Sequence record: DRR378314_109 | Reading direction: 5' to 3' (one strand) | Length of the DNA: 64,000 nt | Shown here: positions 1 through 64,000 of the stretch, piece after piece | Layout: the number at the start of each line of letters is the position of its first letter | How positions within the stretch are numbered: the stretch's first letter is position 1 | The notes under the pieces: model-generated | The model's database searches: none | Seen by the model: only the letters and a program-made list of their open reading frames with translations | Told to the model about the DNA's origin: nothing | Program-made: the position numbers and the translations under genes

Positions 1-561
1 TTCCCACTGGTCGTTGGTGCCCATCGCCATTGGAATGTAGTTGCCGTCTTCCTTGAACGCATCCAGAACGGCAAAGAACTCTTCTTCCGTCTTCGGGACA
101 TCAACGCCAACTTCCGCAAATGCGTCCTTGTTGTAGATGAAGCCGTGGATCACCGATGCCATCGGAACGCAGAACTGCACAGAGGCGTCATCAGTAGACC
201 AGCCGGATTTGGACACGGCAGAGAAATTCCCCATGCCTTCGATCGCTGTGATGTCTGCCAGATGGCCCGCCTCAAACAGAGCAAGCGAGGCATCGAACGG
301 GCGACATGTGATGATGTCACCAGCAGAACCCGCATCCAGTTTGGAGTTCAGCACCGCGTTGTACTCTGCGGGGGCGGAGGGGGTGAAATTCAGTTTGATA
401 CCGGGATGCGCGGCCTCGAACGCGGGAATGATCTTATCCTGCCAGATGGCAAGGTCATCATTGCGCCAGCTTTCAATCGTCAGCGTGACGTCCTCGGCGG
501 CCGCGGTGCCGGCAACAAAAGTTGACGCCATCAGCAAGCTGATTAGGTTTGATTTTTTCAT
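1..561 (-). CDS. Carbohydrate ABC transporter substrate-binding protein (3' end runs off the window)
   Basis: Not in ORF track. Manual translation: MKKSNLISLLMASTFVAGTAAA|EDVTLTIESWRNDD...CVPMASVIHGFIYNKDAF; signal peptide, SBP_bac_1-like; GGGAGA RBS; directly downstream of murQ. Confidence 0.85.
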   Translation of the reverse strand, partial: MKKSNLISLLMASTFVAGTAAAEDVTLTIESWRNDDLAIWQDKIIPAFEAAHPGIKLNFTPSAPAEYNAVLNSKLDAGSAGDIITCRPFDASLALFEAGHLADITAIEGMGNFSAVSKSGWSTDDASVQFCVPMASVIHGFIYNKDAFAEVGVDVPKTEEEFFAVLDAFKEDGNYIPMAMGTNDQWE

Positions 562-571
562 GGTCTTCTCC

Positions 572-1477
572 CTAGTTAGATTTTTTTGGTTTGGTTGGTT
601 TTAGTGTCGCAATACAGGGCCCAAGGCGCCCGTCATTGCTGTGTAGCGCCGCTTGCGCAGCATCAAGAGATGCGCCTGCCGCCACCAGAATTGCAGCCTT
701 GGTATTGCCGCTTGTTTGTTCCAGCGCATCTCGTGCATCCTGACCCGAGACCTGGGCAATCTGCGAAACAATCGCCGCGGCGCGCTGCACAAGCTTTGCA
801 TTGTCGGCAACCAGATTGACCATCAGACCTTGATATACATGGCCCAATTTGACCCCCATCAGTGAGGACATCAGGTTAAGCGCAACTTTCTGTGCTGTCG
901 CCCCGCCCAAACGTGTTGATCCGGCGATGATCTCTGGCGGTGTTTCAAGGCAGATCTTGATGTCAGCGAGGTTCAGCAGCTCTGTCGAGGGGTTGTTTGC
1001 AATACCGATGACAGTGCCGCCACTTGTCTTGATGGATCGCGCCGCCGCAACCGCGTAGGGTGTGGTGCCGCTGGCGCTGAGGATAAGGGCCACATCCCCC
1101 TTGCTGGTGGTGCGGCCAATGCTTTCAGCCTTGTCTGTTTCATCTTCTGTGTTGCCGGGCATGTATCCTGTAGTTGGGACACCGCCGGCCATATGAATTT
1201 GAACGATGTCACCAGAAATTCCGAAGGTGCCGCAAAGTTCGCAAGCATCTGCAAGGGCCATCAAGCCAGAGCTGCCTGCCGCGACATAAATCAGTGACTT
1301 CCCGTCGCGTACAGCCTGCGCCATCGCATCGGCACCTGCATCTATTTCCTTGGGGATCGCGGAGACTGCCCCGGCTGCCGCCTGTTGGGCGTTGACAAAC
1401 GCATCGATGGCCTTGGCTGGTGACATTTCGTCAAAAGCCTCTCCATTTGCACGCTTTTCGGTCTTTGGCAGCAGCAT
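572..1477 (-). CDS. murQ: N-acetylmuramic acid 6-phosphate etherase
   Basis: AGSSG, SASGTTPY, PEIIAGSTRLGGATAQKVALN, GHVYQGLMVNL motifs. Confidence 0.85.
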   Translation of the reverse strand: MLLPKTEKRANGEAFDEMSPAKAIDAFVNAQQAAAGAVSAIPKEIDAGADAMAQAVRDGKSLIYVAAGSSGLMALADACELCGTFGISGDIVQIHMAGGVPTTGYMPGNTEDETDKAESIGRTTSKGDVALILSASGTTPYAVAAARSIKTSGGTVIGIANNPSTELLNLADIKICLETPPEIIAGSTRLGGATAQKVALNLMSSLMGVKLGHVYQGLMVNLVADNAKLVQRAAAIVSQIAQVSGQDARDALEQTSGNTKAAILVAAGASLDAAQAALHSNDGRLGPCIATLKPTKPKKSN

Positions 1478-1499
1478 TTGATTCTCCCTCTGTAGACTT

Positions 1500-1628
1500 A
1501 ATACCTTTTAGATACCTTTTGTCTACCATTTACTTTCCGTTTCTCTAATTTTGAGGAAAATAGCGCTAACATCGCTGAATTTGTTAAATTGGCTCTATCA
1601 TTTTAAGAATAGGTATCATAAAGGTATT
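1500..1628. promoter_or_regulatory. Tandem GGTAT-type direct repeats (~11-bp period) in divergent promoter, probable NagQ operators
   Basis: aatacctttt/gatacctttt/ctaccattt at 1500-1531; aataggtatc/taaaggtatt at 1608-1628. Confidence 0.55.
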
Positions 1629-1630
1629 AT

Positions 1631-2524
1631 ATGTATTGCCCATCACAACCCCTTCTTATCGGCGTTGACGGCGGCGGCACCGGGTGCCGCGTTGCCATTG
1701 GGACTCATGTAGAAGGTGTGCTGGGCCGTGCGGAGGGTGGCAGTGCAAATGCGACCTCCAACTTTGAAAAAACCATAGAAAACGTAACTTCAACAGTGGA
1801 GAAGGCGGTGGTTGCGGCTGGTATCTCCCTTGAGGTTTTATCTGATGCCCACGCACATCTTGGGCTTGCCGGGGCGATTTCGGATGAAGACAAGCTGCGG
1901 GTTTCCAGGGCGCTGCCCTATGCCGAATCTGTTGTGACGGATGACCGTGCAACAACGGTCTTTGGGGCTCTGCGCGGGGATGACGGATATGTTGTATCGG
2001 TTGGCACGGGTACGATTGTGGGCGGCAGCACGGCCGGTGCGTTCCGGTTTGTCGGGGGTTGGGGGTTTCAGGTGTCGGATCACGGCTCGGGTGCCTGGCT
2101 GGGCCGCAATATCCTTGAGCAGGTCCTGTTGGGCTATGATGGCCTTCTGGAATCTTCTGCTCTGACGGAGACTGTGTTTTCTCGATTTGATAACGACCCG
2201 AGCAAGATTGTTGCCTTTTGCAGGACCGCGACACCGGGGGCATTTGCTACATTGGCTCCGGCCATTGTCGCGGGCGCGGGCCGTGGTGATCCGATTGGGA
2301 AGGACCTGATGGCGCGCGGGGCAGGGTATCTGATGCAGGGGCTCGTCCGGCTTGGATTTCAGGCGGGGGATAGCCTCTGTCTGATTGGCGGCCTTGGACC
2401 ACATTACGCTGACTATTTCACCGCCGGTTCTCTGAAAGGGCACATTCCTGCCAAGGGAAGTGCATTGGACGGGGCCTTTGCGCTGGCGCGATCTGGTAAA
2501 ACCAAACTGCGGGGACATAAATGA
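1631..2524 (+). CDS. nagK: BadF/BadG/BcrA/BcrD-family N-acetylglucosamine kinase
   Basis: GVDGGGTGCR, VGTGT, GGWGFQVSDHGSGAWLGR motifs; nag context. Confidence 0.8.
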   Translation: MYCPSQPLLIGVDGGGTGCRVAIGTHVEGVLGRAEGGSANATSNFEKTIENVTSTVEKAVVAAGISLEVLSDAHAHLGLAGAISDEDKLRVSRALPYAESVVTDDRATTVFGALRGDDGYVVSVGTGTIVGGSTAGAFRFVGGWGFQVSDHGSGAWLGRNILEQVLLGYDGLLESSALTETVFSRFDNDPSKIVAFCRTATPGAFATLAPAIVAGAGRGDPIGKDLMARGAGYLMQGLVRLGFQAGDSLCLIGGLGPHYADYFTAGSLKGHIPAKGSALDGAFALARSGKTKLRGHK

Positions 2525-3282
2525 CAGGTATTGTAGAATTCCTTGAGCCGCAGAAGTGGCTGCGGGCAAACGGCGGCCCGCGCTATGTTCAATTGCGCAA
2601 ACGGCTGAGTGAAGGGGTAGAGCAAGGTATTCTGGAGGCGGGCACACCGCTGCCGCCTGAACGGGAGATTGCCACCATTACCGATCTGTCCCGCGTCACC
2701 GTCCGAAAGGCCATTCATGCGCTGGCCGAGGACGGGACAATTGTTCAGAAACAGGGATCCGGTTCCTTTGTCGCCTTTGACACGCCAAAGATAGAGCAAT
2801 CCCTGTCCCGTCTGACTTCGTTTAGTGAGGATATGTCGCGGCGCGGCATGGTTTCTTCAAGCGTGTGGCTGGAGCGCGGCATCATGATGCCCTCCCCGGA
2901 GGAGGTGTTGGCGCTCGCTTTGTCGCCGGATGCCTCGGTCGCGCGTATTTCGCGGCTGCGCATGGCTGATGACAAACCAATGGCGATTGAACGCGCCTCG
3001 CTTTCCACTGAAATGTTGCCAAACCCCTTGCTGGTTGAAACCTCTCTTTACGAGGTTTTGGGCAAGGCGGGCCTGCGCCCGGTGCGCGCGTTGCAGAAAA
3101 TTTCGGCGATCAACCTGCAAGCGGACAATGCCGCGCTTCTTGATGTGGAACCCGGAATGGCCGGCCTGCGGATCGAACGCACGTCTTATCTTGCTGACGG
3201 GCGCATCGTTGAATTCACCCAATCCATCTATCGCGGAGACGCCTACAATTTTGTAGCGGAACTTCGCCTTGCCAAAGAATAG
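2521..3282 (+). CDS. nagQ: GntR/HutC (UTRA) regulator of GlcNAc utilisation
   Basis: LPPERE...SRVTVRKA...QGSGSFV HTH; LTSFSEDM and YRGDAY UTRA domain; operon position. Confidence 0.8.
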   Translation: MTGIVEFLEPQKWLRANGGPRYVQLRKRLSEGVEQGILEAGTPLPPEREIATITDLSRVTVRKAIHALAEDGTIVQKQGSGSFVAFDTPKIEQSLSRLTSFSEDMSRRGMVSSSVWLERGIMMPSPEEVLALALSPDASVARISRLRMADDKPMAIERASLSTEMLPNPLLVETSLYEVLGKAGLRPVRALQKISAINLQADNAALLDVEPGMAGLRIERTSYLADGRIVEFTQSIYRGDAYNFVAELRLAKE

Positions 3283-3292
3283 GACCGCCCAA

Positions 3293-4324
3293 ATGACGAC
3301 CGCTGAAACCCAAATGCGCCGTGAAGTGCTGGAAATTCCCGCTGCTGTAGACCGGCTTTTGCAGAACGGCGGCGACGATGTGCGCCGTGCGGCAGAGGCG
3401 CTGCGCGACAGATCCCCCGCCTTTATGGTGAGTGTTGCACGCGGGTCTTCCGACCATGTTGCGACATATTTGAAATACGCCTCTGAACTGTTGATGGGGG
3501 TTCCGATTGCGTCGATTGGGCCTTCCATCGCGTCAATCTATCAGCGCGAGCTCAACCTTAAAGGCGCTGCCTGTCTGTCAGTTTCGCAATCCGGGAAAAG
3601 CCCGGACATTGTTGAAATGGCGCGGATGGCGCGGGCCGGCGGTGCCTTGTCCATCGCGATGACAAATGATCCTGACAGCCCGCTGGCCAAGACGGCTGAT
3701 CATACGCTTAATCTACATGCAGGGCCGGAAATCAGCGTTGCGGCGACCAAGACCTTTGTCAATTCTGCTGTTGCGGGGATCTGGTTGCTGGCCGAATGGG
3801 CGCAAGATGACGCGCTGCGCGCTGCAATCTATGATTTGCCGACATTGCTTGAAAAGGCGGTTCATATTGATTGGGCCGAGGCCCGAGCGGCCGTTGCTGA
3901 GCGCAACTCTGTGTTCTGCCTTGGCCGGGGTCCGGCCTTTGCTATCTCCAACGAAGCGGCGTTGAAGTTCAAGGAGACCTGCCAGATCCATGCGGAATCT
4001 TATTCCTCCGCCGAGGTGCTGCACGGGCCGGTATCCATCGTCGACGGGGGCTTCCCAGTGATCGCCTTTGCGGCAAACGACGCGGCAGAGGAGCCTCTGG
4101 CCGAAGTCGCGGATGCGCTTGCTGCCAAAGGGGCTACGGTTTTCGCAACCAGCCCGAAAGCCACACAGGCGATCTCTCTTCCCACCACACGGACCGGCCA
4201 TGCGTTGACGGACCCGATTACATTGGTGGCAAGTTTTTATGCTTTGGTTGAACGCACCGCAGCCTCTCGTGGCATCAACCCCGACACACCGCGCCACCTC
4301 AAAAAAGTGACCGAAACGATATGA
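3293..4324 (+). CDS. SIS-domain glucosamine-6-phosphate deaminase (NagB-II, GlmS C-terminal-like)
   Basis: ARGSSDH, SQSGKSPD, AGPEISVAATKT, EAALKFKE, HGP, PRHLKKVT; start at ATG after AGGA. Confidence 0.85.
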   Translation: MTTAETQMRREVLEIPAAVDRLLQNGGDDVRRAAEALRDRSPAFMVSVARGSSDHVATYLKYASELLMGVPIASIGPSIASIYQRELNLKGAACLSVSQSGKSPDIVEMARMARAGGALSIAMTNDPDSPLAKTADHTLNLHAGPEISVAATKTFVNSAVAGIWLLAEWAQDDALRAAIYDLPTLLEKAVHIDWAEARAAVAERNSVFCLGRGPAFAISNEAALKFKETCQIHAESYSSAEVLHGPVSIVDGGFPVIAFAANDAAEEPLAEVADALAAKGATVFATSPKATQAISLPTTRTGHALTDPITLVASFYALVERTAASRGINPDTPRHLKKVTETI

Positions 4325-5457
4325 GCCGCACAGTCAAAGCCTATATCGGTGCCACGATTTACGACGGCCAAAACCTGTTTGAAAAACATGCCCTGATGGT
4401 TGATTCAGACGGGCAGGTGAGCGTGCAGCCGCAAGGTGCTTTACCACAGGGCTGTCCAAGGGTGGCCATGGACGGTGGCGTGATTGCACCCGGATTTGTC
4501 GACCTTCAGGTGAATGGTGGCGGTGGGGTAATGTTCAATGACGATCAATCGATCAATGCATTGCGCGCCATCGCCGAGGCCCATGCCACGACTGGCACAT
4601 GTGGTATCCTGCCCACGTTGATCACCGATACCCCGGAGAAAACCAGCGCAGCAATCAAAGCTGTGGAAGCCGCAATCGCTGAAAAACTGCCCGGTATCAT
4701 CGGCATCCACCTTGAGGGGCCGCATTTGTCCATTGCCCGGAAAGGCGCCCATGATCCCAATCTGATCCGCGCCATGACGGAGGATGATCTGGCGCTGATG
4801 CTTGACGCCGCTGAGCGGATTGCAAACGTCATGGTCACAGTCGCACCCGAGAACACAACGCTTGCTCAGATCAAAACAATGGCTGATGCGGGTATCATCG
4901 TTTCCTTGGGCCATACGGATGCTGATATGGAGACCTGCCATGCTGCATTCGACGCCGGGGCACGATGTGTGACCCATCTGTTTAATGCGATGAGTCAATT
5001 GGGGAACCGCGAACCGGGGCTGGTTGGTGCCACGCTTTCACGTCCCGAGGTCTATGCAGGCTTGATCGCTGACGCTATCCATGTCCACCCGGACACGATG
5101 CGGATTGCACTTGCGGCCAAGCCCAAGTCAGAGCGCATTTTTCTGGTCACTGACGCCATGGCCACTGCAGGCTCTGCTATCGATCGATTTTCGATCAACG
5201 GACGTGATGTCTTCCGCAAAAACCAACGTTTGACCTTGGCGGATGGCACGCTTGCAGGGGCTGATCTGACCATGCCCCGCGCGGTCGAGGTCATGATGGA
5301 AGCTGTAGGTGACGACCTTTCCCAAGCGATCAAACGTGCAACTTCAACCCCGGTTGATCTTCTGCGCGAACCGGGATCATTGGGCGGGTTTTCCGGCATG
5401 TTCCCCGCGGTGCAATATCTGAAAAAGGGGTCTTCCCGCCCGGTGGTGCTTTCATAG
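4321..5457 (+). CDS. nagA: N-acetylglucosamine-6-phosphate deacetylase
   Basis: PGFVDLQVNG, HLEGP, GHT, THLFNAM, DAIHVHP, TDAM, GTLAG motifs. Confidence 0.92.
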   Translation: MSRTVKAYIGATIYDGQNLFEKHALMVDSDGQVSVQPQGALPQGCPRVAMDGGVIAPGFVDLQVNGGGGVMFNDDQSINALRAIAEAHATTGTCGILPTLITDTPEKTSAAIKAVEAAIAEKLPGIIGIHLEGPHLSIARKGAHDPNLIRAMTEDDLALMLDAAERIANVMVTVAPENTTLAQIKTMADAGIIVSLGHTDADMETCHAAFDAGARCVTHLFNAMSQLGNREPGLVGATLSRPEVYAGLIADAIHVHPDTMRIALAAKPKSERIFLVTDAMATAGSAIDRFSINGRDVFRKNQRLTLADGTLAGADLTMPRAVEVMMEAVGDDLSQAIKRATSTPVDLLREPGSLGGFSGMFPAVQYLKKGSSRPVVLS

Positions 5458-5592
5458 TGTTGAAAGCCGCCTTTTCCGGGGGGGAAGGTTTCCTCTAGAG
5501 TTTTGCGAAAAACTTGGATCACCCAACGCTGCCTTAAATAGGCGTTTTCAGTGTGTTGAGTGATATATTGTGCCAGGTTTCGTCGAAATGCT

Positions 5593-5991
5593 TTAGGTCA
5601 GTGGTTTGTAGGCGATGGCGTCAATTTCGACTTTGGCATCGACCATGATTTGTGATCGTACGGTGGAACGTGCCGGGCCGCCATTTGGGAAATAGCTGGC
5701 GTATACTCGGTTAAAGGTCCAGAAATCGCGCGGGTCATCAAGCCACACACCAACTTTTGCCACATCGTCCAATGTGCAATCTGCAAGTGCCAGCGCCGCA
5801 ATCAGGTTTTCCATTGTACGTCTGGTCTGGCTTTCGATACCGCCATCTTCGATTTCACCATTTTCTTTCATGGCGACCTGTCCAGAGATAAAGATCAGGT
5901 CCCCGGCGCGCACCGCCGGAGAGAAAGGCAAGGGCTGCCCACCAGCACCTGTGCGGTCCGCGCCGATGCGTTCAATCGTTTTTTGTGTCAT
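5593..5991 (-). CDS. RidA/YjgF family enamine/imine deaminase
   Basis: PFSPAV, ISGQ, FNRVYASYF, PARSTV (catalytic Arg present), VEIDAIA; start MTQKT overlaps kinase stop. Confidence 0.9.
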   Translation of the reverse strand: MTQKTIERIGADRTGAGGQPLPFSPAVRAGDLIFISGQVAMKENGEIEDGGIESQTRRTMENLIAALALADCTLDDVAKVGVWLDDPRDFWTFNRVYASYFPNGGPARSTVRSQIMVDAKVEIDAIAYKPLT

Positions 5992-6902
5992 GCTGTTTGA
6001 TCCTTCAGTTTTTGAATGTCGTCTGGGTAGGGTATCGGCGCAACCGCACCGAACCCGGTTGTGGAAACTGCGGCACCTGCGTTGGCTGTGCGGGCCGCCT
6101 CTTCCGGGTGTAAGCCTCGCAGCAGGCCGGACAGGAATACGCCGTTGAAACAATCACCCGCGCCGGTGGCATCCACTGCGTTGACCTTAAATGCGGGCAG
6201 GGTCGCGATTGCGTCACCAGTGGAAACCGCCACACCGGCGCTGCCCAGTGTCAGCGCAACCACACGGGCACCAAGAGAATGATAAAACCCGATGATCTCA
6301 TCCGGGGCGTGTAACCCGGTCAACCGGCGGGCATCGTCCAGCCCGGGTAGGGCAATATCGCAAAGGGTCATGGCCTCATGGGTGACCTGACGGGCCTGTT
6401 CCAGCGGCCAGAGTTGCTCTCTCAGGTTGGGATCAAAGGCAACTTGCACATTGTTTTTGCCAGCAAGTGACATGGCATCAAAGGTGGCCGCGCGCATTGA
6501 CCCGCTTACCGCCAAGCCGATGGCGGATGTATAGAATATGCCTGCGCCCAGGATGGCCTGTTCGGGCATGTCACCGCTGTCGATCCGGCTGCAAGCAGAG
6601 CCCCGGCGGCGATAGGTGAAATGATGCCCGTCCTCATCATGGTGCACAAAATACAGCCCGGTATCCTGCCCCTCAATCGCCCGGACAAAGGTGGTTTCGA
6701 CCTTCTCACGGTGCCAAAGGGTGATTAGATCCTTCCCGAACCTGTCCGCGCCCACATGGGTGATCATCCCGGTGCGCGTGCCCTGTCGCGCCGCAGCAAT
6801 GGCAACGTTGGACACATCACCACCAAACCCCATTTGGTACAGCCCGTTCGCCTGCCCATTCAATTCAATGAGCGGTTCGCCCAGACAAATAAGATCGCTC
6901 AT
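5988..6902 (-). CDS. PfkB-family sugar kinase, 2-keto-3-deoxygluconate kinase-like
   Basis: GEPLIE, GGDVSNVA, TGLYF, FDPNLR, DATGAGDCF. Confidence 0.8.
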   Translation of the reverse strand: MSDLICLGEPLIELNGQANGLYQMGFGGDVSNVAIAAARQGTRTGMITHVGADRFGKDLITLWHREKVETTFVRAIEGQDTGLYFVHHDEDGHHFTYRRRGSACSRIDSGDMPEQAILGAGIFYTSAIGLAVSGSMRAATFDAMSLAGKNNVQVAFDPNLREQLWPLEQARQVTHEAMTLCDIALPGLDDARRLTGLHAPDEIIGFYHSLGARVVALTLGSAGVAVSTGDAIATLPAFKVNAVDATGAGDCFNGVFLSGLLRGLHPEEAARTANAGAAVSTTGFGAVAPIPYPDDIQKLKDQTA

Positions 6903-6908
6903 GGTCAG

Positions 6909-7964
6909 CTACCAAACCTTGCCACGGGCCGTGACGGATTGCGGGCCAATACAGGTGTCGCCCCGGACCAATATCACCTGATCAAGCATATTGCTGACCA
7001 CACAGGCGTGGTTCGGGACAATGCGGATGCGGCTGCCAACAGCAAGGTTGATGTTATCGGCCGTCAGAACCCCATGTTCTTCTGACAATCCGGCGATTGT
7101 AATGTCCGGGCGCCCAAGTACATGACCATTACCATTCAGGCCTAGCAAATCCGAGGTCAGAACCTTGGTGCCACAATCAATCACCGCGCGGTCATGGGCG
7201 GGAACAGAGATCACCGTCGCCAACACCGTAAGGGCACAATCCGCCCAGTCGCAGACGCCCCGCACCTGAAGGGAGCGGTCGTTGTAGATATAGGTCCCGA
7301 TCCGGTATTCCGTGGCAATTGATACATTCTGGGCCTGCCACATTCCCGGAGAGCCGCCGTTGGATATAACCGATGCTTTCAAACCGCAGTTTGCCAGCGC
7401 GTCCACCGCTTCGTTTAACCAGCTCTGAACCTTTTGATCCGCCCCCACAGGTGGATAGGTCATAAGCCCCGCGAACCGCAGCCCGGCCAGCCTGTCAATG
7501 TAGTCTGCCAACCCTGCGGCTTCCTCTGGTGAGGTAACCCCGCATCTTCCCGCCCCTGTGTCACATTCAACGAGCACATCAAGAGGGGTTTGCGCATCGG
7601 CGAAGGCACCACTCAGCCCGTCGGCAACGCTGCGGTTGTCCGCAACCACCGACAGGGTAACCTTATCTGCCAGCCTGCGCAGCCGTTTCAGTTTGCCTGC
7701 GCCGATGATGTTGAAGGTGATCAAGACATCAGAAATACCACCTTCGGAAATCATCGCCTCGGCTTCACTGACCTTTTGGCAGGTAATGCCAATAGCCCCG
7801 GCTGCGATTTGAGCCTGCGCGAGCATCGGTAGTTTATGGGTCTTGATATGCGGACGCAGTTTAAGGCCGTGATGATCACAATGGGCCTGAAACTTCCTGA
7901 TGTTGGCCTCTGCGACGTCGAGGTCAATCAGGACAGCGGGGGTATCAATTTGCGTAAACATCAT
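6909..7964 (-). CDS. Fold-type III PLP enzyme, D-serine dehydratase/D-threonine aldolase (DSD1) family
   Basis: LRPHIKTHK PLP-lysine motif, GRCG, SEEHG, PNHAC metal ligands. Confidence 0.88.
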   Translation of the reverse strand: MMFTQIDTPAVLIDLDVAEANIRKFQAHCDHHGLKLRPHIKTHKLPMLAQAQIAAGAIGITCQKVSEAEAMISEGGISDVLITFNIIGAGKLKRLRRLADKVTLSVVADNRSVADGLSGAFADAQTPLDVLVECDTGAGRCGVTSPEEAAGLADYIDRLAGLRFAGLMTYPPVGADQKVQSWLNEAVDALANCGLKASVISNGGSPGMWQAQNVSIATEYRIGTYIYNDRSLQVRGVCDWADCALTVLATVISVPAHDRAVIDCGTKVLTSDLLGLNGNGHVLGRPDITIAGLSEEHGVLTADNINLAVGSRIRIVPNHACVVSNMLDQVILVRGDTCIGPQSVTARGKVW

Positions 7965-9427
7965 ACGACCTCTTCCGGGAAGGGGGTGTCAACAATGGGC
8001 CAGATGGCCCGTATCAGACGGGTGTATTTGGTCTTTGCCGGGTCGTTCGGATAGGGTCCGTCTACAGCGGCATAGAGGATATCAGCCGCCACTTTCGCAA
8101 AGGCACCGTGGAAATGATTGGTGGATTTGACGATCAGGATCTTACGAGAGGCCGGATCAATGCCCAGATTGGAAAACAGATCAGGGGAAAACGCCTGTGC
8201 CCGATTGGAGTTCAACACGACGTCAATCCCGCCCAGCCTTACCACGGCGCAATCCCCTAAGGGTACGATTGAACTGCCAAAACTCTGAACAGCGTTCTTT
8301 GCAACATTTTGAACAGTGACGGTGGCATCGATCGGGGCGCCCGCATGCGCGGATGTTTTGCCGCCAAAGCGCAGGTCCAGCTGCGCACCAACACCGGCAG
8401 CGTGACACAGGCGCACCGCCATCGGATCCCAGATCGTACCCAAGGCGACAGAGGTCAGGCTCATTTCCAATGCTGTGCGCAGCATGATTGTTGAATCCCC
8501 CGCGACGCCGCCACCGGGATTGTCCCAGACATCGGCAACAACAACCGGTCCCGCCTTTGCTTTTGCCGCTTTTGTCAGCGCGTCTGAAACACTTAGGAAA
8601 TCCGGTTTTGTTGTCCCCCTGAATGAAAACAATTCTTCTCCCAGTTCACGGGCAATCCTGTCACCCTTGGCTTTATCCTTGTCTGTGACAACAATCGTCT
8701 TGGCACCCAGATCGGGGGAATCTCCGGCCATAAACCCGTGAATTGCGGAGGTTGAAAGAACCTCGCCCGCTGCCTCAAGTGCTTTCATTCTGTCCACAAA
8801 ACCACGCATCGGGGCGCGGCTTGTCGGCAGAACATCAATCATTCGCACATCAAAAACCGACAGGACGGGCGAAATCTCACCCCGTGCCGCCCGCAGTGTC
8901 AGGTCAACACAGGCTTCGCCGGTTTCGACAAAATCCGTATGGGGAAACTCTTTGAAAACAGTGACCACATCAGCATTCTTTACCCGTCGGTCACTCAGAT
9001 GGCTGTGTGGGTCGAATGTCACGCCAATGCGGGTTGATGGGCCCGTAATCTGGCGGACAGCTTCGATCAGCTCGCCCTCGCAGTCAACATGTCCCTCGGC
9101 GATCATGGCCCCGTGGAGCCCCAGAACAACAGCGTCGACGGGTAGGGCGGCGCGCAGTTGCTCCAGCACTTCATCGCGCAGATGGATCCAAGTGGATTTG
9201 TTCACCAGCCCGCCAGGCTCTGCCCAGGTTGCGGTGCCTTCTATCAGGTCAATTTCACCCGCAGCAGCACGTGATCTGAGAGCGGGAAACACTGCGCTGC
9301 ATAATGTTGGTGTGTCGGGATGCGCGCCGGGGGGCGCATAAAAGCTCTGGGTGAAATCGGAAAAATCCGTGCGCAGAGGTGAAAACGTGTTGGTTTCCGT
9401 AGCGATTGAAGCACAAAAGACCCGCAT
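7961..9427 (-). CDS. M81-family metallopeptidase/amidohydrolase (MlrC-like)
   Basis: ETNTFSP, LHGAM, DPHSH, FPHTD, DNPGGG, VKSTNHF; start MRVFCAS after AAGGAAG. Confidence 0.88.
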   Translation of the reverse strand: MRVFCASIATETNTFSPLRTDFSDFTQSFYAPPGAHPDTPTLCSAVFPALRSRAAAGEIDLIEGTATWAEPGGLVNKSTWIHLRDEVLEQLRAALPVDAVVLGLHGAMIAEGHVDCEGELIEAVRQITGPSTRIGVTFDPHSHLSDRRVKNADVVTVFKEFPHTDFVETGEACVDLTLRAARGEISPVLSVFDVRMIDVLPTSRAPMRGFVDRMKALEAAGEVLSTSAIHGFMAGDSPDLGAKTIVVTDKDKAKGDRIARELGEELFSFRGTTKPDFLSVSDALTKAAKAKAGPVVVADVWDNPGGGVAGDSTIMLRTALEMSLTSVALGTIWDPMAVRLCHAAGVGAQLDLRFGGKTSAHAGAPIDATVTVQNVAKNAVQSFGSSIVPLGDCAVVRLGGIDVVLNSNRAQAFSPDLFSNLGIDPASRKILIVKSTNHFHGAFAKVAADILYAAVDGPYPNDPAKTKYTRLIRAIWPIVDTPFPEEVV

Positions 9428-9515
9428 TAAGACTTCCTTGAGAGAGAAACTTGTCGGGCAAACAAACACTGTTCGCCCGACCTGCCGGCCATCTGTTGAC
9501 AGCCGGAGGGAGGTA

Positions 9516-10553
9516 TCAGTCGAGATAGTTTGCGGCATTGGCCGCTGCGACTTCTGCCTTGAACATGGTGAGCAATTCCAGCGCGCCGGCATCCATGTTT
9601 TCAGTAACATGGGCCTCAAACGCGGGCTGTGCCGCCTCTGCCATTGCCTGGCGCTGTTCAGCGGTCAGGGCCGTGACCTCGATCTTTTCCATCAGACCCG
9701 CAAGGCCGCGATCAGAGGCTTCGATGATCCGGCTCAGGCCGCGGCTGGCGGTGACGCAGTTCTCTGCTGCGGTGTGGACAGTAGCCCGTTCGGCATCTGT
9801 CAGACCTTCATAGAACCCGCGGTTCATCATAAAGGTATAGGGAGAGAACAGGTGGTTGGTCAGCGTCATATATTGCTGCACCTCAGCGAAATTGGCGAAT
9901 GAGATGATCGGAACCGGGTTCATCTGGCCGTCGATCACCCCTGTCTGAAGGCCGGAATAAACTTCACCCCAGGCCAGCGGATAGGCTTCGGCACCCAGGG
10001 ATTGCATGATTTTCTGATGCGACGGCAGCGTCATGGTCCGTACACGGATGCCGTCGAAATCTGCAAGATCGGCGATTGGACGCTTGGAGTTGGTCACGGC
10101 AAAGAAACCGCCGGTATCCGGGAAACCCAGGACAACAACATCGGAAAGCTCGGCCTCGATATCGGCTTTCAATGCTGCGCCGAACGGGCCGTCAAATACA
10201 GCATAGGTGGACGCGTTGCCGTCAAAGGCGAAGGGCAGGTTCAAAACATCAATGCGCGGATAGTAGCTTGCCAGGGCACCGGTCGATGTCAGCGTCGCCT
10301 GAATGATCCCGTCCTGCAATTGCTGCACATGTTCTGCGGCAGAGCCAAGCTGATTGGACCCAAAGACCTCAACGGTGACGGAACCGTTGGTGTCTGCGGT
10401 CACAAGGTTGCTGAACACGGCAGTACAGGCATGTGCAGGGTTTTCGAATGGGTCCGTTTTATTGTCATGACCAAAGCGGATGACGCTTTCCGCAAAGGCA
10501 GCACTTGCGGTCATTGTGGCCGCAACGGCCAGCCCTGTGATTATCGTTTTCAT
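9516..10553 (-). CDS. dctP: TRAP transporter substrate-binding protein
   Basis: Signal peptide, QLG, LPFAF, GIRVRTM, WGEVYSGLQTGVIDGQMNP; GGAGG RBS before MKTII. Confidence 0.92.
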   Translation of the reverse strand: MKTIITGLAVAATMTASAAFAESVIRFGHDNKTDPFENPAHACTAVFSNLVTADTNGSVTVEVFGSNQLGSAAEHVQQLQDGIIQATLTSTGALASYYPRIDVLNLPFAFDGNASTYAVFDGPFGAALKADIEAELSDVVVLGFPDTGGFFAVTNSKRPIADLADFDGIRVRTMTLPSHQKIMQSLGAEAYPLAWGEVYSGLQTGVIDGQMNPVPIISFANFAEVQQYMTLTNHLFSPYTFMMNRGFYEGLTDAERATVHTAAENCVTASRGLSRIIEASDRGLAGLMEKIEVTALTAEQRQAMAEAAQPAFEAHVTENMDAGALELLTMFKAEVAAANAANYLD

Positions 10554-10603
10554 AGTTTCCTCCAGTTGGTTTTGGTTGTTTTCAGGTGATGGTTGGGTCG
10601 AAT

Positions 10604-11887
10604 TTATTGTGCATAGCCCAGCATCCGGGGCAGCCACATTGCGGCGTCCTCCCAGAATGCGAATGCAAAAAGGATCGCAACTTCGGCGGCAAGAAACGGC
10701 AGAAGCTTGATGGAAATGCGCTCGATTTTTTCGCCCGTCACAGAGGACAGAACAAAAAGACATGCTCCGACCGGTGGGGTCATAAGCGAGATATTCAGCG
10801 CCAGAACAAAGATGATCCCGGCATGGATCGGTTCAAGTCCAACGCTTTCGGTCAGGGGCACAAGGACAGGGGCCAGAATGATCAAGATCGCCGTGATATC
10901 CATGATCATCCCCACAACCAGCAGCAGACAGATGATCAGCGCAATCACGGTATAGCGGTTTTCGGACAGGCCAAGCACCGTCTCTGCAATCAGCTGTGGA
11001 ATGCGCTCGAAACTCATCCACCAGCCAAGGATCCCTGCAAAGGCGATGATGACAAAAATCACCCCCATGATGCGCGCGGTGCGGACCAACATCATGTAGA
11101 AGCTTTTGAAGGTTAGCGTCCGGTAGACAAAGACGCCGATGAACAAGGCATAGGCTACGGCGATTGAAGCAGCTTCGGTCGGGGTGACAATCCCGCCAAG
11201 GATACCGCCCAGAATGATGACCGGCATAGCAAGTGCCGTCAGGGATGATTTAAATGTCACCCAGATTTCGCGGGGTGTGGCCCCCCGTTGCGCTTTTGGC
11301 AGGTTCTCGCGTTTGCCGCCGATGGCAATGACCGCCATGCAGACAATGCAGATGACCAAGCCGGGCAAAATGCCGGCGGCAAACAATCCGGCAATCGAAA
11401 CGCCCATAAGCGATCCGTAGACAACCATGAGGCCGGAGGGGGGAATGGTCGGCCCGATGATAGAGCCAGCAGCGGTCACCGCGCAGGCATAGTCACGGTC
11501 ATACCCTTCCTTGACCATCGCAGGGACAAGTGTCCGGCCAAAAGCCGCGGCATCTGCGGTTGCGGATCCGGTAAGCCCGGCAAAGAATACAGAGGCGAGC
11601 ATATTCGTATGCGCCAGCCCACCGCGGAACCGGCCAACCAGCACCTGCGCCAATTTGACAAGGCGGCTGGTGATGCCGATGTCGTTCATGATTTCACCGG
11701 CAAGGATAAAGAACGGCATGGCGAGAAATGGAAAGATATTCAGACCGTTAAAGATCTTGCTGGGGCCGACCGCAAGAAAGCTGCCCCCACCCATATCGAT
11801 CAGCCCGACCACCCCGGCAAGGCCGATAGCAAACCCGATGGGCATGCCGAAGAGAACCAAAATGACAAATGCAAATGCGACAATCAT
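10604..11887 (-). CDS. dctM: TRAP large permease
   Basis: AMPFFILAG, GSATAD, IPPS, TPTEA, TPPVG. Confidence 0.93.
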   Translation of the reverse strand: MIVAFAFVILVLFGMPIGFAIGLAGVVGLIDMGGGSFLAVGPSKIFNGLNIFPFLAMPFFILAGEIMNDIGITSRLVKLAQVLVGRFRGGLAHTNMLASVFFAGLTGSATADAAAFGRTLVPAMVKEGYDRDYACAVTAAGSIIGPTIPPSGLMVVYGSLMGVSIAGLFAAGILPGLVICIVCMAVIAIGGKRENLPKAQRGATPREIWVTFKSSLTALAMPVIILGGILGGIVTPTEAASIAVAYALFIGVFVYRTLTFKSFYMMLVRTARIMGVIFVIIAFAGILGWWMSFERIPQLIAETVLGLSENRYTVIALIICLLLVVGMIMDITAILIILAPVLVPLTESVGLEPIHAGIIFVLALNISLMTPPVGACLFVLSSVTGEKIERISIKLLPFLAAEVAILFAFAFWEDAAMWLPRMLGYAQ

Positions 11888-11891
11888 TGAT

Positions 11892-12410
11892 CTACCCCTC
11901 CGTCACGTTTGGTTTGAAGGTGGGCGGGTGGTCGATGTGACTTCCCAGATCGCGGATCAGCACGAGGACCAGTTGAACGGAGCATAAAATCGCAGCGACC
12001 GGGATTGCGGCATAGAATGGCGCAAGGCTCGCCCCGAAAATCATCGCCTCACGTGGTGCCCCGCTTTGGGCAAAGCCAATTCCATAGTATGCGACATAAA
12101 GAAAAAGCGAGAGTGACAGAACATCCATGAGGATCAACAACCCATACCGGAGCTTGGCCGGGATGAAGAAGATAAATGCTGTTAAGCCAATGTGTTCCCG
12201 TCTCGAGATGCCGGAGGAAACCGCCAGCATCGCCGCCCAGATCATCAGGTAACGGGCGATGACCTCTGGCCATGGCAATTGCCAGTGGAAATAGTAACGG
12301 TCCATCACTCCAAGCCAGACATCAAGCACAAGGGCCAGCATCAGGGCTGCGACAATGGCCTCAACCACGTGATTTATCTTTGTGCTTACAATCGCGGCCT
12401 GCTTGCGCAT
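11892..12410 (-). CDS. dctQ: TRAP small permease
   Basis: 4 TM segments, RY...WPEVIARYLMIW, EHI motif. Confidence 0.9.
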   Translation of the reverse strand: MRKQAAIVSTKINHVVEAIVAALMLALVLDVWLGVMDRYYFHWQLPWPEVIARYLMIWAAMLAVSSGISRREHIGLTAFIFFIPAKLRYGLLILMDVLSLSLFLYVAYYGIGFAQSGAPREAMIFGASLAPFYAAIPVAAILCSVQLVLVLIRDLGSHIDHPPTFKPNVTEG

Positions 12411-12429
12411 TCCGATCCCCTCCCGGATC

Positions 12430-12569
12430 TGTAATTCAGTTTCATTAGGAAGGGTCTTGATTGGAAAAGCAACTAATTTATGTTACTTAGTTTCATGAAT
12501 TCGCATAAATATCAGTAAAACCGCGAATTTTTCTAGGAGTTAATGGCTGAGTTACGTAATTAAGTTACA
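12430..12569. promoter_or_regulatory. Three TGTAA-N5-TTwCA-like dyads, probable RpiR/HexR operators
   Basis: tgtaattcagtttca 12430-44; tgttacttagtttca 12481-95; cgtaattaagttaca 12555-69. Confidence 0.6.
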
Positions 12570-12594
12570 CGCCAAATATGTTTGGAGCACGACT

Positions 12595-13530
12595 TTGCAG
12601 GATCACAAGACTTCGGATGATGTATCAGTGCGGCCGATTCGTGGCGGAGCCTCGGGCACGGCAGATGTCATTTCCGCGCTTCAGCGCCATGACGGTCAGT
12701 TTGCCACTCAGGAACAGCGTGTCGCTGACTATGTGAAAGCGCATTTGGAAGAGATCAGCGATATGACCATCGCCGATCTTGCGCGTCATTGTAACGTCAG
12801 CAAACCCACCGTGGTTCGCTTTTGCCGAACGCTTGGTTGTGGCGGATACCGTGAATTCAAATTGCGTCTGGCGCAGAACCTCGCGGTGAGCATGCAGTAT
12901 CTGTCAGCCTCATCAGCCCCTTTGGCATCCGGCGGGGATTCAGCGTTTGATCAGGTTTTCAGTGCGATCCATGCCAATGCCGTTGCGGTCCGCGAGCAGC
13001 TAGATCAATCGGCCTACGCCAGCGCCAAATCCGCTCTGCTTCAAACGCGGCATCTCTTGTTTGCGGGCATTGGCGGCGGTTCGTCGACGGTTTCACAAGA
13101 GGGCGCCAATCGCTTTTTCCGTTTGGGCATTCCATCGGTGGCGACCAGCGACAGCTATATTTTGCAAATGCGCGCGGCTACTTTGCGGCAGGGGGATGTG
13201 CTTTTCCTGATCTCGGCCAGTGGTGAGGCGGATGCCCTTGTCGGTGCGGCGGAAATCGCAAACGGATATGGTGCCACCACAATTTGCGTAACAGCACCGG
13301 GTACGCGTCTGGCGAAGGTGGCGCGAATCCCATTGCTGGTTGATTTGCCTGAGGATCAGAATATCCACAAACCAACTGCGTCGCGTTATATTCACCTGAT
13401 GATTGTTGATGCGCTTGCCTTTTCAGTTGCACAGGAAATGGCGCAGGAGACAACGGAGAATCTGCGCCGCATCCGCGCTTCTCTGACGGCCTATCACGGA
13501 CGGACAGGACCGCAACCTTTGGGGGACTAG
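12595..13530 (+). CDS. RpiR/MurR family regulator (HexR-like)
   Basis: VSKPTVVRFCRTLGCGGYREFK HTH, SIS domain ISASG, PEDQNIHKPTASR; start uncertain. Confidence 0.88.
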   Translation: MQDHKTSDDVSVRPIRGGASGTADVISALQRHDGQFATQEQRVADYVKAHLEEISDMTIADLARHCNVSKPTVVRFCRTLGCGGYREFKLRLAQNLAVSMQYLSASSAPLASGGDSAFDQVFSAIHANAVAVREQLDQSAYASAKSALLQTRHLLFAGIGGGSSTVSQEGANRFFRLGIPSVATSDSYILQMRAATLRQGDVLFLISASGEADALVGAAEIANGYGATTICVTAPGTRLAKVARIPLLVDLPEDQNIHKPTASRYIHLMIVDALAFSVAQEMAQETTENLRRIRASLTAYHGRTGPQPLGD

Positions 13531-13652
13531 AGTATCCTTGTTTTCCCCAGGTTTGGTGCCGCCCTGCTTGTTGCCAGGCAGTGTGCTGCCTGCGGGTGCG
13601 GGAAATTAAAACTACCACAAGCAGTCATGCAAAGCCCGAGATCGTAAAGACA

Positions 13653-14069
13653 TCAGGCGATTGCCCCCGTATATTCATTTGCAGCAATGTCGCTGCAAAG
13701 TGTGCCCCATTGGCATCCAGCACAGGCGGAACGCACCAGATTTTGCGCAAAGGCGGCCCTTAAGCGTCTTAGCCTGTCTTGGTCCAAAGAAAACATTGCG
13801 CCGGTGTGCAGTGAGATCTGCAAAACTCTGCCTGCATCCGTTGCCGCCTGAATGTCCCGGAGGCGAATGCTCTCATCATGACAATGGGCATCTTCTTGGG
13901 TCAGGCGCGGGGCGCAGATATCATCCGGACCTTCAACGATCTCGATCGTCTCTCCTGCTGAAATGCGCCCCGCGATCAGAGTCATATTGTCAGTGAACGC
14001 GGGGCTGTATCCCTTGCCAACATAACTAAGAAGACACAGAAGATGGTGCGCGCGCAGGCGTATGGTCAT
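13653..14069 (-). CDS. DUF1284 Cys/His-rich protein
   Basis: RLRAHHLLC..YVGKGYS, GPDDICAP, CAGCQWGTLC. Confidence 0.8.
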   Translation of the reverse strand: MTIRLRAHHLLCLLSYVGKGYSPAFTDNMTLIAGRISAGETIEIVEGPDDICAPRLTQEDAHCHDESIRLRDIQAATDAGRVLQISLHTGAMFSLDQDRLRRLRAAFAQNLVRSACAGCQWGTLCSDIAANEYTGAIA

Positions 14070-14659
14070 TGCGCGTCTGTGGTTTCCGCGCTGCGCGTCA
14101 ACAGCTTAAGCGTCATCGCACCAAGGCCGGACTTGAGGATGCCACCGACAATGAACGGCAGGACGCCAGCCACAATCGCCTGTTCAACACCAATCAGCAG
14201 GGCCAGCCATGCCGCGCCCAAAACCAGACAGATCGCATTCCCAATGAGCATAGCAAGAAACGACATCCAAACCCGTTGCCCGTCCCAGCCGCGCTCTGTC
14301 AGCCAGCCGACAACCATGCCTGCAACGGGGAAGGCGAAGAGATAGCCGCCTGTTGCGCCGAGAAAATGTTGCGCCCCACCGGCACCGCCGGCCAGAACTG
14401 GTAGGCCAAGGGTGCCTTCCATCAGCCATGCGGCGATCGTAATGCCGCCCAAACGCCAGCCGTATAGGGCACCAACAAGCATGACCGCGAATGTCTGCAT
14501 GGTGATCGGAACCGGGATCATCGGCACTTCGATGTAAGATGAAAGTGTCAGGAACAGGGTGCCAAAGAAGATGGCGGCGATTTTCCATGGCAATGAAAAA
14601 TCTTGGATGTCGAGAGCCTTGTTCGCAATGAAAGCGATAGGCGTTGTGGTTGTGTTCAT
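14066..14659 (-). CDS. bioY: Biotin transporter S-component
   Basis: VPITMQTFAV, GLPVLAGG, GATGGYL, PFIVGGILK. Confidence 0.92.
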   Translation of the reverse strand: MNTTTTPIAFIANKALDIQDFSLPWKIAAIFFGTLFLTLSSYIEVPMIPVPITMQTFAVMLVGALYGWRLGGITIAAWLMEGTLGLPVLAGGAGGAQHFLGATGGYLFAFPVAGMVVGWLTERGWDGQRVWMSFLAMLIGNAICLVLGAAWLALLIGVEQAIVAGVLPFIVGGILKSGLGAMTLKLLTRSAETTDAQ

Positions 14660-14675
14660 TTTGACGTCCTTTGAA

Positions 14676-14726
14676 TTATCTATAAAAACTTAACCATAGA
14701 ATCAGTGATACATAAATTATAGATAA
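14676..14726. promoter_or_regulatory. Two BioR boxes (TTATAGATAA) in inverted orientation
   Basis: ttatctataa 14676-85 and ttatagataa 14717-26, upstream of bioY. Confidence 0.85.
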
Positions 14727-14747
14727 TCAGCAACAGCCGTGTATATG

Positions 14748-15350
14748 TCATCCGCGCGACAGATGCCGCCGCAGGATTGCGGATGCGGTATCCGCTTTGC
14801 GTTCTTCCATGGCTTGGAGTATCGCAACATGATCGTTGTCAGAGGTGCTGCGCCACGTTTCACGCCATCTGGCATGAAATTTCTGCGCAGAAAGACGCTG
14901 AAGCTGTTCGATCCGTCCCAACAAAAGGGGGCGTGCGCAGGGTTTCAGAATTTCCAGATGAAACTGACGGTTGGCTTTTTCCCAAGAGATCGGGTCTTTC
15001 GCGTCATCACAGGCAAGCCGAAGAAGCTCCATTTGCTGCAAAGATGCGGGTGTGATTTTGGCAACCGCTTTCCTCAGGGCCAGCGGCTCCAACGCAAGTC
15101 TCATCTCGAGGATATCGTCTTGGTCTTCGTCAGTCAGAGAAAAGGCCCTGACCCCGCGCTTGGGAATAAAGGTGGCTAGTTCCAGCTGCACAAGACGCTG
15201 AAGCGCTTCGCGGGCAGGGACGTGGCTGCAATTGAAGCGTTCTGCGATATGGTCCTGCGCAAGGCGTGCACCCTGAGCGATGTCGCCCCTGATGATTTCT
15301 TCTGCAAGAATTTCGGCAATGTCTGCGGGTTTCATAGGGAGATCAGTCAT
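14748..15350 (-). CDS. bioR: GntR/FCD-family biotin repressor
   Basis: RLAQDHIAERFNCSHVPAREAL, MRLALEPLAL, ANRQFH; adjacent to bioY with BioR boxes. Confidence 0.8.
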   Translation of the reverse strand: MTDLPMKPADIAEILAEEIIRGDIAQGARLAQDHIAERFNCSHVPAREALQRLVQLELATFIPKRGVRAFSLTDEDQDDILEMRLALEPLALRKAVAKITPASLQQMELLRLACDDAKDPISWEKANRQFHLEILKPCARPLLLGRIEQLQRLSAQKFHARWRETWRSTSDNDHVAILQAMEERKADTASAILRRHLSRG

Positions 15351-15569
15351 GGATATGATCTAACCCCAGCTGTTCTACAGAACAAACTGATTTCCTGCGA
15401 AGAATGTCTGAGCATCACCTGACATGGTTGCAGAACCCCGCCAAAAGTAGTCCGCTGTAGCAGGCGCAACCGGTGATATCAGATGATGTTCGGCCGACCC
15501 TGAATACACATCTTCAGCGCGTGCCTGTCTGATAAAACTTATCACCAGGCGGCGCGGATTGGCCCCGGG

Positions 15570-16535
15570 TTAACGTCCCTTGATCTTGATTGAAAAGGTT
15601 CGGCGTGCACCGCGTGGTGGTTTCGGAAAAGGAGAGGCCTTTCGAATGACGCGCAGGGCGGCTTTATCCAGAGTGGCAGAGCCAGAGGAGCGTGCGACCG
15701 ACGCGCTGCTCAGGCTTCCGTTTGCGCCAACGGAGAAAGAGACAACGGTTGTGCCGCGGGCACTCACCCGTGGCTTGGGCACCCGCGCAATGCGGCGCAT
15801 CACCTTGCCGGGATAATTGCTGGCTGCTGCATTGCCGCTTTGTGCTGAAGCCTGTTTGCTCTGGCCCTGTGATTTGGCCTTGGCTTTCTGGTTGTTGCCC
15901 TTGGCCGTCCCTTTGGTGTTGTTGCGTTGGGCGTTTCCACGCGGTGCCTTGGTCAGTTTTTGCTTTTGCTTTTGCGGCTTGGGGCGGGCGGCGGCCACTT
16001 TTGCCGCTTTTTCGGGGTCCCGTCGTTTTGGACGTATCGACAGCGGTGGAGCGGTTTCATCAGGGGCTTGCGCAACGATGGTTTCCAACGGTGGTGGTGT
16101 TACCGGGGCTGTCACCGGCGGGGATGGGGCCATTTGCGGCACAACTGCATCCGGTGCCGCAGAAATCACAGGCGCGGTGCTTTCTGGTGTCACAGCAGGC
16201 AGTGGTTCTGGTGCCATTGCAGTCGCCGTTAGCGGGGCTTCCACCGGCACAGGCTCAGCTACATCGGCTTGCGTCGGTGGCGTTTCCGCGACCTGCTCGG
16301 CCAAAGGTGTCTCTTCGGGCGGTGTAGGTTCCAAGGGTGCGTCTTCGACCGGTTCAGCGGTCAAGGTCCCGGCTGACATATCCTCGAAGGCGGTACCAAT
16401 CCGCGCCTCAGCCACAGTGCCGCCGCCTTCCATTTCGACCACAGACCGGGGTGCGGCAAGCTGCATGCTCGTCGCGAGAACAACGGTTGAAACGCCCAGA
16501 GCGATGATTTTGGCGGATGTGGAACTGCGGATCAT
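15570..16535 (-). CDS. tonB: TonB energy transducer
   Basis: N-terminal TM, Pro/Glu- and Lys-rich linker, C-terminal SSGSATLDKAAL...PFPKPP. Confidence 0.88.
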   Translation of the reverse strand: MIRSSTSAKIIALGVSTVVLATSMQLAAPRSVVEMEGGGTVAEARIGTAFEDMSAGTLTAEPVEDAPLEPTPPEETPLAEQVAETPPTQADVAEPVPVEAPLTATAMAPEPLPAVTPESTAPVISAAPDAVVPQMAPSPPVTAPVTPPPLETIVAQAPDETAPPLSIRPKRRDPEKAAKVAAARPKPQKQKQKLTKAPRGNAQRNNTKGTAKGNNQKAKAKSQGQSKQASAQSGNAAASNYPGKVMRRIARVPKPRVSARGTTVVSFSVGANGSLSSASVARSSGSATLDKAALRVIRKASPFPKPPRGARRTFSIKIKGR

Positions 16536-16921
16536 TTGAGCCCCCGTTCGGTGACAAGCACCACCTTTTGCGCTCCGGCGCTGCGCAGATCGCGGGTGAG
16601 TGAGACCAATTCCTTGGCCGGTAATGCGCGGTCCGGTACCAGACGTATCACGGCGCGCTCCTCCTCACTGAGGGTCGCAATGAAACTGGCGGCGTCCTGC
16701 TGATCGGCACCGCGAAAGGCGATGCGCCCGTCGGAATGCACAACCAGCGCGTCCGGTGGCGCGCGCCCTTCAAGATCCTGTGTCTGAACCAGACGCAAAG
16801 ACGGATCAAGCGGCTGCGCAAGGGTGCCTGCCACCATGAAGAAAACCAGCATCAGAAAGACAATGTTGATCAATGCGATGGTGGGTTCGCGTTGGGGTTT
16901 CCCCTTGGCCAGTTTACGCAT
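16532..16921 (-). CDS. exbD: Biopolymer transport protein ExbD
   Basis: IALINIVFLMLVFFMV TM; RLVPDR. Confidence 0.85.
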   Translation of the reverse strand: MRKLAKGKPQREPTIALINIVFLMLVFFMVAGTLAQPLDPSLRLVQTQDLEGRAPPDALVVHSDGRIAFRGADQQDAASFIATLSEEERAVIRLVPDRALPAKELVSLTRDLRSAGAQKVVLVTERGLK

Positions 16922-16924
16922 GGC

Positions 16925-17302
16925 TCAGCCTCCCAAGACCGTGACGCGCAGTTTGGGCAACCGACGTAACACGACCAAAAGATCCGTCAGCCGTTGGGAA
17001 TCCACCTGTGCCTCAAGGCTGACGAGAACAACCGCACCATCCTCGGCTTCGGACAGAGAGGATTCAACCAAGGCATCAAGGCTGACGTCCTGACCGTTTA
17101 ACCCGATGGTGTTCTCCTTCAGCTGAAGGAATAGCGGCGGCGTTTCAGAAGGCGCAACCGCGCCAGAGCCGCCCGCCGAAAGTTCGACTTCGGAGAATTT
17201 GGAGAAGGTCGAGGTCAGCATGAAAAACAACAGCAGTAAAAAAATTACGTCAATCAGGGACGTCATCGACAGCTTGCGCCGCCGTGTCCGGGCCCTAGCC
17301 AT
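16925..17302 (-). CDS. exbD: Biopolymer transport protein ExbD
   Basis: MTSLIDVIFLLLLFFML TM with conserved Asp. Confidence 0.9.
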   Translation of the reverse strand: MARARTRRRKLSMTSLIDVIFLLLLFFMLTSTFSKFSEVELSAGGSGAVAPSETPPLFLQLKENTIGLNGQDVSLDALVESSLSEAEDGAVVLVSLEAQVDSQRLTDLLVVLRRLPKLRVTVLGG

Positions 17303-17948
17303 GTGCAGTTGCCTTATCTGCGACCGTGGCAGGAGGGAGGCGTTTCGGGTGCAGCACCGTCAGAATCGCCTGATCTGCAATCACCCTCTCGGCTTCCATA
17401 CGGCCCTCAAGCCAGCTGAGGACAAGGGCGGTTGGCATAGCAACCACCAACCCGACGGCGGTTGTCAGCAAGGCCACCCAGATGCCGCCTGCAAGGATAG
17501 AGGGATCAACCTGCGCGCCTGCGTCCTGTAGGGATTGGAAGGCCTCGATCATACCCAATACGGTGCCAAACAGGCCCAGCAACGGGGCCAGCTGCGCCAC
17601 GGAATCGAGAAAGCGAAAACCACGTTCAAGCTTGGCAAAGCGGGTTTCGGCATCTGCCTGCAAACGCTCTGCCATCTGCGCAGAGGCCGTCAGCGTCATA
17701 TCAACCACCGGGGCAAGGTAGCTTGTGGAGCGCCCCAGGGCTGTATGGGCCTCTTTCGGATCTCCCGCATCCCATGCGGTGACCGCCTCGCGCAGCGCGG
17801 TGTGTCGACCAACACCTGCCTGCCAGAATTGCCAGATTTTATACAGGGCAACCGCCAGCGTCAAAACCGCGACACACATCAAGATCACCACCACAGGGCC
17901 GCCGATTTCGGCAATCTGGCGGATGGGTTCAAACCAGACAGGCATCAT
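17295..17948 (-). CDS. exbB: MotA/TolQ/ExbB proton channel
   Basis: APLLGLFGTVLGMI, GGIWVALLTTAVGL. Confidence 0.92.
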   Translation of the reverse strand: MMPVWFEPIRQIAEIGGPVVVILMCVAVLTLAVALYKIWQFWQAGVGRHTALREAVTAWDAGDPKEAHTALGRSTSYLAPVVDMTLTASAQMAERLQADAETRFAKLERGFRFLDSVAQLAPLLGLFGTVLGMIEAFQSLQDAGAQVDPSILAGGIWVALLTTAVGLVVAMPTALVLSWLEGRMEAERVIADQAILTVLHPKRLPPATVADKATAHG

Positions 17949-18367
17949 CCGATCACCTCAATCGCGGTACGTGTTGATGGCATCAGCTTCGTCGAGCAAT
18001 CCCCTTCGGCCACTCCTTCGCCTTCACAGGTATTGGCACCGTTGAACAGGACGCGCCCCAATTGGTCACAGGCGAGTTCAGGCACCGCGAATTGTCTGAC
18101 GCGGGGACGGGTGGGGGGCAGGGAGCCGAAATCAAACAGGGTCAGCCGGTTGACCTGACCACTGACATCGAACAACACGGTTTCATAGACTGCACGGTCG
18201 ATTTGTGTGTCCAGACCATTGGTGATGACAAAGGTAAGTGTGCACGCGGATTGGGTTGTTTGCACGGCATTCAACTCGACCGATATCTTGCCTGTCAGAT
18301 CGGTTTCCTGCGCAAGGGCCGCTGATCCCATCGCCATCGCACACAGGTATACCCATAGCCGTTTCAT
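17945..18367 (-). CDS. Secreted hypothetical protein (4 Cys in mature part), first gene of exb/tonB operon
   Basis: AAGGA RBS, signal peptide MKRLW...ALA, stop overlaps exbB start. Confidence 0.75.
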   Translation of the reverse strand: MKRLWVYLCAMAMGSAALAQETDLTGKISVELNAVQTTQSACTLTFVITNGLDTQIDRAVYETVLFDVSGQVNRLTLFDFGSLPPTRPRVRQFAVPELACDQLGRVLFNGANTCEGEGVAEGDCSTKLMPSTRTAIEVIG

Positions 18368-18603
18368 CGCCGTTTCCTTCGTCAAGTGTATGGAGGTGAC
18401 CTTGCGGGCAGCCCTGTTTGCAAGGCTGTTTGGCTGGATCCCATTTTTCGCCATCTGTGCCGCGAATTTTTGAAGGTTTCAAGTCTTGCTACACTGATGG
18501 CGACGCGACCTCCCCGATTTTTAGCGACGAGATTAGGTGAATTTTCTATAATTAATTATATAAATCAACTTGTTATCTTAAGGTGCGGCGGAGCTGATAT
18601 TTT

Positions 18604-18620
18604 CCGACTTTTTTTGTCAG
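18604..18620. promoter_or_regulatory. Iron-Rhodo-box-like dyad
   Basis: ccgactttttttgtcag resembles CTGAC-N7-GTCAG; upstream of exb/tonB operon. Confidence 0.55.
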
Positions 18621-18672
18621 CCAATTCGCCGCCGCGCTTGATCTAACTCGCCGCAACGGCGCTGTCAGACAT

Positions 18673-18960
18673 TCAGGTTGTTTCCCAGGTCATCGTTTTC
18701 ACCTCTTCGCGAAATGCGAAGGTTTCCAGATGGCTGTCGATCACGTGATGTACAGCCTCCACTGCTTTTTCATCCTCGACATCGCAGGTCACCATCAGCC
18801 TGTCTGCCTCTGCGGTCATATGTGCGGTCCCCATGACAAATGCGGCCCAGCCTTTGTTTTCGTCAAAGGAAACCTCGATCTTATGGCCAAAGTGTTTGCA
18901 CAGCTGTTGTAGGTATTTCGACGCGTGAGTGGTCTTGAGATGGCCTGTGGTGGTGAGCAT
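18673..18960 (-). CDS. DUF2218 protein
   Basis: ASKYLQQLCKHFGHK, IDSHLETFAFRE; typical of siderophore loci. Confidence 0.85.
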   Translation of the reverse strand: MLTTTGHLKTTHASKYLQQLCKHFGHKIEVSFDENKGWAAFVMGTAHMTAEADRLMVTCDVEDEKAVEAVHHVIDSHLETFAFREEVKTMTWETT

Positions 18961-19075
18961 GAAAAAGTCCTTTGATGTGACAACTGGACAATTGTTCTAT
19001 GCATTCGTAGATAGATTTCAATACCCCACAGCACAGCCAACAATCGTGAGCCATGCGTTAAGAAAGGACCTTAAC

Positions 19076-19966
19076 ATGCTCAGAACGATTGTATTTTCCA
19101 TCGCACTTTCGGCGACATCCTTATGCGCCGATACAGTGGAAATAGAGACCTATCGCGGCCCGGTGGATATTCCGCAAGATATTGGGAAGATTGCAGTTTT
19201 CGATCTATCAGCATTTGATACGCTGACAGCACTGAATGTTGAGGTAGATGGGTTGGTCAGCCCGGTCTATCTGCCCTACCTTGAACAGGCGGCAGTTGGG
19301 ACCACCCCTGTGGGATCCCTCTTTGAGCCGGATTATGAAGCGGTATTTGCGCTTCAGCCCGATTTGATCATTGCAGGGGGGCGCTCATCGCAGCATGTGG
19401 ACGAACTGGCGCGGATTGCGCCCACGGCGGATATGACAATCTGGGAAGACACCGTGGGTCAGGGGCTTGCCCGATTGGCGAGCTATGGTGCGCTCTTTGA
19501 CAAGGCGGCAGAGGCAGGGGCGCTGGCTGATACCTTTCAGGATAAGCTCAACCGGGCCAAAGCCGCCTTGGCAGGCAAAGGCACCGCATTGATTGTCCTG
19601 ACCAACGGTCCGAAAATCAGCGCATATGGTGCCGGCGGGCGGTTTGGCTGGTTGCACAGCGCCTTGGACCTTCCCGAAGCAGTGCCCAGCGTGGAGCAGT
19701 CAACGCATGGAGAAGCGATCAGTTTCGAATTCATCCGCGAGGTAAACCCGGACATTATTCTGGCCATCGACCGGCTGGCCGCTGTGGGCCAGGATGGGGA
19801 CTCTGCGCAAGCCACACTCGACAATGCCTTGGTACGTGAAACCAAGGCATGGAAAACCGGCAGTGTGATCTATCTGAGTTCCGCACCGATCTATATCGCC
19901 GGGGGTGGCATTCAGTCGATGAACGTAACCTTGGATGAAATACTTGCTTCCATGAGCGATAAATAA
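19076..19966 (+). CDS. Siderophore ABC substrate-binding protein (CeuE/FatB/VctP-like)
   Basis: VGSLFEPDYE, PDLIIAGGRS, GRFGWLH, STHGEAISFE, IDR, YIAGGG. Confidence 0.9.
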   Translation: MLRTIVFSIALSATSLCADTVEIETYRGPVDIPQDIGKIAVFDLSAFDTLTALNVEVDGLVSPVYLPYLEQAAVGTTPVGSLFEPDYEAVFALQPDLIIAGGRSSQHVDELARIAPTADMTIWEDTVGQGLARLASYGALFDKAAEAGALADTFQDKLNRAKAALAGKGTALIVLTNGPKISAYGAGGRFGWLHSALDLPEAVPSVEQSTHGEAISFEFIREVNPDIILAIDRLAAVGQDGDSAQATLDNALVRETKAWKTGSVIYLSSAPIYIAGGGIQSMNVTLDEILASMSDK

Positions 19967-19970
19967 ACCT

Positions 19971-20918
19971 ATGTGGATCGTTCTTCTTGCGGCGCTTTCA
20001 GGGCTTTCTGTCCTCTCGCTTTTTGTCGGCGTGATAGACGTTTCCCTGATCGATATCTGGCAAGACCCCGAAACGTTTCATTTATTTGCGATCAGCCGGG
20101 GCCCGCGCACGGTGGCAGTGGTCATTACCGGCGGCGCCTTGGCGATCTGTGGCGGCATTTTGCAAATGCTGGTGCGCAACCGGTTTGTCGAGCCGATGAC
20201 CGCAGGTACGGGGCAGGGCGCAGCATTGGGGATTTTGCTGGTCACCTTATATGCCCCCGCCCTGCCAATCCTGTTCAAGATGGTGCTGGCCTCTGTCGCG
20301 GCGCTGGTGAGCAGTATCGGATTTCTGGCCATTGTGCATCGCCTGCCGCCGACGCAGCCCCTGTTGGTGCCATTGGTCGGATTGATCTATGGCGGGATTA
20401 TCGGGGCGGGTGTTGTATTTATCGCCTATCAGGCTGATCTGCTACAATATATCGACATCTGGATGAACGGCGAATTCTCTGGCGTCCTGCAAGGGCGTTA
20501 TGAGTTGCTTTGGATCGTTGCTGCGGTTGCCGGGCTTAGCTATCTGGCGGCGGATCAGTTTGCGATTGTTGGGATGGGCCGTACCGCAAGTATCAATCTG
20601 GGATTGAACTACACTCAGGTGGTGGTGCTGGGTCTGCTGGTGATTTCGGTGGTGACGGCGCTGACGGTTGTGACCGTCGGGATGATCCCCTTTGTTGGCT
20701 TGGTTGTTCCGAATATCATTGCGCGGCTTGCCGGGGACAATCTGAGGATGACTCTGCCGCTGACGGCAATGACGGGTGCGTTGCTGGTGCTGGCAAGTGA
20801 TATTGCAGGACGGGTGCTACGTTTTCCTTATGAAATCCCAGTCGCGTCGGTATTCGGTGTTCTGGGTGCGGTGGTTTTCCTCTGGCTTCTGTATGCGCCG
20901 CGTCGTCATGCACAATAG
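19971..20918 (+). CDS. Fe-siderophore ABC permease (CeuB/FatD-like)
   Basis: SRGPRT, RNRFVEP, IPFVGLVVPN, PYEIP. Confidence 0.9.
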   Translation: MWIVLLAALSGLSVLSLFVGVIDVSLIDIWQDPETFHLFAISRGPRTVAVVITGGALAICGGILQMLVRNRFVEPMTAGTGQGAALGILLVTLYAPALPILFKMVLASVAALVSSIGFLAIVHRLPPTQPLLVPLVGLIYGGIIGAGVVFIAYQADLLQYIDIWMNGEFSGVLQGRYELLWIVAAVAGLSYLAADQFAIVGMGRTASINLGLNYTQVVVLGLLVISVVTALTVVTVGMIPFVGLVVPNIIARLAGDNLRMTLPLTAMTGALLVLASDIAGRVLRFPYEIPVASVFGVLGAVVFLWLLYAPRRHAQ

Positions 20919-21852
20919 GCGGCTTTGGTTTCTGTTGCTGGCCTTGATCGCCTGCACCCTTTGCTATCTGGCTTTGGGGGCACGCGGCAACTGGGCCTTT
21001 GTTTTACCTTTTCGCGGCAATAAATTGGCCGCGCTTCTATTGGTTGCCGTTGCTGTTTCAACAGCGACGGTCCTGTTTCAGACCATCACGCAAAACCGTA
21101 TCCTGACCCCGGCGATCATGGGGTTTGATGCACTTTATGTGCTGATTTTGACGGTAATGATCTATGTGGCCGGCGCGCAGGTTTTTGTGCAGGTTTCTCA
21201 GATCGGGGCGTTTGCACTTAACACGGTTCTGATGATGGGCGGGGCGCTTGCGCTTTTCGGAACGCTGATGTTGCGCACTGGGGGGGATCTGATGCGCATG
21301 TTGCTGACGGGGATAATTTTTGGTGCTCTGTTTCGCGCGGGCACCGGGTTTCTCCAGCGGATGATTGATCCAAACGAATATTCCGTGGTGCAGGTGGCCT
21401 CCTATGCCCGGTTTGCACGGGTGGATGCTGCGCTATTGGCTGTTGCAGGTGGGGTGACATGTGTTGCTCTGATCGCTGCTTGGCGGATGCGGCATCGCTT
21501 GGATGTATTGGCGCTTGGCCCTGATGCTGCAACTAATCTGGGCGAAGACCCGCGCCGGGGGATGTTTCAAGCCTTGGTAATCATCGCAGTGCTGGTGTCT
21601 GTTTCCACTGCTCTGGTCGGGCCGTTGGCGTTTCTTGGTCTACTGGTGGTGAGCCTTGCGCATCTCATCACGCCAACGGCGTCGCATCAGGTGCTGCTGC
21701 CCTCGGCGGCTTTGGTTTCGGGGATCACGCTTGTGGGCGGGCAGTTCTTGCTTGAGAGGGTACTGCATCTGACCACACCCTTGGTGGTTGTGATTGACGT
21801 GGTTGGCGGTGTGGTGTTTTTGATCCTGCTGCTCAGAGGAAGACATCGATGA
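20908..21852 (+). CDS. Fe-siderophore ABC permease (CeuC/FatC-like)
   Basis: FQTITQNRILTPAIMG, IDPNEY, STALVGP; start at MHNRR. Confidence 0.9.
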   Translation: MHNRRLWFLLLALIACTLCYLALGARGNWAFVLPFRGNKLAALLLVAVAVSTATVLFQTITQNRILTPAIMGFDALYVLILTVMIYVAGAQVFVQVSQIGAFALNTVLMMGGALALFGTLMLRTGGDLMRMLLTGIIFGALFRAGTGFLQRMIDPNEYSVVQVASYARFARVDAALLAVAGGVTCVALIAAWRMRHRLDVLALGPDAATNLGEDPRRGMFQALVIIAVLVSVSTALVGPLAFLGLLVVSLAHLITPTASHQVLLPSAALVSGITLVGGQFLLERVLHLTTPLVVVIDVVGGVVFLILLLRGRHR

Positions 21853-22601
21853 TAAAAGTTTCTGATGTTACTTATCAGATCGGCACGGCGAATATTTTGC
21901 GCCGGATCAATCTGGAGATTGCCAAAGGCGGGGTGACAGCGCTGATCGGCCCGAACGGTGCAGGCAAATCCACCTTGTTGTCATTGATCGCGCGGTTGAT
22001 CCCCTTGCAGGAGGGGCAAATCACTGTGGATGACCTGACCGTCGGGGCCTGCCCAAATGATGTATTGGCGCGGAAACTGGCGATCTTGCCGCAAGCTTCG
22101 GACGCGGCTCCCTTGCTGACGGTGCGCGAGCTTGTGGGGTTTGGACGCTATCCCTATCACAGGGGCCGTCCAACGGCGAAGGATCACGCCAAAGTCGCGC
22201 AGGCGATCGAGAGCTTTGAACTGTCACAGCTTGTGGACCGGCGGCTTGATACCCTGTCTGGTGGGCAACGCCAGCGGGCGCAGGTTGCGATGACATTCGC
22301 ACAGGACACCGATTACATTCTGTTGGATGAACCGTTGAACAATCTTGATATCGCCGCTTCGCGATCCTTGATGGCGGTGCTTCAGGGATTGGCCCGGACC
22401 CATGGCCGCACGATTGTGATCGTGCTGCATGACATCAACTATGCGGCGGCCTATGCGGATCATATTGTCGCGATGAAAGACGGATGCATTGCTGCAACGG
22501 GTGCCCCGACAGAGATTGTGACCGAAGGTTTGCTGAAGGATGTGTTCGGGACGGCGCCGAAGGTGCACCGCTTGAATGGCAAGGTGGTTGTCGAAGTATA
22601 G
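21849..22601 (+). CDS. Fe-siderophore ABC ATP-binding protein
   Basis: GPNGAGKST, LSGGQRQR, LLDEP, LHDIN. Confidence 0.93.
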   Translation: MIKVSDVTYQIGTANILRRINLEIAKGGVTALIGPNGAGKSTLLSLIARLIPLQEGQITVDDLTVGACPNDVLARKLAILPQASDAAPLLTVRELVGFGRYPYHRGRPTAKDHAKVAQAIESFELSQLVDRRLDTLSGGQRQRAQVAMTFAQDTDYILLDEPLNNLDIAASRSLMAVLQGLARTHGRTIVIVLHDINYAAAYADHIVAMKDGCIAATGAPTEIVTEGLLKDVFGTAPKVHRLNGKVVVEV

Positions 22602-22626
22602 GCACCGCGCCAGAAGACGCGGTGCC
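22601..22626. terminator. Hairpin between convergent genes
   Basis: ggcaccgcg-ccagaaga-cgcggtgcc. Confidence 0.6.
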
Positions 22627-22633
22627 CGAAAGT

Positions 22634-24589
22634 TTAGAACTTGAGGGAGGCGGTGACGCTGATCGTGCGGCCCGGATCCGTCAGCGGAATGATCCGCCCG
22701 CTGTCAATCCCGTCAGAGCTTCGACGTGAGAAAGTTGCATCAAAGATATTGCGCACATCAACACGCAGATTGAGGTTCTCCATACGTGTGGGCTGATATT
22801 CGGCATAAAGGTTCACCACCTCATAGCCTGGCAGCACTGTCGCAGTGTCCTCGTTCTTCAATGCGATCTGTGCCGTGGCACCAACCCGCCATTCCGGCGT
22901 CACATCATATCCCATCTCAAGCCCAAAGATATGACCCAAAGGGCGGCCCAGATAATAGGCGGTAGACCCAGCCGTGGCACCGTCAATTTCAACATCCGCG
23001 TAGGTATAGTTCAGCGTGGCGAAACCTTGGTTCCCAGTGTAGGTCAAAGATCCGTCAAACCCTTTAGAGCGCAGATCACTTGACGCCCCCCGGTTGCCTT
23101 CGCTGGGTAGTACATCGTTGATATCATGCACTTTGGTGTCGAAAACCGCGGCCTTCGCGGACCATGCACCACCTGTATAGCGAACACCCAGACGCAGCGC
23201 CTCGGCGCGTGAGGTGGCGAAACCGGCATAGTTCCAAGGGCTGCCAAAGTTGATCAGCGCAGCCTCGCCCAGCTCATAGCCGCCGTAGCTGGAGGAAGCA
23301 CCAGCGTTCAGGGTCCAGTTGTCGTTCAACACCACATCAACCGACCCATTGGCGCTGGCACCGCTGTCCGAGAATTCAGAACCGTCAGCCCCGGTGAATT
23401 TCTGCCAGTCGTAACGGGCACCGTAAGAGAGTGAAATGCGGTCTGTCAGATCCTGGCGAACCTGTGCAAAGATACCGATGTTGCTGTGATCCTCACGCCC
23501 GGAACTGCCAAAGGGGCCGGGGCCACGGCCTTCGCCTGTAGCACGCTCATCAAAGAAATCGAGGCCCGCAGTCACCGTGCCATTGCTCAGCTGGAATTCG
23601 TTCTTGGCAACCCCGCTAAAGCTCTTGTTCACGCCCGCCACGCCGGAAGCGTCGATTTCCTGTTCGTTATAGCTCAGTTGAACGGTAGGATTTAGCCAGC
23701 CGTCGGGGTGTTCATCCGTATAGGTCAAAGTATAGGACGTGCGTTCAGACAGACCGGGAGTCAGCACGTTTGGACCTGAGGTGGTTCCAAAAAAATCTGG
23801 GCGAATGAAAAAGATACCGCCCGGTCCGGGTTGGCCCGAACGCTGGCCCGCATCTGTGGTTTGGGAAGCAGAGAAAGCAATACGCTCACCCCCCGCACCC
23901 GTGAACGCAAATTTGGCGATATAGTCGGTAAGGTCGGCTTCGGTGCCCAGAACCGATACACCCGAGCCATCTTCGTAATCCTTGCCCGTCGCATTGGTCC
24001 CGCTCAACAGGTATTCAAACCCGCCTTGCTGGCCAAAAATCGTCAAAGTGTTGCGAAACCCCATGCCGTTTGTGCCTGCGGTGATCGAATATCGCCCGCC
24101 AAAGGTGTCACCGTCCTCCAAAAGATCGCGCGCGTCCTTGGTGGTGTAGGCGATTGACCCCGCCAGCGCATTTGGCCCTTCGTCAGCTGGGGCGAGACCT
24201 GCACTGATCTCAACCGACTTTAATAGGGCAGGGTCCAGCAAGACGTTGCCGGTGTGGTGGAAAGCAGATTTGTTCTGGCGCGCACCATCGATGGTGACCG
24301 ACAACAGGCTTTCCTCGATCCCGTTGACAAATACCTTCTGCCCAATCGGTGCCCCGCCGCTTGCGGTAATTGCGCTTTCACCGGCGAATACATCCGCGAC
24401 GGTTGCGGCATTTCGTTCTTCGATCTCGGCCTCTGTGATTTCGTCATTGCCCAATACGGATTGTGCACCGGCGGTTTCAATGCGGATGGTTCCCAAATCA
24501 AATGGCGTGTCATCCTGAGCATGGGCGAATGTGGCGGTGGTGCACATAAGCACGGCAAGCGCGATACGCCTGTTGGCGGTTTTGGTCAT
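22634..24589 (-). CDS. TonB-dependent receptor (FetA/FrpB/VctA-like)
   Basis: Signal peptide, plug IDGARQ..FHH..DPALLK, C-terminal NIFD..PGRTISVTASLKF. Confidence 0.92.
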   Translation of the reverse strand: MTKTANRRIALAVLMCTTATFAHAQDDTPFDLGTIRIETAGAQSVLGNDEITEAEIEERNAATVADVFAGESAITASGGAPIGQKVFVNGIEESLLSVTIDGARQNKSAFHHTGNVLLDPALLKSVEISAGLAPADEGPNALAGSIAYTTKDARDLLEDGDTFGGRYSITAGTNGMGFRNTLTIFGQQGGFEYLLSGTNATGKDYEDGSGVSVLGTEADLTDYIAKFAFTGAGGERIAFSASQTTDAGQRSGQPGPGGIFFIRPDFFGTTSGPNVLTPGLSERTSYTLTYTDEHPDGWLNPTVQLSYNEQEIDASGVAGVNKSFSGVAKNEFQLSNGTVTAGLDFFDERATGEGRGPGPFGSSGREDHSNIGIFAQVRQDLTDRISLSYGARYDWQKFTGADGSEFSDSGASANGSVDVVLNDNWTLNAGASSSYGGYELGEAALINFGSPWNYAGFATSRAEALRLGVRYTGGAWSAKAAVFDTKVHDINDVLPSEGNRGASSDLRSKGFDGSLTYTGNQGFATLNYTYADVEIDGATAGSTAYYLGRPLGHIFGLEMGYDVTPEWRVGATAQIALKNEDTATVLPGYEVVNLYAEYQPTRMENLNLRVDVRNIFDATFSRRSSDGIDSGRIIPLTDPGRTISVTASLKF

Positions 24590-24744
24590 GGTGGTGTCCC
24601 TAGCAGGTATTTTCCGGCTGGCTGGGAACGGTCGCGTTCATATCGCTGGCTTACAAAAAAGTACCTGACAGAAACAGTTTTTCAGGTAAAGGTCCGGCGG
24701 GCTCATTGGCTTGGCTGGCCATGAAAATATGGCGGACAAGCCAC

Positions 24745-24779
24745 AAAAAAATGCGGCCTCCCGAGGGAGAGGCCGCATT
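24745..24779 (-). terminator. Rho-independent terminator of upstream TBDR
   Basis: aatgcggcctc...gaggccgcatt stem followed by T-tract on minus strand. Confidence 0.8.
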
Positions 24780-24806
24780 CGACGCTCTGTTGCTCTGGCT
24801 GCGACC

Positions 24807-26768
24807 TCAGAACTTGAGCGATGCTGAGATTTTCACGGATCGACCGGGCTCTCTCAGCGAGGCAACGCTGGAGAATTCCTGACCGTAGGTTGCGCGGCTG
24901 GCATAATCTGCATCAAACAGATTGTTAATTTCGCCACGAACTGTCAGATTTCTGGACCCTTTGGGCTGCCATTCAACAAAGGCATTCACGACTTCGTAAG
25001 ATGGCAAAGCCGCGCCTGCACCACCCGTGTCAACGTTGTACGTATCGGTTTCCGACAATACAATCTGCGCGTCCGCCCCAAAGATCAGGTTATATTTCGG
25101 CAAGCTATGTGCGATCTCCAATGTGACCACCTCACCCAATGGGGTGGTCAGATAGTTGCCGAGATAGCTGTCTGCGGTACGTCCGTTCAATTTCGTGTCA
25201 ATATTGGCATAGCCGATACGTGCAAAACCATTGTTCCAGCCGTAGCCAAGCCCCAATTCAAACCCGCGAGAGTCCAGATCGCTGCTCAAGGCAGGGCCGC
25301 CGCGATAGCTTGGTGAACGGGCATTGTCGATCTTGGTCTGGAAGATTTTTCCCGAGACATCCCAGGCACCAAAACCGGCCCGCGCTGCAACAAAAACATT
25401 GCTTGAGGTGACGGGTTCAAATCCTTCTGAGGGATAGATCCATGCTGGATTGAAGATAAAGTTCTCTGCCAGTGGCACGCCACCCCAGACACTGGAATAG
25501 CCGGCGCTGACAGTAACTTGTTCGGTTACATCATAGGCACCTGACAGGTTCCCGGAAAAACCGTTGTTTGATGTGGTATTCCCGTCAAGATCGGTAAATT
25601 TCTGGAAATCTGCACGCAAACCATAAGATAGGCGGGCGCGATCGGTTGGTTCAATCCGCGCCTGCGCGTAGATACCGACATTGCGGGACTTCTCTGGACC
25701 CGTTTCTGTCAGTACGCTGGCGGTAGGGCCGCGGTAGTACAACATCGCATTGTCAGAATAGAAATCAATCCCGGCAGTGATGCTGCCATTGGCCAGTGCA
25801 AAACGGTTTTCGATTTTGCCGTTAATGCTTTCCGTGGTGCCTTGGCTATACTGCGTATCTTCATCAATGATCAGATCGGTTTCACTATAGGCCAGTTTGA
25901 TGGTGGGGTCCCACCAACCCGTCGGCGTTTCATCAGTATAGGTGAACACAAAGTTCTGCCGTGTGAGTTCGTAGTTCCGTGTCAAAGGCACCGGACGCCC
26001 ACCAAATATCTGCCCGATATTGGCGCGATAGGGGCGGGCGTCGTCGTCCTTCACCTGCTCGACAGAGAACTCAAAGCGGTCACCCGCCTGTGTTTGATAG
26101 GCCAGTTTTCCAAGGCCGGAGATCAGATTGGTGCCGGACCCGATGATGGTCGCGTCACTTCCATCGGTGCGCAGATCACCATCCGCGATTTTCAGGAACC
26201 CAAGATATTCAAAGCCACCCTTGCGCCCGTAGACGGACCCGCTGTTCGTCCAGATATCGCCATTGCTGTCATATTCGGATTTGACGAAGCCGCCAAAGCC
26301 AAGTGTGGCATCCAGCAGATCAGCAACGTCACGGGTTTCATAGGCGATGGCACCAGCCAGTGCGCCAGGTCCCGCATCAGCAGGGGCAACGCCCGGATCA
26401 ACGCGCACGGCCTTAAGCAAGGACGGATCGATCAAGGTTGTCGCGTTGTGGTGGAAAACCTTGTTGTTCTGGCGTGCGCCATCAATGGTCACAGACAGGT
26501 TTGTTTCTTCAACACCATTCACATAGATTTTCTGTGATGCGGGAATCGAGCTGCCGACAGATACGGTTGGCTCGCTTTTGAACAAATCCTGAATATCTGC
26601 CGGATTTTCACGCGCGATATCTTCGCTGTCTACATCGACTGCATTTTCCCCCTCAACATTCGCTTCCAACATGATCGTGTTAAGCTGAAACGGCTCTTGC
26701 GACTGTGCGAGAGCTGTTGTCGCCCACAATGTTGCGGTGACCGTGAAGAGGGTGCGGGTGGTAAGCAT
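24807..26768 (-). CDS. TonB-dependent receptor (FetA/FrpB/VctA-like), paralog of neighbour
   Basis: IDGARQNNKVFHH..DPSLLK, NLFD..PGRSVKISASLKF; start MLTTRT. Confidence 0.92.
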   Translation of the reverse strand: MLTTRTLFTVTATLWATTALAQSQEPFQLNTIMLEANVEGENAVDVDSEDIARENPADIQDLFKSEPTVSVGSSIPASQKIYVNGVEETNLSVTIDGARQNNKVFHHNATTLIDPSLLKAVRVDPGVAPADAGPGALAGAIAYETRDVADLLDATLGFGGFVKSEYDSNGDIWTNSGSVYGRKGGFEYLGFLKIADGDLRTDGSDATIIGSGTNLISGLGKLAYQTQAGDRFEFSVEQVKDDDARPYRANIGQIFGGRPVPLTRNYELTRQNFVFTYTDETPTGWWDPTIKLAYSETDLIIDEDTQYSQGTTESINGKIENRFALANGSITAGIDFYSDNAMLYYRGPTASVLTETGPEKSRNVGIYAQARIEPTDRARLSYGLRADFQKFTDLDGNTTSNNGFSGNLSGAYDVTEQVTVSAGYSSVWGGVPLAENFIFNPAWIYPSEGFEPVTSSNVFVAARAGFGAWDVSGKIFQTKIDNARSPSYRGGPALSSDLDSRGFELGLGYGWNNGFARIGYANIDTKLNGRTADSYLGNYLTTPLGEVVTLEIAHSLPKYNLIFGADAQIVLSETDTYNVDTGGAGAALPSYEVVNAFVEWQPKGSRNLTVRGEINNLFDADYASRATYGQEFSSVASLREPGRSVKISASLKF

Positions 26769-27228
26769 AGATCGGCAGTCCTGACTTAGTAATAGTGTCG
26801 GGTTGCTGTGACCGGGGTCATTTGCTGCCTGTTGGGCGCTTCTAATCATAGTTTACAGAAAGCCTCAACAATTAAACGTTACGAAAATCTGCAATGTGGA
26901 AAGCAGCTTGGGGCGAAGGCGGCTTCGGCGGACTTCCGGTTGGTTCGTGGTCCCTATGCCATGTGTCGTGAAGCCTGCAAGGTGAGGGGTTTCTTGGGCA
27001 TTGGCTGTCCTGACGTTGATGCACGGGCCGGAAAGCGAATCGCATTTTCTTTGAGACTCGTTTGCGGCCTCTGAGCGAAGGCGTGAAGCAAGCTCCATCC
27101 GTTGGTGATGGGATCAGTGGACGAAGAACGCATGCTATGAATGCGGATTCCTGATGGAAAGACTATCAGATGGAAAATATCCCCGACAAAAATCATAAGG
27201 TACCTTGAATTCCGGTGGCAAAAAGTAT

Positions 27229-27245
27229 CTGACTGTTTTAGTAAG
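27229..27245. promoter_or_regulatory. Iron-Rhodo-box
   Basis: ctgactgttttagtaag upstream of hemP-imelysin operon; weaker copy ctgacagaaacagtttt at 24665-81 shares the preceding AAAAGTAy. Confidence 0.65.
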
Positions 27246-27395
27246 TAATTAAAGAGGCGGCCGTAGGCGACTGTTCTGTGCAGGGCCCATCGGCTGCGCC
27301 TTTCGCATAAGCGTCCAAGGGGCGCAAAGAAATGAAATGTCTTCCTAGCCACCCGAAAGGGCCAGCCCGGAACTAATACTCACCGGAGGCGAGAG

Positions 27396-27584
27396 ATGAC
27401 CAATCTGACCCCTAGGAACACTCGCAGCGATCAAAGCGCTGCCCGCTATACTTCAATGCCAGGTTTGCAGGTCGAGAGATCTGCTATCTCGCGCAAGGAC
27501 GTGCTTCAGAATGCGATGACTGGCGGGTTTTCGCAGGACGGATCGCTAGAGCAGCTTTTTGATTGGCTGGAGGGGCGGAAATGA
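27396..27584 (+). CDS. Small hypothetical protein (62 aa)
   Basis: GGAGG RBS; ATGA overlap with hemP. Confidence 0.55.
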   Translation: MTNLTPRNTRSDQSAARYTSMPGLQVERSAISRKDVLQNAMTGGFSQDGSLEQLFDWLEGRK

Positions 27585-27760
27585 TGACCGCAATGCAGCG
27601 CCCGCCAAAACCTCTAACTGTTGTGCGTGAAGCCGAGGTGCTTCCGACGTTTGATGCTCGGGATCTGGTTGAGAATGGGACTCAGGCGCGGTTGGTGCTG
27701 GATGATCAAACCTATTTTCTGCGCATCACGCGCGCTGGCAAGTTGATCCTGACAAAATGA
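27581..27760 (+). CDS. hemP: Hemin uptake protein HemP/HmuP
   Basis: C-terminal YFLRITRAGKLILTK signature. Confidence 0.92.
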   Translation: MMTAMQRPPKPLTVVREAEVLPTFDARDLVENGTQARLVLDDQTYFLRITRAGKLILTK

Positions 27761-28239
27761 TTTTGGATCAAAATATGCGCGGCGGCGTGCCGGTTGGTCA
27801 ATTGCATGCCATCACCCCTTGGGAGGCTCTTTTGGTGCGCCATCTGCGCCTGTGGTGTGATGGGCCCGAAGGGCGTTTGAAGGTCAAGAATGACTGGGAG
27901 CGTGCCGGTCCAAAAGCAGCTGCCGAGAATACACTGGCGGTTTTTGACGCGCTGATCATTACGCTGACCAGCTATGCCCGCCGACCTTTGGTGCGGCACT
28001 GTCTGACCTGCGAATGTTTGGGCGCAGACGAGGGCGTTTTTGTGCAAATCGTATCTGCTGCCAGCGGTGGTGCATTGGACGATGCAGCCCTGATGAGCGG
28101 ACTTATCGCAATGCCAGCCCATGCTGAACATATCGCAATTCTTGCCGCACAGGTCGGGGCCGCCTTTCGCGCCCGGGGCTTTGCGCGCGCCGATCAACAT
28201 CCAACCAGACCCTCAGCCCAGCACCGTGTGCTGCACTGA
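27757..28239 (+). CDS. Hypothetical protein with RHxxxCxCxGxDE motif
   Basis: Coupled to hemP; LRLWCDG, RRPLVRHCLTCECLGADE. Confidence 0.75.
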   Translation: MILDQNMRGGVPVGQLHAITPWEALLVRHLRLWCDGPEGRLKVKNDWERAGPKAAAENTLAVFDALIITLTSYARRPLVRHCLTCECLGADEGVFVQIVSAASGGALDDAALMSGLIAMPAHAEHIAILAAQVGAAFRARGFARADQHPTRPSAQHRVLH

Positions 28240-28265
28240 TTTTACCGATGATAAGGAATGCCACC

Positions 28266-29525
28266 ATGAACAAGACATTGCCAGCGATCCTAGGAAGCGT
28301 TGCGTTGCTTGCTGCGCCCGCCTTTGCCGATAAGGCATCCGTTCTGGATACCTATGCCGACATTGCAGAAGCGAAATATGCCGACAGCCTGACCACGGCG
28401 CAGGCGCTGCTGGATGCTGTGAACGCCCTGACGTCAAACCCCTCTGCCGAAGCCCTGCAAACGGCCAAGGCCGCATGGATTGCGTCGCGCGTTCCCTATC
28501 AGCAGACCGAGGTCTATCGTTTCGGCAACGCCATCGTTGATGATTGGGAAGGCAAGGTGAACGCCTGGCCTCTTGATGAAGGGCTGATTGACTATGTTGA
28601 TGCCGCTTACGGCGGTGCGACGGATGAGAACGCATATGCGGTGTTGAATGTAGTGGCGAACCCATCATTCACCCTGTCGGGCAGCACGATTGATGCGGGC
28701 AAAATCACCCCTGCATTGCTGGAAGGTCAATTGCACGAAGCAGACGGTGTCGAATCCAATGTTGCCACCGGATATCACGCGATTGAATTTCTGCTTTGGG
28801 GTCAGGATCTGAACGGACACGGGGCTGGCGCGGGTGCCCGTCCCTGGACGGATTATGCCACGGATGCAGAATGCACCAACGGGAACTGCGACCGGCGCGG
28901 TGACTATTTGACGGCTGCTACGGAATTGCTGGTCTCTGACCTTGCGTGGATGGCGGATCAGTGGAAAGACGGCGGTGCGGCACGTGCGGCTGTGATGGAA
29001 AATGAAGATGCAGGCATCTCGACCATCCTGACCGGAATGGGATCATTGTCTTATGGCGAACAAGCGGGCGAACGGATGCGCCTGGGTGTGATGCTGAACG
29101 ACCCTGAAGAAGAGCATGACTGCTTTTCTGACAACACACATAACAGCCATTTCTTTGACGCGCTTGGTATTCGCAACGTCTATCTGGGCAGCTACACATC
29201 CATTGACGGAACCGTTGTAAGCGGTGCGTCCCTGTCGTCACTGGTCGCGGCGGCTGATAATGCGGTGGATGCAGAATTGCGGGCCAAGCTTGACACAACC
29301 ATGCTTGAGATGTCCGAAATGAAAACCGCTGCCGAGGCTGGCTTTGCCTATGACTCAATGCTGGAACGCGGCAATGAGGCGGGTGAGGCGTTGATTATGG
29401 GCGCTGTTGACGCGCTGGTCGATCAGACACGCTCGATCGAGCGCGCGGTGGCGACATTGGGTGTCGGTCAGATCGAATTTGAAGGCTCGGACAGCCTGGA
29501 TAATCCAAACGCTGTATTCCAGTAA
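28266..29525 (+). CDS. irpA: Imelysin (M75) family iron-regulated protein
   Basis: NAWPLDEGLIDY, TGYHAIEFLLWGQD, EEEHDCFSDNT. Confidence 0.9.
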   Translation: MNKTLPAILGSVALLAAPAFADKASVLDTYADIAEAKYADSLTTAQALLDAVNALTSNPSAEALQTAKAAWIASRVPYQQTEVYRFGNAIVDDWEGKVNAWPLDEGLIDYVDAAYGGATDENAYAVLNVVANPSFTLSGSTIDAGKITPALLEGQLHEADGVESNVATGYHAIEFLLWGQDLNGHGAGAGARPWTDYATDAECTNGNCDRRGDYLTAATELLVSDLAWMADQWKDGGAARAAVMENEDAGISTILTGMGSLSYGEQAGERMRLGVMLNDPEEEHDCFSDNTHNSHFFDALGIRNVYLGSYTSIDGTVVSGASLSSLVAAADNAVDAELRAKLDTTMLEMSEMKTAAEAGFAYDSMLERGNEAGEALIMGAVDALVDQTRSIERAVATLGVGQIEFEGSDSLDNPNAVFQ

Positions 29526-29582
29526 ATAAATCACAAGGAATGCAAGCGGGTGCCAGCTATCCTGAACTTTGGAAGTTAGAAA

Positions 29583-30587
29583 ATGACAGATAAATTCGTG
29601 CTGGCGCTCGTTCTTTCGGGCGTCGCCACTCATGCCGCCGCGCAGGATGGTTTTGAATGGGAAGGCGAGCTGGAACTTGGAGTTGAGGCGGTTGTCTCTT
29701 CTGATACCGAAGGCAATGAAATCACCGATGCTTACGGCGTGTTGGAGCTGGGCGGCAGCCTAAGCTTTGGCACCAACGGATCGGCGTTCTTTACGATCCT
29801 TGGTGAAAGTGTCGAGGATCCCACGGATGACCGCTTGCTTGAGGACATCGGTTTCTATTTCGAAGAAATCGGCGTCGCCTTTGACATCGGAACCTCCACG
29901 AGCATTTCTCTGGGTAAGGTCAATCCCAGCTTTGGCCGCACGTTTGATGATGCCGCAGGCATGTATGGCGACATCGTTGCGGGCGACTACGAACTGACCG
30001 AACAGATCGGTGTATTCGCTGAAAGCGAACTGACGCCCGGCGGCACGTTGAGCTTTGGCGTCTTCTATGCGGATGACACTTTCCTCAGCCGCTCTATTGG
30101 CACCGACCGGGGGCGCAATACGGTAGATGCTGGCGGGGCAGGGAATACCGGCCGTTTGGACAATCTGGCCGTGACCTGGACGCAAGACTACAAGAACGGT
30201 GCGTTTCAGGTTGGTGCCCGACACCTAAGTGCTGGCATGGGAGATGTAAGTGATGAAACAGGTGTCATCGCAAGCGTGACCCACAATCTGTCCGAGCAGT
30301 TTTTTGTTTTTGCCGAGGCGGCGCATTTCTCCAACTTTGGCGGCAGTGCGGATGATGCAACCTATGTCACGTTAAATGCGGGCTACACGATTGATAATTG
30401 GTCTTTGTCCGGCACTGTTGGACGGCGTGATCTTGACGGGGGCGGAGTGACAGATGCAATCTCTGTTTCTGCGGAATACGCGTTCAAGAACGGCAATGTG
30501 TTTGGCACTGGCCTTGCGTTCATCGACGATGGCGGCAGTAAGGAAACCCTGTTCGGGGTGAACCTGATTGTGCCTTTCGGCGGTTGA
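29583..30587 (+). CDS. Putative outer-membrane beta-barrel/porin, very acidic
   Basis: Signal peptide, alternating amphipathic strands, GKVNPSFG, aromatic residue near C-terminus. Confidence 0.65.
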   Translation: MTDKFVLALVLSGVATHAAAQDGFEWEGELELGVEAVVSSDTEGNEITDAYGVLELGGSLSFGTNGSAFFTILGESVEDPTDDRLLEDIGFYFEEIGVAFDIGTSTSISLGKVNPSFGRTFDDAAGMYGDIVAGDYELTEQIGVFAESELTPGGTLSFGVFYADDTFLSRSIGTDRGRNTVDAGGAGNTGRLDNLAVTWTQDYKNGAFQVGARHLSAGMGDVSDETGVIASVTHNLSEQFFVFAEAAHFSNFGGSADDATYVTLNAGYTIDNWSLSGTVGRRDLDGGGVTDAISVSAEYAFKNGNVFGTGLAFIDDGGSKETLFGVNLIVPFGG

Positions 30588-30678
30588 TTGTCGGAAAGAA
30601 TACTAAAGCCATTCCTCTGGCCCGCCAGCCTTGACGCAAGCGGGCCGGAGTTCCTCAGATAAGCAAGGTTGCCAACAC

Positions 30679-30924
30679 ATGGCAAAAACGCCCAGCCCCT
30701 GCATCGACGTTTGTAAATTCAAACGTGAAGGCCATTGCATCGGATGTTCGATGACCAAGGCGCAAAAATCTTTGTTCAAGTCATTGAAGAAAGACAGTCA
30801 CCGCGCTGGATTTGTGCAAATGCTCACCGCGCAGCAAGAACGTATGGGCAAGTACACGCATTGGGATGCGGCCTATCGCAAGAAGCTGGCAAAAAAGAAA
30901 ATCGCGGCCGAGACACTTCTCTAG
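30679..30924 (+). CDS. DUF1289 small Cys-rich protein
   Basis: SPCIDVCKF...HCIGC motif. Confidence 0.8.
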   Translation: MAKTPSPCIDVCKFKREGHCIGCSMTKAQKSLFKSLKKDSHRAGFVQMLTAQQERMGKYTHWDAAYRKKLAKKKIAAETLL

Positions 30925-30955
30925 CCGCGATCATTTCATTCCGGGAAGCGGTGGC

Positions 30956-31429
30956 TTAGCCCGCCAGATGGGCCCGCAGGAACCAGGCAAATTTCTCATG
31001 GGTCTGGCCGCGTGCAATGCACAGATCTTCGGTCAGCGTGTCACCATGTTCTGCGGCAAGCGCGCCACAGCCGGCAAGCGTGGCTGCCAGAGTTTCCTGT
31101 GCTTCTTTCATCACGCGGATCATCTCTTTGTCAGAGGCATGGCCGTCATGTTCGCCCACTTTTGAACGCTCAAGCATTCCTGCCAGCGTCCCTTCCGCAT
31201 GTTCGTCCAATGCGCGGACACGTTCCGCCAGATCATCCTGTGCGATAAAGTGATCTTCGTAGATCTTTTGGAATAGGTCATGCAGCGGGCCAAAGCCCAT
31301 GCCTTTGACATTCCAGTGGAAATTCTGTGCAAGCATCGTCGTCACAGCGGTTTCCGCTACGGATTGGTTCAATGCATCTGCAATGGCGGTTTTGGCGTTG
31401 GTGTCCAACGCAGCGGCAGTTTGAGTCAT
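30956..31429 (-). CDS. dps: Dps mini-ferritin
   Basis: NFHWNVKG..F..LHDLF...DDLAERVRAL, EKFAWFL. Confidence 0.93.
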   Translation of the reverse strand: MTQTAAALDTNAKTAIADALNQSVAETAVTTMLAQNFHWNVKGMGFGPLHDLFQKIYEDHFIAQDDLAERVRALDEHAEGTLAGMLERSKVGEHDGHASDKEMIRVMKEAQETLAATLAGCGALAAEHGDTLTEDLCIARGQTHEKFAWFLRAHLAG

Positions 31430-31527
31430 CTACTCACCCTCAAGTTCGATTGATAATCGGCTGGCTGGCGATATGCTGGCTTGCTGTGAACACCAACATA
31501 GAGGCCAAAATCGATTTGCCAAGCCCT

Positions 31528-31544
31528 TTTAGAATAATTCTAAT
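31528..31544. promoter_or_regulatory. Irr box (ICE) upstream of dps
   Basis: tttagaa-taa-ttctaat matches TTTAGAA-N3-TTCTAAA at all but one position. Confidence 0.8.
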
Positions 31545-31980
31545 TCCGAGGAAATTGCTCGGATATTCGGCCCAGCAGAAACCCGATGTACCGCCGGTCG
31601 GCCAGGGGAACGCGCGAGGTCAACAGGAACGTCAGACTGCTGTTGTCCTCCTCCCAGATAGAGGTGAGGCAGCGCATTACCCAGGCTTCGTCAAATGAGG
31701 TTTCGGTTACGCCGGGGCTGTGCCATTTGATCCGCTTGTTCAGTGTGGCAGAGAGGCATCTCACAAATGTATCTACAAAGGTGCGTTTGGCGTCTTCGCC
31801 CTCCACCGTAAGAAGGGCGCAGGCCTCAAACAGGTCTGTGCGTGCCGCGACGCGACACCCCATTGCAGCCATACGCAGACTGTTCAATACACTGCGTTCC
31901 TGCCCGGTCATCTGAGGGGCAGGTGCAAGCGGGTTCCCGACGTGGTCGGCCAGATTTGGGTGTTGTGACAGTGGCATCAT
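31540..31980 (-). CDS. Hypothetical protein
   Basis: 146-aa ORF filling dps-DHOR gap; CRVAARTDLFEAC, HSPG...SFDEAW. Confidence 0.7.
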   Translation of the reverse strand: MMPLSQHPNLADHVGNPLAPAPQMTGQERSVLNSLRMAAMGCRVAARTDLFEACALLTVEGEDAKRTFVDTFVRCLSATLNKRIKWHSPGVTETSFDEAWVMRCLTSIWEEDNSSLTFLLTSRVPLADRRYIGFLLGRISEQFPRN

Positions 31981-32076
31981 GTCGCGGCATGTCCGTTGTT
32001 CTAAATCAGCGAAACTATCGCTTCTTATAATTCCTGAGTATAGTTATAGGGTATTATGGCAAGTACAAGAAGTGAA

Positions 32077-33597
32077 ATGCAACACAGCTCCAAATATTGC
32101 GCGATTATGGCTTCACTCCTGGCGTTTCCCGCTTGGGCGGAGCCTTTGCAGGATGTTCACCTGCCAGTGATCGCACGCACCGAGGATGAAGCGGCGCGTA
32201 TTGCCCGCATCGTCAAACCGACCAATGATTTTGGCAAAGCAGAGAAATTCGAGGGAAACCCCGCAGGGGCGGCAACGGTCCGTGCAAGAACCGACGCAAA
32301 TGCCTTTTCGCAAGCCTCTGGCAACATCACTTTTGAACGGGAGCTGGATTTCAAAGTGGGCAACGGCTTGTTCCGCAAGCTCTGGGTCTCCTCGCCCTCG
32401 TCAACATTGGCGTCGGACGGTTTGGGCCCGCTTTATAATGCGCGCTCTTGTCAGCGGTGCCACCTGAAGGACGGGCGGGGACATCCACCGGAAGGTGCCG
32501 AAGATTCTGCGACATCCATGTTGATCCGGCTGTCGATCCCCGATGAAACCGCGCGCATGGAAGAAATTGAAGGGTATCTCGCCAGCCTGCCAGAGCCGAC
32601 CTATGGCGGGCAAATGCAGGATTTTGGTGTTGCTGGCATTGCAGCAGAGGCATCAATCAAAGTGACCTATGCCGAAACTGAAATTCCTCTGTCTGGGGGG
32701 GAGGTCGCGCATCTGCGTGTGCCGGAATACACGCTGGAAAACCTAGGTTACGGTCCGCTGCACCCGCAAACGATGATCAGCCCCCGTGTTGCGCCGCAGA
32801 TGATCGGCCTGGGCCTGTTGGACGCGATTCCCGCCGCGGATATTCTGGCGCGCGCCGACCCGGATGACGCAGATGGTGACGGCATTTCAGGGCGGGCACA
32901 GATTGTTTGGTCGATGGTGCATGATCAACCGATGCTGGGCCGTTTCGGCATGAAGGCGGGACAGCCAAGCGTGCTGGAACAATCTGCGGCGGCATTTCGT
33001 GGCGACATCGGAATTTCCACAACCTTGTTGCCACAAGGTTATGGCGACTGCACAGCGGCGCAGGCCGGATGCCGGGCAGCTCCAGATGGCAATACGGATG
33101 ATCATGATGGCGCAGAAATTTCCGATGTGGGTTTGGATCTGGTGACATTCTACTCCTCCAATCTAGGGGTGCCTGCACGGCGCGATGTGGATGCCCCTCA
33201 GGTCTTGCGCGGCAAAGAGGTGTTTTATGGCACCGGCTGTACTTCCTGCCACACGCCCAAACATGTGACGCACAGACTGGACGGGAACCCCGAACAGAGT
33301 TTCCAATTGATCTGGCCCTATACCGACATGTTGTTGCATGACATGGGGCAGGGGCTGTCCGATAACAGACCAGAGGCGCGGGCCAGCGGTCAGGAATGGC
33401 GCACCCCGCCGCTTTGGGGGATTGGGCTGACGCAACAGGTGTCCGGCCACACCTATTTCCTGCATGACGGGCGGGCACGCAGCTTGTTGGAAGCGCTGCT
33501 CTGGCACGGGGGCGAGGCCGAATCACAAAAGCAACAGGTGATTGATATGGCCCCCGCCGATCGCGCTGCCCTTATTCGATTTCTGGAGAGTTTATGA
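32077..33597 (+). CDS. Di-haem oxidoreductase (DHOR/DUF1111), c-type cytochrome
   Basis: CQRCH and CTSCH haem motifs, DGLGPLYN, WRTPPLWG, LHDGRAR; alternative start 32056. Confidence 0.92.
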   Translation: MQHSSKYCAIMASLLAFPAWAEPLQDVHLPVIARTEDEAARIARIVKPTNDFGKAEKFEGNPAGAATVRARTDANAFSQASGNITFERELDFKVGNGLFRKLWVSSPSSTLASDGLGPLYNARSCQRCHLKDGRGHPPEGAEDSATSMLIRLSIPDETARMEEIEGYLASLPEPTYGGQMQDFGVAGIAAEASIKVTYAETEIPLSGGEVAHLRVPEYTLENLGYGPLHPQTMISPRVAPQMIGLGLLDAIPAADILARADPDDADGDGISGRAQIVWSMVHDQPMLGRFGMKAGQPSVLEQSAAAFRGDIGISTTLLPQGYGDCTAAQAGCRAAPDGNTDDHDGAEISDVGLDLVTFYSSNLGVPARRDVDAPQVLRGKEVFYGTGCTSCHTPKHVTHRLDGNPEQSFQLIWPYTDMLLHDMGQGLSDNRPEARASGQEWRTPPLWGIGLTQQVSGHTYFLHDGRARSLLEALLWHGGEAESQKQQVIDMAPADRAALIRFLESL

Positions 33598-34571
33598 CCC
33601 GTTTCTTTCTTGCACTGACAGTTGGCGTTCTGACAGCTCTGCCTTTGGCCGCGGATACTGGCAAGGCTGTCACGGAACATATTCTCCCCCGCTACGCCGA
33701 CTTTGCAAAACAGGCGCGCGCCTTGGCGGATGTGGCTAGCAAGGACTGCACCGTCACGGAGATGCTGCCGGCCTACACGGCGGCTTATGACGCCTGGATC
33801 GCAGTAAGCCATATCCAGTTTGGCCCTGTAGAGAGTCGTGGCAGCGCGCCCGCATTGTCTTACTGGCCTGACCCGAAAAACCGCACCGGCAAAGCCATCG
33901 CGCGGTTGATGGCCGAAGATACTTCCGCATTGACAGACCCTGAAGAATTCAAAGAGGTTTCGATTGCCGCACAGGGGTTTCCCGCCCTTGAACGCCTGTT
34001 GACCGAGGATCACCCGGACCAAGATGCCGCCTGTGACCTGCGCCGTGCCATTGCGACTTTCATCGGGCAAACCGCGGGCAATCTGAACGGGGATTGGCAA
34101 TCGGGCTATGGCGCGGGGTTTGCACAGGCCGAGGTACCGTCTTATCAAACGCCCGAAGAAACCCGCCGCGCGCTTTATACCGCTTTATCGACATCGCTGG
34201 CCTATCTGCATGATCAACGTCTTGGTCGTCCTTTGGGCAGTTTTGACAAACCATATCCGACCCGCGCAGAGGCCCGCCGGTCAGGCAGGAGCCTTCGTCA
34301 CATTCTGTTGAACCTTGGTGCCTTGCAGGACCTGACACAGGTTGCTTTTGCGGATGTGACCACACCGGCTCTGTCGTCATCATTTCAAGAGGCGATTTCC
34401 CGTGCAGAGGCATTGGACGACCCCAGCCTTGCAGGTGTTGCCTATCCGGCCAAACGTTTCAAAATTGAGGTGCTGCAACGCGCTGTGCGGGATGTGCAGG
34501 AACTGGTTGCGAAACAGATTGCCGGTGCTTTGGGTATTGCTGCCGGGTTCAATGCTTTGGACGGTGATTAG
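33594..34571 (+). CDS. Second imelysin-family protein
   Basis: FGP, YWPD, SIAAQGFPALE, AEARRSGRSL, GFNALDGD C-terminus. Confidence 0.88.
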   Translation: MTRFFLALTVGVLTALPLAADTGKAVTEHILPRYADFAKQARALADVASKDCTVTEMLPAYTAAYDAWIAVSHIQFGPVESRGSAPALSYWPDPKNRTGKAIARLMAEDTSALTDPEEFKEVSIAAQGFPALERLLTEDHPDQDAACDLRRAIATFIGQTAGNLNGDWQSGYGAGFAQAEVPSYQTPEETRRALYTALSTSLAYLHDQRLGRPLGSFDKPYPTRAEARRSGRSLRHILLNLGALQDLTQVAFADVTTPALSSSFQEAISRAEALDDPSLAGVAYPAKRFKIEVLQRAVRDVQELVAKQIAGALGIAAGFNALDGD

Positions 34572-34572
34572 G

Positions 34573-35658
34573 ATGATGGCCACACGGCGGGCGTTCCTGC
34601 AAACCACACTGGCGGCTGCGGCGGCACTGCCCGTCACCGGATGGGCCGACGTTGGTGCCCCGACGCATCTTAGCGCGGCCCGGACCGTTCAGGGGGAATA
34701 TGCGCTTGTCGGGTTGCGGGCAGATGGCAGCCAAGCTTTTGTGCTGCCCTTGCCCTCACGCGGCCACGCCGCAGCAGCACACCCGACAGAGCCGACAGCC
34801 GTTGCCTTTGCCCGCAGACCGGGCACCTATGCCATGGTTATCGATTGTGCGTCAGGGCAGGTCGCCCAGCAGCTGGCGGCACCTGACGGCCATCACTTTT
34901 ACGGGCATGGCACCTATTCGCAGAACGGCAGGGTCCTGTTCACCACCGAAAACCACATCGTCAGCGGGCAGGGGCGCATCGGTGTCTGGGACGCAGCGGC
35001 GGGGTATACCCGATTGGGTGATTTTTCCTCTGGCGGCATTGGTCCGCATGAAATGCTGCGGCAACCCGGGGCGGATGTTCTGGTGATTGCAAATGGCGGC
35101 ATCCGTACCGATCCGACGCACGGGCGGGCCAAATTGAACCTTGAAAGCATGCGGCCAAACCTCACACATATGAGGCCGGATGGGACCATCCTGCATGTTG
35201 CTGAACTGCCGGCTGATGCCCACGAGAATTCGATCCGCCATATTGCGGCTTTTGACGATGGCCGGATCGCTGTCGCATTTCAGTGGCAGGGCGATCCTTT
35301 TGGCGCGCCGTCAATTGCGGGGGTGTATTTGCCCGATCAGGGGATCCGTTTGCTGAACATGTCAGAAGCGATGTTGCGGGGTCTCGATGGCTACGCCGGG
35401 AGCGTGGCCGTACTGGATCAGCGCCATATCGCAGTGACATTCCCGCGCGGCGGGGTGATGCATATGTTCGATACAAAGACCGACAGCGTTCTGACCCTGC
35501 CACAGGCCGATATCTGTGGTGTGGCTCCGGCCCGGGGCGGTGGCATGGCAACGGATGGTTTGGGTCATGTTCATGCAATGACAGCAGGCGGGGTGCGCCT
35601 GCTTGCCTGCCATGATCTGGCCTTTGACAACCATCTGATCCGTATCGGCGGCGCATAG
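34573..35658 (+). CDS. DUF1513 Tat-exported beta-propeller protein
   Basis: TRRAFL Tat motif, RGH, ARRPG, HFYGHG, GIGPHE, SIRH, FDNHL. Confidence 0.88.
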   Translation: MMATRRAFLQTTLAAAAALPVTGWADVGAPTHLSAARTVQGEYALVGLRADGSQAFVLPLPSRGHAAAAHPTEPTAVAFARRPGTYAMVIDCASGQVAQQLAAPDGHHFYGHGTYSQNGRVLFTTENHIVSGQGRIGVWDAAAGYTRLGDFSSGGIGPHEMLRQPGADVLVIANGGIRTDPTHGRAKLNLESMRPNLTHMRPDGTILHVAELPADAHENSIRHIAAFDDGRIAVAFQWQGDPFGAPSIAGVYLPDQGIRLLNMSEAMLRGLDGYAGSVAVLDQRHIAVTFPRGGVMHMFDTKTDSVLTLPQADICGVAPARGGGMATDGLGHVHAMTAGGVRLLACHDLAFDNHLIRIGGA

Positions 35659-35667
35659 ATCTGCACC

Positions 35668-38103
35668 TCAGGCCCGCATGCGGGTGTAGCCCGGATCATA
35701 AGGAGAGGGGGCAATCACCTCCGCCCCGATCAGATCACCGCAAAGATCCAGTTGCATCGTGCTGCCGACCTCCGCCAATTCCGGCAAGACAAAAGCATAG
35801 GCCAGGTTCATCCCCACCCGATAGCCCCAGTCGCCAGAGGTGATCGTGCCGACAACACTTTGACCCTGCATCAAAGAGGCACCGCCATGCGCGGGGGCTT
35901 TGGTGCTGTCGATTTTAAGGGGCACCAGCTTGCGTGTCGGCCCCTGTGCCATACGCCGCTTCAGGGCGGCCTGACCGATGAAGTTTCCTTTCTCGGGTTT
36001 CACAAAACGCTCCAGCCCGGTTTCGAAAGGGTTAAACTCAGTGACCAGCTCTGCCTTCCAATGCATGAAGCCTTTTTCCATGCGCATGGAGTCCACTGCA
36101 CGCGCACCAAACAACGTCATGCCATGGGCCTCCCCGGCCTGACGCAGCGCAAGATAGGCGGCATAGAGTGAGGCGTTCGGCACGTGGATTTCATACGCAA
36201 GCTCACCGGAGAAGCTGACCCCCAGCACCGTGGCGGGTGCAAATCCGATGAAACATTCACGCACCGAAAGCCATGGAAAGGCTTCCTTTGACCAATCGCC
36301 CCGTGCGCAGGCGCTTAGAACAGTGCGGGCTTTGGGTCCTGCCAGCACAAGGATCGTCTGATCATTGGTCAGACTGCGGATCTGTACATCTTCGTCAGCT
36401 GTCAGGTGGGATTTCAGCCAGTCCATATCGTGGTATTCCGCCGCGGCGGCCGATCCATACCAAAGCCGTTCCGGCCCCCGGTCAGAGGCAGGGATATTCG
36501 CAATGGTGGCTTCGCCTTTCACCATACCGTGATGGTTCAGCAAATAGCCGAGACCGACACGGCCCTCTTTCTTTGTCACGGTGCCACAGAACATCCGGTC
36601 CAGAAAACTGTGGCGGTCTGCGCCGGTAACCTCAAATCGATTGAACCCGTTCACCTCACAAAGGCCGACGTTTTCCTGAACATTGCGGACCTCTGCGCCG
36701 ACAATGTCGAAAGCTTCGTCGAAATCAAAACTCAGACTTGGATGGAAGTCCGGGGAAGGTTTGATGTAATCAACCCGCTCCCAGCCATTCACAACCGTGA
36801 ACTCCGCGCCTTCGGAAGCTAGAACCGGAGTCAGAGGCGTTGTCTTGGCGTTTCGTCCTGCGGGGCGGTGTTCATGCGGGAAGTGGAAGCGGAATTCGTT
36901 CTGGTAATCCTCGATGGCCTTCAGGGCGGTCAGCTCAACATTGGTATGTCCGGTGAACCGGCGTGGATCGATGCACCAGGTGTCATATTGTGCCTCGCCC
37001 TGCACGATCTGCTGTGCAAGCAGCCAGCCATGGCCGCCGCCCTCGCCAACACCGGCACGCAGGCCAATGATGCAAAAAGCGTTCCGCTTGCCCGGGATCG
37101 GGCCGACCAAAGGTGCGCCATCGATGGTATAGGTGATCGGACCGTTGACCACACGTTTGATCCCGACTTCGGTCAGCGCGGGCATGCGTTCAAACGCACC
37201 TTCCAGCACATCCATAACCCGCTCCAGATCGTCAGGGCAGAGGTCATTGGCGAAACTCGGGCTGATCCCATCCATGCCCCATGTCTTGCAATCCTGTTCG
37301 TAAAACCCGACCAAAAGCCCGTTCTTTTCCTGTCGCGCATAATAGTCAGAGATCGGGCAGCGCAGCAGGGGCATCCGATGTCCTGCTTCGAGGATTGCCG
37401 GGATGTCCTCGGTGACGAAATACTGATGCTCCATAGAGGCAACCGGATGGTGTACTCCCATCATTGCGCCCACCTCATTCACGCGGTATCCGCAGGCGTT
37501 CACCACAATATCCGCGTCAATGCGGCCCTTGTCCGTCTCAACCGTCCATGTGTCATCCTTGTGCTGCGTCAGGGCTGTCACATTGGTGTGGCGGTAAACC
37601 TCTGCACCTGCTTTGCGCGCATGGAAGGCAAGCGCTTGACACAGTTGCGCCGGGTCGATGTCGCCATCCTCCCCGTCCCACAGGCCACCCAACAGATTTT
37701 CGGTGGAGATCAACGGATGACGGCGGGCACATTCGGCGGCATCGATGACTTCGAATTCTGTTCCCATGCCCCGCGCCATGGAGGCAAAATGGCGATAGCC
37801 TTGCATCTGCGCTTCGGTATTGGCCAGCCGGATTCCGCCATCGCCATGGTGGTATCCGACGGGGTATTCAGGATCGTCGCGCAGCTTCTTGTAAAGGGCG
37901 ATGGAATGGCTTTTCAGACCCACCATCGTTTGGTTCATGCCAAAATTCGTCACCTGTGCCGCTGAATGCCATGTGGTGCCGGAGGTCAACTCGTCCCGCT
38001 CGATCAACACAACATCTGACCAGCCTTCCTGTGTCAGATGATAGAGGGTGGAGCACCCGGCGATACCGCCCCCAATGACCACAACTTTTGTGCGTGATTT
38101 CAT
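35668..38103 (-). CDS. FAD-dependent oxidoreductase, GcvT family (dimethylglycine/sarcosine dehydrogenase-like)
   Basis: GGGIAG, LTSGTTWHSAA, VNGP, SFSGELAYE, SMRMEKG, YDP; start MKSRTK. Confidence 0.9.
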   Translation of the reverse strand: MKSRTKVVVIGGGIAGCSTLYHLTQEGWSDVVLIERDELTSGTTWHSAAQVTNFGMNQTMVGLKSHSIALYKKLRDDPEYPVGYHHGDGGIRLANTEAQMQGYRHFASMARGMGTEFEVIDAAECARRHPLISTENLLGGLWDGEDGDIDPAQLCQALAFHARKAGAEVYRHTNVTALTQHKDDTWTVETDKGRIDADIVVNACGYRVNEVGAMMGVHHPVASMEHQYFVTEDIPAILEAGHRMPLLRCPISDYYARQEKNGLLVGFYEQDCKTWGMDGISPSFANDLCPDDLERVMDVLEGAFERMPALTEVGIKRVVNGPITYTIDGAPLVGPIPGKRNAFCIIGLRAGVGEGGGHGWLLAQQIVQGEAQYDTWCIDPRRFTGHTNVELTALKAIEDYQNEFRFHFPHEHRPAGRNAKTTPLTPVLASEGAEFTVVNGWERVDYIKPSPDFHPSLSFDFDEAFDIVGAEVRNVQENVGLCEVNGFNRFEVTGADRHSFLDRMFCGTVTKKEGRVGLGYLLNHHGMVKGEATIANIPASDRGPERLWYGSAAAAEYHDMDWLKSHLTADEDVQIRSLTNDQTILVLAGPKARTVLSACARGDWSKEAFPWLSVRECFIGFAPATVLGVSFSGELAYEIHVPNASLYAAYLALRQAGEAHGMTLFGARAVDSMRMEKGFMHWKAELVTEFNPFETGLERFVKPEKGNFIGQAALKRRMAQGPTRKLVPLKIDSTKAPAHGGASLMQGQSVVGTITSGDWGYRVGMNLAYAFVLPELAEVGSTMQLDLCGDLIGAEVIAPSPYDPGYTRMRA

Positions 38104-38359
38104 CTCAACCCTCCAGAAACAATAAGCCGACCAGAGCAATGTTTTGTCTTTCGCTACAAGGCCCGACTATCGGTTTCCAATTTATAAGACTTATAGTTCG
38201 AAATTACTGTGGTTATGATGACCACTTCCCCACCTTGATGGAGGCACCTGATGAAAGACATCTTTGAGTTTGCCCGAAAACAGGGGTTTGGGGATCACGA
38301 TCCATACGCTTGAATCTGTATATATATTAATAAAATCAATAGTCTGGTGCGATACTCCC

Positions 38360-39334
38360 TTAATCGATCAGGGTGAACTGATCTTTCAGCCACGGCATGG
38401 TACGATGCGTGTCAGTGATCACCTGTCGGCTAAGCTCTGTACGTAATTTATGACTGACCAGATCAATCACGGATTGTGCGCAGTCAGCATTGCTGACCAG
38501 CGACAGGGTGCGGGCAAATCCTTTGCCGGGGAAGGGCAGTACCCGAAGATCGCAGTGAAACCGCCGGGCGCGTGCGAACAATAATGGGGTGGTAATGGTC
38601 CAACCGGCCCCCGCGGCGACCATTGCCATCAAGGTCTGGTTATTCCCGCATTCGAATTTATGGGGCAGTTGCAACCCCAAGCGGCGCATCTGTGCGGCGA
38701 TCTGTCCGGCAATCAGCAAATCACTTGCGAATTGCAGGAAGGGCAGCCTGCTACGCCCTTGCACAAGGTCCGGCAGCGAAGAAGTTGTGGAAACCGGCAG
38801 AACAACCACAAAAGGATCACGCAGCAGGGGCCAGTCGATCAAATCACTTGCGGGTTTCAGTGGGGATGCGACAATGCCCAGATCCAGCTCCCTCTGGCGC
38901 AGCATTTGAAGGATCATGCTGCTGGTTGCGCTGGTGTAAAGGAACCTACAATCGGGCATGCTCTGCGAAAGATAGACTGCCAGTTCGGGCGTCACATCAC
39001 TGTCCAGATCCTCGATGGTGCCAATGTGCAAATGAGAAGCATTGGCAATGTTGCCAGCGGATGCTTCCGCCGTTGCCTTACGGATCGTTTGTAGCGCTTG
39101 AGTGATATTGAGCAGATAGGTTTGGCCCGTTGGTGTTATCACCATGGGCCGCCGGGTGTGATCAAAAAGGGCAACGCCCAGATGTTCTTCAAGATTGCGC
39201 AGATGGTGGGAGACTGTGCTGACGGCCAGTCCGGTTTCTTTTGCGGTGGCCTGCAAGGATAGCGTCCTTGCGTAGATCTGAAACAGTTCCAGCCACTTCA
39301 GGCTGAGTTCCTTGTTCAACGTTGGTGTCGCCAT
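38360..39334 (-). CDS. LysR-family regulator
   Basis: STVSHHLRNLEEHLGVALFDHTRRP HTH; MVAAGAG. Confidence 0.9.
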   Translation of the reverse strand: MATPTLNKELSLKWLELFQIYARTLSLQATAKETGLAVSTVSHHLRNLEEHLGVALFDHTRRPMVITPTGQTYLLNITQALQTIRKATAEASAGNIANASHLHIGTIEDLDSDVTPELAVYLSQSMPDCRFLYTSATSSMILQMLRQRELDLGIVASPLKPASDLIDWPLLRDPFVVVLPVSTTSSLPDLVQGRSRLPFLQFASDLLIAGQIAAQMRRLGLQLPHKFECGNNQTLMAMVAAGAGWTITTPLLFARARRFHCDLRVLPFPGKGFARTLSLVSNADCAQSVIDLVSHKLRTELSRQVITDTHRTMPWLKDQFTLID

Positions 39335-39632
39335 TGATGGATGTTCCGGTCATGAGAGGCCATCCAAATACATCCCGTAAATCATCGTAAAGCGCCAATG
39401 AATTCTTTGATTTGCACCGGGCGCAAGGGATATCCCGTCTTTGCGCTGATCATCTGTGACGAGGTTCCTATGCGCAAGAATGGTGGTGCATAAAAAGTTA
39501 TCTTTCGTTTAGGCTTGAATATCGCCGGCTCTCATTCGCGACCATCAGGAGTTAACGCATGTCAAAGCGCTTGGGCACTCAGATGAAAACCGACCGGTGG
39601 TTGACGGGCATGGATCACCCCCTTGCCACGGC

Positions 39633-40538
39633 TTATGCCTTGGTGTTCTGGCCAAACCAATCAGTGATAAACTGTGTTACGGCTTTAACCTCTGGCCTTC
39701 TTAAACGCGACAACGGCACGATCAGCGCAACAGGGATGGGGCTGATTTTCCAGTCTGGCAACAGCGTAACAATATTACCGGCGTCGATATCAGGACCAAC
39801 AACCGCTTTGGTCAATATTGCTGCGCCAAAGCCGGCCTGCACGGCAGCGACGCAAAGCTCGTAATTGTTTACGCGCATCGCCGGATCGGACACCTGGTAT
39901 GTGACCGGCCCCTTTGCATCGAGAAATTCCCAGTTTGGGTTTTCCTGTTCCCGCAGAATAATCGGTAAATTGGCAAGGCAGTTCGGGTCTTGCAGGTTCT
40001 GGTCAGGTGACAACAGGGACGGATGGGCGCAGAGGATACGCTCCATCGGGGGAAGTTTATATTTCCTGGCCCCTTCTGTGCTGACATTGCCCACCCGAAT
40101 CCGCAAATCAACAGCTTCGGCGCGCTGATTCAGGGGCTGGTCACCCCCGGTCAAATCAATGCGAATCTTCGGGAATGCCCGCTTGAGCTCGGGAAGGATC
40201 GGAAGAATGAACTTGCTCAGATACAGGTTTGATCCTGAGATATTGACGACACCTTGCGGAGAGGGGTCACTGAGTTGGAAGCCGACAGTGTTGCGGGCGT
40301 CCTGCAAGGCGTCAATCGCGTCAACACAGGCCTCAAACACCTGTTTTCCCACCGGGGTCAGGGCAATGGAGCGCGTATTCCGTTTCAACAGAATGCGATC
40401 CAGATCACCTTCCATTTCAGCAATCTTCTGGCTGACATTCGATTTGGACATCCGCAAGGCGGCTGCGGCGGCGGTCATGGATCCTTGCCGGACGGTTTCG
40501 ACAAACACCTCGGCTTGCGCATGGAATTTATTGTTCAT
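39633..40538 (-). CDS. LysR-family regulator (CrgA-like)
   Basis: GSMTAAAAAL.MSKSNVSQ...RNTRSIALT; DLRIRVG. Confidence 0.9.
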   Translation of the reverse strand: MNNKFHAQAEVFVETVRQGSMTAAAAALRMSKSNVSQKIAEMEGDLDRILLKRNTRSIALTPVGKQVFEACVDAIDALQDARNTVGFQLSDPSPQGVVNISGSNLYLSKFILPILPELKRAFPKIRIDLTGGDQPLNQRAEAVDLRIRVGNVSTEGARKYKLPPMERILCAHPSLLSPDQNLQDPNCLANLPIILREQENPNWEFLDAKGPVTYQVSDPAMRVNNYELCVAAVQAGFGAAILTKAVVGPDIDAGNIVTLLPDWKISPIPVALIVPLSRLRRPEVKAVTQFITDWFGQNTKA

Positions 40539-40642
40539 GCTTAAAGACAATGGTTCAAAGAGTTTCTCTAATCAAGAACCATAGCGACTGCTAACATGCG
40601 ACTTCGGTGGAACTAATCCGAGCAATTTAAAAGGATAACAGC

Positions 40643-40939
40643 ATGCAACAACACATCGTCGAACTGGTGAAATGGAAAGCGAAACCGGGGGTGACAGATC
40701 ATCAAATGGTGGCGGCGGTCGACGGCATCTTACCGGACCTCAAAACCCTTCCGGGGTTTATCAGTCAATCACTCTACAAAGATGATGATGGTGGTTGGGT
40801 TGATATCTACCAATGGGAAACCCGTGCAGAGGCGGAAGCATCAAACGATGCGATGGCGGACCGCCAAGCATTTGGCGTCTTGATGGCGCTTGTCGTTCCG
40901 TCCAGCATTGCAATCGAGTTCCTGACCTTGCCCGGGTGA
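40643..40939 (+). CDS. ABM/Dabb-like dimeric alpha-beta barrel protein
   Basis: AAGGA RBS; LPGF...WVD..QWET; divergent from LysR. Confidence 0.7.
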   Translation: MQQHIVELVKWKAKPGVTDHQMVAAVDGILPDLKTLPGFISQSLYKDDDGGWVDIYQWETRAEAEASNDAMADRQAFGVLMALVVPSSIAIEFLTLPG

Positions 40940-40955
40940 GACGCGAAGGGGGAGG

Positions 40956-41621
40956 TCACAGGGTGTCCGCCAGGAGCCTTATCAGTTTCGTTCCAAGATC
41001 GGGATGTTCAACTGGGGGGCCATGGCACGGCAGCAAATGCGTCGGGGGCAACTCGGCAATTTGGTTGGCGACCCAATCCCGAAACACCCTGGTATCCTTA
41101 ACGCCAAATTTGGGGAAAGTACCCAGCATGGAGGGGGTTGTGTTAACCTCCCCCTCCGGGGCGGATTTCCCACAAAAAGCATCTGTCACAACCCATGCGA
41201 CTTTACTGCCCTGTTGGACCTGTAACCAGACCTCGCCAGTTTTCAGTCCCGCTGGGGTCAACAATTTCATGTTCTTGGGCAAAACAGCCTGAAGCATATC
41301 CAAAGGTGCAAAATTCAACCCGGTCTTTTTTTGTAACCGGGGTTTTGCTATATCCGAACAAATAAGAGCCACTTGCGGCAAGAGGGTCGCATAGGGTTTC
41401 AGCCCTTTATTGTGATAATGATTGGGCGCAAAAATCAGCGAAACAAGTTGTTGGCCCGCAGGAAGTGGCGCATCCGTTTTGGCCATCTCTGCAACAGGGC
41501 TGTACAAACACATATTTCCGCCTTGCAGGGTAAACGCAATGGAATTCAGTTTGCCGCAGTTCCCAATCAGCAGCTGATCAAAGCCCTCAACATCACGAAA
41601 ACCGAGCTTTGCCACCGTCAT
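40956..41621 (-). CDS. Hypothetical protein, possible metallo-beta-lactamase-like fold (DUF4336-like)
   Basis: YSP, APNHYH, TDAF, PCHG motifs; coupled to tetR. Confidence 0.6.
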   Translation of the reverse strand: MTVAKLGFRDVEGFDQLLIGNCGKLNSIAFTLQGGNMCLYSPVAEMAKTDAPLPAGQQLVSLIFAPNHYHNKGLKPYATLLPQVALICSDIAKPRLQKKTGLNFAPLDMLQAVLPKNMKLLTPAGLKTGEVWLQVQQGSKVAWVVTDAFCGKSAPEGEVNTTPSMLGTFPKFGVKDTRVFRDWVANQIAELPPTHLLPCHGPPVEHPDLGTKLIRLLADTL

Positions 41622-42235
41622 TCTGGCACCAAACTGGATAGGGTTGCGGTCAGAACCTTGACCAAAGGGGTCCCTGCAACTTGGCTGCCTTGGGTCCGGT
41701 TTCGTGCATGGACCCCCATCACCGCCGCGATAAGGGCCTGCGCCAGCTCTGTCGCATTGAAACTAAGACCGCTACCCTGCGCATTATGCTCATTTTCCAA
41801 GGCAGTGCGAAAATGATCCTCAAGTGTGGCCCAATAGGCCTGCACTGCTGCTTCCAACCGTGGGCTTTGAATGCGGGCGTTTTCGATACCTGTATTCACC
41901 ACCAGACACCCGAATTCGCTAGATGTCATTGATCCCGGTGTGACCAAGCCGTTTAGAAAGCCGATGACCTCTTGAATACCGCCTTCCTTCATCGGGGCCA
42001 TTTCCGTGGTAATCGCCGCATCACAATAGTATTGCAATGCCTTCAGGAAAAACCCCTCTTTGCCGCCGAACTCCGATCGAATGGCAAATTGGTTAACCCC
42101 GGTCCGGCGCTCCAGCTCGCGGATGCCGAGCGCTTGAAAGCCATGCTGCCAAAATGCGTTGCATGCTTTGGTAAGTGCTTCTTCGCGGTCATAGGATTTG
42201 GGTCGGGGCATAGGCAAAGAGGGTCCGTTTGACAT
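41618..42235 (-). CDS. TetR-family regulator (NemR/ComR-like)
   Basis: MPRPKSYDRE..FWQHGF..FGGKEG; GCLVVNT; start may be 42211. Confidence 0.9.
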   Translation of the reverse strand: MSNGPSLPMPRPKSYDREEALTKACNAFWQHGFQALGIRELERRTGVNQFAIRSEFGGKEGFFLKALQYYCDAAITTEMAPMKEGGIQEVIGFLNGLVTPGSMTSSEFGCLVVNTGIENARIQSPRLEAAVQAYWATLEDHFRTALENEHNAQGSGLSFNATELAQALIAAVMGVHARNRTQGSQVAGTPLVKVLTATLSSLVPE

Positions 42236-42282
42236 TTTCTATACGGTTGCATTGAAATTATTTCAATGCAACCGTATAGAAA
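42236..42282. repeat. Perfect inverted repeat, 23-bp arms with 1-nt spacer
   Basis: tttctatacggttgcattgaaat-t-atttcaatgcaaccgtatagaaa. Confidence 0.95.
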
Positions 42283-42295
42283 TTGGACAGCAGCG

Positions 42296-42688
42296 ATGAT
42301 CGAAGCGATTTTCCCAAAGGACAAACAGGCAAATTACGAGGCTTACGGCTATTCCGCCGCCATCAGGAGCGGGGGATTCCTGTTTATCTCAGGTCAAGTT
42401 GGGGTGGATGACGCAGGAGAGGCGCTTGCTGATCCGGCCAAACAGTTTGCCCGCGCTTTTGATAATCTGGGCAAGGTTCTTGAGGCGGCTGGCCTCGACT
42501 TTAGCCGGATTGTCGACATCACATCCTTTCATGTGGACATGTATGATCATTTCGACTGCTTTGCCGCTGCGAAACAGAAAGTATTTCCCGCGCCGCCCTA
42601 TCCAAACTGGACAGCCGTTGGGGTTGTCAATCTGGCGGATCCGGCATTGTTGTTGGAAATCAAGGCAACCGCACGATTGTTCGAATAA
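42296..42688 (+). CDS. Rid-family protein lacking catalytic Arg
   Basis: YSAAIRSG, ISGQVG, PYPNWTAVGV, EIKATA. Confidence 0.85.
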   Translation: MIEAIFPKDKQANYEAYGYSAAIRSGGFLFISGQVGVDDAGEALADPAKQFARAFDNLGKVLEAAGLDFSRIVDITSFHVDMYDHFDCFAAAKQKVFPAPPYPNWTAVGVVNLADPALLLEIKATARLFE

Positions 42689-42705
42689 AGACCGTAACGG
42701 CAAAC

Positions 42706-43116
42706 CTAACGTTTTTGCGCAGCAACGGCGCGTACCGCGAATTTCATAAGCCGTTGGAATTTCGGGCATTCCATATGAGTGGTGGCCGGGCAATCCGCAA
42801 CATGCCTGACTGCATCACGCAGCCGTTTGAGCCCACGGATCTGTTCATCAAGCGCATCGGCCCGACGATGCAACTCGGGCCGGGACAACTGGGCAGAGCC
42901 GTCTTTGGCAAACATGTTCTTAATGTCATCAAGGGAAAACCCGGCCAGTTTGCCCAGAGAAATCACCGCCAGCTGGGTCAAAACGGGTGTGTCAAACTGA
43001 CGGCGCAGCCCGTGTCGCCCGACGGATTGGATCAATCCGATTTCTTCGTAATAGCGCAGAGCCGAAGGCGGTATTCCAGTCTGTTGCGAAAGTTCGCCGA
43101 TATCCAGAAGTTTCAT
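42706..43116 (-). CDS. MerR-family regulator
   Basis: LDIGEL..SALRYYEEIGLI; C-terminal HVADCPATTHMECPKF. Confidence 0.9.
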   Translation of the reverse strand: MKLLDIGELSQQTGIPPSALRYYEEIGLIQSVGRHGLRRQFDTPVLTQLAVISLGKLAGFSLDDIKNMFAKDGSAQLSRPELHRRADALDEQIRGLKRLRDAVRHVADCPATTHMECPKFQRLMKFAVRAVAAQKR

Positions 43117-43118
43117 GG

Positions 43119-43140
43119 TTGACCTCAAGTTGACTTGAAG
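43119..43140 (+). promoter_or_regulatory. MerR-type promoter with sox-box-like dyad
   Basis: TTGACC -35 overlapping cctcaagttgacttgaag. Confidence 0.75.
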
Positions 43141-43184
43141 TGGCAAGTTAAGATCGAACTGTAGAAATGACAAGAGAAACCGCC

Positions 43185-44615
43185 ATGCACACCGCTGACA
43201 CCGATACCCGAAAAACCGTTCTTATTCTAATCACCCTTGCCGGCGCGACGCTTACCGCATCTTTGGGGATCAGCGTGGCATCGGTCTTACTGCCCACTTT
43301 GACACATAGCTTTTCAACGACGGTTTCGAATGTTCAATGGGTCGTACTTGCCTATCTTATGTCGGTCACTGTTTCCATCGTTTCTGCTGGGCACCTTGGG
43401 GATCTTTATGGTGCGCGGGCGGTTCTGATTTCAGGCCTTGTGCTGTTTACCTTGGCTTCGATTTTTAGTGCCACTGCCCCGGATCTTCCTGCATTGATTT
43501 TCTGGCGGACATTGCAAGGCATCGGCGGTGCCATCATGATTGCCCTTCCGATGTCGATTGCCCGAAACTACGTCGCGGCAGATCGATTTGGCACTGCCAT
43601 GGGTCTGTTGGGCACCACCTCTGCAGCCGGTACTGCCTTGGGGCCATCACTGGGGGGTGCCTTGCTGGCCTGGGGTGATTGGCGGATCGCTTTCTGGTTG
43701 CTGGCCTGTTGCGCAGCTCTGACGCTTGTTTTGGCCTTTGTCGCAATCCCCCGCACCCAAGAGGCGGAAGGCGCATCGATCAAGAAGCTGGATCTGCCGG
43801 GAACCTTTGTTTTGATGATTGCCCTTGCGAGCTATGCCGTGGCAACAAGCGGTGGCGTGGTCGGTATTCCCGTGCCGACAGGGGTGCTAATTGCCGGTTC
43901 GCTGGCCGCAACCCTTCTCTTCGTTCTGATTGAAACCCGTGTGGCTTTTCCGCTGGTGCCCATGTCGTTGTTGCGTGACAAAAGGTCCAGCGCCGGGTTT
44001 CTAATGAACACTTTGATCAGCGCCATTATGATGTCGACCTTGGTTGTAGGGCCGTTTTTCTTGGCCTTTTCGCTGAAGCTTAGCGTTGTCCTTGTTGGTC
44101 TGGTGATGGCTGTCGGCCCCACGGTGGCCGCGTTGTCCGGGGTGCCGGCAGGGCGGTTGATCGACCGGTTTGGCCCCCAGCGCGTGATGGCCATCGGCAT
44201 TGCGCAGATCATCTTTGCCTTGCTGTGCCTCGCCTATTTGCCGCGCTATTTCGGTGTTGGCGGCTACGTTGCCGCACTTTGTATTTTGACCCCGGCTTTC
44301 CAGATGTTTCTGACCGCCAATAACACGGCGGTTCTGGCCGACGCGGCACAGGATCAGCGCGGGCGGCTTTCGGGACTGCTTGGCCTGTCGCGTAACATCG
44401 GGTTGATGAGCGGTGCATCGGCGATGTCTTCCTTGTTTGTCTTTGTGCTGGGCACGGGTGACGCCGCCCAAGCCCGCGCTGAAGATGTTGCTCATGCGTT
44501 TTCGATGACATTCGTAGCGGCGGCGGGTCTCGCGCTGGTGACCCTCATCTTGGCGATCTATAGCTTTGCTATGCGTGCAGATCAGTCTGCTGCCCCAGTC
44601 GTAGAGGGAAACTGA
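43185..44615 (+). CDS. MFS efflux transporter (DHA2, EmrB/QacA-like)
   Basis: QWVVLAY, GHLGDLYG, RTLQGIGGA, LGPSLGG, DLPG; about 14 TM. Confidence 0.9.
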   Translation: MHTADTDTRKTVLILITLAGATLTASLGISVASVLLPTLTHSFSTTVSNVQWVVLAYLMSVTVSIVSAGHLGDLYGARAVLISGLVLFTLASIFSATAPDLPALIFWRTLQGIGGAIMIALPMSIARNYVAADRFGTAMGLLGTTSAAGTALGPSLGGALLAWGDWRIAFWLLACCAALTLVLAFVAIPRTQEAEGASIKKLDLPGTFVLMIALASYAVATSGGVVGIPVPTGVLIAGSLAATLLFVLIETRVAFPLVPMSLLRDKRSSAGFLMNTLISAIMMSTLVVGPFFLAFSLKLSVVLVGLVMAVGPTVAALSGVPAGRLIDRFGPQRVMAIGIAQIIFALLCLAYLPRYFGVGGYVAALCILTPAFQMFLTANNTAVLADAAQDQRGRLSGLLGLSRNIGLMSGASAMSSLFVFVLGTGDAAQARAEDVAHAFSMTFVAAAGLALVTLILAIYSFAMRADQSAAPVVEGN

Positions 44616-44683
44616 TCATGTTTTGAAATGCGTGGTTTTGTCAGCACGTTTGGGACGTTCTAATGGCATTGCCCGGTAAAATA

Positions 44684-44714
44684 GACATAGGTATCTAAAT
44701 TAGATAACTATGTC
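44684..44714. promoter_or_regulatory. Inverted repeat upstream of aminotransferase-YheO operon
   Basis: gacataggtatctaa-a-ttagataactatgtc, 15-bp arms with 1 mismatch. Confidence 0.65.
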
Positions 44715-44749
44715 AGAACATCTGGCCCCACCCAAGAGAGACCCGTTCA

Positions 44750-45888
44750 ATGCCGCAAAGTATCTATCACCCATTCAAGGTTGAACAGTTCCTGTCCGAA
44801 ATGGAACACGGCGTGACGTACAACTTTTCTGAAAGCGGTGTGCATCCGATGTCCCTTCAGGGCTTGGTTGATCTGGCTGAGATCGACATGGACAGGCTGA
44901 TGAAAACCATGATCGATTACCCTCAGGTGAATGGGAAACAGGCCCTGCGGGATAAAATCGCCGCCTGTTATCCCGGTGCCACTGCGGATGGCGTGATGAT
45001 CACCGTGGGGGCAACCGAAGCGAATACATTGGTTGCGGCCACTTTGCTGGAACCGGGCGACAATATTGTCTGTTTCCGCCCGACATATGAACAGCTCTCC
45101 GGCAATGCCCGCAATCGCGGCAATGAGGTGCGCTGGGTGAACCTGATCGAGGCAGAAGACTGGGCCATTGACGCAACGGCGCTGGAACAGGCGGTAGATG
45201 ACAAGACCCGCATCATACATGTGGTGAACCCCAATAATCCAACAGGGCGGGTTTTGTCGGTGCAGGACCGTAGGCGAATTATCGCAGCGGCGGCGCGTGT
45301 TGCGCATGGATCGTCGCGGATGAGGTTTATGCTGGCACAGAGCGTGAGGGTGATGTTGAAACCGCGTCCTTCTGGGGCAGCTATGACCGGGTGCTGATCG
45401 TGAATTCCATGTCAAAGGCCTATGGCTTGCCTGGGTTGCGTCTAGGATGGTTGGTGGGGCCAGAGGATGTCATTGCACAAAGTTGGCGGCGGCATGAATA
45501 CGCCTCTATTGCGGCGTCGATGTTGTCAATGGAACTGGCCGATCACGCGCTGGCGGAACCTGCACGATCCAAACTGAAAGCCCGCGCGCGCAGGCTGATC
45601 CGTACCGGCTTTGATGTATTGACTGAAGAATTGGCGCGCCATCAGGGTGTTTTTGATGTTGTCCCACCACAGGCATCTGCCATGTCCTTTGTCCGTTTCA
45701 ATCTGCCTGTCACATCAGAAGAATTCTCGATGCGTCTGCTGCGTGAAAAAGATCTGTTGGTGATACCCGGTTCAAGCTTTGGCGTTGAAGGCCATTTTCG
45801 TTTCAGTTCAGCCTTGCCAGAGGGCCATCTGCGGGCCGGTTTGGCGCGGCTGAATGCATTGACCCTCGAAATTCTTGAAGGGCGTTGA
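44750..45888 (+). pseudogene. Class I/II PLP aminotransferase split by a 1-nt deletion (or sequencing error)
   Basis: NPNNPTG in first frame; AWIVADEVY and SMSKAYGLPGLRLGW in second; frames join at about 45302. Confidence 0.85.
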
Positions 45889-45891
45889 ACC

Positions 45892-46509
45892 GTGAGCACC
45901 CGCTGCACATTGCAGGCCAACGCAAGGGCATGGGCCGATGCAATCCCCTTGATCATGGGGGCACGTGTTGAGGTCGTGATACATGATCTGGCAAGCGAAA
46001 CGATTGCTTACATCGCCAACCCCTATTCACGGCGCAAACCGGGTGATCCGTCGAACATGCAGGATATCGATTTTCGCCCGACCGATACGATCATTGGCCC
46101 ATATGAAAAGGTCAATTGGGATGGGTCGATCATCCGCTCGATCAGTGTTGTGATGCGTAATGTTGACGGGGAGGCAGAGTTTGTTCTGTGCATCAACCAC
46201 GATCAGGCGGATCTGCTTACATTACAAAATGCAATAACTGGCCTGCTGCCTGCACGTCCCGCTCAGGGTCAGCCAGAGGCATTGTTTCGCAATGATTGGC
46301 ATGACAGGCTGAACATCTTTGTCAGCGATTGGTGTGCCGAAAGATCCTTGAGGATTGACGGGTTGGATCGCGACAGGCGACGTGAACTTATTGCGGCGCT
46401 GGATGCCTCCGGTGGCTTGTCGCAACCCAACGCCGCCTCTTATGTCGCGCGTGTTCTGGGGGTCAGCCGTGCGACAATCTATAATGATCGCAAAGCCAAT
46501 GCGGGATAG
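45892..46509 (+). CDS. YheO-like PAS + HTH regulator (DauR family)
   Basis: EVVIHDL..IAYIANPYSRRKPGDPS, LCIN, LGVSRATIYN. Confidence 0.88.
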   Translation: MSTRCTLQANARAWADAIPLIMGARVEVVIHDLASETIAYIANPYSRRKPGDPSNMQDIDFRPTDTIIGPYEKVNWDGSIIRSISVVMRNVDGEAEFVLCINHDQADLLTLQNAITGLLPARPAQGQPEALFRNDWHDRLNIFVSDWCAERSLRIDGLDRDRRRELIAALDASGGLSQPNAASYVARVLGVSRATIYNDRKANAG

Positions 46510-46639
46510 GCTGACTGGCACTGGTCCTTTCGATCAATGCCAAGGTGTTAAGCGAGGGCTCCCTTCAGGCAACAATTACGAGCCGAAGGGGAAATCGTCG
46601 CCGACACGCTCTGGCCCGGGATTTCAGCCCTGTCGCAGC

Positions 46640-47095
46640 TTAGTCCAGCAATCGCCCCAGCTCATCCTTGTAAGACCTCAGATTACTGAGCAATGCATCG
46701 GGATCGCCGACTTCTGGCCGGCTTGAAACCTGTGCTTCAAACTCATGTAACTTGGGCTGGGCGCGGGCGACCAATTGTTGACCCTGTTCCGTTGAAACAA
46801 CAATCCGGCTGCGCCTGTCACCCTTGTTTTCTATCCGCGAGATGTGGCCGCATTCTTCTAGCCGGGCCAAGCCATTGCTGACATGGGATTTCTTGATTCC
46901 ACTCTCTTCGCAAATGTCCTGTGCGCGGCAGGACTGCAATGAAACAACCGCCCGAAGGATGCGCCAATCCTGCCAGTTCAAACCGGTCTCTCGCAGAACT
47001 GCCTTTGAATACAGCATCATAATTTTCTGCGAGAGCGAATAAATCGCAGCAAAGATCATTTCGCCCGAGTTTAATCCGTTCGATTCATTTTCCAT
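46640..47095 (-). CDS. MarR-family regulator
   Basis: DWRIL, KSHVSNGLARLE, DRRSRIVVSTEQG; start 47095 or 47110. Confidence 0.85.
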   Translation of the reverse strand: MENESNGLNSGEMIFAAIYSLSQKIMMLYSKAVLRETGLNWQDWRILRAVVSLQSCRAQDICEESGIKKSHVSNGLARLEECGHISRIENKGDRRSRIVVSTEQGQQLVARAQPKLHEFEAQVSSRPEVGDPDALLSNLRSYKDELGRLLD

Positions 47096-47143
47096 CTCGA
47101 CCTCACCCATTTTCGCTCGCTTCCCTTGGTCGCGCATATACTT

Positions 47144-47159
47144 AGTTACATGGGTAACT
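47144..47159. promoter_or_regulatory. Palindrome, probable MarR operator
   Basis: agttac-atgg-gtaact between divergent marR and dctP. Confidence 0.55.
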
Positions 47160-47231
47160 TGACAACTTAGGGACGATACTGCACCCCTAGGTAAAGAGGC
47201 GTCAACAGTCTCTATCATCAAGGAGGAAAAT

Positions 47232-48227
47232 ATGCGCAAAATTTTACTAGGGGCCATTTGTGCCGGATCAATGGTGTTTGCCGCTGCAAGCGCGCATGCG
47301 GAAACCATTATCAGGGTGTCACTGCAATTGCCCAAAACGCATTCTCTTGGTCAGAACTGGCTGGAGTTCCAATCCTTGATAGAAGAAAAGTCCGATGGCG
47401 AACTCAAGTTGCAACTGTTTGATTCTGCGCAGCTTTTCAAAGACAAGGAAGTTCCGGAAGCGGTTGGTTCCGGCGCTATTGAAGCTGGCACCGCCTTTTT
47501 AGGGCGTTTTACGGGGGCCGTGCCTGCGGTTGATGTGGTCGCCATTCCATTTATTTTCGAGGACGAGGCGCATCTGCGCGCTGCCGTGGCATCTGGTTCA
47601 AAAATGCGCAGCGGGCTTGATGCCGAGATTTTGAAAGAAACCAATGTTAAGGTTCTGTGGTGGCAGGCCTTTGGGCGCAACATCTATCTGTCGAATGGAA
47701 ATGCCATTCGCACGCCCGAGGATATGAAAAACCAAAAGGTCCGCACCTATGGCAAGGTACATGGTTGGACTGTTGAGGCACTTGGCGGTGCGCCGACGTT
47801 GATGTCAGGGTCAAAGCAGTTTCTGGCATATCAACAGGGAGCGGTTGATGTGGGCATGACCGGCGCATCCGCTGTGAAGTCACGCAAGCTCTATGAGGTT
47901 ATGGATCACATGACCTTGTCCTACGACAGTGCAATTGAATTTGTGGCTGTAATGAACAATGATTTTTTCGAGGGTCTGTCGGCAGAGCATCAGGCGATCA
48001 TCATGGAAGCGGCAGCCGTTGTTGAGGCAAAGCTGCGGGATGCGATTTATGATCAGGAAGCCGAGGCAATTGCCGAAGTCAGTCAGAAAATGACCGCCAT
48101 CGAACTGACGGACGCGGAACGCGCTGAATGGGTCGCCGCCACCGCAGGTGTTATTGACCGCTTTGTCGCCGAAGCCGGGGATGCCGGTGTTGCAGCCGTA
48201 GAGGCCGTGCGCGCCGCCGCAAACTAA
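47232..48227 (+). CDS. dctP: TRAP substrate-binding protein
   Basis: AGGAGG RBS, signal peptide, AQLF, IPFIF, KVRT, YQQGAVD. Confidence 0.9.
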   Translation: MRKILLGAICAGSMVFAAASAHAETIIRVSLQLPKTHSLGQNWLEFQSLIEEKSDGELKLQLFDSAQLFKDKEVPEAVGSGAIEAGTAFLGRFTGAVPAVDVVAIPFIFEDEAHLRAAVASGSKMRSGLDAEILKETNVKVLWWQAFGRNIYLSNGNAIRTPEDMKNQKVRTYGKVHGWTVEALGGAPTLMSGSKQFLAYQQGAVDVGMTGASAVKSRKLYEVMDHMTLSYDSAIEFVAVMNNDFFEGLSAEHQAIIMEAAAVVEAKLRDAIYDQEAEAIAEVSQKMTAIELTDAERAEWVAATAGVIDRFVAEAGDAGVAAVEAVRAAAN

Positions 48228-48241
48228 GCAAAGCCAATCTT

Positions 48242-48273
48242 AATCGCGGTCTCAGCTGGGGCCGCGATTTTTT
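48242..48273 (+). terminator. Intercistronic hairpin plus T-tract after dctP
   Basis: aatcgcggtctc-agct-ggggccgcgatt-tttt. Confidence 0.55.
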
Positions 48274-48289
48274 GACCAGCGGGGGTGCA

Positions 48290-48817
48290 ATGGCGTCGGT
48301 AGTACAGAAATTTGTCCAGATGATGGAAGCTGTTTCGGAAGTGACGGGCAAAGTTGCCGCGTGGTTGTTTTTCGCCACCGGCATTATTGTGTGTTACGAG
48401 GTTTTCATGCGCTACGCCTTGAACTCACCAACCATCTGGGTGGACGAGATCAGCCGTATTCTGCAAGTCTGGGCGACCTATCTTGCCATCGCTTTTGTGC
48501 TTAAAAGCAAGGCGCATATCGTCATTGACCTTGCTTTTCGCGATCCGAATTCCCTTGGTCGCAAGGTGGTCGACACATTTGCCCTGTCAGTGATCATTTT
48601 CTTTTGCTTGATCGTGGTGAAATACGGGATCGATATCTGGTGGAAATCAACGGTTTCCGGACATACGACCGATAGCTACCTTGCTGTGCCCAAGGTGTTT
48701 ATCCAATCATCGATCTGGTTTGGCTTTGGCCAAATGGCGCTGCAAGCCGTCGCCGAAATTGTCAAAATCTGGACATGGAGTCCAGATGACCTCCCCAAGC
48801 AGACAAGGGTGCACTGA
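48290..48817 (+). CDS. dctQ: TRAP small permease
   Basis: YEVFMRY..PTIWVDEIS, HIVID; 4 TM. Confidence 0.9.
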   Translation: MASVVQKFVQMMEAVSEVTGKVAAWLFFATGIIVCYEVFMRYALNSPTIWVDEISRILQVWATYLAIAFVLKSKAHIVIDLAFRDPNSLGRKVVDTFALSVIIFFCLIVVKYGIDIWWKSTVSGHTTDSYLAVPKVFIQSSIWFGFGQMALQAVAEIVKIWTWSPDDLPKQTRVH

Positions 48818-48818
48818 C

Positions 48819-50090
48819 ATGGAAACCATCCTTATTCTTGGCAGTCTGATTGGGCTGCTGATTTTACGTGTTCCGGTGGCCTTTGCTATGGGAGCTTTGG
48901 GGGCCGTTTTGTTGTGGATCAAGGGCTTCCCCCTGATCGCCGTGCCACAACGGTTGTTCGGCACCATGGACAGTTTTGAGTTGCTGGCCGTGCCGTTGTT
49001 CCTGTTGATGTCAAATGTGCTGCTGAAAGGCGGGGTGGGGCGCGATTTGTTTGCCAGTGTGCAAGCATGGGTTGGCCATTGGCCCGGCGGTCTGGGCGTC
49101 GCCACCATCATGAGCTGCACGTTGTTCTCAGCGATTTCAGGATCATCCGTCGCCACGGCGGCAACCATTGGGACGGTCGCAATCCCCGAGATGAAACAGC
49201 GTGGCTATGACGAACCCTTTATTCTTGGGCAGCTGGCCGCTGGCGGTACCTTGGGCATTCTTATCCCGCCCTCGATCCCCTTGATTATCTACGGTGTCAT
49301 TACCGAAACTTCGATCCCGACATTGTTTCTGGCTGGCATTGGGCCGGGCTTGTTGATGGCCAGTATTTTTGTTGTCTATGCAATGCTTTACAGCCGTTCA
49401 GGTGCTGCACCGGCGATGGCCAAAGCCAGCTGGTCAGAGCGTGCCAGAGCCACGTTTTACGCGCTGCCCACTGTGGTGCTGGCGGTTGCGATTATTGGCT
49501 CGATCTATGCGGGTATCGCGACCCCATCTGAAAGCGCCGGCGTTGGTTTTGTGATTGCGATCATTATGACCTTTGTGATGGGGCGGATAAATTGGGAGAA
49601 ACTCAAACTGGCGGTTGAGGATTCACTCAAGACAACAGCGATGATTTTCATCATCGTTGCCGGGGCCAAAGTGTTTTCCTATGCGATAACCCTGTTTTTG
49701 ATCCCGCAAACCATCAGCAACTATCTTATCCAGAACATTTCCGATCCGACCATGTTCATTCTGGCGGTGGGTTTGGTGCTTTTGGTGATTGGGTTTTTCC
49801 TGGAATCCTTGTCGATGATGCTGATCATGGTCCCGGTACTGTTTCCTGCGCTTCAGGCGATGAACATTGATCCCATCTGGTTTGGCATCTTCTTTGTTGT
49901 GCTGATCGAGGCAGCCTTGATCACGCCACCTGTAGGGTTGAACCTTTTTGTTATACAATCGGTCGGCAAAGCCCGGCTCGAAAGTGTGGTAAAAGGGGCC
50001 TGGCCGTTTGCATTGATGATGCTTGGCATGGCCATGTTGCTATGGGTCTGGCAGGATCTGGCGCTTTTTATACCTTACAAGTTGTTCTAA
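48819..50090 (+). CDS. dctM: TRAP large permease
   Basis: LAVPLF, GSSVAT, GGTLGILIPPS, TPPVGLN. Confidence 0.93.
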   Translation: METILILGSLIGLLILRVPVAFAMGALGAVLLWIKGFPLIAVPQRLFGTMDSFELLAVPLFLLMSNVLLKGGVGRDLFASVQAWVGHWPGGLGVATIMSCTLFSAISGSSVATAATIGTVAIPEMKQRGYDEPFILGQLAAGGTLGILIPPSIPLIIYGVITETSIPTLFLAGIGPGLLMASIFVVYAMLYSRSGAAPAMAKASWSERARATFYALPTVVLAVAIIGSIYAGIATPSESAGVGFVIAIIMTFVMGRINWEKLKLAVEDSLKTTAMIFIIVAGAKVFSYAITLFLIPQTISNYLIQNISDPTMFILAVGLVLLVIGFFLESLSMMLIMVPVLFPALQAMNIDPIWFGIFFVVLIEAALITPPVGLNLFVIQSVGKARLESVVKGAWPFALMMLGMAMLLWVWQDLALFIPYKLF

Positions 50091-50149
50091 TTGGCGAGCA
50101 TCAATCCTATGCCGGTGCACAGGTATAGGCTGTTATGACAGGAAAGCGC

Positions 50150-51019
50150 ATGAACCTCTCACCTCCCGACAAACTGCGGGCATTGCTTGCAAAAGACGAA
50201 ATTATTGTGATGCCATGTTGCTTTGACCCTTTGTCGGCCAAGTTGATCGAGCAGGAGGGATTCCCGCTTTCCTTCATGTCAGGCTTTACCACATCCGCCG
50301 CTCGGTTGGGCATGCCCGACACGGGATTGATGTCTTATGGTGAAATTGTCGATCAGGGTCGCAACATCTGTAATGCTGTTGAGATTCCGGTCATCGGGGA
50401 TGGTGACACCGGATATGGCAATGCCCTGAACATCAAACGCACTGTTCAGGGGTTTGCTCAGGCTGGATTTGCGGCCATCATGATTGAAGATCAGGTTGCC
50501 CCGAAACGATGTGGTCATACAGCCGGCAAAGCGGTGGTCGGTCGCGAAGAGGCATTTGAGCGCATCCGTGCCGCAACAGATGCCCGTGCCGAGGGCAGTG
50601 ACATCCTGATCCTCGCCAGAACCGATGCGCGCCATGATCACGGCCTTGACGAAGCCATTGAACGCGCCCAGCGGTTTCATGAACTGGGGGCTGACATCTT
50701 ATTCATCGAAGCCCCGCGAGATCAGGATGAGATGCAGCGGATTTGCGAGGCATTACCCGGCCCCAAGATGGCAAACCTGATCGAAGGTGGGCTAACACCT
50801 GTTCTGTCCCCGGCAGACCTTCAGGAAATCGGGTTTAGCATTGCGGCCTATCCAATCACCTTGATGGCGGCAGCGATGAAAGCCATGACAGGTGCCTTGC
50901 AGGAACTCAAAACAGGCAAGGTGAACCCGGACCGTTTGATGCCCTTTGATGAGGTCAAGACACGCATCGGATTCGACGCCTATTTCGAAGCTGAAAAGCG
51001 GTATCAGGATCGCAAATGA
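50150..51019 (+). CDS. Isocitrate lyase/PEP mutase superfamily enzyme (PrpB/2,3-dimethylmalate lyase-like)
   Basis: FDPLSAK, MSG, DGDTGYG, IEDQVAPKRCGH, ARTD. Confidence 0.88.
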   Translation: MNLSPPDKLRALLAKDEIIVMPCCFDPLSAKLIEQEGFPLSFMSGFTTSAARLGMPDTGLMSYGEIVDQGRNICNAVEIPVIGDGDTGYGNALNIKRTVQGFAQAGFAAIMIEDQVAPKRCGHTAGKAVVGREEAFERIRAATDARAEGSDILILARTDARHDHGLDEAIERAQRFHELGADILFIEAPRDQDEMQRICEALPGPKMANLIEGGLTPVLSPADLQEIGFSIAAYPITLMAAAMKAMTGALQELKTGKVNPDRLMPFDEVKTRIGFDAYFEAEKRYQDRK

Positions 51020-51141
51020 TCCGCGGCTTTGCCAATACTGCGGATCAGTCTTATCTAGCTAAAACCCGCGCAGGAACTCTTGCGTAATTCAGCTGCCTTG
51101 CAGGTTTCTGACACTCAGATGAAAGACAGTCCTGTCGTTTG

Positions 51142-52026
51142 TTATTGGTTCGTTGGGTTCTTTTGCATCAATCGCACCAGCTCGGGCAGATAGGCCTCTT
51201 CTGCACCGCGTTCCACAATTTGAGATAAGGCACTATGGACGCCATCAGCGATAGTATGCTCTGCGCCTGCATCTGTTGACATCTGACGGTAATAGTCGAA
51301 ATCCTTTAGTGCATTGCTGATGGTGAAGGGCAATGAATCGCTGTCGCCGTTCAGGATGAAGGGTGACAAACGATCCAAGGCAACGCTGCCCCCGCCACCT
51401 TCGGCAAGAACATCCACAAAAGACTGAGGGTCAATTCCGGCATCAGCAGATTGTGCAGCCGCTTCTGCGAGCAGAGACATAAACCCGACAGATACATAAT
51501 TGTGCAGCAGTTTAAGCCTGTGGCCCGCGCTGACAGCGCCGACATGTTTGACACTTTCGGTGAAGGAGGCAAGCAAGGGGCCAAGTTTATCAATGACCGC
51601 AGCATCCCCACCAAGAAGCAGATTCAGTTTACCCTCATGGGCAAATTTGGCCGTGCGTGTCATTGGCGCATCGATAAAATCACTGGCCGCGGCCTGAACA
51701 GCCTCTGCCATCCGTAACGTAGAGGCGGGCAGGGCAGTCGAACAATCAACCACAATGGAGCCCTTGCGAAGCCCCGCAATCACCCCCTCCTCTCCGGTCA
51801 GAATGGCCTCGACCTGAGGGGTTCCTGTAACGCACAGGATGACGACATCCGAGGCGGTGGCCAGCTGTTGTAGATTGTCAAACGCGGTTGCCCCAAGTTC
51901 GACAAGTTCATCTACGGGGCGGTTGCCCGGATGATCGAAGTAGTTCAACGCAAAGCCGCCGCGCCGCATCACATTACGTGCGATACCGTGGCCCATCAGG
52001 CCGACACCAACAATTCCGATGTTCAT
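51142..52026 (-). CDS. Beta-hydroxyacid dehydrogenase (3-hydroxyisobutyrate/tartronate semialdehyde reductase family)
   Basis: GIVGVGLMG, VDCST, DAPMTRT, LKLLHN, KD. Confidence 0.88.
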   Translation of the reverse strand: MNIGIVGVGLMGHGIARNVMRRGGFALNYFDHPGNRPVDELVELGATAFDNLQQLATASDVVILCVTGTPQVEAILTGEEGVIAGLRKGSIVVDCSTALPASTLRMAEAVQAAASDFIDAPMTRTAKFAHEGKLNLLLGGDAAVIDKLGPLLASFTESVKHVGAVSAGHRLKLLHNYVSVGFMSLLAEAAAQSADAGIDPQSFVDVLAEGGGGSVALDRLSPFILNGDSDSLPFTISNALKDFDYYRQMSTDAGAEHTIADGVHSALSQIVERGAEEAYLPELVRLMQKNPTNQ

Positions 52027-52274
52027 CTGGGTAACCCCTTTTACTGTCATGTGTTCTTCAGCAGCCCGATGTGGCGGCATGCGGGGAGAAGAAGCCAATT
52101 TTACGCATAGGCGGCATCAAATCCCAGATATCCATAATCGGAAGTGCGCAAGGCTGCAACTTAACGCTTTGTTTGGAAATTAAAAATTCCGGCGAACTGC
52201 CTGTTCTGTAATGTCTGGCCTTGTACAGGCGATTTTCATTGATAGGACTACCCTAGCGTTAAGTGGAGGCTACA

Positions 52275-53771
52275 ATGACTTTATCCTTTGATTCCAGAAA
52301 AATGGCCGATGCACTTTATACGGGCCAATTCTGTCCCATGTTCATTGATGGTGCATTTGTCCCTGCCCAATCGGGAGAGGTGCTTGATGTTGTTGACCCT
52401 GCTTCGGGGCGCCAACTGGCGACTGTTCCGCGTGGTGGGGCGGCGGATGTTGATGTCGCTGTCGCTGCTGCACGGCGGGCTTTTGAGGGCGAATGGTCAA
52501 AGTTTACGCCTTATGATCGACAGGAAATACTGCTTCGCATTGCCGATTTAATGGAAAAAAACTGGGATATGCTCTGTGTGTCCGACACCGTCGATATGGG
52601 CCTGCCAATCACCCGGACTCTGGGCAACAAGCGCCGCGTGATCGGGATGCTGCGCTTTTACGCCGGGCAAGCCACAGCGTTGCATGGCGATTACATTGAA
52701 AACTCTGTGTCTCAATCAATGATTTCCTACACCACCCGCGAGCCAGTGGGTGTGGTGGGTGCGATCATTCCTTGGAACGCCCCAATCGCGGCGTCGATCT
52801 GGAAAATTGCACCGGCATTGGCGACGGGGTGTACGGTGGTGCTGAAACCTTCGGAAGATGCGCCGCTGACACCGCTTTTGATTGCGAAGCTAATGCAAGA
52901 GGCAGGTGTGCCGGATGGTGTGGTCAATGTGGTCACGGGAACCGGTGCTGAGGCCGGGGCAAGATTGGCGGCACATCCTGATGTGAACAAAGTGGTCTTC
53001 ACCGGATCAACCGCGACCGGACAAACCATCGCGCGTGCAGGGGTGGACAATCTTAAACGGATCACGCTTGAGCTGGGCGGCAAATCCCCCATGATCATTT
53101 GCAAGGATGCAGATATCGCAAAAGCAATTCCGGTCGCTGCCATGGCAGTCTATGCGCATTCGGGCCAGATTTGCATCGCCGGGTCACGGTTGTTCGTTGC
53201 CCGTGAAATTCAGGACGAGTTTATTCAGGGGCTTTCCGAGTTTGCAAAATCGCTCAAGATCGGTCACGGGCTTGATGCTGATACCGACCTTGGCCCGCTG
53301 ATCAACGCACAACAGACCAGCAAGGTCGAAGCCTATATCGCATCTGGCCAAGAGGAAGGTGCGCGTCTGATCACCGGCGGCGGGCGACCGTCAGGTGATC
53401 CTTATGACGGTGGAAACTTTCTGCGCCCGGCGATCTTTGCCGATGTTAGGGACGATATGAAAATCGCCCGCGAAGAGATATTTGGCCCGGTGGTTTCAGT
53501 GCTGCCGTTTGATACGCTGGATGAGGTCACTGCACGCGCCAATGCAACGCAATATGGTCTGGCGGCGGGCATCTTTACCCGTGACCTTGGCACAGCGCAT
53601 AAAATGACCAAGAGGATCAAAGCAGGATCGATCTGGGTTAACATGTACCATGCCATTGACCCAGCGGTGCCATTCGGAGGGCTGAAAATGTCAGGCTATG
53701 GCAAGGAAGGCGGGGTCGAGCATTTGCAAGCCTATCTGGACACCAAGGCGGTTTGGATTCAGACCGAGTGA
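52275..53771 (+). CDS. NAD-dependent aldehyde dehydrogenase
   Basis: IIPWN, FTGST, LELGGKSP, GQIC, EEIFGPV. Confidence 0.95.
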   Translation: MTLSFDSRKMADALYTGQFCPMFIDGAFVPAQSGEVLDVVDPASGRQLATVPRGGAADVDVAVAAARRAFEGEWSKFTPYDRQEILLRIADLMEKNWDMLCVSDTVDMGLPITRTLGNKRRVIGMLRFYAGQATALHGDYIENSVSQSMISYTTREPVGVVGAIIPWNAPIAASIWKIAPALATGCTVVLKPSEDAPLTPLLIAKLMQEAGVPDGVVNVVTGTGAEAGARLAAHPDVNKVVFTGSTATGQTIARAGVDNLKRITLELGGKSPMIICKDADIAKAIPVAAMAVYAHSGQICIAGSRLFVAREIQDEFIQGLSEFAKSLKIGHGLDADTDLGPLINAQQTSKVEAYIASGQEEGARLITGGGRPSGDPYDGGNFLRPAIFADVRDDMKIAREEIFGPVVSVLPFDTLDEVTARANATQYGLAAGIFTRDLGTAHKMTKRIKAGSIWVNMYHAIDPAVPFGGLKMSGYGKEGGVEHLQAYLDTKAVWIQTE

Positions 53772-53795
53772 GGGCGGTGCTTGCCTGATTGGGGC

Positions 53796-53834
53796 GGCAA
53801 TGTGGACAGGTGCGATAACCCTGTCCACATTGCC
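53796..53834. terminator. 15-bp-stem hairpin between convergent ALDH and dctM
   Basis: ggcaatgtggacagg-N9-cctgtccacattgcc. Confidence 0.75.
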
Positions 53835-53839
53835 ATTTA

Positions 53840-55123
53840 TTAGAACCCGCTGATTCTGGGCAGCCAAGTGCTGAGCGATGGCACGAAGGTCAGCAACATC
53901 AGCACCAGAAAATTCACCAGAAAGAAGGGCGGCATTTCACGTATCAATGCTGCGGGTCGTAAATTGACCGCTGAGGACACAACGAAAATCAAACTGCCCA
54001 CAGGCGGGGTGGTCAGCCCCAGTGTCAGGTTCACGATCACAACAATCGCAAAATGATCTGGCGCGATACCCAAGGCATGGCTGATAGGGGCGAGGATCGG
54101 AACCAGTATCATCACGCCGGGCAGCGGGTCCATAAACAGTCCGAACAACAGCATCAGAACATTGACAGCCAACAGAAACATGATCGGCGACAGCTCCCAT
54201 GCGATGATGGTTTGCGCCAGGAACTGTGGCACGCCTTCGATGACCAGAACCCAGGCAAATGCCCGCGCAGCACCAAGGATGAGCAGGACCGCAGCGCTGA
54301 TGAGGGCCGCGCGTAGGATAATGCCCGGCAAATCACGCAGATGCAAAGCCCGGTAGACAAACATCCCGCAGAACAAGGCGTAAAAAACGGCGATGACAGA
54401 GGCCTCTGTCGGGGTGAAAACACCACCGCGAATGCCCCCAACAATCAATACAATAAGCCCAAGCGCAGGCAGGGCCAGAGCGGTGTTACGCAGCATTTCC
54501 GCCCGGTTCGGACGGGGCGCATCACTGCGGTAGTTGCGCTTCCAACTGACATATCCATTAGCCGCAAAGGTGCCGCAGGCCAGCAAAAGACCTGGCACAA
54601 CTCCCGCCATAAACAAGGATCCAACCGAGACTTCCTGATCTTGCAGCGCATAGATGATCATCACGATTGAGGGTGGAATAATCGGCCCGACCACGGCACT
54701 GGAAATGGTCAAGGCACCCGCATAGGAGCGATCGTAACCACCCTTTTCCATCATTCGGATCATCATGGCCCCGGGACCGGCGGCATCGGCCAGGGCGGAA
54801 CCCGAAATTCCCGCAAACATAGTGGACGATATGACATTGGCATAACCCAATCCGCCGCGCAGATGACCGACAAATTGCGAGGCAAAGCGCAGCAACGCAT
54901 GTGTCACCGCCCCGCCAGTCATGATTTCCGCAGCAAGAATGAAAAACGGTACCGCCAGCAACGGAAAGCTGTCCAAGCCCGAAAACATTTCTTTGACGAC
55001 AACAATCTGAGGATAGCTGCTGCCCAGCTCAATGGCGATGAAAACAGAGATCGCCATGGCAAAAGCGACAGGCAGGCCAAGAACCATCAAGACGAACAGG
55101 GAAAGAAATAAAATCTCAGCCAT
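53840..55123 (-). CDS. dctM: TRAP large permease
   Basis: LAVPFFILA, GSALAD, IIPPS, TPTEA, TPPVG; start MAEIL. Confidence 0.93.
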   Translation of the reverse strand: MAEILFLSLFVLMVLGLPVAFAMAISVFIAIELGSSYPQIVVVKEMFSGLDSFPLLAVPFFILAAEIMTGGAVTHALLRFASQFVGHLRGGLGYANVISSTMFAGISGSALADAAGPGAMMIRMMEKGGYDRSYAGALTISSAVVGPIIPPSIVMIIYALQDQEVSVGSLFMAGVVPGLLLACGTFAANGYVSWKRNYRSDAPRPNRAEMLRNTALALPALGLIVLIVGGIRGGVFTPTEASVIAVFYALFCGMFVYRALHLRDLPGIILRAALISAAVLLILGAARAFAWVLVIEGVPQFLAQTIIAWELSPIMFLLAVNVLMLLFGLFMDPLPGVMILVPILAPISHALGIAPDHFAIVVIVNLTLGLTTPPVGSLIFVVSSAVNLRPAALIREMPPFFLVNFLVLMLLTFVPSLSTWLPRISGF

Positions 55124-55634
55124 TACTTGCCCCCGGGAAGGCATCGGCTTCGCCATTTTCTTGTTTGTAGTGGCCCGCCAGAATGAACGGTTTAGCAATC
55201 AACAACAGATGGATAATGAGCAGGCAGAAACCAACAGGCATTGCAGCATAGATGTACCGAAACGACAGGCGCAGCGCCGGGGTTTTCTGAAAACTGGTGC
55301 GTTCCATATATTGGAGCCCGACATATACCATAAAGGCGAAAAACATCAGGAGCACACCGACAATCGCGGCTCGCAGTATCTGCTGGCGCTTCTGGTGCAT
55401 CACATCATGAAGGTTCGTAATTGCGACATGCCCCCCTTGTCGGAGCGCCAACCCGGCCCCCAGAAATGTCATCCAGATCATCAAATATCGGGCGGCTTCA
55501 TCCGCCCAGGGCAGGGAGTGATTGGTCGTGTAGCGCAGTGCCACGTTGGCACCGACGATCAGCGTCATTGAAGAGAGCACCGCAATCACAACCGCCGCAT
55601 TGAGCGACACGAATATTTTTTCAAGCTTTCTCAA
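55116..55634 (-). CDS. dctQ: TRAP small permease
   Basis: NVALRY..WADEAARYLMIW, GHVAI. Confidence 0.9.
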   Translation of the reverse strand: MRKLEKIFVSLNAAVVIAVLSSMTLIVGANVALRYTTNHSLPWADEAARYLMIWMTFLGAGLALRQGGHVAITNLHDVMHQKRQQILRAAIVGVLLMFFAFMVYVGLQYMERTSFQKTPALRLSFRYIYAAMPVGFCLLIIHLLLIAKPFILAGHYKQENGEADAFPGASNG

Positions 55635-55700
55635 GCTGCTCCCCCCAATAGAAAGCGGCCGGAATTCGGAATTCCAGCCGCTTTGGCATCGCTTTTCAGC

Positions 55701-56687
55701 TTACTCTGTCGCTGAAATTTTCTCGATCAGGTCTTTGCCATAGGTTTCGTAGTAACCTTCATATGCGCTTTCAATTGACGCGCGGAAAGCTGCCTTTTGA
55801 TCGGTGGACAGTTCGTTCACTTCCATGCCGCGTTCTTTCAAAGTTTCAGCACCGCTTTTCTCAACATTGTCGACATATTGGCGCATCGCAGCAACGGCTT
55901 CGGTTGCACCGTTTTCGAAGGCGGTCTTGTCTTCATCGGACAGGCCTTCCCAGAAAGGTTTGGACACCAACAGCATGGCGGGTGAATAAACGTGACCGGA
56001 CAAGGTCAGATATTTTTGAACTTCGTCCAGCTTCACAGAAACAATTACGGAAAGGGGATTTTCCTGACCGTCAATTGTCCCTTGCTGCAACGCGCCAATC
56101 ACCTCGGGCCAAGCCATCGGTGTCGGGGCAGCACCCGCGGCATTAAAAGCGGCAAGGTGGACAGGGTTTTCCATGGTCCGCAATTTCAGACCTGCAAGAT
56201 CCTCGGGTGTTTCGACTGCATTGCGGTTGTTTGTGATGTGGCGGAAACCCTGTTCCCCCCAGGCAATCGCAACCAATCCTGCGCTGTCGAATTCAGAAAG
56301 AATGCCCTTGCCGATAGGGCCGTCAAGCACGTTTCGCGCATGATCAAGACTGCGAAACAGGAACGGGATATCCGTAACACCTGTCGCCGGAACAAAGTTG
56401 CTCAGCGTGCCGGTGGACACAATGGTGGCCTCCACAGTACCCAATTGCAGCCCTTCAACAACTTCACGCTCACCGCCCAAACCAGATGAAGGGAAGTGAC
56501 GGAAAGTGAATTTTCCATCTGTCTGTGCTTCAACCACTTCCTGCCATTTTTGGGCAGCCACACCATAGTGCGAGTCTGGTGCGAGAGCATAGCCGATTTT
56601 GACTTCTGTCTCGGCAATCACCGCGCTGCTAACAACGGTGGCAATGGTTGCGATCAACCCGGTCTGGAGCATTTTGTCAAAAATCAT
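55701..56687 (-). CDS. dctP: TRAP substrate-binding protein
   Basis: LGGERE, QGFRH, GLKLRTM, ALQQGTIDGQENP, GHVYSP (carboxylate-binding Arg present). Confidence 0.93.
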   Translation of the reverse strand: MIFDKMLQTGLIATIATVVSSAVIAETEVKIGYALAPDSHYGVAAQKWQEVVEAQTDGKFTFRHFPSSGLGGEREVVEGLQLGTVEATIVSTGTLSNFVPATGVTDIPFLFRSLDHARNVLDGPIGKGILSEFDSAGLVAIAWGEQGFRHITNNRNAVETPEDLAGLKLRTMENPVHLAAFNAAGAAPTPMAWPEVIGALQQGTIDGQENPLSVIVSVKLDEVQKYLTLSGHVYSPAMLLVSKPFWEGLSDEDKTAFENGATEAVAAMRQYVDNVEKSGAETLKERGMEVNELSTDQKAAFRASIESAYEGYYETYGKDLIEKISATE

Positions 56688-57073
56688 TTCACTTCCTTCT
56701 AGAAATTCGCGTTAACTTTCGGAATTGCTATCTCGCGGATTTCAGTTTGGCAATGGGGCTTGCTTGGTTGTTTTCCTTGCCATGAAAACCCGCGCTTCGG
56801 CGGCCTGAAACGCTGGTTGGCACGATCCTTCACACTCTTCACGAAATTTATCCTATCGTTTTGGGTGATCGTTGCGGCGAGGTGTCTCTACAGGAATCTA
56901 GCACACCCTCAGGTTGCTGCGCACATCCTACCTCTACCACCTACACGCTGCTTTTAGTGTTCCACCCCAGCGCAATATTGCCATCCAACCCGAAGCAGGG
57001 CGGTGTCGATGGGGTCCTTTTCGGCGTCCAAACCAATCGACGGTATCACCGCAGGGCCATTTTTTCGCGTCAT

Positions 57074-57105
57074 GCACTTTTGTATTGATTGGATATCAAA
57101 AGTAA
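57074..57105. promoter_or_regulatory. Widely spaced dyad, candidate SorC-family operator
   Basis: acttttg (57076-82)...caaaagt (57097-103) upstream of SAF-oxidoreductase operon. Confidence 0.45.
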
Positions 57106-57144
57106 CATACTCCATTTAGGGAGCACTGACCGGAGGATCATCAC

Positions 57145-58467
57145 ATGCCGACGAACGTGGCCCTGACAGGGCTTGCCAACGACTTGGCCGAACGAGAGGC
57201 CGCAGGACGCCCGGTGCGGATTGGCCTGCTCGGAGCTGGTGAAATGGGCACCGATATCGTCACGCGTGTCGCACATATGCGTGGTATCGAGGTCGGCGCG
57301 ATTTGCGAACTAAACCTCCCAGCTGCGGAAGCTGCCGTCGACATCGCCCACCGTGAAACTGGTCACAGCCGGGTGGTGCGCAGTGCGGATGCGCTTGGGC
57401 GGGCCATGGATGACGGCAAAACCGCAATCACTGACAATGCTTCCTTCTTACTCGAGTCAGGTCAGATTGATGTCATTGTCGATGCGACGGGCATTCCTGC
57501 CGTCGGTGCGGAAGTTGGACTTTCTGCGATGGAGCACGGCAAGCACCTTGTGATGATGAATGTCGAGGCCGATGTCACGATCGGGGCCTATCTGCGCGCG
57601 GAGGCCGCACGGCTTGGCGTGGTCTACTCACTAGGTGCCGGTGACGAACCCTCTTCCTGTATGGAGTTGATCGAGTTTGTCAGCGCTATGGGCCATCGTA
57701 TTGTTTCAGCAGGAAAAGGCAAAAACAACCCTCTGAACATTGACGCAACACCGGAAGAATATGAGGCAGAGGCAGTGCGGCGCCACATGAATCCGCGCAT
57801 GCTTGTTGAATTTGTCGATGGGTCCAAGACCATGGTCGAAATGGCCGCCATTGCAAATGCTACTGGCCTAATTCCAGACAAGCCCGGCATGCACGGCCCT
57901 GCCTGCACACGCGAAGACCTGTCCAAAGTGCTGGTGCCGGAGAAAGATGGCGGCATTCTCAGCTCTGGTGAGGGGCGTGTTGATTTTACCGTGGGCAAGG
58001 GTGTCGCGCCGGGTGTCTTTGTGGTGGCAGAGATGGACCATCCGCGCATTCGCGAGCGGATGGAAGACTTGAAGATGGGTGAAGGTCCGTATTTCACCTT
58101 CTTTCGACCGTTTCACCTGACATCGCTAGAGGTCCCGCTGACCTGTGCGCGTGCGGTTCTGTATGGAAAGGCCGACATGGTCCCGATGCCAAGACCCGTT
58201 GCCGAAGTCTGTGCTGTGGCCAAAAAGGATATGCAGCCTGGCGAAACTCTCGATCAGATTGGCGAGTATAGCTATCGCGCATGGATCATGACCACGGGTG
58301 AAGCAGAGGCAAGCCGTGCGATCCCTTGCGGTATGCTTGAAGGCAGCAAGGTCACCGCGCCAATTCGCAAGGGTGATCTGATCACCTATCATAACGCCGC
58401 TCTCCGGGAGGGGAGCCGGATCGCCGCATTGCGCGCCCGTCAGGACGCCATGCTGGCCAAGATCTGA
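57145..58467 (+). CDS. NAD(P)-dependent oxidoreductase with C-terminal SAF domain (COG4091, homoserine dehydrogenase-like)
   Basis: GAGEMG Rossmann, VDATG, MMNVEAD, GDEP, AGKGKNN, DGSKT; SAF AVAKKDMQPGETLD. Confidence 0.85.
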   Translation: MPTNVALTGLANDLAEREAAGRPVRIGLLGAGEMGTDIVTRVAHMRGIEVGAICELNLPAAEAAVDIAHRETGHSRVVRSADALGRAMDDGKTAITDNASFLLESGQIDVIVDATGIPAVGAEVGLSAMEHGKHLVMMNVEADVTIGAYLRAEAARLGVVYSLGAGDEPSSCMELIEFVSAMGHRIVSAGKGKNNPLNIDATPEEYEAEAVRRHMNPRMLVEFVDGSKTMVEMAAIANATGLIPDKPGMHGPACTREDLSKVLVPEKDGGILSSGEGRVDFTVGKGVAPGVFVVAEMDHPRIRERMEDLKMGEGPYFTFFRPFHLTSLEVPLTCARAVLYGKADMVPMPRPVAEVCAVAKKDMQPGETLDQIGEYSYRAWIMTTGEAEASRAIPCGMLEGSKVTAPIRKGDLITYHNAALREGSRIAALRARQDAMLAKI

Positions 58468-58478
58468 GGTTCTTCGAC

Positions 58479-59483
58479 ATGACTGACACCGACAACAAGC
58501 CCTTCGCCCTGCGCAAATATACCGCAGAGGAGTTGAAGAGCGCGCTCTACAAAATGCACCTTATTCGGCTGTTTGAGGAAGGTGCCGAGGACAGCTATAC
58601 ACGCGGCCTGATCCACGGAACGATGCACCTCTCAATCGGGCAGGAAGCCTCTGCCGTGGCAAGTTGCATGCCCTTGAGCGACAGTGACTACATCACATCC
58701 ACGCACCGTGGCCACGGACACTGCATTGGCAAAGGCGCTGATGTGAAACGGATGTTTGCAGAGTTCTTCGGCAAGGAAGATGGCTATTGTCACGGGCGTG
58801 GCGGCTCCATGCACATCGCTGATGTCTCCAAAGGCAATCTCGGCGCAAATGGGATTGTGGGCGGCGGCCTGCCGATTGCCACCGGGGCGGCGCTGACGGC
58901 CAAGCGGCTCAAAACCGGCGCCGTTGCGGTCTGTTTTTTCGGAGATGGTGCCAATAATGAAGGCGCATTCCACGAGGCGCTGAATATGGCCTCCATCTGG
59001 AAGCTCCCTGTTGTCTACATCTGCGAAAACAACCGCTACGGCATGTCGACATCAACCGAACGGTCAACTGCGGTGCCGAATATCGCGGATCGCGCTGTCG
59101 CTTATGCCATGCCCGGCGTCACGGTTGACGGAAATGATTTCTCTGCCGTGGCAGAGGCGGTCGAGACTGCGGTGCAACATGCGCGTGATGGGCATGGTCC
59201 AAGCCTTGTAGAAAACCTTACCTATCGTTGGCGGGGCCACTCAAAATCCGATCGAAATCGCTATCGCACCAAGGATGAGATCGAAAGCTGGGTTGAAAAG
59301 GACCCGATCAAACGCTTCCGCGCTCAGTTGATTGAACATGACGTTCTTTCCGAAAGCGAAGCTGATGCCATCGCTGAGGCGGCACATCGCGAAGTGCAGG
59401 ACGGTATCGCCTTTGCGCAGGCCAGCCCGCCCCCCTCTACTCATGAGGTGACGCGATATGTTCATGGGGAGGCACAGGCATGA
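58479..59483 (+). CDS. TPP-dependent dehydrogenase E1 alpha (AcoA/PdhA-like)
   Basis: [25 protein letters not shown]...ENN, YRWRGHS. Confidence 0.92.
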
Positions 59484-60493
59484 ACGCACAGACATCCGAC
59501 CTAACCACACGGGAAATGAGCTATGCAGAAGCACTCAGAGACGCGATGGAAATTGCATTGGAGCGCGACGAACGTGTGATCCTCATGGGCGAGGATATCG
59601 GGGTTTACGGCGGCGCCTTTCAGGTGACCGGTGACTTGGTCCATCGCTTTGGGGAAGACCGGGTCATTGATACGCCGATCTCGGAACTTGGCGGGGCAGG
59701 GGTCGCCGTTGGGGCGGCCTTGACCGGGTTGCGTCCAATCTTCGAGTTTCAATTTTCAGATTTCGCCATGCTGGCCATGGAGCAAATCGCCAATCAGGCG
59801 GCCAAGCTACGTTATATGCTGGGGGGCGAGGCTTCCGTTCCTTTGGTCATACGCATGCCTGCGGGTTCAGGTACGGGCGCTGCCGCGCAGCACAGCCAAA
59901 GCCTAGAAGCCTGGTTTGGTCATGTGCCGGGACTTAAAGTTGTTCAACCTACCACGCCCGCAGATGCAAAAGGCATGTTGCTGGCCGCTGTAGAAGACCC
60001 CGACCCGGTGATCATTTTTGAGCACAAGTTGCTTTACAAGATGAAAGCCGAGGTGCCCGAAGGGTATTATACCGTGCCGCTCGACAAGGCAGAGGTGCGC
60101 CGAACCGGGGAGGACGTCACAATTGTAGCCTCTGGCGGTATGGTTCCGCGCGCGTTGGAGGCTGCCGAAGCAGCGGCGGCGCAGGGCCATTCTACTGAAG
60201 TTATTGATCTTCGCTCAATCCGCCCGATTGACCGGGAGACCATCCTGTCTAGCGTGCGCAAGACCGGCCGGCTGATCTGCGTCTATGAAGGGGTACGCAC
60301 AATGGGTGTCGGTGCTGAGATCTCTGCCATGGTGGCTGAATCCGACGCTTTTGATTTTCTTGATGCGCCAATCCTGCGGCTTGGCGGCGCGGAAGCCCCG
60401 ATCCCTTACAACCCGGACCTTGAGCGCGCCGCGGTACCACAGACCGCCGATATAGAGCATGCCATTGGCCGTTTGATGCGACGCGAGGTTTAG
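59480..60493 (+). CDS. TPP-dependent dehydrogenase E1 beta (AcoB/PdhB-like)
   Basis: GEDIG, DTPISE, AAQHSQ, PGLKVV, EVIDLRS. Confidence 0.92.
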
Positions 60494-60496
60494 ACC

Positions 60497-61804
60497 GTGG
60501 CAACAGAAGTCATTATGCCCAAGGTCGACATGGATATGGAGACCGGCAAAATCTCTGTCTGGCATGTCGCCGAAGGCGAGACCGTCACAAAGGGTGCTGC
60601 ATTATTTGATATCGAAACAGACAAGGCCGCGATGGAGGTGGAGGCTCCAGCAACTGGCACATTGCACCATATCATTGCGCAGATTGACGATGTCATCGCG
60701 GTGGGCCGCCCTTTGGCCTGGATCTATGCAGAGGGGGAAGAAGTGCCCGATGCGCCGCCTGCGTCCCCGCCAACACCATCAGCGGTGCCGGCACCTGCGC
60801 CAAACAACACCACGCCCGAAAGCGCACCCTTGCCTATTTCAGCGGCACCAGCGGCCGCATCTGCCGGTGACCAGATCCGGGCCACGCCCGCAGCGCGCAG
60901 GATTGCACGAGAACAAGGTTTGGACCTTGCCACGATACAGGGAACCGGTCCACGTAACCGTATCCAGCGCGACGACATTGAAACGGACTGCATCACCCAA
61001 GTGGATGCCGCTGTTACGTCATGGTCCACACAAGCAGGTCCGCTTGCGGTGACACGGACGGGCACAGGAATAGATGCGCCGATTGTGCTGATCCACGGCT
61101 ATGCCGCAGATGCGATGGGATGGCGCCCACTGGAGCAAGCCCTGCGCGGCACCGGACGGGAGTTTATTCGGATCGAACTGCCAAGCCACGGCAATTCGCC
61201 ACGGCGATACATCAGTGACTTCGCGACGCTCGCCCGCATGCTGGTTGATACCTTTGATGCGCTCGCGCTTGATCAGGCCCATGTCATCGGTCATTCGCTG
61301 GGCGGTGCCCTGGCCGCTGCATTGACCGATATTCGTTCCCGCCGCATCGCAACCCTTGGGTTGATCGCACCTGCGGGATTGGGGGCGGAAATCGATGGTG
61401 ATACGCTTCTTGGCATCGCGCGCGCCTCTCGTACAGAAAGCCTTGCACCGTGGCTCAAACGGCTTGCGGCCACCGATGGGGCGATTAGCGAGGATTTTGC
61501 CAAGGCCGCTATGAAGGCGCGGTCAGACCCGGAACAACGTGCTGCCCAACTCGATCTGGCAAAGACGCTTTTCCCGGATGGCACACAAACATTTGATATC
61601 CGTCCCGCGCTCACACGGGTCGAAGTGCCGCTATCGGTCATTTGGGGCCGGGGTGATCGCATTTTACCTTGGCGTCAGGCGTTTCAACTGCCGGGGCATG
61701 CTGCGTTGCATCTTCTGCCGGATGTAGGGCATATTCCGCATATCGAACAACCCGAGACGGTTGCAAAACTGCTGATCCGGCTATTCAAACAGGCGGAGAT
61801 CTGA
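60497..61804 (+). CDS. Lipoyl + E3-binding + alpha/beta-hydrolase fusion (AcoC-type atypical E2)
   Basis: IETDKA lipoyl Lys, [37 protein letters not shown]. Confidence 0.88.
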
Positions 61805-61821
61805 AGGAGGCAGACGACCCT

Positions 61822-62814
61822 ATGAGCGCTTCTCCCCGTAACGGAGCTTCTTCTCCTGCTGTCGCAACTCCAACTGGGCGGAACGTAAACAGCGAACGGC
61901 TCCGCGCGCGGGCGGTGTGGTTGTACTATGCTGAGGGAATGAAGCAGAGCGAAATTGCCGAGGCGCTTGGAACCACGCGCGTCACTATTGTGCGCTTGCT
62001 GGCAGATGCCCGCAGGCGCAACGAGGTGCGCATCACCATTTCGTCCTCCATGGCAGAGCTTGCCGGGATGGAAGTGCAGCTTTCACAGCGCTACGGAATT
62101 CAGGATGTCATTGTCTGTCCCTCAAACGAAGCCGTCCCAGACCCGACGCAATCCATCGCGGCTTCTGCCGGTGCCTATGTAAGTGGGATGATGCAACCCG
62201 GTATGTCGGTTGGTGTCGGATGGGGGAAAACCCTTCATTCGATGTTGCAATTCATCGAAAGCCAGACCCTGAGCGATCTGAGTGTGGTGTCCCTGCTTGG
62301 CGGGTTTTCGCACGTCCGGCATTTTAACCCGGCGGATTTCGCCTGGCGTTTTGCGGAGCTGTTCCAAGGGGAGGGGTATCTTGTCCCGGCGCCAGCGCTT
62401 GTTGATAGCCCGGAAACAAGGCGCGCATTAATCGAACGCTGCGGGATTGGTGAGGTTTTTGCTAAAGCCCACAATCTTGATATGGTGTTGTTGTCGGTAG
62501 GCGGAATTGCTCAGGGGGCGACCTCTTTTCAAACCGGTTATCTGACCGATGCCGAACGTGAGGATCTTAAAGCCGCCGGTGCCACGGGGGATCTATTATA
62601 TAATTTCATCGATGTCGACGGGCGTTTGATCGACCATCCGGTGAACGACCGCACCATCTCGGTAAGTCTGGAACAGCTTGCAAATGCGAAGGCGCGGATC
62701 ATCGTGTCCGGTGGCCCTGAAAAGGTCGAAGTGCTGCATGGTGCAATTGCAGCCATTCGCCCTTCCGCTCTGGTGACGGATGACGCCAGTGCCAGAACTC
62801 TTCTGGCGATGTAA
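61822..62814 (+). CDS. SorC/DeoR-family sugar-binding regulator
   Basis: AVWLYYAEGMKQSEIAEALG, GVGWGKT, GATGD, GPEK, LVTD. Confidence 0.9.
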   Translation: MSASPRNGASSPAVATPTGRNVNSERLRARAVWLYYAEGMKQSEIAEALGTTRVTIVRLLADARRRNEVRITISSSMAELAGMEVQLSQRYGIQDVIVCPSNEAVPDPTQSIAASAGAYVSGMMQPGMSVGVGWGKTLHSMLQFIESQTLSDLSVVSLLGGFSHVRHFNPADFAWRFAELFQGEGYLVPAPALVDSPETRRALIERCGIGEVFAKAHNLDMVLLSVGGIAQGATSFQTGYLTDAEREDLKAAGATGDLLYNFIDVDGRLIDHPVNDRTISVSLEQLANAKARIIVSGGPEKVEVLHGAIAAIRPSALVTDDASARTLLAM

Positions 62815-62870
62815 CAGTGCCAATTTGCTGTCGGGAGCGCGATACAATACTTGACCGAAACCCCGAATAG

Positions 62871-62902
62871 GAACATTAGTATAGTAGCGAAACGATTGTT
62901 CA
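62871..62902. promoter_or_regulatory. GAACA-N21-TGTTC dyad, candidate SorC-family operator
   Basis: gaacattagtatagtagcgaaacgattgttca. Confidence 0.5.
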
Positions 62903-62935
62903 GCACCCTCTAAAACAGAAACTAATGAGAGTTCG

Positions 62936-63613
62936 ATGATTTCGGGAACCCTGCCTATCAAAGACCTTCTGCGTGGGCTGCGCTCTGGCATGACGGCGGG
63001 GCGGGTTGCCATTGATCCCTTGAGCCGGGATTTCCCCGGACCTCTACGTGATGTTGTGGACGGTCTGGATATCATTGCCACACGGCTTGAGGCGACAACA
63101 TCACGTTTGGCCCATAGTATTCTGGATGATGGAGCAACGTCACGGAAAGGGTTCGGCTGGACCTTGCAAACGCTGGCAATGCACCCGAACGGCGCGACAA
63201 TCTTTGCGCAATTGGCCTACGGTGCCCTTGGTGCTGCATATTCACGATTTGCGCAACAACCCGCGCTGGTGAGCGAAACCCTCGCCGCACAGGCGTTTCA
63301 GGCCGCGATGAGTGCAACATCTGCGGATCGAAGCGCGCTGCCTGCTGAACTTCTTCTTCAACTGATAAGCACCGAAGTCATTCGTTCGGTGCCTTTGGCG
63401 ACTCTTTCACAGCAGAAAGACGATTCCGCCATACTTGCCTATACCGCTTTTGTGATCCTGCTCTGTGTGGAGCGCGCCTCCGAGAGTGAAGAAACTGATC
63501 TGCTTGATCTATGTTGCGACACTGCGCCGCTGATAGCGCGGAAATTCCGTTTTGACCCTGATGAACGTTCCGCTTTGCGTGCCGCGATCGCGGATTGCGC
63601 GCGCTTGATTTGA
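62936..63613 (+). CDS. Hypothetical protein (helical, 225 aa)
   Basis: Longest ORF in the gap, GAGAG RBS; no recognised motif. Confidence 0.65.
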   Translation: MISGTLPIKDLLRGLRSGMTAGRVAIDPLSRDFPGPLRDVVDGLDIIATRLEATTSRLAHSILDDGATSRKGFGWTLQTLAMHPNGATIFAQLAYGALGAAYSRFAQQPALVSETLAAQAFQAAMSATSADRSALPAELLLQLISTEVIRSVPLATLSQQKDDSAILAYTAFVILLCVERASESEETDLLDLCCDTAPLIARKFRFDPDERSALRAAIADCARLI

Positions 63614-63625
63614 GAGGTTCCTGCC

Positions 63626-64000
63626 ATGACGCTTCCTGCCCCTGAACTCCTCCTGACGCCGAACACGCAAGTCAGACGTGCGGTTCGCAGGTTGCGCTGG
63701 TTTCGTCGTGCTTTTCTTGAACAGGTGGCGGTTATCTCCGAAGATTGCGGCATTCCCTTCGACGTCGATACCATTCGGCTGGCGGATGCCTTCCTTGAAT
63801 GGAGCGCCGCCTTCGAGCGTAAGAAACCAACATCCCGCGCGGACAAGCGCCGCTATGTTGATCATGTTTCCGGGTTGATGCTTGAGCAATTGCTGCGAAA
63901 GGCCCCTCTATCGGCCAGATGCGGGGACAAGACTCCAAACGATGCGACCCCTGCCCAATTCTGGCCAGAGGGCTATGCCTGCGTGGTCTTCTGTCTGAAC
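63626..64000 (+). CDS. Hypothetical protein (truncated by window end)
   Basis: Not in ORF track. GAGG RBS; open frame MTLPAPELL...RRLRWF...LADAFLEW...FWPEGYACVVFCLN. Confidence 0.7.
   Translation, partial: MTLPAPELLLTPNTQVRRAVRRLRWFRRAFLEQVAVISEDCGIPFDVDTIRLADAFLEWSAAFERKKPTSRADKRRYVDHVSGLMLEQLLRKAPLSARCGDKTPNDATPAQFWPEGYACVVFCLN

Follow-up and report, generated by a model that had tools for sequence, protein, structure and literature searches.

A roseobacter-group operon with TRAP importer and M81 amidohydrolase genes as a candidate ong-type pathway for N-acetyl-D-glucosaminate

Organization and conservation of the operon

Positions 5593 to 13530 of the window (the whole 64,000-nucleotide stretch of DNA analyzed) hold a minus-strand operon encoding a TRAP transporter (dctQ-dctM-dctP), an M81 amidohydrolase, a DSD1-type PLP enzyme, a PfkB kinase, and RidA, together with a divergent gene for an RpiR regulator. 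Pfam and NCBIfam searches found all eight genes in the places, and with the domains, given by an earlier note on this DNA; the arginine of the RidA "PAR" motif, described there as intact, is present. The starts of RidA, M81, and DctP were set by Pfam match positions and homologue alignments, as the longest listed open reading frames start too early. ATGA overlaps occur at the M81/PLP enzyme and kinase/RidA junctions, and the remaining intergenic gaps measure 4 to 88 nt, from which we conclude that the genes form one operon. The dctP-M81 spacer has a minimum free energy of −39.4 kcal/mol (z = −4.9 versus 200 shuffles) and may act as a partial terminator or mRNA stabilizer.

Table 1. Positions of the operon, its control region, and the neighboring GlcNAc locus in the window
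Feature	Position	Strand	Domains and remarks
RpiR regulator	12595..13530	+	PF01418 + SIS (HTH_6 + SIS); MurR/RpiR family, OngR-like; start codon approximate
Divergent control region	12430..12569	.	Three TGTAA-N5-TTACA-like palindromes
DctQ, TRAP small membrane subunit	11892..12410	-	PF04290
DctM, TRAP large membrane subunit	10604..11887	-	PF06808; TIGR00786 above cut-off
DctP, TRAP periplasmic solute-binding protein	9516..10553	-	PF03480, TIGR00787
dctP-M81 intergenic spacer, structured	9428..9515	-	Two strong hairpins
M81 MlrC-like metallo-amidohydrolase, predicted cytoplasmic	7961..9427	-	PF07364 + PF07171
Fold-type III PLP enzyme, DSD1/D-TA family, dehydratase type	6909..7964	-	PF01168 + PF14031
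PfkB sugar kinase, KdgK/fructokinase branch	5988..6902	-	PF00294
RidA-family enamine/imine deaminase, OngD-like	5593..5991	-	PF01042
GlcNAc/MurNAc neighbors as block	572..5457	.	murQ, nagK, GntR/UTRA regulator, nagB-II, nagA
MurQ	572..1477	-	GlcNAc locus beside operon
NagK	1631..2524		GlcNAc locus beside operon
GntR/UTRA regulator	2521..3282		GlcNAc locus beside operon
NagB-II	3269..4324		GlcNAc locus beside operon
NagA	4321..5457		GlcNAc locus beside operon

The regulator had been called HexR-like, and HexR is indeed its best NCBIfam model, although the score (186.8 bits) lies below the 296-bit cut-off. It shares the HTH_6 and SIS domains of HexR, the KDPG-sensing RpiR-family regulator of central carbon metabolism, but belongs specifically to this cluster, with OngR-type regulators as its orthologues. 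The control region contains palindromes at 12430-12444, 12481-12495, and 12555-12569, which we take to resemble the HexR-type operator. Three of the nine matches in the window fall within these 140 bp, the chance level being 10.7 matches per 64 kb, and when 72 orthologous intergenic regions are aligned, the three palindromes stand out as the conserved blocks. They are likely the operators of RpiR.

Related loci, 80 in all, were fetched with the M81 protein (70 to 82% identity), and their neighbors were called by tblastn. The PLP gene lies beside M81 in 69 loci, RidA is present in 65, and TRAP and RpiR are each present in 73; contig ends account for several of the missing neighbors. DctQ is 59 to 81% identical across related loci. 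Strains with the cluster include Phaeobacter gallaeciensis DSM 26640, in which it lies on plasmid pGal_C110. Since these genes recur beside M81 in most of the loci, the arrangement is not due to chance, and the neighborhood is conserved as an RpiR-TRAP-M81-PLP-RidA core. Two parts of the earlier picture apply to the window more than to the family. The kinase is an ATGA-coupled operon member here but only an accessory elsewhere, being found (at least 45% identity) in 23 of the 80 loci, and the GlcNAc locus next door adjoins the cluster in just one other case (L058).

Comparison with the ong pathway

N-Acetyl-D-glucosaminate (GlcNAc1A) is an aldonic acid set free by oxidative cleavage of chitin. 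Jiang et al. (2022) showed by genetics and biochemistry that GlcNAc1A is deacetylated by OngB; OngC, a fold-type III PLP enzyme, deaminates the product to 2-keto-3-deoxygluconate (KDG), which KdgK phosphorylates (PMC9537276). As described there, the RidA protein OngD is essential, a MurR/RpiR repressor (OngR) is present, no PTS takes part, and the cluster occurs only in Gammaproteobacteria and one betaproteobacterium. The earlier note had presented the route as undescribed, and as a parallel to the Salmonella dga route that does without the PTS; on both points that publication came first. The dga route likewise yields KDPG from glucosaminate, but the window pathway would use no PTS and would deaminate before phosphorylation. 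The structure of OngB has also been reported (PMC12017989; PDB 9KB1/9KB3).

The window repeats the cytoplasmic roles known from Gammaproteobacteria such as Pseudoalteromonas prydzensis ACAM 620 (PMC9537276). These are an N-deacetylase, a fold-type III PLP deaminase with His-x-Cys, a sugar-acid kinase, RidA, and a MurR/RpiR repressor whose gene is divergent or lies inside the cluster; a PTS has no part in either pathway. This precedent argues for GlcNAc1A as the substrate. The differences are that the ong deacetylase is a D-aminoacylase of the amidohydrolase superfamily, whereas the window encodes an M81 metallopeptidase-family protein; that import is by TRAP instead of an SSS symporter; that the PLP enzymes fall into different subfamilies; that the window cluster is without dedicated TonB receptors or GH20; and that its host is alphaproteobacterial.

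A Klebsiella locus (L110) carries an ong-type cluster, whose D-aminoacylase matches PpOngB (9kb1) at 5e-164 and D-aminoacylase 1m7j at 1e-139. The window RpiR is 34% identical to the Klebsiella RpiR over its full length, both proteins ending in QPLGD, and the two RidA proteins are 40% identical. With the Klebsiella RpiR as query, the best genome-wide match was the gene of the TRAP-M81 cluster in three of three relatives' genomes (G003, G004, and G005; 1e-46 to 1e-50, next best 1e-16 or weaker); the same was true of RidA (1e-25 to 1e-28, next best 1e-10). In the reverse direction, window RpiR and RidA best matched OngB-flanking genes in two of three OngB-bearing genomes (G021 and G239); in the third (G383) their best matches were not OngB neighbors, which counts against an ong-type pathway. 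Overall, these searches show, at the level of sequence, that the window RpiR and RidA are orthologous to ong components. Relative to ong clusters, M81 occupies the place of OngB, and a search of G003 to G005 for an OngB homologue gave none, the best match (E = 3e-7) covering only about 60 residues. Two results for the PLP enzyme weigh against GlcNAc1A: it shares no more than 28% identity with an OngC-type deaminase, and the OngC-type query matches it no better than it matches a paralogue of the same genomes. On balance, we lean toward reading the operon as the ong pathway in an alphaproteobacterial (roseobacter-group) form.

Enzymes and candidate substrates

In an alignment, the PLP enzyme shows the same metal motif, PNHAC, as D-threo-3-hydroxyaspartate dehydratase (3WQC), and homologues that are at least 42% identical all have P-N-H-x-C. 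The enzyme shares fold type III, His/Cys metal ligands, and PF01168 + PF14031 with 3WQC and the Zn-dependent D-serine dehydratase DSD1 (3ANU), which perform β-elimination on D-configured β-hydroxy amino acids; it differs in that the matches reach only 5e-35 and 2e-23 and in its proposed substrate, a six-carbon polyhydroxy amino acid. By score, its closest solved relatives are aldolases (top PDB match 4v15, 2.2e-50), the top NCBIfam match is to the BhcC aldolase model (210 bits), and the NCBI label of the orthologues is "D-TA family PLP-dependent enzyme". The aldolase matches count against GlcNAc1A and would suit a lyase of the D-threonine aldolase type, giving glycine and an aldehyde or aldose, the sugar then being phosphorylated by the kinase. 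We judge such a lyase very unlikely. Aldolases have H-x-D and the base His193, whereas the window enzyme has the dehydratase-type His-x-Cys and an Asp aligned to His193; homologues in true bhc clusters carry H-C-D and are only 30 to 37% identical; the BhcC model, with a cut-off of 690 bits, is missed by a wide margin; and the conserved RidA would have no role after aldol cleavage. The PNHAC motif, the missing His193, and the recurrent RidA together argue for a dehydratase and for the GlcNAc1A pathway, and we propose that the enzyme is a D-glucosaminate ammonia-lyase giving KDG.

The Glu of microcystin is a D-residue with a free α-carboxylate, so the Adda-D-Glu bond is formally an N-acyl-D-amino-acid amide, like that of GlcNAc1A and of the type that OngB cleaves; this favors GlcNAc1A. 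Microcystinase C (MlrC; family M81) cuts that bond in the cytoplasm (PMC12474180). The window M81 protein matches MlrC (7YLQ) at 2.8e-106 over nearly its full length and has the same PF07364 + PF07171 two-domain fold and cytoplasmic setting. That it is itself a microcystinase C, in a cluster degrading microcystin-derived peptides, is nevertheless close to refuted: it scores 380.9 bits with the NCBIfam MlrC exception model (cut-off, 999 bits), mlrA/B/D partners are absent, no other peptidase or mlr-type family appears among the Pfam matches to the window ORFs scanned, the conserved partners are instead TRAP, a PLP dehydratase, RidA, and RpiR, and the host belongs to a marine roseobacter lineage. 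The proposed substrate, a small sugar acid, differs as well; to our knowledge no M81 enzyme acts on a sugar acid, which counts against GlcNAc1A. We propose that M81 is an N-acetyl-D-glucosaminate deacetylase, a nonorthologous replacement of OngB.

DctP, which carries a Sec-type signal peptide in its translation, has 4p47 (ligand-free) and the sugar-acid binder 7bbr as nearest solved relatives; 7bbr, the nearest with a ligand, binds KDG, in favor of GlcNAc1A. Equivalents of the carboxylate-binding Arg173 and Asn213 are kept, and Phe replaces Arg152, in 73 of 73 orthologues; the retained carboxylate-binding Arg also favors GlcNAc1A. The kinase scores best with the NCBIfam model for the bifunctional KDG/KDGal kinase (171 bits, below the 400-bit cut-off), its PDB relatives include the KDG kinases 3lhx, 2var, 1v19, 1wye, and 4e69, and we propose from these matches that it is a KDG kinase. 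Its translational coupling in the window and the presence of Eda in five of five relatives' genomes favor GlcNAc1A. The absence of the kinase from the cluster in 57 of the 80 loci counts against it; in five such genomes, the PfkB paralogues elsewhere are only 30 to 40% identical.

The surroundings suggest an amino-sugar context, again in favor of GlcNAc1A. GH20 (the OngA family), with GNAT and a Dpp-type ABC transporter, presumably of the chitobiose type, directly adjoins the cluster on either side in 9 of the 80 loci; GH20 or nag genes flank it in about 10, an eleventh candidate (L075) being set aside for its weak 26% SIS match. Five more distant M81-PLP-RpiR modules (L116 to L120; M81 at 52 to 55% identity) lie in clusters with GH20, SDR, and GFO/IDH/MocA oxidoreductases, mostly also with NagA-like and PF01182 genes. 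M81 is accompanied by PfkB in L077 and L078, the next gene in L077 being a lactonase, which also fits. Against GlcNAc1A, M81 stands without a following PLP gene in 6 of the 80 loci although downstream DNA is available (L018 was inspected), and the distant clusters combine a NagA-like deacetylase with two M81 genes, so that M81 there could cleave a different amide.

That last arrangement suggests more than one amide and would suit another amino-sugar acid or conjugate processed by a pathway of the same shape, for example, N-acetyl-D-galactosaminate or an aldonate with a non-acetyl acyl or aminoacyl group, the amide of which M81 would cleave. The bifunctional kinase model, the KDGal kinase and aldolase annotated in the Klebsiella ong-type cluster, and the large acyl group (Adda) on the known M81 substrate (PMC12474180) point the same way. 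We still regard this as unlikely: GlcNAc1A alone among such compounds combines a proven homologous pathway with a natural source documented as abundant (PMC9537276), and the neighbors (GH20, the Dpp-type transporter, and nagA/B/K) indicate chitin-derived sugars. Rather unlikely, too, is catabolism of N-acylated D-serine or D-threonine, or of a small peptide with one of these residues at its end, in which M81 would free the amino acid and the PLP dehydratase and RidA would yield pyruvate or 2-oxobutyrate. A product such as pyruvate from D-serine needs no kinase, in keeping with the 57 loci whose cluster lacks one; OngC itself is reported to deaminate D-Ser and D-Thr (PMC9537276), and D-Thr, D-Ser, and D-3-hydroxyaspartate are the substrates of those relatives of the PLP enzyme whose structures are solved. 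M81 itself counts as a peptidase family. Dpp/Opp-type ABC transporters, types that carry peptides too, serve the variants L101 and L112, and this counts against GlcNAc1A. In S. meliloti, a PLP gene of 60% identity adjoins RidA and a polar-amino-acid-type ABC transporter; however, such a transporter is no argument against glucosaminate, which is an amino acid as well, and S. meliloti is reported to grow on D-glucosaminic acid (PMC4207669). The SIS (sugar-phosphate-type) domain of the regulator, the best-match counterpart of OngR, likewise speaks against N-acyl-D-Ser/Thr, as do the kinase inserted in 23 operons and the GH20, nag, and oxidoreductase neighbors. GlcNAc1A is, from the gene context, the most likely candidate substrate.

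Proposed pathway and its setting

GlcNAc1A, a carboxylate, would be bound by periplasmic DctP and imported through DctQM. Cytoplasmic M81 would then remove the N-acetyl group to give D-glucosaminate, doing the job of OngB, and the Zn/Mn-type fold-type III PLP dehydratase would β-eliminate water, leaving RidA to hydrolyze the released enamine/imine to KDG and ammonia. KDPG would be made by the PfkB kinase, or by a kdgK elsewhere where the cluster has none, and split by Eda. The divergent OngR-like RpiR would repress both promoters through the three palindromic sites until an effector accumulates. The chemistry put forward in the earlier note (import of an N-acylated 2-amino-2-deoxy-aldonate, deacylation, PLP-dependent β-elimination to a 2-keto-3-deoxy-aldonate, phosphorylation, and the Entner-Doudoroff route) fits everything that could be tested, with the substrate assigned from context.

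What is new here is M81 in the place of OngB, a TRAP importer instead of an SSS symporter, and a divergent PLP enzyme. Neither a non-microcystin role for an MlrC homologue nor the TRAP importer was found in the literature searched, and these two points are what remains new of the earlier claim. No LPMO was found in five relatives' genomes; given this apparent lack, the bacteria would scavenge GlcNAc1A or oxidized chitobiose from other chitin degraders.

Gene content and conservation of the TRAP-M81 cluster

Genes were called from an ORF listing combined with Pfam and NCBIfam scans, which confirmed the gene list that an earlier note had drawn up for positions 5593-13530. The M81 and PLP genes overlap by ATGA, as do those for the kinase and RidA. 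The sole sizeable gap in the operon, between dctP and the M81 gene, folds into two strong hairpins (z = -4.9); these excepted, scans for sigma-70 promoters and terminators stayed at chance level. The 184-bp spacer between rpiR and dctQ holds three TGTAA-N5-TTACA-like sites, kept in an alignment of 72 orthologous spacers, out of nine such matches across the 64-kb window. The GlcNAc locus placed beside the operon by the same note is also present: nagK, a GntR/UTRA regulator, nagB-II, and nagA are convergent with ridA, with murQ beyond these.

Positions of the cluster genes and of other features in the window
Feature	Position	Strand	Basis or remark
dctQ	11892-12410	-	ORF, Pfam/NCBIfam
dctM	10604-11887	-	ORF, Pfam/NCBIfam
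dctP	9516-10553	-	signal peptide present
M81/MlrC-like protein	7961-9427	-	PF07364, PF07171
Fold-type III PLP enzyme	6909-7964	-	Ala_racemase_N and D-ser_dehydrat domains
PfkB kinase	5988-6902	-	ORF, Pfam/NCBIfam
RidA	5593-5991	-	PF01042
MurR/RpiR regulator	12595-13530		divergent from operon
Iron-uptake block	15570-26849		TonB (15570-16535), two ExbD and one ExbB genes
Siderophore-type ABC transporter	18929-22601		Peripla_BP_2, two FecCD, ATPase
TonB-dependent receptors of iron block	22634-24589, 24807-26849
Imelysin, ferritin-like, di-haem peroxidase, DUF1513 genes	28248-35658		after iron block
Second RidA-family gene	42266-42688		between TetR-like and MerR-like regulators; unrelated to operon
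Further TRAP genes, DctP and DctM	47232-48227, 48681-50090		adjoin PEP-mutase/isocitrate-lyase-family gene
Further TRAP DctPQM	53840-56687		adjoins aldehyde dehydrogenase and 3-hydroxyisobutyrate-dehydrogenase-like genes

The window proteins were placed by tblastn (coverage > 0.5) on the best 80 of 272 relatives from an alignment of M81 orthologues, all of them 70 to 82% identical at M81. Beside M81 in these best 80 loci lie a PLP gene in 69, RidA in 65, TRAP genes in 73, and RpiR in 73; a kinase of at least 45% identity is found in 23, and the nag locus is adjacent in one (L058). RpiR, DctQMP, M81, PLP, kinase, and RidA occur together at 22 loci (23 including L031, which has no RpiR in range), the same set lacking the kinase at 37, RpiR/DctQMP/M81/PLP at 4, and RpiR/DctQMP/M81 only at 6, the remainder being other partial forms or short contigs. 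From these counts we take the core to be RpiR, TRAP, M81, PLP, and RidA, with the kinase accessory. Neighborhood conservation, a check proposed in the earlier note, favors the core, whose genes co-occur in most of the best 80 loci; as a conserved unit the operon extends to this core, but not to the kinase or to nag adjacency. Five genomes without the cluster kinase carry PfkB paralogues elsewhere, at 30 to 40% identity only. In two loci (L077 and L078) M81 is followed by a PfkB kinase, and the next gene in L077, the one scanned with Pfam, is a lactonase.

The best 120 of more than 4,389 M81 homologues are 73 to 99% identical, and those that are named come from marine Rhodobacterales and Stappiaceae. 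Among 301 sampled Rhodobacterales genomes, M81 was found in 63 at E <= 1e-60, in 17 at 64% identity or more, and in 7 at 49 to 56%. Of 10 loci with M81 genes of 48 to 66% identity, seven have a PLP gene next to M81 and nine an RpiR gene. M81 genes of 39 to 44% identity (39 to 41% in L123-L127) sit with other TRAP DctM/DctP genes, and no dehydratase-type PLP gene lies beside them; these are different systems, and the arrangement in L123-L127 indicates that the pairing of TRAP with M81 recurs for other substrates.

The whole cluster is carried on plasmid pGal_C110 in Phaeobacter gallaeciensis DSM 26640 and is likewise plasmid-borne in a Paracoccus sp. (H1), the two plasmids being 73 to 110 kb, which suggests that it is mobile within roseobacters. 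Three loci, from records under the names Nocardioides marinus, Thiolinea sp., and Candidatus Competibacteraceae, have M81 proteins 74 to 81% identical to roseobacter ones; wrong labels, contamination of the assemblies, binning errors, or a recent transfer are the likely explanations.

The M81 protein, the PLP enzyme, and their partners

The M81 protein scored 264.5 bits with PF07364 (DUF1485, the N-domain) and 187.5 bits with PF07171 (MlrC_C, the C-domain), both above the gathering scores, and thus belongs to the M81 family. It was rejected as microcystinase C (MlrC) proper, with 380.9 bits in the NCBIfam exception model NF041767 against a cut-off of 999, and no mlrA-, mlrB-, or mlrD-type partner was found among the Pfam hits to window ORFs; on both grounds, microcystin degradation by the cluster was also rejected. 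In microcystin the glutamate is D-configured and its alpha-carboxylate is free, so that the Adda-Glu bond is an N-acyl-D-amino-acid amide, the bond type that is cleaved by OngB, the deacetylase of the published N-acetyl-D-glucosaminate (GlcNAc1A) pathway, ong. It is this Adda-Glu amide that MlrC hydrolyses, inside the cytoplasm (accessible part of PMC12474180).

The best PDB scores of the PLP enzyme are to D-threonine aldolases and BhcC, also an aldolase. Alignments give it the metal motif P-N-H-A-C of the D-threo-3-hydroxyaspartate dehydratase 3wqc, where aldolases have S/G-H-V/C-D-P; in the HMMER alignment an Asp occupies the position of the aldolase base His193 (AxDTA numbering), and the PLP-lysine region RPH.K.HK aligns with all solved relatives. 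The accessible part of the AxDTA paper (PMC4401734) assigns His347, Asp349, and His193 to the aldolases, and His and Cys, without His193, to chicken D-serine dehydratase. With PF01168 and PF14031, His and Cys ligands, and no His193, the window protein groups with the DSD1-type dehydratases, in keeping with what the earlier note had called it. Identity with D-threonine aldolase or BhcC was rejected on His-x-Cys in place of His-x-Asp, on the Asp at the His193 position, and on a BhcC score of 210.5 against at least 690 bits. P-N-H-x-C is kept in all compared homologues of 42% identity or more; homologues in bhc clusters (neighbors BhcA, BhcB, and BhcD), 30 to 37% identical to the window enzyme, have H-C-D. 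We conclude from these motifs that the enzyme acts as a dehydratase and not as an aldolase; beta-elimination also agrees with the conservation of RidA as its partner.

On pSymB of S. meliloti 1021, in a locus spanning 764187-783239, a PLP gene of 60% identity is divergent from genes for a polar-amino-acid-type ABC transporter, RidA (58%), and an IclR regulator; M81 is absent there. S. meliloti, a model organism with fitness data, uses D-glucosaminic acid, according to the accessible part of PMC4207669, and the locus is a candidate system for free D-glucosaminate; D-Ser or D-Thr would fit equally well. The fitness-browser literature on glucosaminate held nothing bearing on the cluster.

The dctP, dctQ, and dctM genes together make up a DctPQM-type TRAP transporter, and DctP has the carboxylate-binding Arg. 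Its closest solved relatives are 4p47, which is ligand-free, and 7bbr, bound to 2-keto-3-deoxy-D-gluconate (accessible part of PMC11668362); all 73 orthologues compared retain equivalents of the salt-bridge Arg173 and of Asn213, and the Arg152 equivalent is Phe. RidA is of the archetypal type, with PF01042 at 91 bits and the YjgF fold; its active-site Arg, described beforehand as intact, lies in GPARSTV and aligns with KPARVAV of PH0854, and its TIGR00004 score is 90.3 bits, under the 106.25-bit cut-off. The kinase was said to be KdgK-like; it does fall in the KdgK/fructokinase branch of PfkB, but below the NCBIfam KdgK cut-offs. For the RpiR regulator, HexR identity was rejected (PRK11302, 186.8 against at least 296 bits).

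Relation to the published ong pathway

The ong cluster of Pseudoalteromonas prydzensis was described by Jiang et al. in 2022 (PMC9537276). In the accessible part of that paper, an SSS transporter imports GlcNAc1A from LPMO-oxidised chitin, OngB, of the D-aminoacylase family, deacetylates it, OngC, a fold-type III PLP enzyme that also accepts D-Ser and D-Thr, carries out a water-free deamination to 2-keto-3-deoxygluconate (KDG), and KdgK phosphorylates KDG; OngD, a RidA protein, is essential, with its role given as unknown, and OngR, a MurR/RpiR protein, is the repressor. By the same account, the distribution of the cluster is limited to Gammaproteobacteria and a single betaproteobacterium (PMC9537276). 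The structure of OngB was solved in 2025 (PDB 9KB1 and 9KB3; accessible part of PMC12017989). The pathway that the earlier note took to be undescribed is the same one, in print since 2022: the outline of the interpretation stands, but its novelty does not.

Our comparison set consisted of a Klebsiella ong-type cluster from a plasmid collection and three OngB-bearing genomes. A protein search of the collection with the window PLP enzyme found the Klebsiella pneumoniae record (L110), which carries RpiR, aldolase, kinase, SSS transporter, RidA, D-aminoacylase, and "amino acid deaminase" genes; it is assigned as ong-type because its D-aminoacylase is closer to PpOngB (5e-164) than to classical D-aminoacylase (1e-139). 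The window RpiR is 34% identical to its Klebsiella counterpart over the full length, with the C-terminus QPLGD common to both, and the RidA proteins are 40% identical; the PLP enzymes, at 28% identity, both have His-x-Cys and belong to the same superfamily, and the kinases are not homologous.

Parasedimentitalea huanghaiensis (G003), Phaeobacter sp. (G004), and Tritonibacter mobilis (G005) served as proxies for the window organism, and statements on eda, LPMO, and OngB concern relatives' genomes, not that organism itself. In all three proxies the genome-wide best match to the Klebsiella RpiR was the TRAP-M81 cluster gene (1e-46 to 1e-50, with the runner-up at 1e-16 or weaker), and the same held for RidA (1e-25 to 1e-28; next 1e-10). 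The reverse test used three genomes with OngB-like genes at 60 to 64% identity; the window RpiR and RidA best matched the genes immediately flanking OngB in two (G021 and G239), and in G383 closer paralogues lie away from OngB. The OngC-type query matched the PLP gene of the cluster no more strongly than a paralogue, which suggests that the PLP enzymes belong to different subfamilies. No OngB homologue was found in G003-G005, where the Klebsiella OngB-type query gave matches of ~60 residues only (E >= 3e-7), and Pfam and NCBIfam detected no D-aminoacylase-family OngB gene in the window operon, which has the M81 protein at that step. The window also lacks the OngIT SSS transporter, with TRAP in its place, and GH20 (OngA), and has no TonB receptors dedicated to the cluster; LPMO_10 was found in none of five relatives' genomes and Eda in all five. 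When a 401-genome class sample was searched with the window PLP enzyme, 20 genomes matched: one (G034) has M81-PLP-RpiR-RidA joined to a Dpp-type ABC transporter, three have bhc clusters, and the others are unrelated. No ong cluster was among these 20, because OngC-type proteins fall under the E-value cut-off of the search.

By identity and best matches, the cluster has counterparts of the OngD (RidA) and OngR (MurR/RpiR) members of ong. We read the regulator and RidA as common by descent and the deacetylase and transporter as apparently exchanged; the PLP enzyme was probably exchanged as well. What is new here is a variant of ong in a new lineage, composed of TRAP, M81, and an apparently different PLP subfamily.

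Amino-sugar context and probable substrate

GH20 beta-hexosaminidase genes adjoin the cluster in 9 of the best 80 of 272 loci. Seven of the nine are Shimia loci with GH20 on the upstream side of rpiR; in the other two, L004 and L066, it follows ridA on the downstream side. In L007 and L004, the two loci scanned with Pfam, a Dpp-type ABC transporter and a GNAT gene precede GH20. The T. mobilis cluster has a GH20 gene ~10 kb away. Action of GH20 on oxidised chitobiose would yield GlcNAc, for nagK/A/B, and GlcNAc1A, for M81/PLP/RidA, which would explain the neighborhood of nag and operon in the window. The presence of murQ prompted us to consider use of MurNAc-peptides (peptidoglycan fragments); this was set aside because the adjacency occurs in one of the best 80 loci and because the substrate of a DSD1-type enzyme must be an alpha-amino acid that bears a beta-hydroxyl. 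Five Rhodobacterales genomes (L116-L120), all among the 10 loci with M81 at 48 to 66% identity, combine GH20, SDR, and GFO/IDH/MocA oxidoreductase genes with two M81 paralogues that share ~30% identity, a PLP dehydratase, RpiR, an MFS and a sugar ABC transporter, and, in four of the five, NagA-like and PF01182 genes; these clusters may represent an LPMO-independent oxidative route for GlcNAc or chitobiose.

Taken broadly, a pathway for an N-acyl D-amino(sugar) acid via M81, PLP dehydratase, and RidA is likely. For the narrower assignment, with GlcNAc1A as substrate and M81 as its deacetylase, we lean toward acceptance. Against it stand the lack of the kinase in 57 of the best 80 of 272 clusters, the six of these loci without a PLP gene after M81, the probable lack of orthology between OngC and the window PLP enzyme, the failure of the reverse best-match test in one of three genomes, the peptide-type ABC transporters of some variants, the NagA-like deacetylase that L116-L120 have besides their two M81 genes, the M81-less setting of the S. 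meliloti PLP gene, and the fact that no M81 enzyme is known to use a sugar acid. More tentatively still, and with somewhat less than even confidence, these observations may be read jointly: the non-mlr M81 "metallopeptidases" would be de-N-acylases of D-amino(sugar) acids, not peptidases in practice, with the window protein the first carbohydrate de-N-acetylase of M81; abundant LPMO-less roseobacters and Stappiaceae would harvest aldonic-acid ends freed from chitin by Vibrio or Pseudoalteromonas LPMOs; and some Rhodobacterales, those with L116-L120 clusters, would make the aldonate by dehydrogenating GlcNAc or chitobiose, in an oxidative amino-sugar route that needs no LPMO. The proposed de-N-acetylase role of M81 is the part that deserves attention.

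Chitin is one of the largest marine carbon and nitrogen pools, and the one route described for its oxidised products was reported from Gammaproteobacteria alone. If the roseobacter cluster performs this function with other components, marine heterotrophs of a dominant group that does not attack chitin itself would also use oxidised-chitin products, and the M81 genes of at least 64% identity in 17 of the 301 sampled Rhodobacterales genomes would mark a cross-feeding link. The names "microcystinase C" and "D-TA family enzyme", assigned automatically, would be corrected, and the cluster would offer a clear example of non-orthologous enzyme displacement. For the large M81 family, with its more than 4,389 homologues, this would be the first physiological function outside microcystin degradation.

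Follow-up and report, generated by a model that had tools for sequence, protein, structure and literature searches.

An operon pairing a DXR-II family protein with an acetoin dehydrogenase-like complex: a candidate catabolic route for MEP in Alphaproteobacteria

Positions 51142–64000 of the window (the whole stretch of 64,000 nucleotides that was analysed) carry an operon in which a DXR-II/DRL gene is followed by the genes of a TPP-dependent E1 and a lipoyl E2. From gene content and conservation, we see an even chance that the DXR-II of this operon runs MEP to DXP and that DXP is then split into acetyl-CoA and glyceraldehyde-3-phosphate by an acetoin dehydrogenase-like complex. In this reading, the locus consists of two independent modules: module A (57076–64000, running on past the window end) and module B (51142–56687). 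Literature searches found no published catabolic route for MEP-pathway intermediates. The ORFs and domains reported in a preliminary description of this region were recovered at the same coordinates by a check of ORFs and Pfam/NCBIfam profiles, and the features are as follows:

51142–52098, minus strand: HIBADH-like beta-hydroxyacid dehydrogenase (HIBADH/TSR family; Pfam NAD_binding_2 and NAD_binding_11)
52263–53771, plus strand: aldehyde dehydrogenase (ALDH; Pfam Aldedh, 3.4e-174)
53840–55198, minus strand: DctM (TRAP component set PF06808/PF04290/PF03480; NCBIfam)
55116–55634, minus strand: DctQ (Pfam, NCBIfam)
55701–56687, minus strand: DctP (Pfam, NCBIfam)
53840–56687, minus strand: the whole TRAP transporter DctP-DctQ-DctM (Pfam PF03480, PF04290, PF06808; NCBIfam)
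57076–57103, plus strand: inverted repeat upstream of DRL (ACTTTTG-N14-CAAAAGT)
57145–58467, plus strand: DRL ("COG4091" oxidoreductase, DXR-II; Pfam DRL_cat, NAD_binding_3, SAF)
58479–59483, plus strand: TPP-dependent E1alpha (Pfam E1_dh, PF00676, 2.1e-92)
59480–60493, plus strand: E1beta (Pfam Transket_pyr, PF02779, and Transketolase_C, PF02780)
60497–61804, plus strand: AcoC-type E2 with lipoyl, E3-binding and alpha/beta-hydrolase-fold domains (Pfam, NCBIfam NF011457)
61822–62814 (ORF 61669–62814), plus strand: SorC/DeoR-family regulator (Pfam Sugar-bind, PF04198, 4.4e-56, and HTH_23)
62936–63613, plus strand: unkA, conserved protein without a Pfam family (homologues beside hyp1)
63626–64000, plus strand: hyp1, conserved protein cut by the window end (orthologues in 38 loci)

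The genes from DRL through E1alpha, E1beta and E2 to SorC are tightly packed, with intergenic gaps of 11, -4, 3 and 17 nt (the start of E1beta overlaps the stop of E1alpha by 4 nt). The true start of the regulator is likely the ATG at 61822, which is preceded by AGGAGG. Two additional ORFs, 62936–63613 and 63626–64000, belong to the DRL operon. The operon and the TRAP genes are divergently transcribed, with a 458-nt spacer between them.

The preliminary description knew no assigned reaction for COG4091. Judged by its sequence, the window protein is a full-length member of the DXR-II/DRL family: a HMMER alignment matches residues 1–439 to PDB 3UPL/3UPY (E 1.8e-194), and the DRL catalytic domain (PF21135, DRL_cat) is matched at 1.3e-66. 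Carretero-Paulet et al. (2013, PMC3847144) describe residues that set DXR-II apart from the DLO1/DLO2 clades or bind fosmidomycin (G121, K191, K193, T229, H250, R320 and V351). All are kept in the window DRL (R320 and V351 as R321 and V352 here) and the DXR-II signature residues are invariant across nine operon-type sequences; Y322 of DXR-II is replaced by F in the window protein. The same paper gives the reaction of DXR-II as the interconversion of DXP and MEP, and reports two functional DXR-II copies each in M. loti and O. anthropi, both of which complement a dxr mutant.

The Brucella abortus DXR-II (3UPL, 3UPY) has the same architecture of NAD-binding, DRL catalytic and SAF-like C-terminal domains. 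The crystallised protein scores 895 bits against L101, a stand-alone copy, 725 bits against L097, which is an operon copy, and 650 bits against the window protein, and operon copies differ in sequence from the Brucella housekeeping enzyme by approximately 25–30%. By orthology, the Brucella protein corresponds to the stand-alone copy. The window gene, in contrast, is the first of a regulated operon that also encodes a putative ketol-cleaving complex, the direction proposed for its enzyme is catabolic, and operon-carrying relatives also have DXR-I. Specifically, DXR-I scores above the Pfam cut-off in 5/5 of the closest operon-carrying genomes (relatives, not the window's organism). Each has a single DXR-II copy of at least 78% identity, located in the operon, with a distant paralogue (35–38%) in three of the five; as DXR-I is present in all five, the operon DXR-II would not be needed for biosynthesis in these relatives. 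Genomes of the M. loti and O. anthropi groups have one operon DXR-II and one stand-alone copy, both of them probably genuine DXRs, and DXR-I was found in none of the four examined. In Aminobacter, the operon and stand-alone proteins are 98.4% identical (434/441 residues) and the genome is without DXR-I.

The best solved relative of E1alpha is human PDH E1alpha (4.7e-63). E1beta orthologues in DRL operons are 74–83% identical, compared to at most 55% for the nearest other paralogues of each genome; by these identities, the E1beta of DRL operons is an orthologous group separate from other paralogues. The third subunit, initially described as a lipoyl/hydrolase protein, does have these domains, but scores 360.9 bits on NCBIfam NF011457 (acetoin dehydrogenase E2 AcoC; cut-off 307) and so belongs to a known E2 type. 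Its motifs include a lipoyl ETDKA with K43, an E3-binding domain (127–162) and GHSLG in the alpha/beta-hydrolase-fold domain. Release of the acyl part by this last domain had also been suggested. The domain is present, but a classical E2 acyltransferase domain takes its place in 37 orthologous operons, with the AcoC type in 28; this swap argues for an E2 that works by acyl transfer, with hydrolytic release as the less likely option.

Acetoin dehydrogenase (AcoA/AcoB/AcoC, with or without AcoL) likewise combines a TPP-dependent E1alpha-beta with an AcoC-type lipoyl E2 of alpha/beta-hydrolase fold, and the chemistry proposed is alike: a methyl ketol is cleaved to an acetyl group and an aldehyde. 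Acetoin dehydrogenase clusters encode an E3 of their own (AcoL) and an activator that responds to acetoin. In contrast, the window operon is led by DXR-II and regulated by a SorC/DeoR protein; the cluster has no acetoin-type activator, and no Lpd (E3) homologue was found within the window. The proposed substrate, DXP, would give GAP instead of acetaldehyde. Work cited in PMC3424233 describes the formation of 1-deoxyketoses by acetoin and pyruvate dehydrogenases. E1beta has only distant similarity to NCBIfam models of DXP synthase (DXS), where it scores 64 bits (cut-off 466), and is not a member of that family. In the half-reaction proposed for the E1, the condensation by which DXS joins hydroxyethyl-TPP to GAP would run backwards; unlike DXS, the window E1 is heterotetrameric and lipoamide-coupled, which would make the cleavage oxidative and effectively irreversible.

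The regulator has the features of the SorC/DeoR family, namely an N-terminal HTH (HTH_23) and a sugar-binding domain (PF04198, 4.4e-56), and is 60% identical to the regulator adjoining the Agrobacterium operon. Its score on the DeoR model (196.7 bits) is below the cut-off of 420, indicating a family member and not a DeoR equivalog. The inverted repeat ACTTTTG-N14-CAAAAGT flanks a TTGA(C/T) box 42 nt 5' of the DRL start, and aligns with GAACTTT..TTGACA..AAAGTTC found 5' of DRL in 11 relatives; the repeat pattern has two matches in the window (0.20 expected). The repeat is likely the promoter and SorC operator, and the conserved operator is found at the DRL promoter only.

We compared 163 DRL loci, comprising 80 from genomes and 3 from plasmids (83 together) and 80 from metagenomes. 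E1alpha follows DRL in 72/80 genome loci, 3/3 plasmid loci and 128/163 overall. The conserved unit is DRL-E1alpha-E1beta-E2(-SorC), present in 72/80 genome loci, and the DRL-E1 order is kept across several alphaproteobacterial families. The annotated order on Agrobacterium and S. meliloti plasmids is SorC / sugar ABC - PfkB kinase - DRL - E1 - E2 - LpdA - LipA. Importers and kinases were counted within 10 kb in the 66 long operon loci. Of these, 21/66 have a CUT1 importer, always with PfkB, and 12/66 an AfuA-like importer, with PfkB alongside in only one; the two never co-occur (0/66), and none of three transporter types was found within 10 kb in 33/66. The CUT1 and PfkB polyol loci of Rhizobiaceae represent another variant of the operon.

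A metagenome contig 98.6% identical to the window (L161) extends past the window end. After the operon it carries an AfuA-like module (SorC2 / SBP - permease), with the importer 2.5 kb beyond the window end; this module recurs in 15–16 other DRL loci at 60–73% identity. The closest solved relatives of its binding protein are AfuA and P5PA, both binders of phosphorylated ligands, although AfuA is matched weakly (70 bits, E 1.5e-18) and the top-scoring NCBIfam model, phnS2, falls far short of its cut-off. AfuA is the binding protein of the sugar-phosphate ABC importer AfuABC (PMC4546632).

Several genes that recur beside the operon play no part in the proposed scheme. These are hyp1 and unkA, together with genes for a GlpD-like FAD dehydrogenase and for a Zn-ADH, each of these two enzymes in 14/83 loci. 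A Pfam search with unkA gave no match. The protein is 25–28% identical to ORFs adjoining hyp1 in five loci, and its homologue in locus L004 occurs in 19 loci, beside hyp1 in all of them. The hyp1 protein, 401 aa long in L161, is 37–46% identical to hyp1 in 38 loci. An AlphaFold model of the L004 orthologue (pLDDT 89.5) has a helical fold that appears Doc/Fic-like: in VIA-align, Doc 3DD7 ranks first (Z 9.6, rmsd 2.7 over 116 residues; Z below approximately 13 can be chance for helical bundles), and Fic proteins match at Z 5–6. Foldseek gave no match to the model at E 0.001 or better. Fic/Doc enzymes have a catalytic His-containing motif; this is absent from hyp1, as no His occurs among the invariant or near-invariant columns of 27 sequences, in which the conserved core is FWPEGY.

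Gene identities, the presence or absence of conserved linkage and the signature residues are seen in the sequences themselves; the direction of the DXR-II reaction, the substrate of the E1 and the molecules transported we infer as follows. Module A would be a SorC-regulated catabolic operon in which DXR-II acts in reverse, converting MEP to DXP. DXP is a methyl ketol, as is acetoin, and the E1alpha-beta/E2 complex would cleave it between C2 and C3, giving acetyl-lipoamide and then acetyl-CoA, together with glyceraldehyde-3-phosphate and NADH; the dihydrolipoyl dehydrogenase would be encoded elsewhere. The DXR equilibrium favours MEP, and the reverse run would therefore depend on the irreversible cleavage step. 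In the window lineage, the substrate would enter through the AfuA-like ABC importer and, as this variant is without a kinase, may be imported already phosphorylated. In other lineages, a sugar ABC importer would be combined with a PfkB kinase that phosphorylates free methylerythritol. The scheme presupposes that the habitat supplies MEP or methylerythritol.

The preliminary description had drawn module B into the same pathway: a polyhydroxy acid imported by TRAP would be converted to a ketol by the oxidoreductase and cleaved by the E1, with the hydrolase freeing the acyl part and ALDH or the reductase handling the aldehyde. Its core logic is supported, in that an oxidoreductase/isomerase would yield a ketol for an acetoin-type E1 under a phosphosugar-sensing SorC regulator; the unassigned COG4091, the TRAP/ALDH linkage and the acid feed are not. 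The divergent gene sets do adjoin, and the arrangement is kept in L161. However, a neighbourhood check found that the linkage is not conserved, an outcome that the description itself had named as refuting its pathway. Window-type DctP/Q/M and HIBADH are near DRL in 0/83 genome and plasmid loci, the only matches to the window-type ALDH there are at 28–36% (two loci), and TRAP/ALDH/reductase linkage occurs in 1/80 metagenome loci, this one being L161, from the window's own population. DctP orthologues occur in 10/301 Paracoccaceae genomes, with DRL nearby in 0/10; ALDH orthologues (67–68%) lie in self-contained ALDH-HIBADH-DctPQM operons in four of the ten, and HIBADH orthologues (62–69%) adjoin dctP in five. 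By this distribution, TRAP-ALDH-HIBADH is a separate module, adjoining the DRL operon by chance. DctP matches PDB 4NQ8 (E 1.4e-111), which we take, with 4PDD, 4PDH and 4P9K, to be among the TRAP binding proteins of a pantoate/D-erythronate cluster, and keeps the carboxylate triad (R149/R170/N210, aligned with R152, R173 and N213 of 4P47). One TRAP cluster is assigned to pantoate/D-erythronate in reviews (PMC5812351, PMC11668362). Module B would import a hydroxy-carboxylate of this class and oxidise it in two steps, from alcohol to aldehyde to acid. As DctP has retained a carboxylate triad and DXR-II the residues by which the phosphonate fosmidomycin, a substrate analogue, is anchored, the imported acid is unlikely to feed DXR-II. 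With the operator also confined to the DRL promoter, we consider the TRAP-fed pathway very improbable.

Another reading keeps the operon logic and changes the substrate to a different phosphorylated branched or 1-deoxy sugar or polyol, such as a 2-methyltetrol isomer or other 1-deoxyketose phosphate, with a shift in DXR-II specificity. The GlpD-like dehydrogenase and Zn-ADH suggest extra polyol oxidation or epimerisation, and the divergence from the Brucella housekeeping enzyme is compatible with such a shift. Invariance of the substrate-anchoring and DXR-II-specific residues speaks against it, as do the near-identical Aminobacter copies in a genome without DXR-I and the complementation by both M. 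loti and O. anthropi paralogues (PMC3847144), and we regard it as rather unlikely. It is far more doubtful that an ordinary acetoin/2,3-butanediol operon (acoABC) merely lies beside a biosynthetic DXR-II gene. An E2 above the AcoC cut-off and a heterotetrameric E1 of PDH/acetoin type would fit; against this are the DRL-E1 order conserved across families, the 11-nt and overlapping junctions in the window, the separate E1beta group and the DXR-I already present in relatives, while the accompanying sugar importers, PfkB kinase and SorC regulators make a genomic context that argues for a phosphosugar over acetoin. Equally remote is an inducible biosynthetic bypass, in which DXP would arise from pyruvate and GAP through DXS-like carboligation by the E1 and be converted to MEP by DXR-II. 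According to PMC3424233, mutant forms of PDH E1 are able to provide E. coli with DXP, and the 1-deoxyketose formation cited there is in line with this, but carboligation needs neither a lipoyl E2 nor the LpdA and LipA found in Rhizobiaceae operons, and the importers, kinase and sugar-phosphate-type repressor point to catabolism.

For annotation, "acetoin dehydrogenase" genes with a gene labelled "homoserine dehydrogenase-like" or "NAD(P)H-dependent oxidoreductase" beside them can be recognised as a unit, and TRAP adjacency at a DRL operon does not equal functional linkage. If the catabolic reading of the DXR-II operon is true, two steps, one by DXR-II in reverse and one by a DXP dehydrogenase complex, would connect MEP-pathway intermediates to central metabolism. 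Acetoin-type complexes would gain a substrate class new to them, and a reductoisomerase would have a physiological role in its reverse direction. More tentatively, DXR-II may be catabolic at its root: with a DXP-cleaving lipoamide complex, Alphaproteobacteria would eat methylerythritol or its phosphate (from plants, stressed bacteria or isoprene oxidation), some lineages, including that of the window, importing the phosphorylated compound through an AfuA-like ABC system, and the Brucella-type housekeeping DXR-II, a drug target, would be a recruited copy that displaced DXR-I. The catabolic role would give a reason for the existence and patchy distribution of DXR-II, and would offer a way to study how methylerythritol-type polyols turn over in soil, rhizosphere and sea water.

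The preliminary description held with respect to its gene list and coordinates: ORF and domain searches located every gene, as follows.

Genes of window 51142-64000
51142-52098, minus strand: HIBADH/tartronate-semialdehyde-reductase-like dehydrogenase
52263-53771, plus strand: aldehyde dehydrogenase (ALDH)
53840-55198, minus strand: TRAP DctM
55116-55634, minus strand: TRAP DctQ
55701-56687, minus strand: TRAP DctP
57145-58467, plus strand: 'COG4091' oxidoreductase, DRL/DXR-II (Pfam DRL catalytic domain)
58479-59483, plus strand: E1alpha
59480-60493, plus strand: E1beta
60497-61804, plus strand: lipoyl/E3-binding/alpha-beta-hydrolase protein (E2)
likely start ATG 61822, plus strand: SorC/DeoR regulator
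62936-63613, plus strand: unkA ORF (no Pfam family match)
63626-64000, plus strand, cut by the window end: hyp1 ORF (no Pfam family match)

The TRAP genes and the plus-strand DXR-II operon are separated by a 458-nt spacer. The region immediately upstream of DRL contains, at 57076-57103, a TTGAC box flanked by a conserved inverted repeat; the repeat is shared with 11 relatives and is a plausible candidate for the SorC operator. SorC-family repressors typically respond to sugar phosphates. The exact operator pattern was matched in only 6 of 114 loci, being too strict for relatives. The regulator is predicted most likely to start at ATG 61822, which is preceded by an AGGAGG box.

The first gene of the operon had been described as a COG4091 oxidoreductase with no assigned reaction. 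Its product is DRL (DXR-II), a family whose reaction is known: it contains the Pfam domain 'Oxidoreductase DRL, catalytic domain' (1.3e-66) and matches PDB 3UPL/3UPY over its whole length (E 1.8e-194), entries which we take to be Brucella abortus DRL, alias DXR-II. The text of Carretero-Paulet et al. 2013 likewise gives 3UPL/3UPY as this enzyme (PMC3847144). According to the same text, residues such as G121, T229, H250, and V351 tell true DXR-II apart from its two sister clades DLO1 and DLO2, neither of them characterised; K191, K193, and T229 serve as fosmidomycin/substrate anchors, and R320 is a dimer-interface residue. When the window protein is aligned to 3UPL/3UPY, all of these residues (G121, K191, K193, T229, H250, V351, and R320) are identical, and the same positions are invariant across nine operon-type sequences. 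A further candidate for COG4091, D-apionate oxidoisomerase (ApnO), was ruled out, as the ApnO fold is described in the text of PMC13753588 as KARI-like.

The arrangement DRL-E1alpha-E1beta(-E2) is widespread. A blastn search of plasmids returned 161 records with this gene order, and a genome scan using one genome per species gave 80 DRL loci, of which 72 have E1alpha following DRL and 8 have a stand-alone DRL. Overall, the operon is present in 128/163 loci (83 genome or plasmid and 80 metagenome), with many of the remaining loci being short contigs. In S. meliloti pRM41A and A. tumefaciens pAtCFBP7129b, the order in the depositors' annotation (where DRL is named NAD(P)H oxidoreductase) is a sugar-binding regulator beside sugar ABC-PfkB-DRL-E1alpha-E1beta-E2-LpdA-LipA; LipA is followed by two hypothetical proteins, a GlpD-like FAD dehydrogenase, and a Zn-dehydrogenase. 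One Rhizobium plasmid (contig C4 of genome G010) carries the complete DRL-E1 stretch twice, at 103216-104523 and 458661-459968, with equal scores. This looks like a recent duplication, and a large one, because other E1beta paralogues on the contig are doubled as well.

The E1beta orthologues in DRL operons are 74-83% identical to the window E1beta, while in the five genomes compared the next-best paralogues reach at most 55%. The protein encoded downstream scores 360.9 bits on NCBIfam NF011457 (acetoin dehydrogenase E2, AcoC; cut-off 307). Its lipoyl-lysine lies in the motif ETDKA and its nucleophile elbow reads GHSLG, and an E3-binding domain is also present. In the 83 related loci, E1beta is followed by a classical 2-oxoacid-dehydrogenase E2 gene in 37 and by an AcoC-type E2 gene in 28; in the others, the E2 is cut off (7) or absent at that position (1), or the locus is without E1beta (10). 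Since these two E2 types replace one another in orthologous operons, they most simply do the same job, namely acyl transfer to CoA. The window protein, first described as a lipoyl-hydrolase, belongs to a known E2 type; hydrolytic release of the acyl group is less probable than its transfer to CoA.

Operon-type DXR-II could serve isoprenoid biosynthesis or catabolism. All five of the closest operon genomes (two Limimaricola, Paracoccus onubensis, Stappia, and Pseudogemmobacter) encode canonical DXR-I above the Pfam cut-off. Each has one DXR-II-clade copy (at least 78% identity), located in the operon, and three also have a distant paralogue (35-38%). With the same query, DXR-I was found in 0/4 of Brucella (Ochrobactrum) haematophila, Brucella (Ochrobactrum) tritici, Aminobacter aminovorans, and Mesorhizobium jarvisii; each of these carries an operon copy of DXR-II and a second, stand-alone copy. 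The Brucella enzyme whose structure was solved is orthologous to the stand-alone copy (895 bits, versus 725 bits for the operon copy), and the two copies of A. aminovorans (loci L073 and L077) are 98.4% identical. In a quick tree that is effectively unrooted and not final, stand-alone copies are scattered among operon copies, requiring at least five changes. This scatter hints that housekeeping copies were recruited from the operon and suggests that such recruitment was repeated. Additional functional DXR-II paralogues are reported in M. loti and O. anthropi in the text of PMC3847144. Taken together, these findings argue that the operon-type enzyme is very probably a genuine reductoisomerase acting on DXP/MEP. 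For isoprenoid synthesis it is redundant in most carriers, and uptake, kinase, and repressor genes surround it.

The TRAP, ALDH, and HIBADH genes had been proposed to function with this operon as the importer and aldehyde-handling enzymes of a single pathway. No counterpart of the window DctP, DctQ, DctM, or HIBADH (at least 50% coverage, E 1e-10 or better) was found in any of the 83 DRL loci, and the window ALDH has only 28-36% matches, in two loci. Among 80 metagenome DRL loci, this neighbourhood occurs once, in L161, a metagenome contig that matches the window at 98.6% identity across 16,856 nt and so comes from the same population. Conversely, DctP orthologues (62-79% identity) are found in 10 of 301 Paracoccaceae genomes, with DRL and DRL-type E1 each within 10 kb in 0/10. 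An orthologue of HIBADH directly adjoins DctP in five of the ten; four of these five also have an ALDH orthologue, forming a co-directional ALDH-HIBADH-DctP-DctQ-DctM unit. Lying beside DRL only in the window and L161, and forming a five-gene unit of their own elsewhere, the TRAP genes constitute a self-contained module, probably for a hydroxy-carboxylate, which became a neighbour of the DXR-II operon only locally and recently. Of the neighbourhood first suggested for COG4091, the E1 linkage is thus retained (72/80 genome loci), but the functional TRAP/ALDH linkage falls (0/83 loci, and 1/80 metagenome loci), an outcome that the preliminary description had itself named as refuting its pathway.

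The window DctP keeps the Arg/Arg/Asn carboxylate triad, and its closest solved relatives are 4NQ8, 4PDD, 4PDH, and 4P9K, presumably TRAP binding proteins of the pantoate/D-erythronate cluster. For HIBADH, the nearest solved structure, 3CKY, is not a close one (E 3e-34). Reviews assign binders of pantoate and D-erythronate to this part of the TRAP family in the text of PMC5812351 and PMC11668362. The substrate of the unit is probably a pantoate- or erythronate-like hydroxy acid; once imported, this hydroxy-carboxylate would undergo two oxidations, of the alcohol to an aldehyde and of the aldehyde to an acid. The five-gene unit is conserved in other Paracoccaceae (compared in loci L105-L109), and window 51142-56687 keeps the genes together, rearranged onto different strands. 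The flanks of the module in L106 and L109 have no further enzyme in common. The window stretch is present in DNA runs of 11 studies, with no RNA run listed among them; contigs from three presumed RNA runs and one DNA run covered both modules only in short, scattered pieces. In one contig, from DNA run X3, 376 nt of the ALDH gene are missing (window 53086-53463). Its shorter side spans only 22 letters; the observation is weak, and the contig may come from another organism.

Other regions of the window also contain uptake systems. A MarR regulator, a second TRAP system (DctP/Q/M), and a PEP-mutase/isocitrate-lyase-family enzyme (best match methylisocitrate lyase, under its cut-off) are located at 46640-51019 and are not linked in relatives to the TRAP module at 51142-56687. 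An iron-uptake island at 15570-35658 includes TonB/ExbB/ExbD, two TonB-dependent receptors, an FecCD-type ABC importer, an imelysin-like protein, a di-haem peroxidase, DUF1513, and a ferritin-like protein. At 572-13530, amino-sugar-type catabolic genes (SIS, BadF-type kinase, GntR, NagA-like) adjoin a third TRAP system, accompanied by an MlrC-like peptidase, a D-serine-dehydratase-like protein, and a PfkB kinase.

A better candidate for the importer of the DXR-II operon lies just past the window end. The L161 sequence carries on through hyp1 (401 aa in this contig) to a second SorC regulator (SorC2) on the opposite strand, an SBP_bac_6-type binding protein (L161 18969-19994), and a fused permease, with SorC2 and this AfuA/PhnS-like ABC importer at L161 17830-21320. 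The same module is found beside the DRL operon in 15-16 other loci (60-73% identity), which belong to Mesorhizobium, Aquamicrobium, Pseudogemmobacter, and five metagenome contigs. The best solved relative of the binding protein is AfuA (4R72-4R75; E 1.5e-18), followed by a pyridoxal-5'-phosphate binding protein; AfuABC imports hexose and heptose phosphates according to the text of PMC4546632. Judged by these comparisons, the AfuA-like importer is likely the cognate importer of the operon. Of the 66 operon loci that span 19 kb or more, 21 have a CUT1 sugar importer, every one with a PfkB kinase, and 12 have an AfuA-like importer, with a kinase alongside in only one; the two importers occur together in 0/66, and 33 loci have neither. 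Such a distribution, with the kinase tied to the sugar-type importer and lacking where the importer is of the phosphosugar type, is expected if the pathway intermediate is a phosphate ester.

We infer every step of the route MEP to DXP to acetyl-CoA and GAP. MEP would be imported as such or, in the other variant, formed from imported methylerythritol by the PfkB kinase. DXR-II, acting in reverse, would oxidise and rearrange MEP to DXP (CH3-CO-CHOH-R), which shares its functional group with acetoin. E1-bound TPP would attack C2 of DXP, GAP would leave, and the hydroxyethyl group would be oxidised onto lipoamide; this step would be the reverse of the DXS condensation. E2 would then pass the acetyl group to CoA, with lipoamide regenerated by an E3 encoded elsewhere, for a net yield of acetyl-CoA, GAP, NADPH, and NADH. 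Formation of 1-deoxyketoses by pyruvate and acetoin dehydrogenases is reported in the title of a reference in PMC3424233.

The GlpD-like and Zn-dehydrogenase genes beside the operon fall outside this scheme, as do hyp1 and unkA. The last two form a conserved pair, with hyp1 in 38 loci and unkA in 19 (window 62936-64000; L004, another compared locus, 2944-4291; L161 15792-17687). A structural model of hyp1 (pLDDT 89.5) has Doc (Z 9.6) and Fic domains (Z 5-6) as its nearest predicted folds, and Foldseek returned no match to it at E 0.001 or better. No His is conserved in the protein, whose invariant core reads FWPEGY. The L161 hyp1 carries, as a fused C-terminal half, a domain that is weakly HAD-like (HAD_2 E 0.004, under cut-off), and on an Aminobacter plasmid hyp1 adjoins an annotated HAD phosphatase. 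A look-up of unk225 in the ESM Atlas showed low recognition and pointed to nothing usable.

The observation that opened this analysis is confirmed, and its interpretation is supported only in part. Three points are new here: the TRAP/ALDH neighbourhood is shown to be unrelated, one importer variant is AfuA-like and lacks a kinase, and importers and kinase follow a mutually exclusive pattern. Literature searches of main texts turned up no account of DXR-II in a catabolic operon or of methylerythritol or deoxyxylulose catabolism; DXR-II and the acetoin-type complex are known kinds of enzyme, here in a probably new catabolic use.
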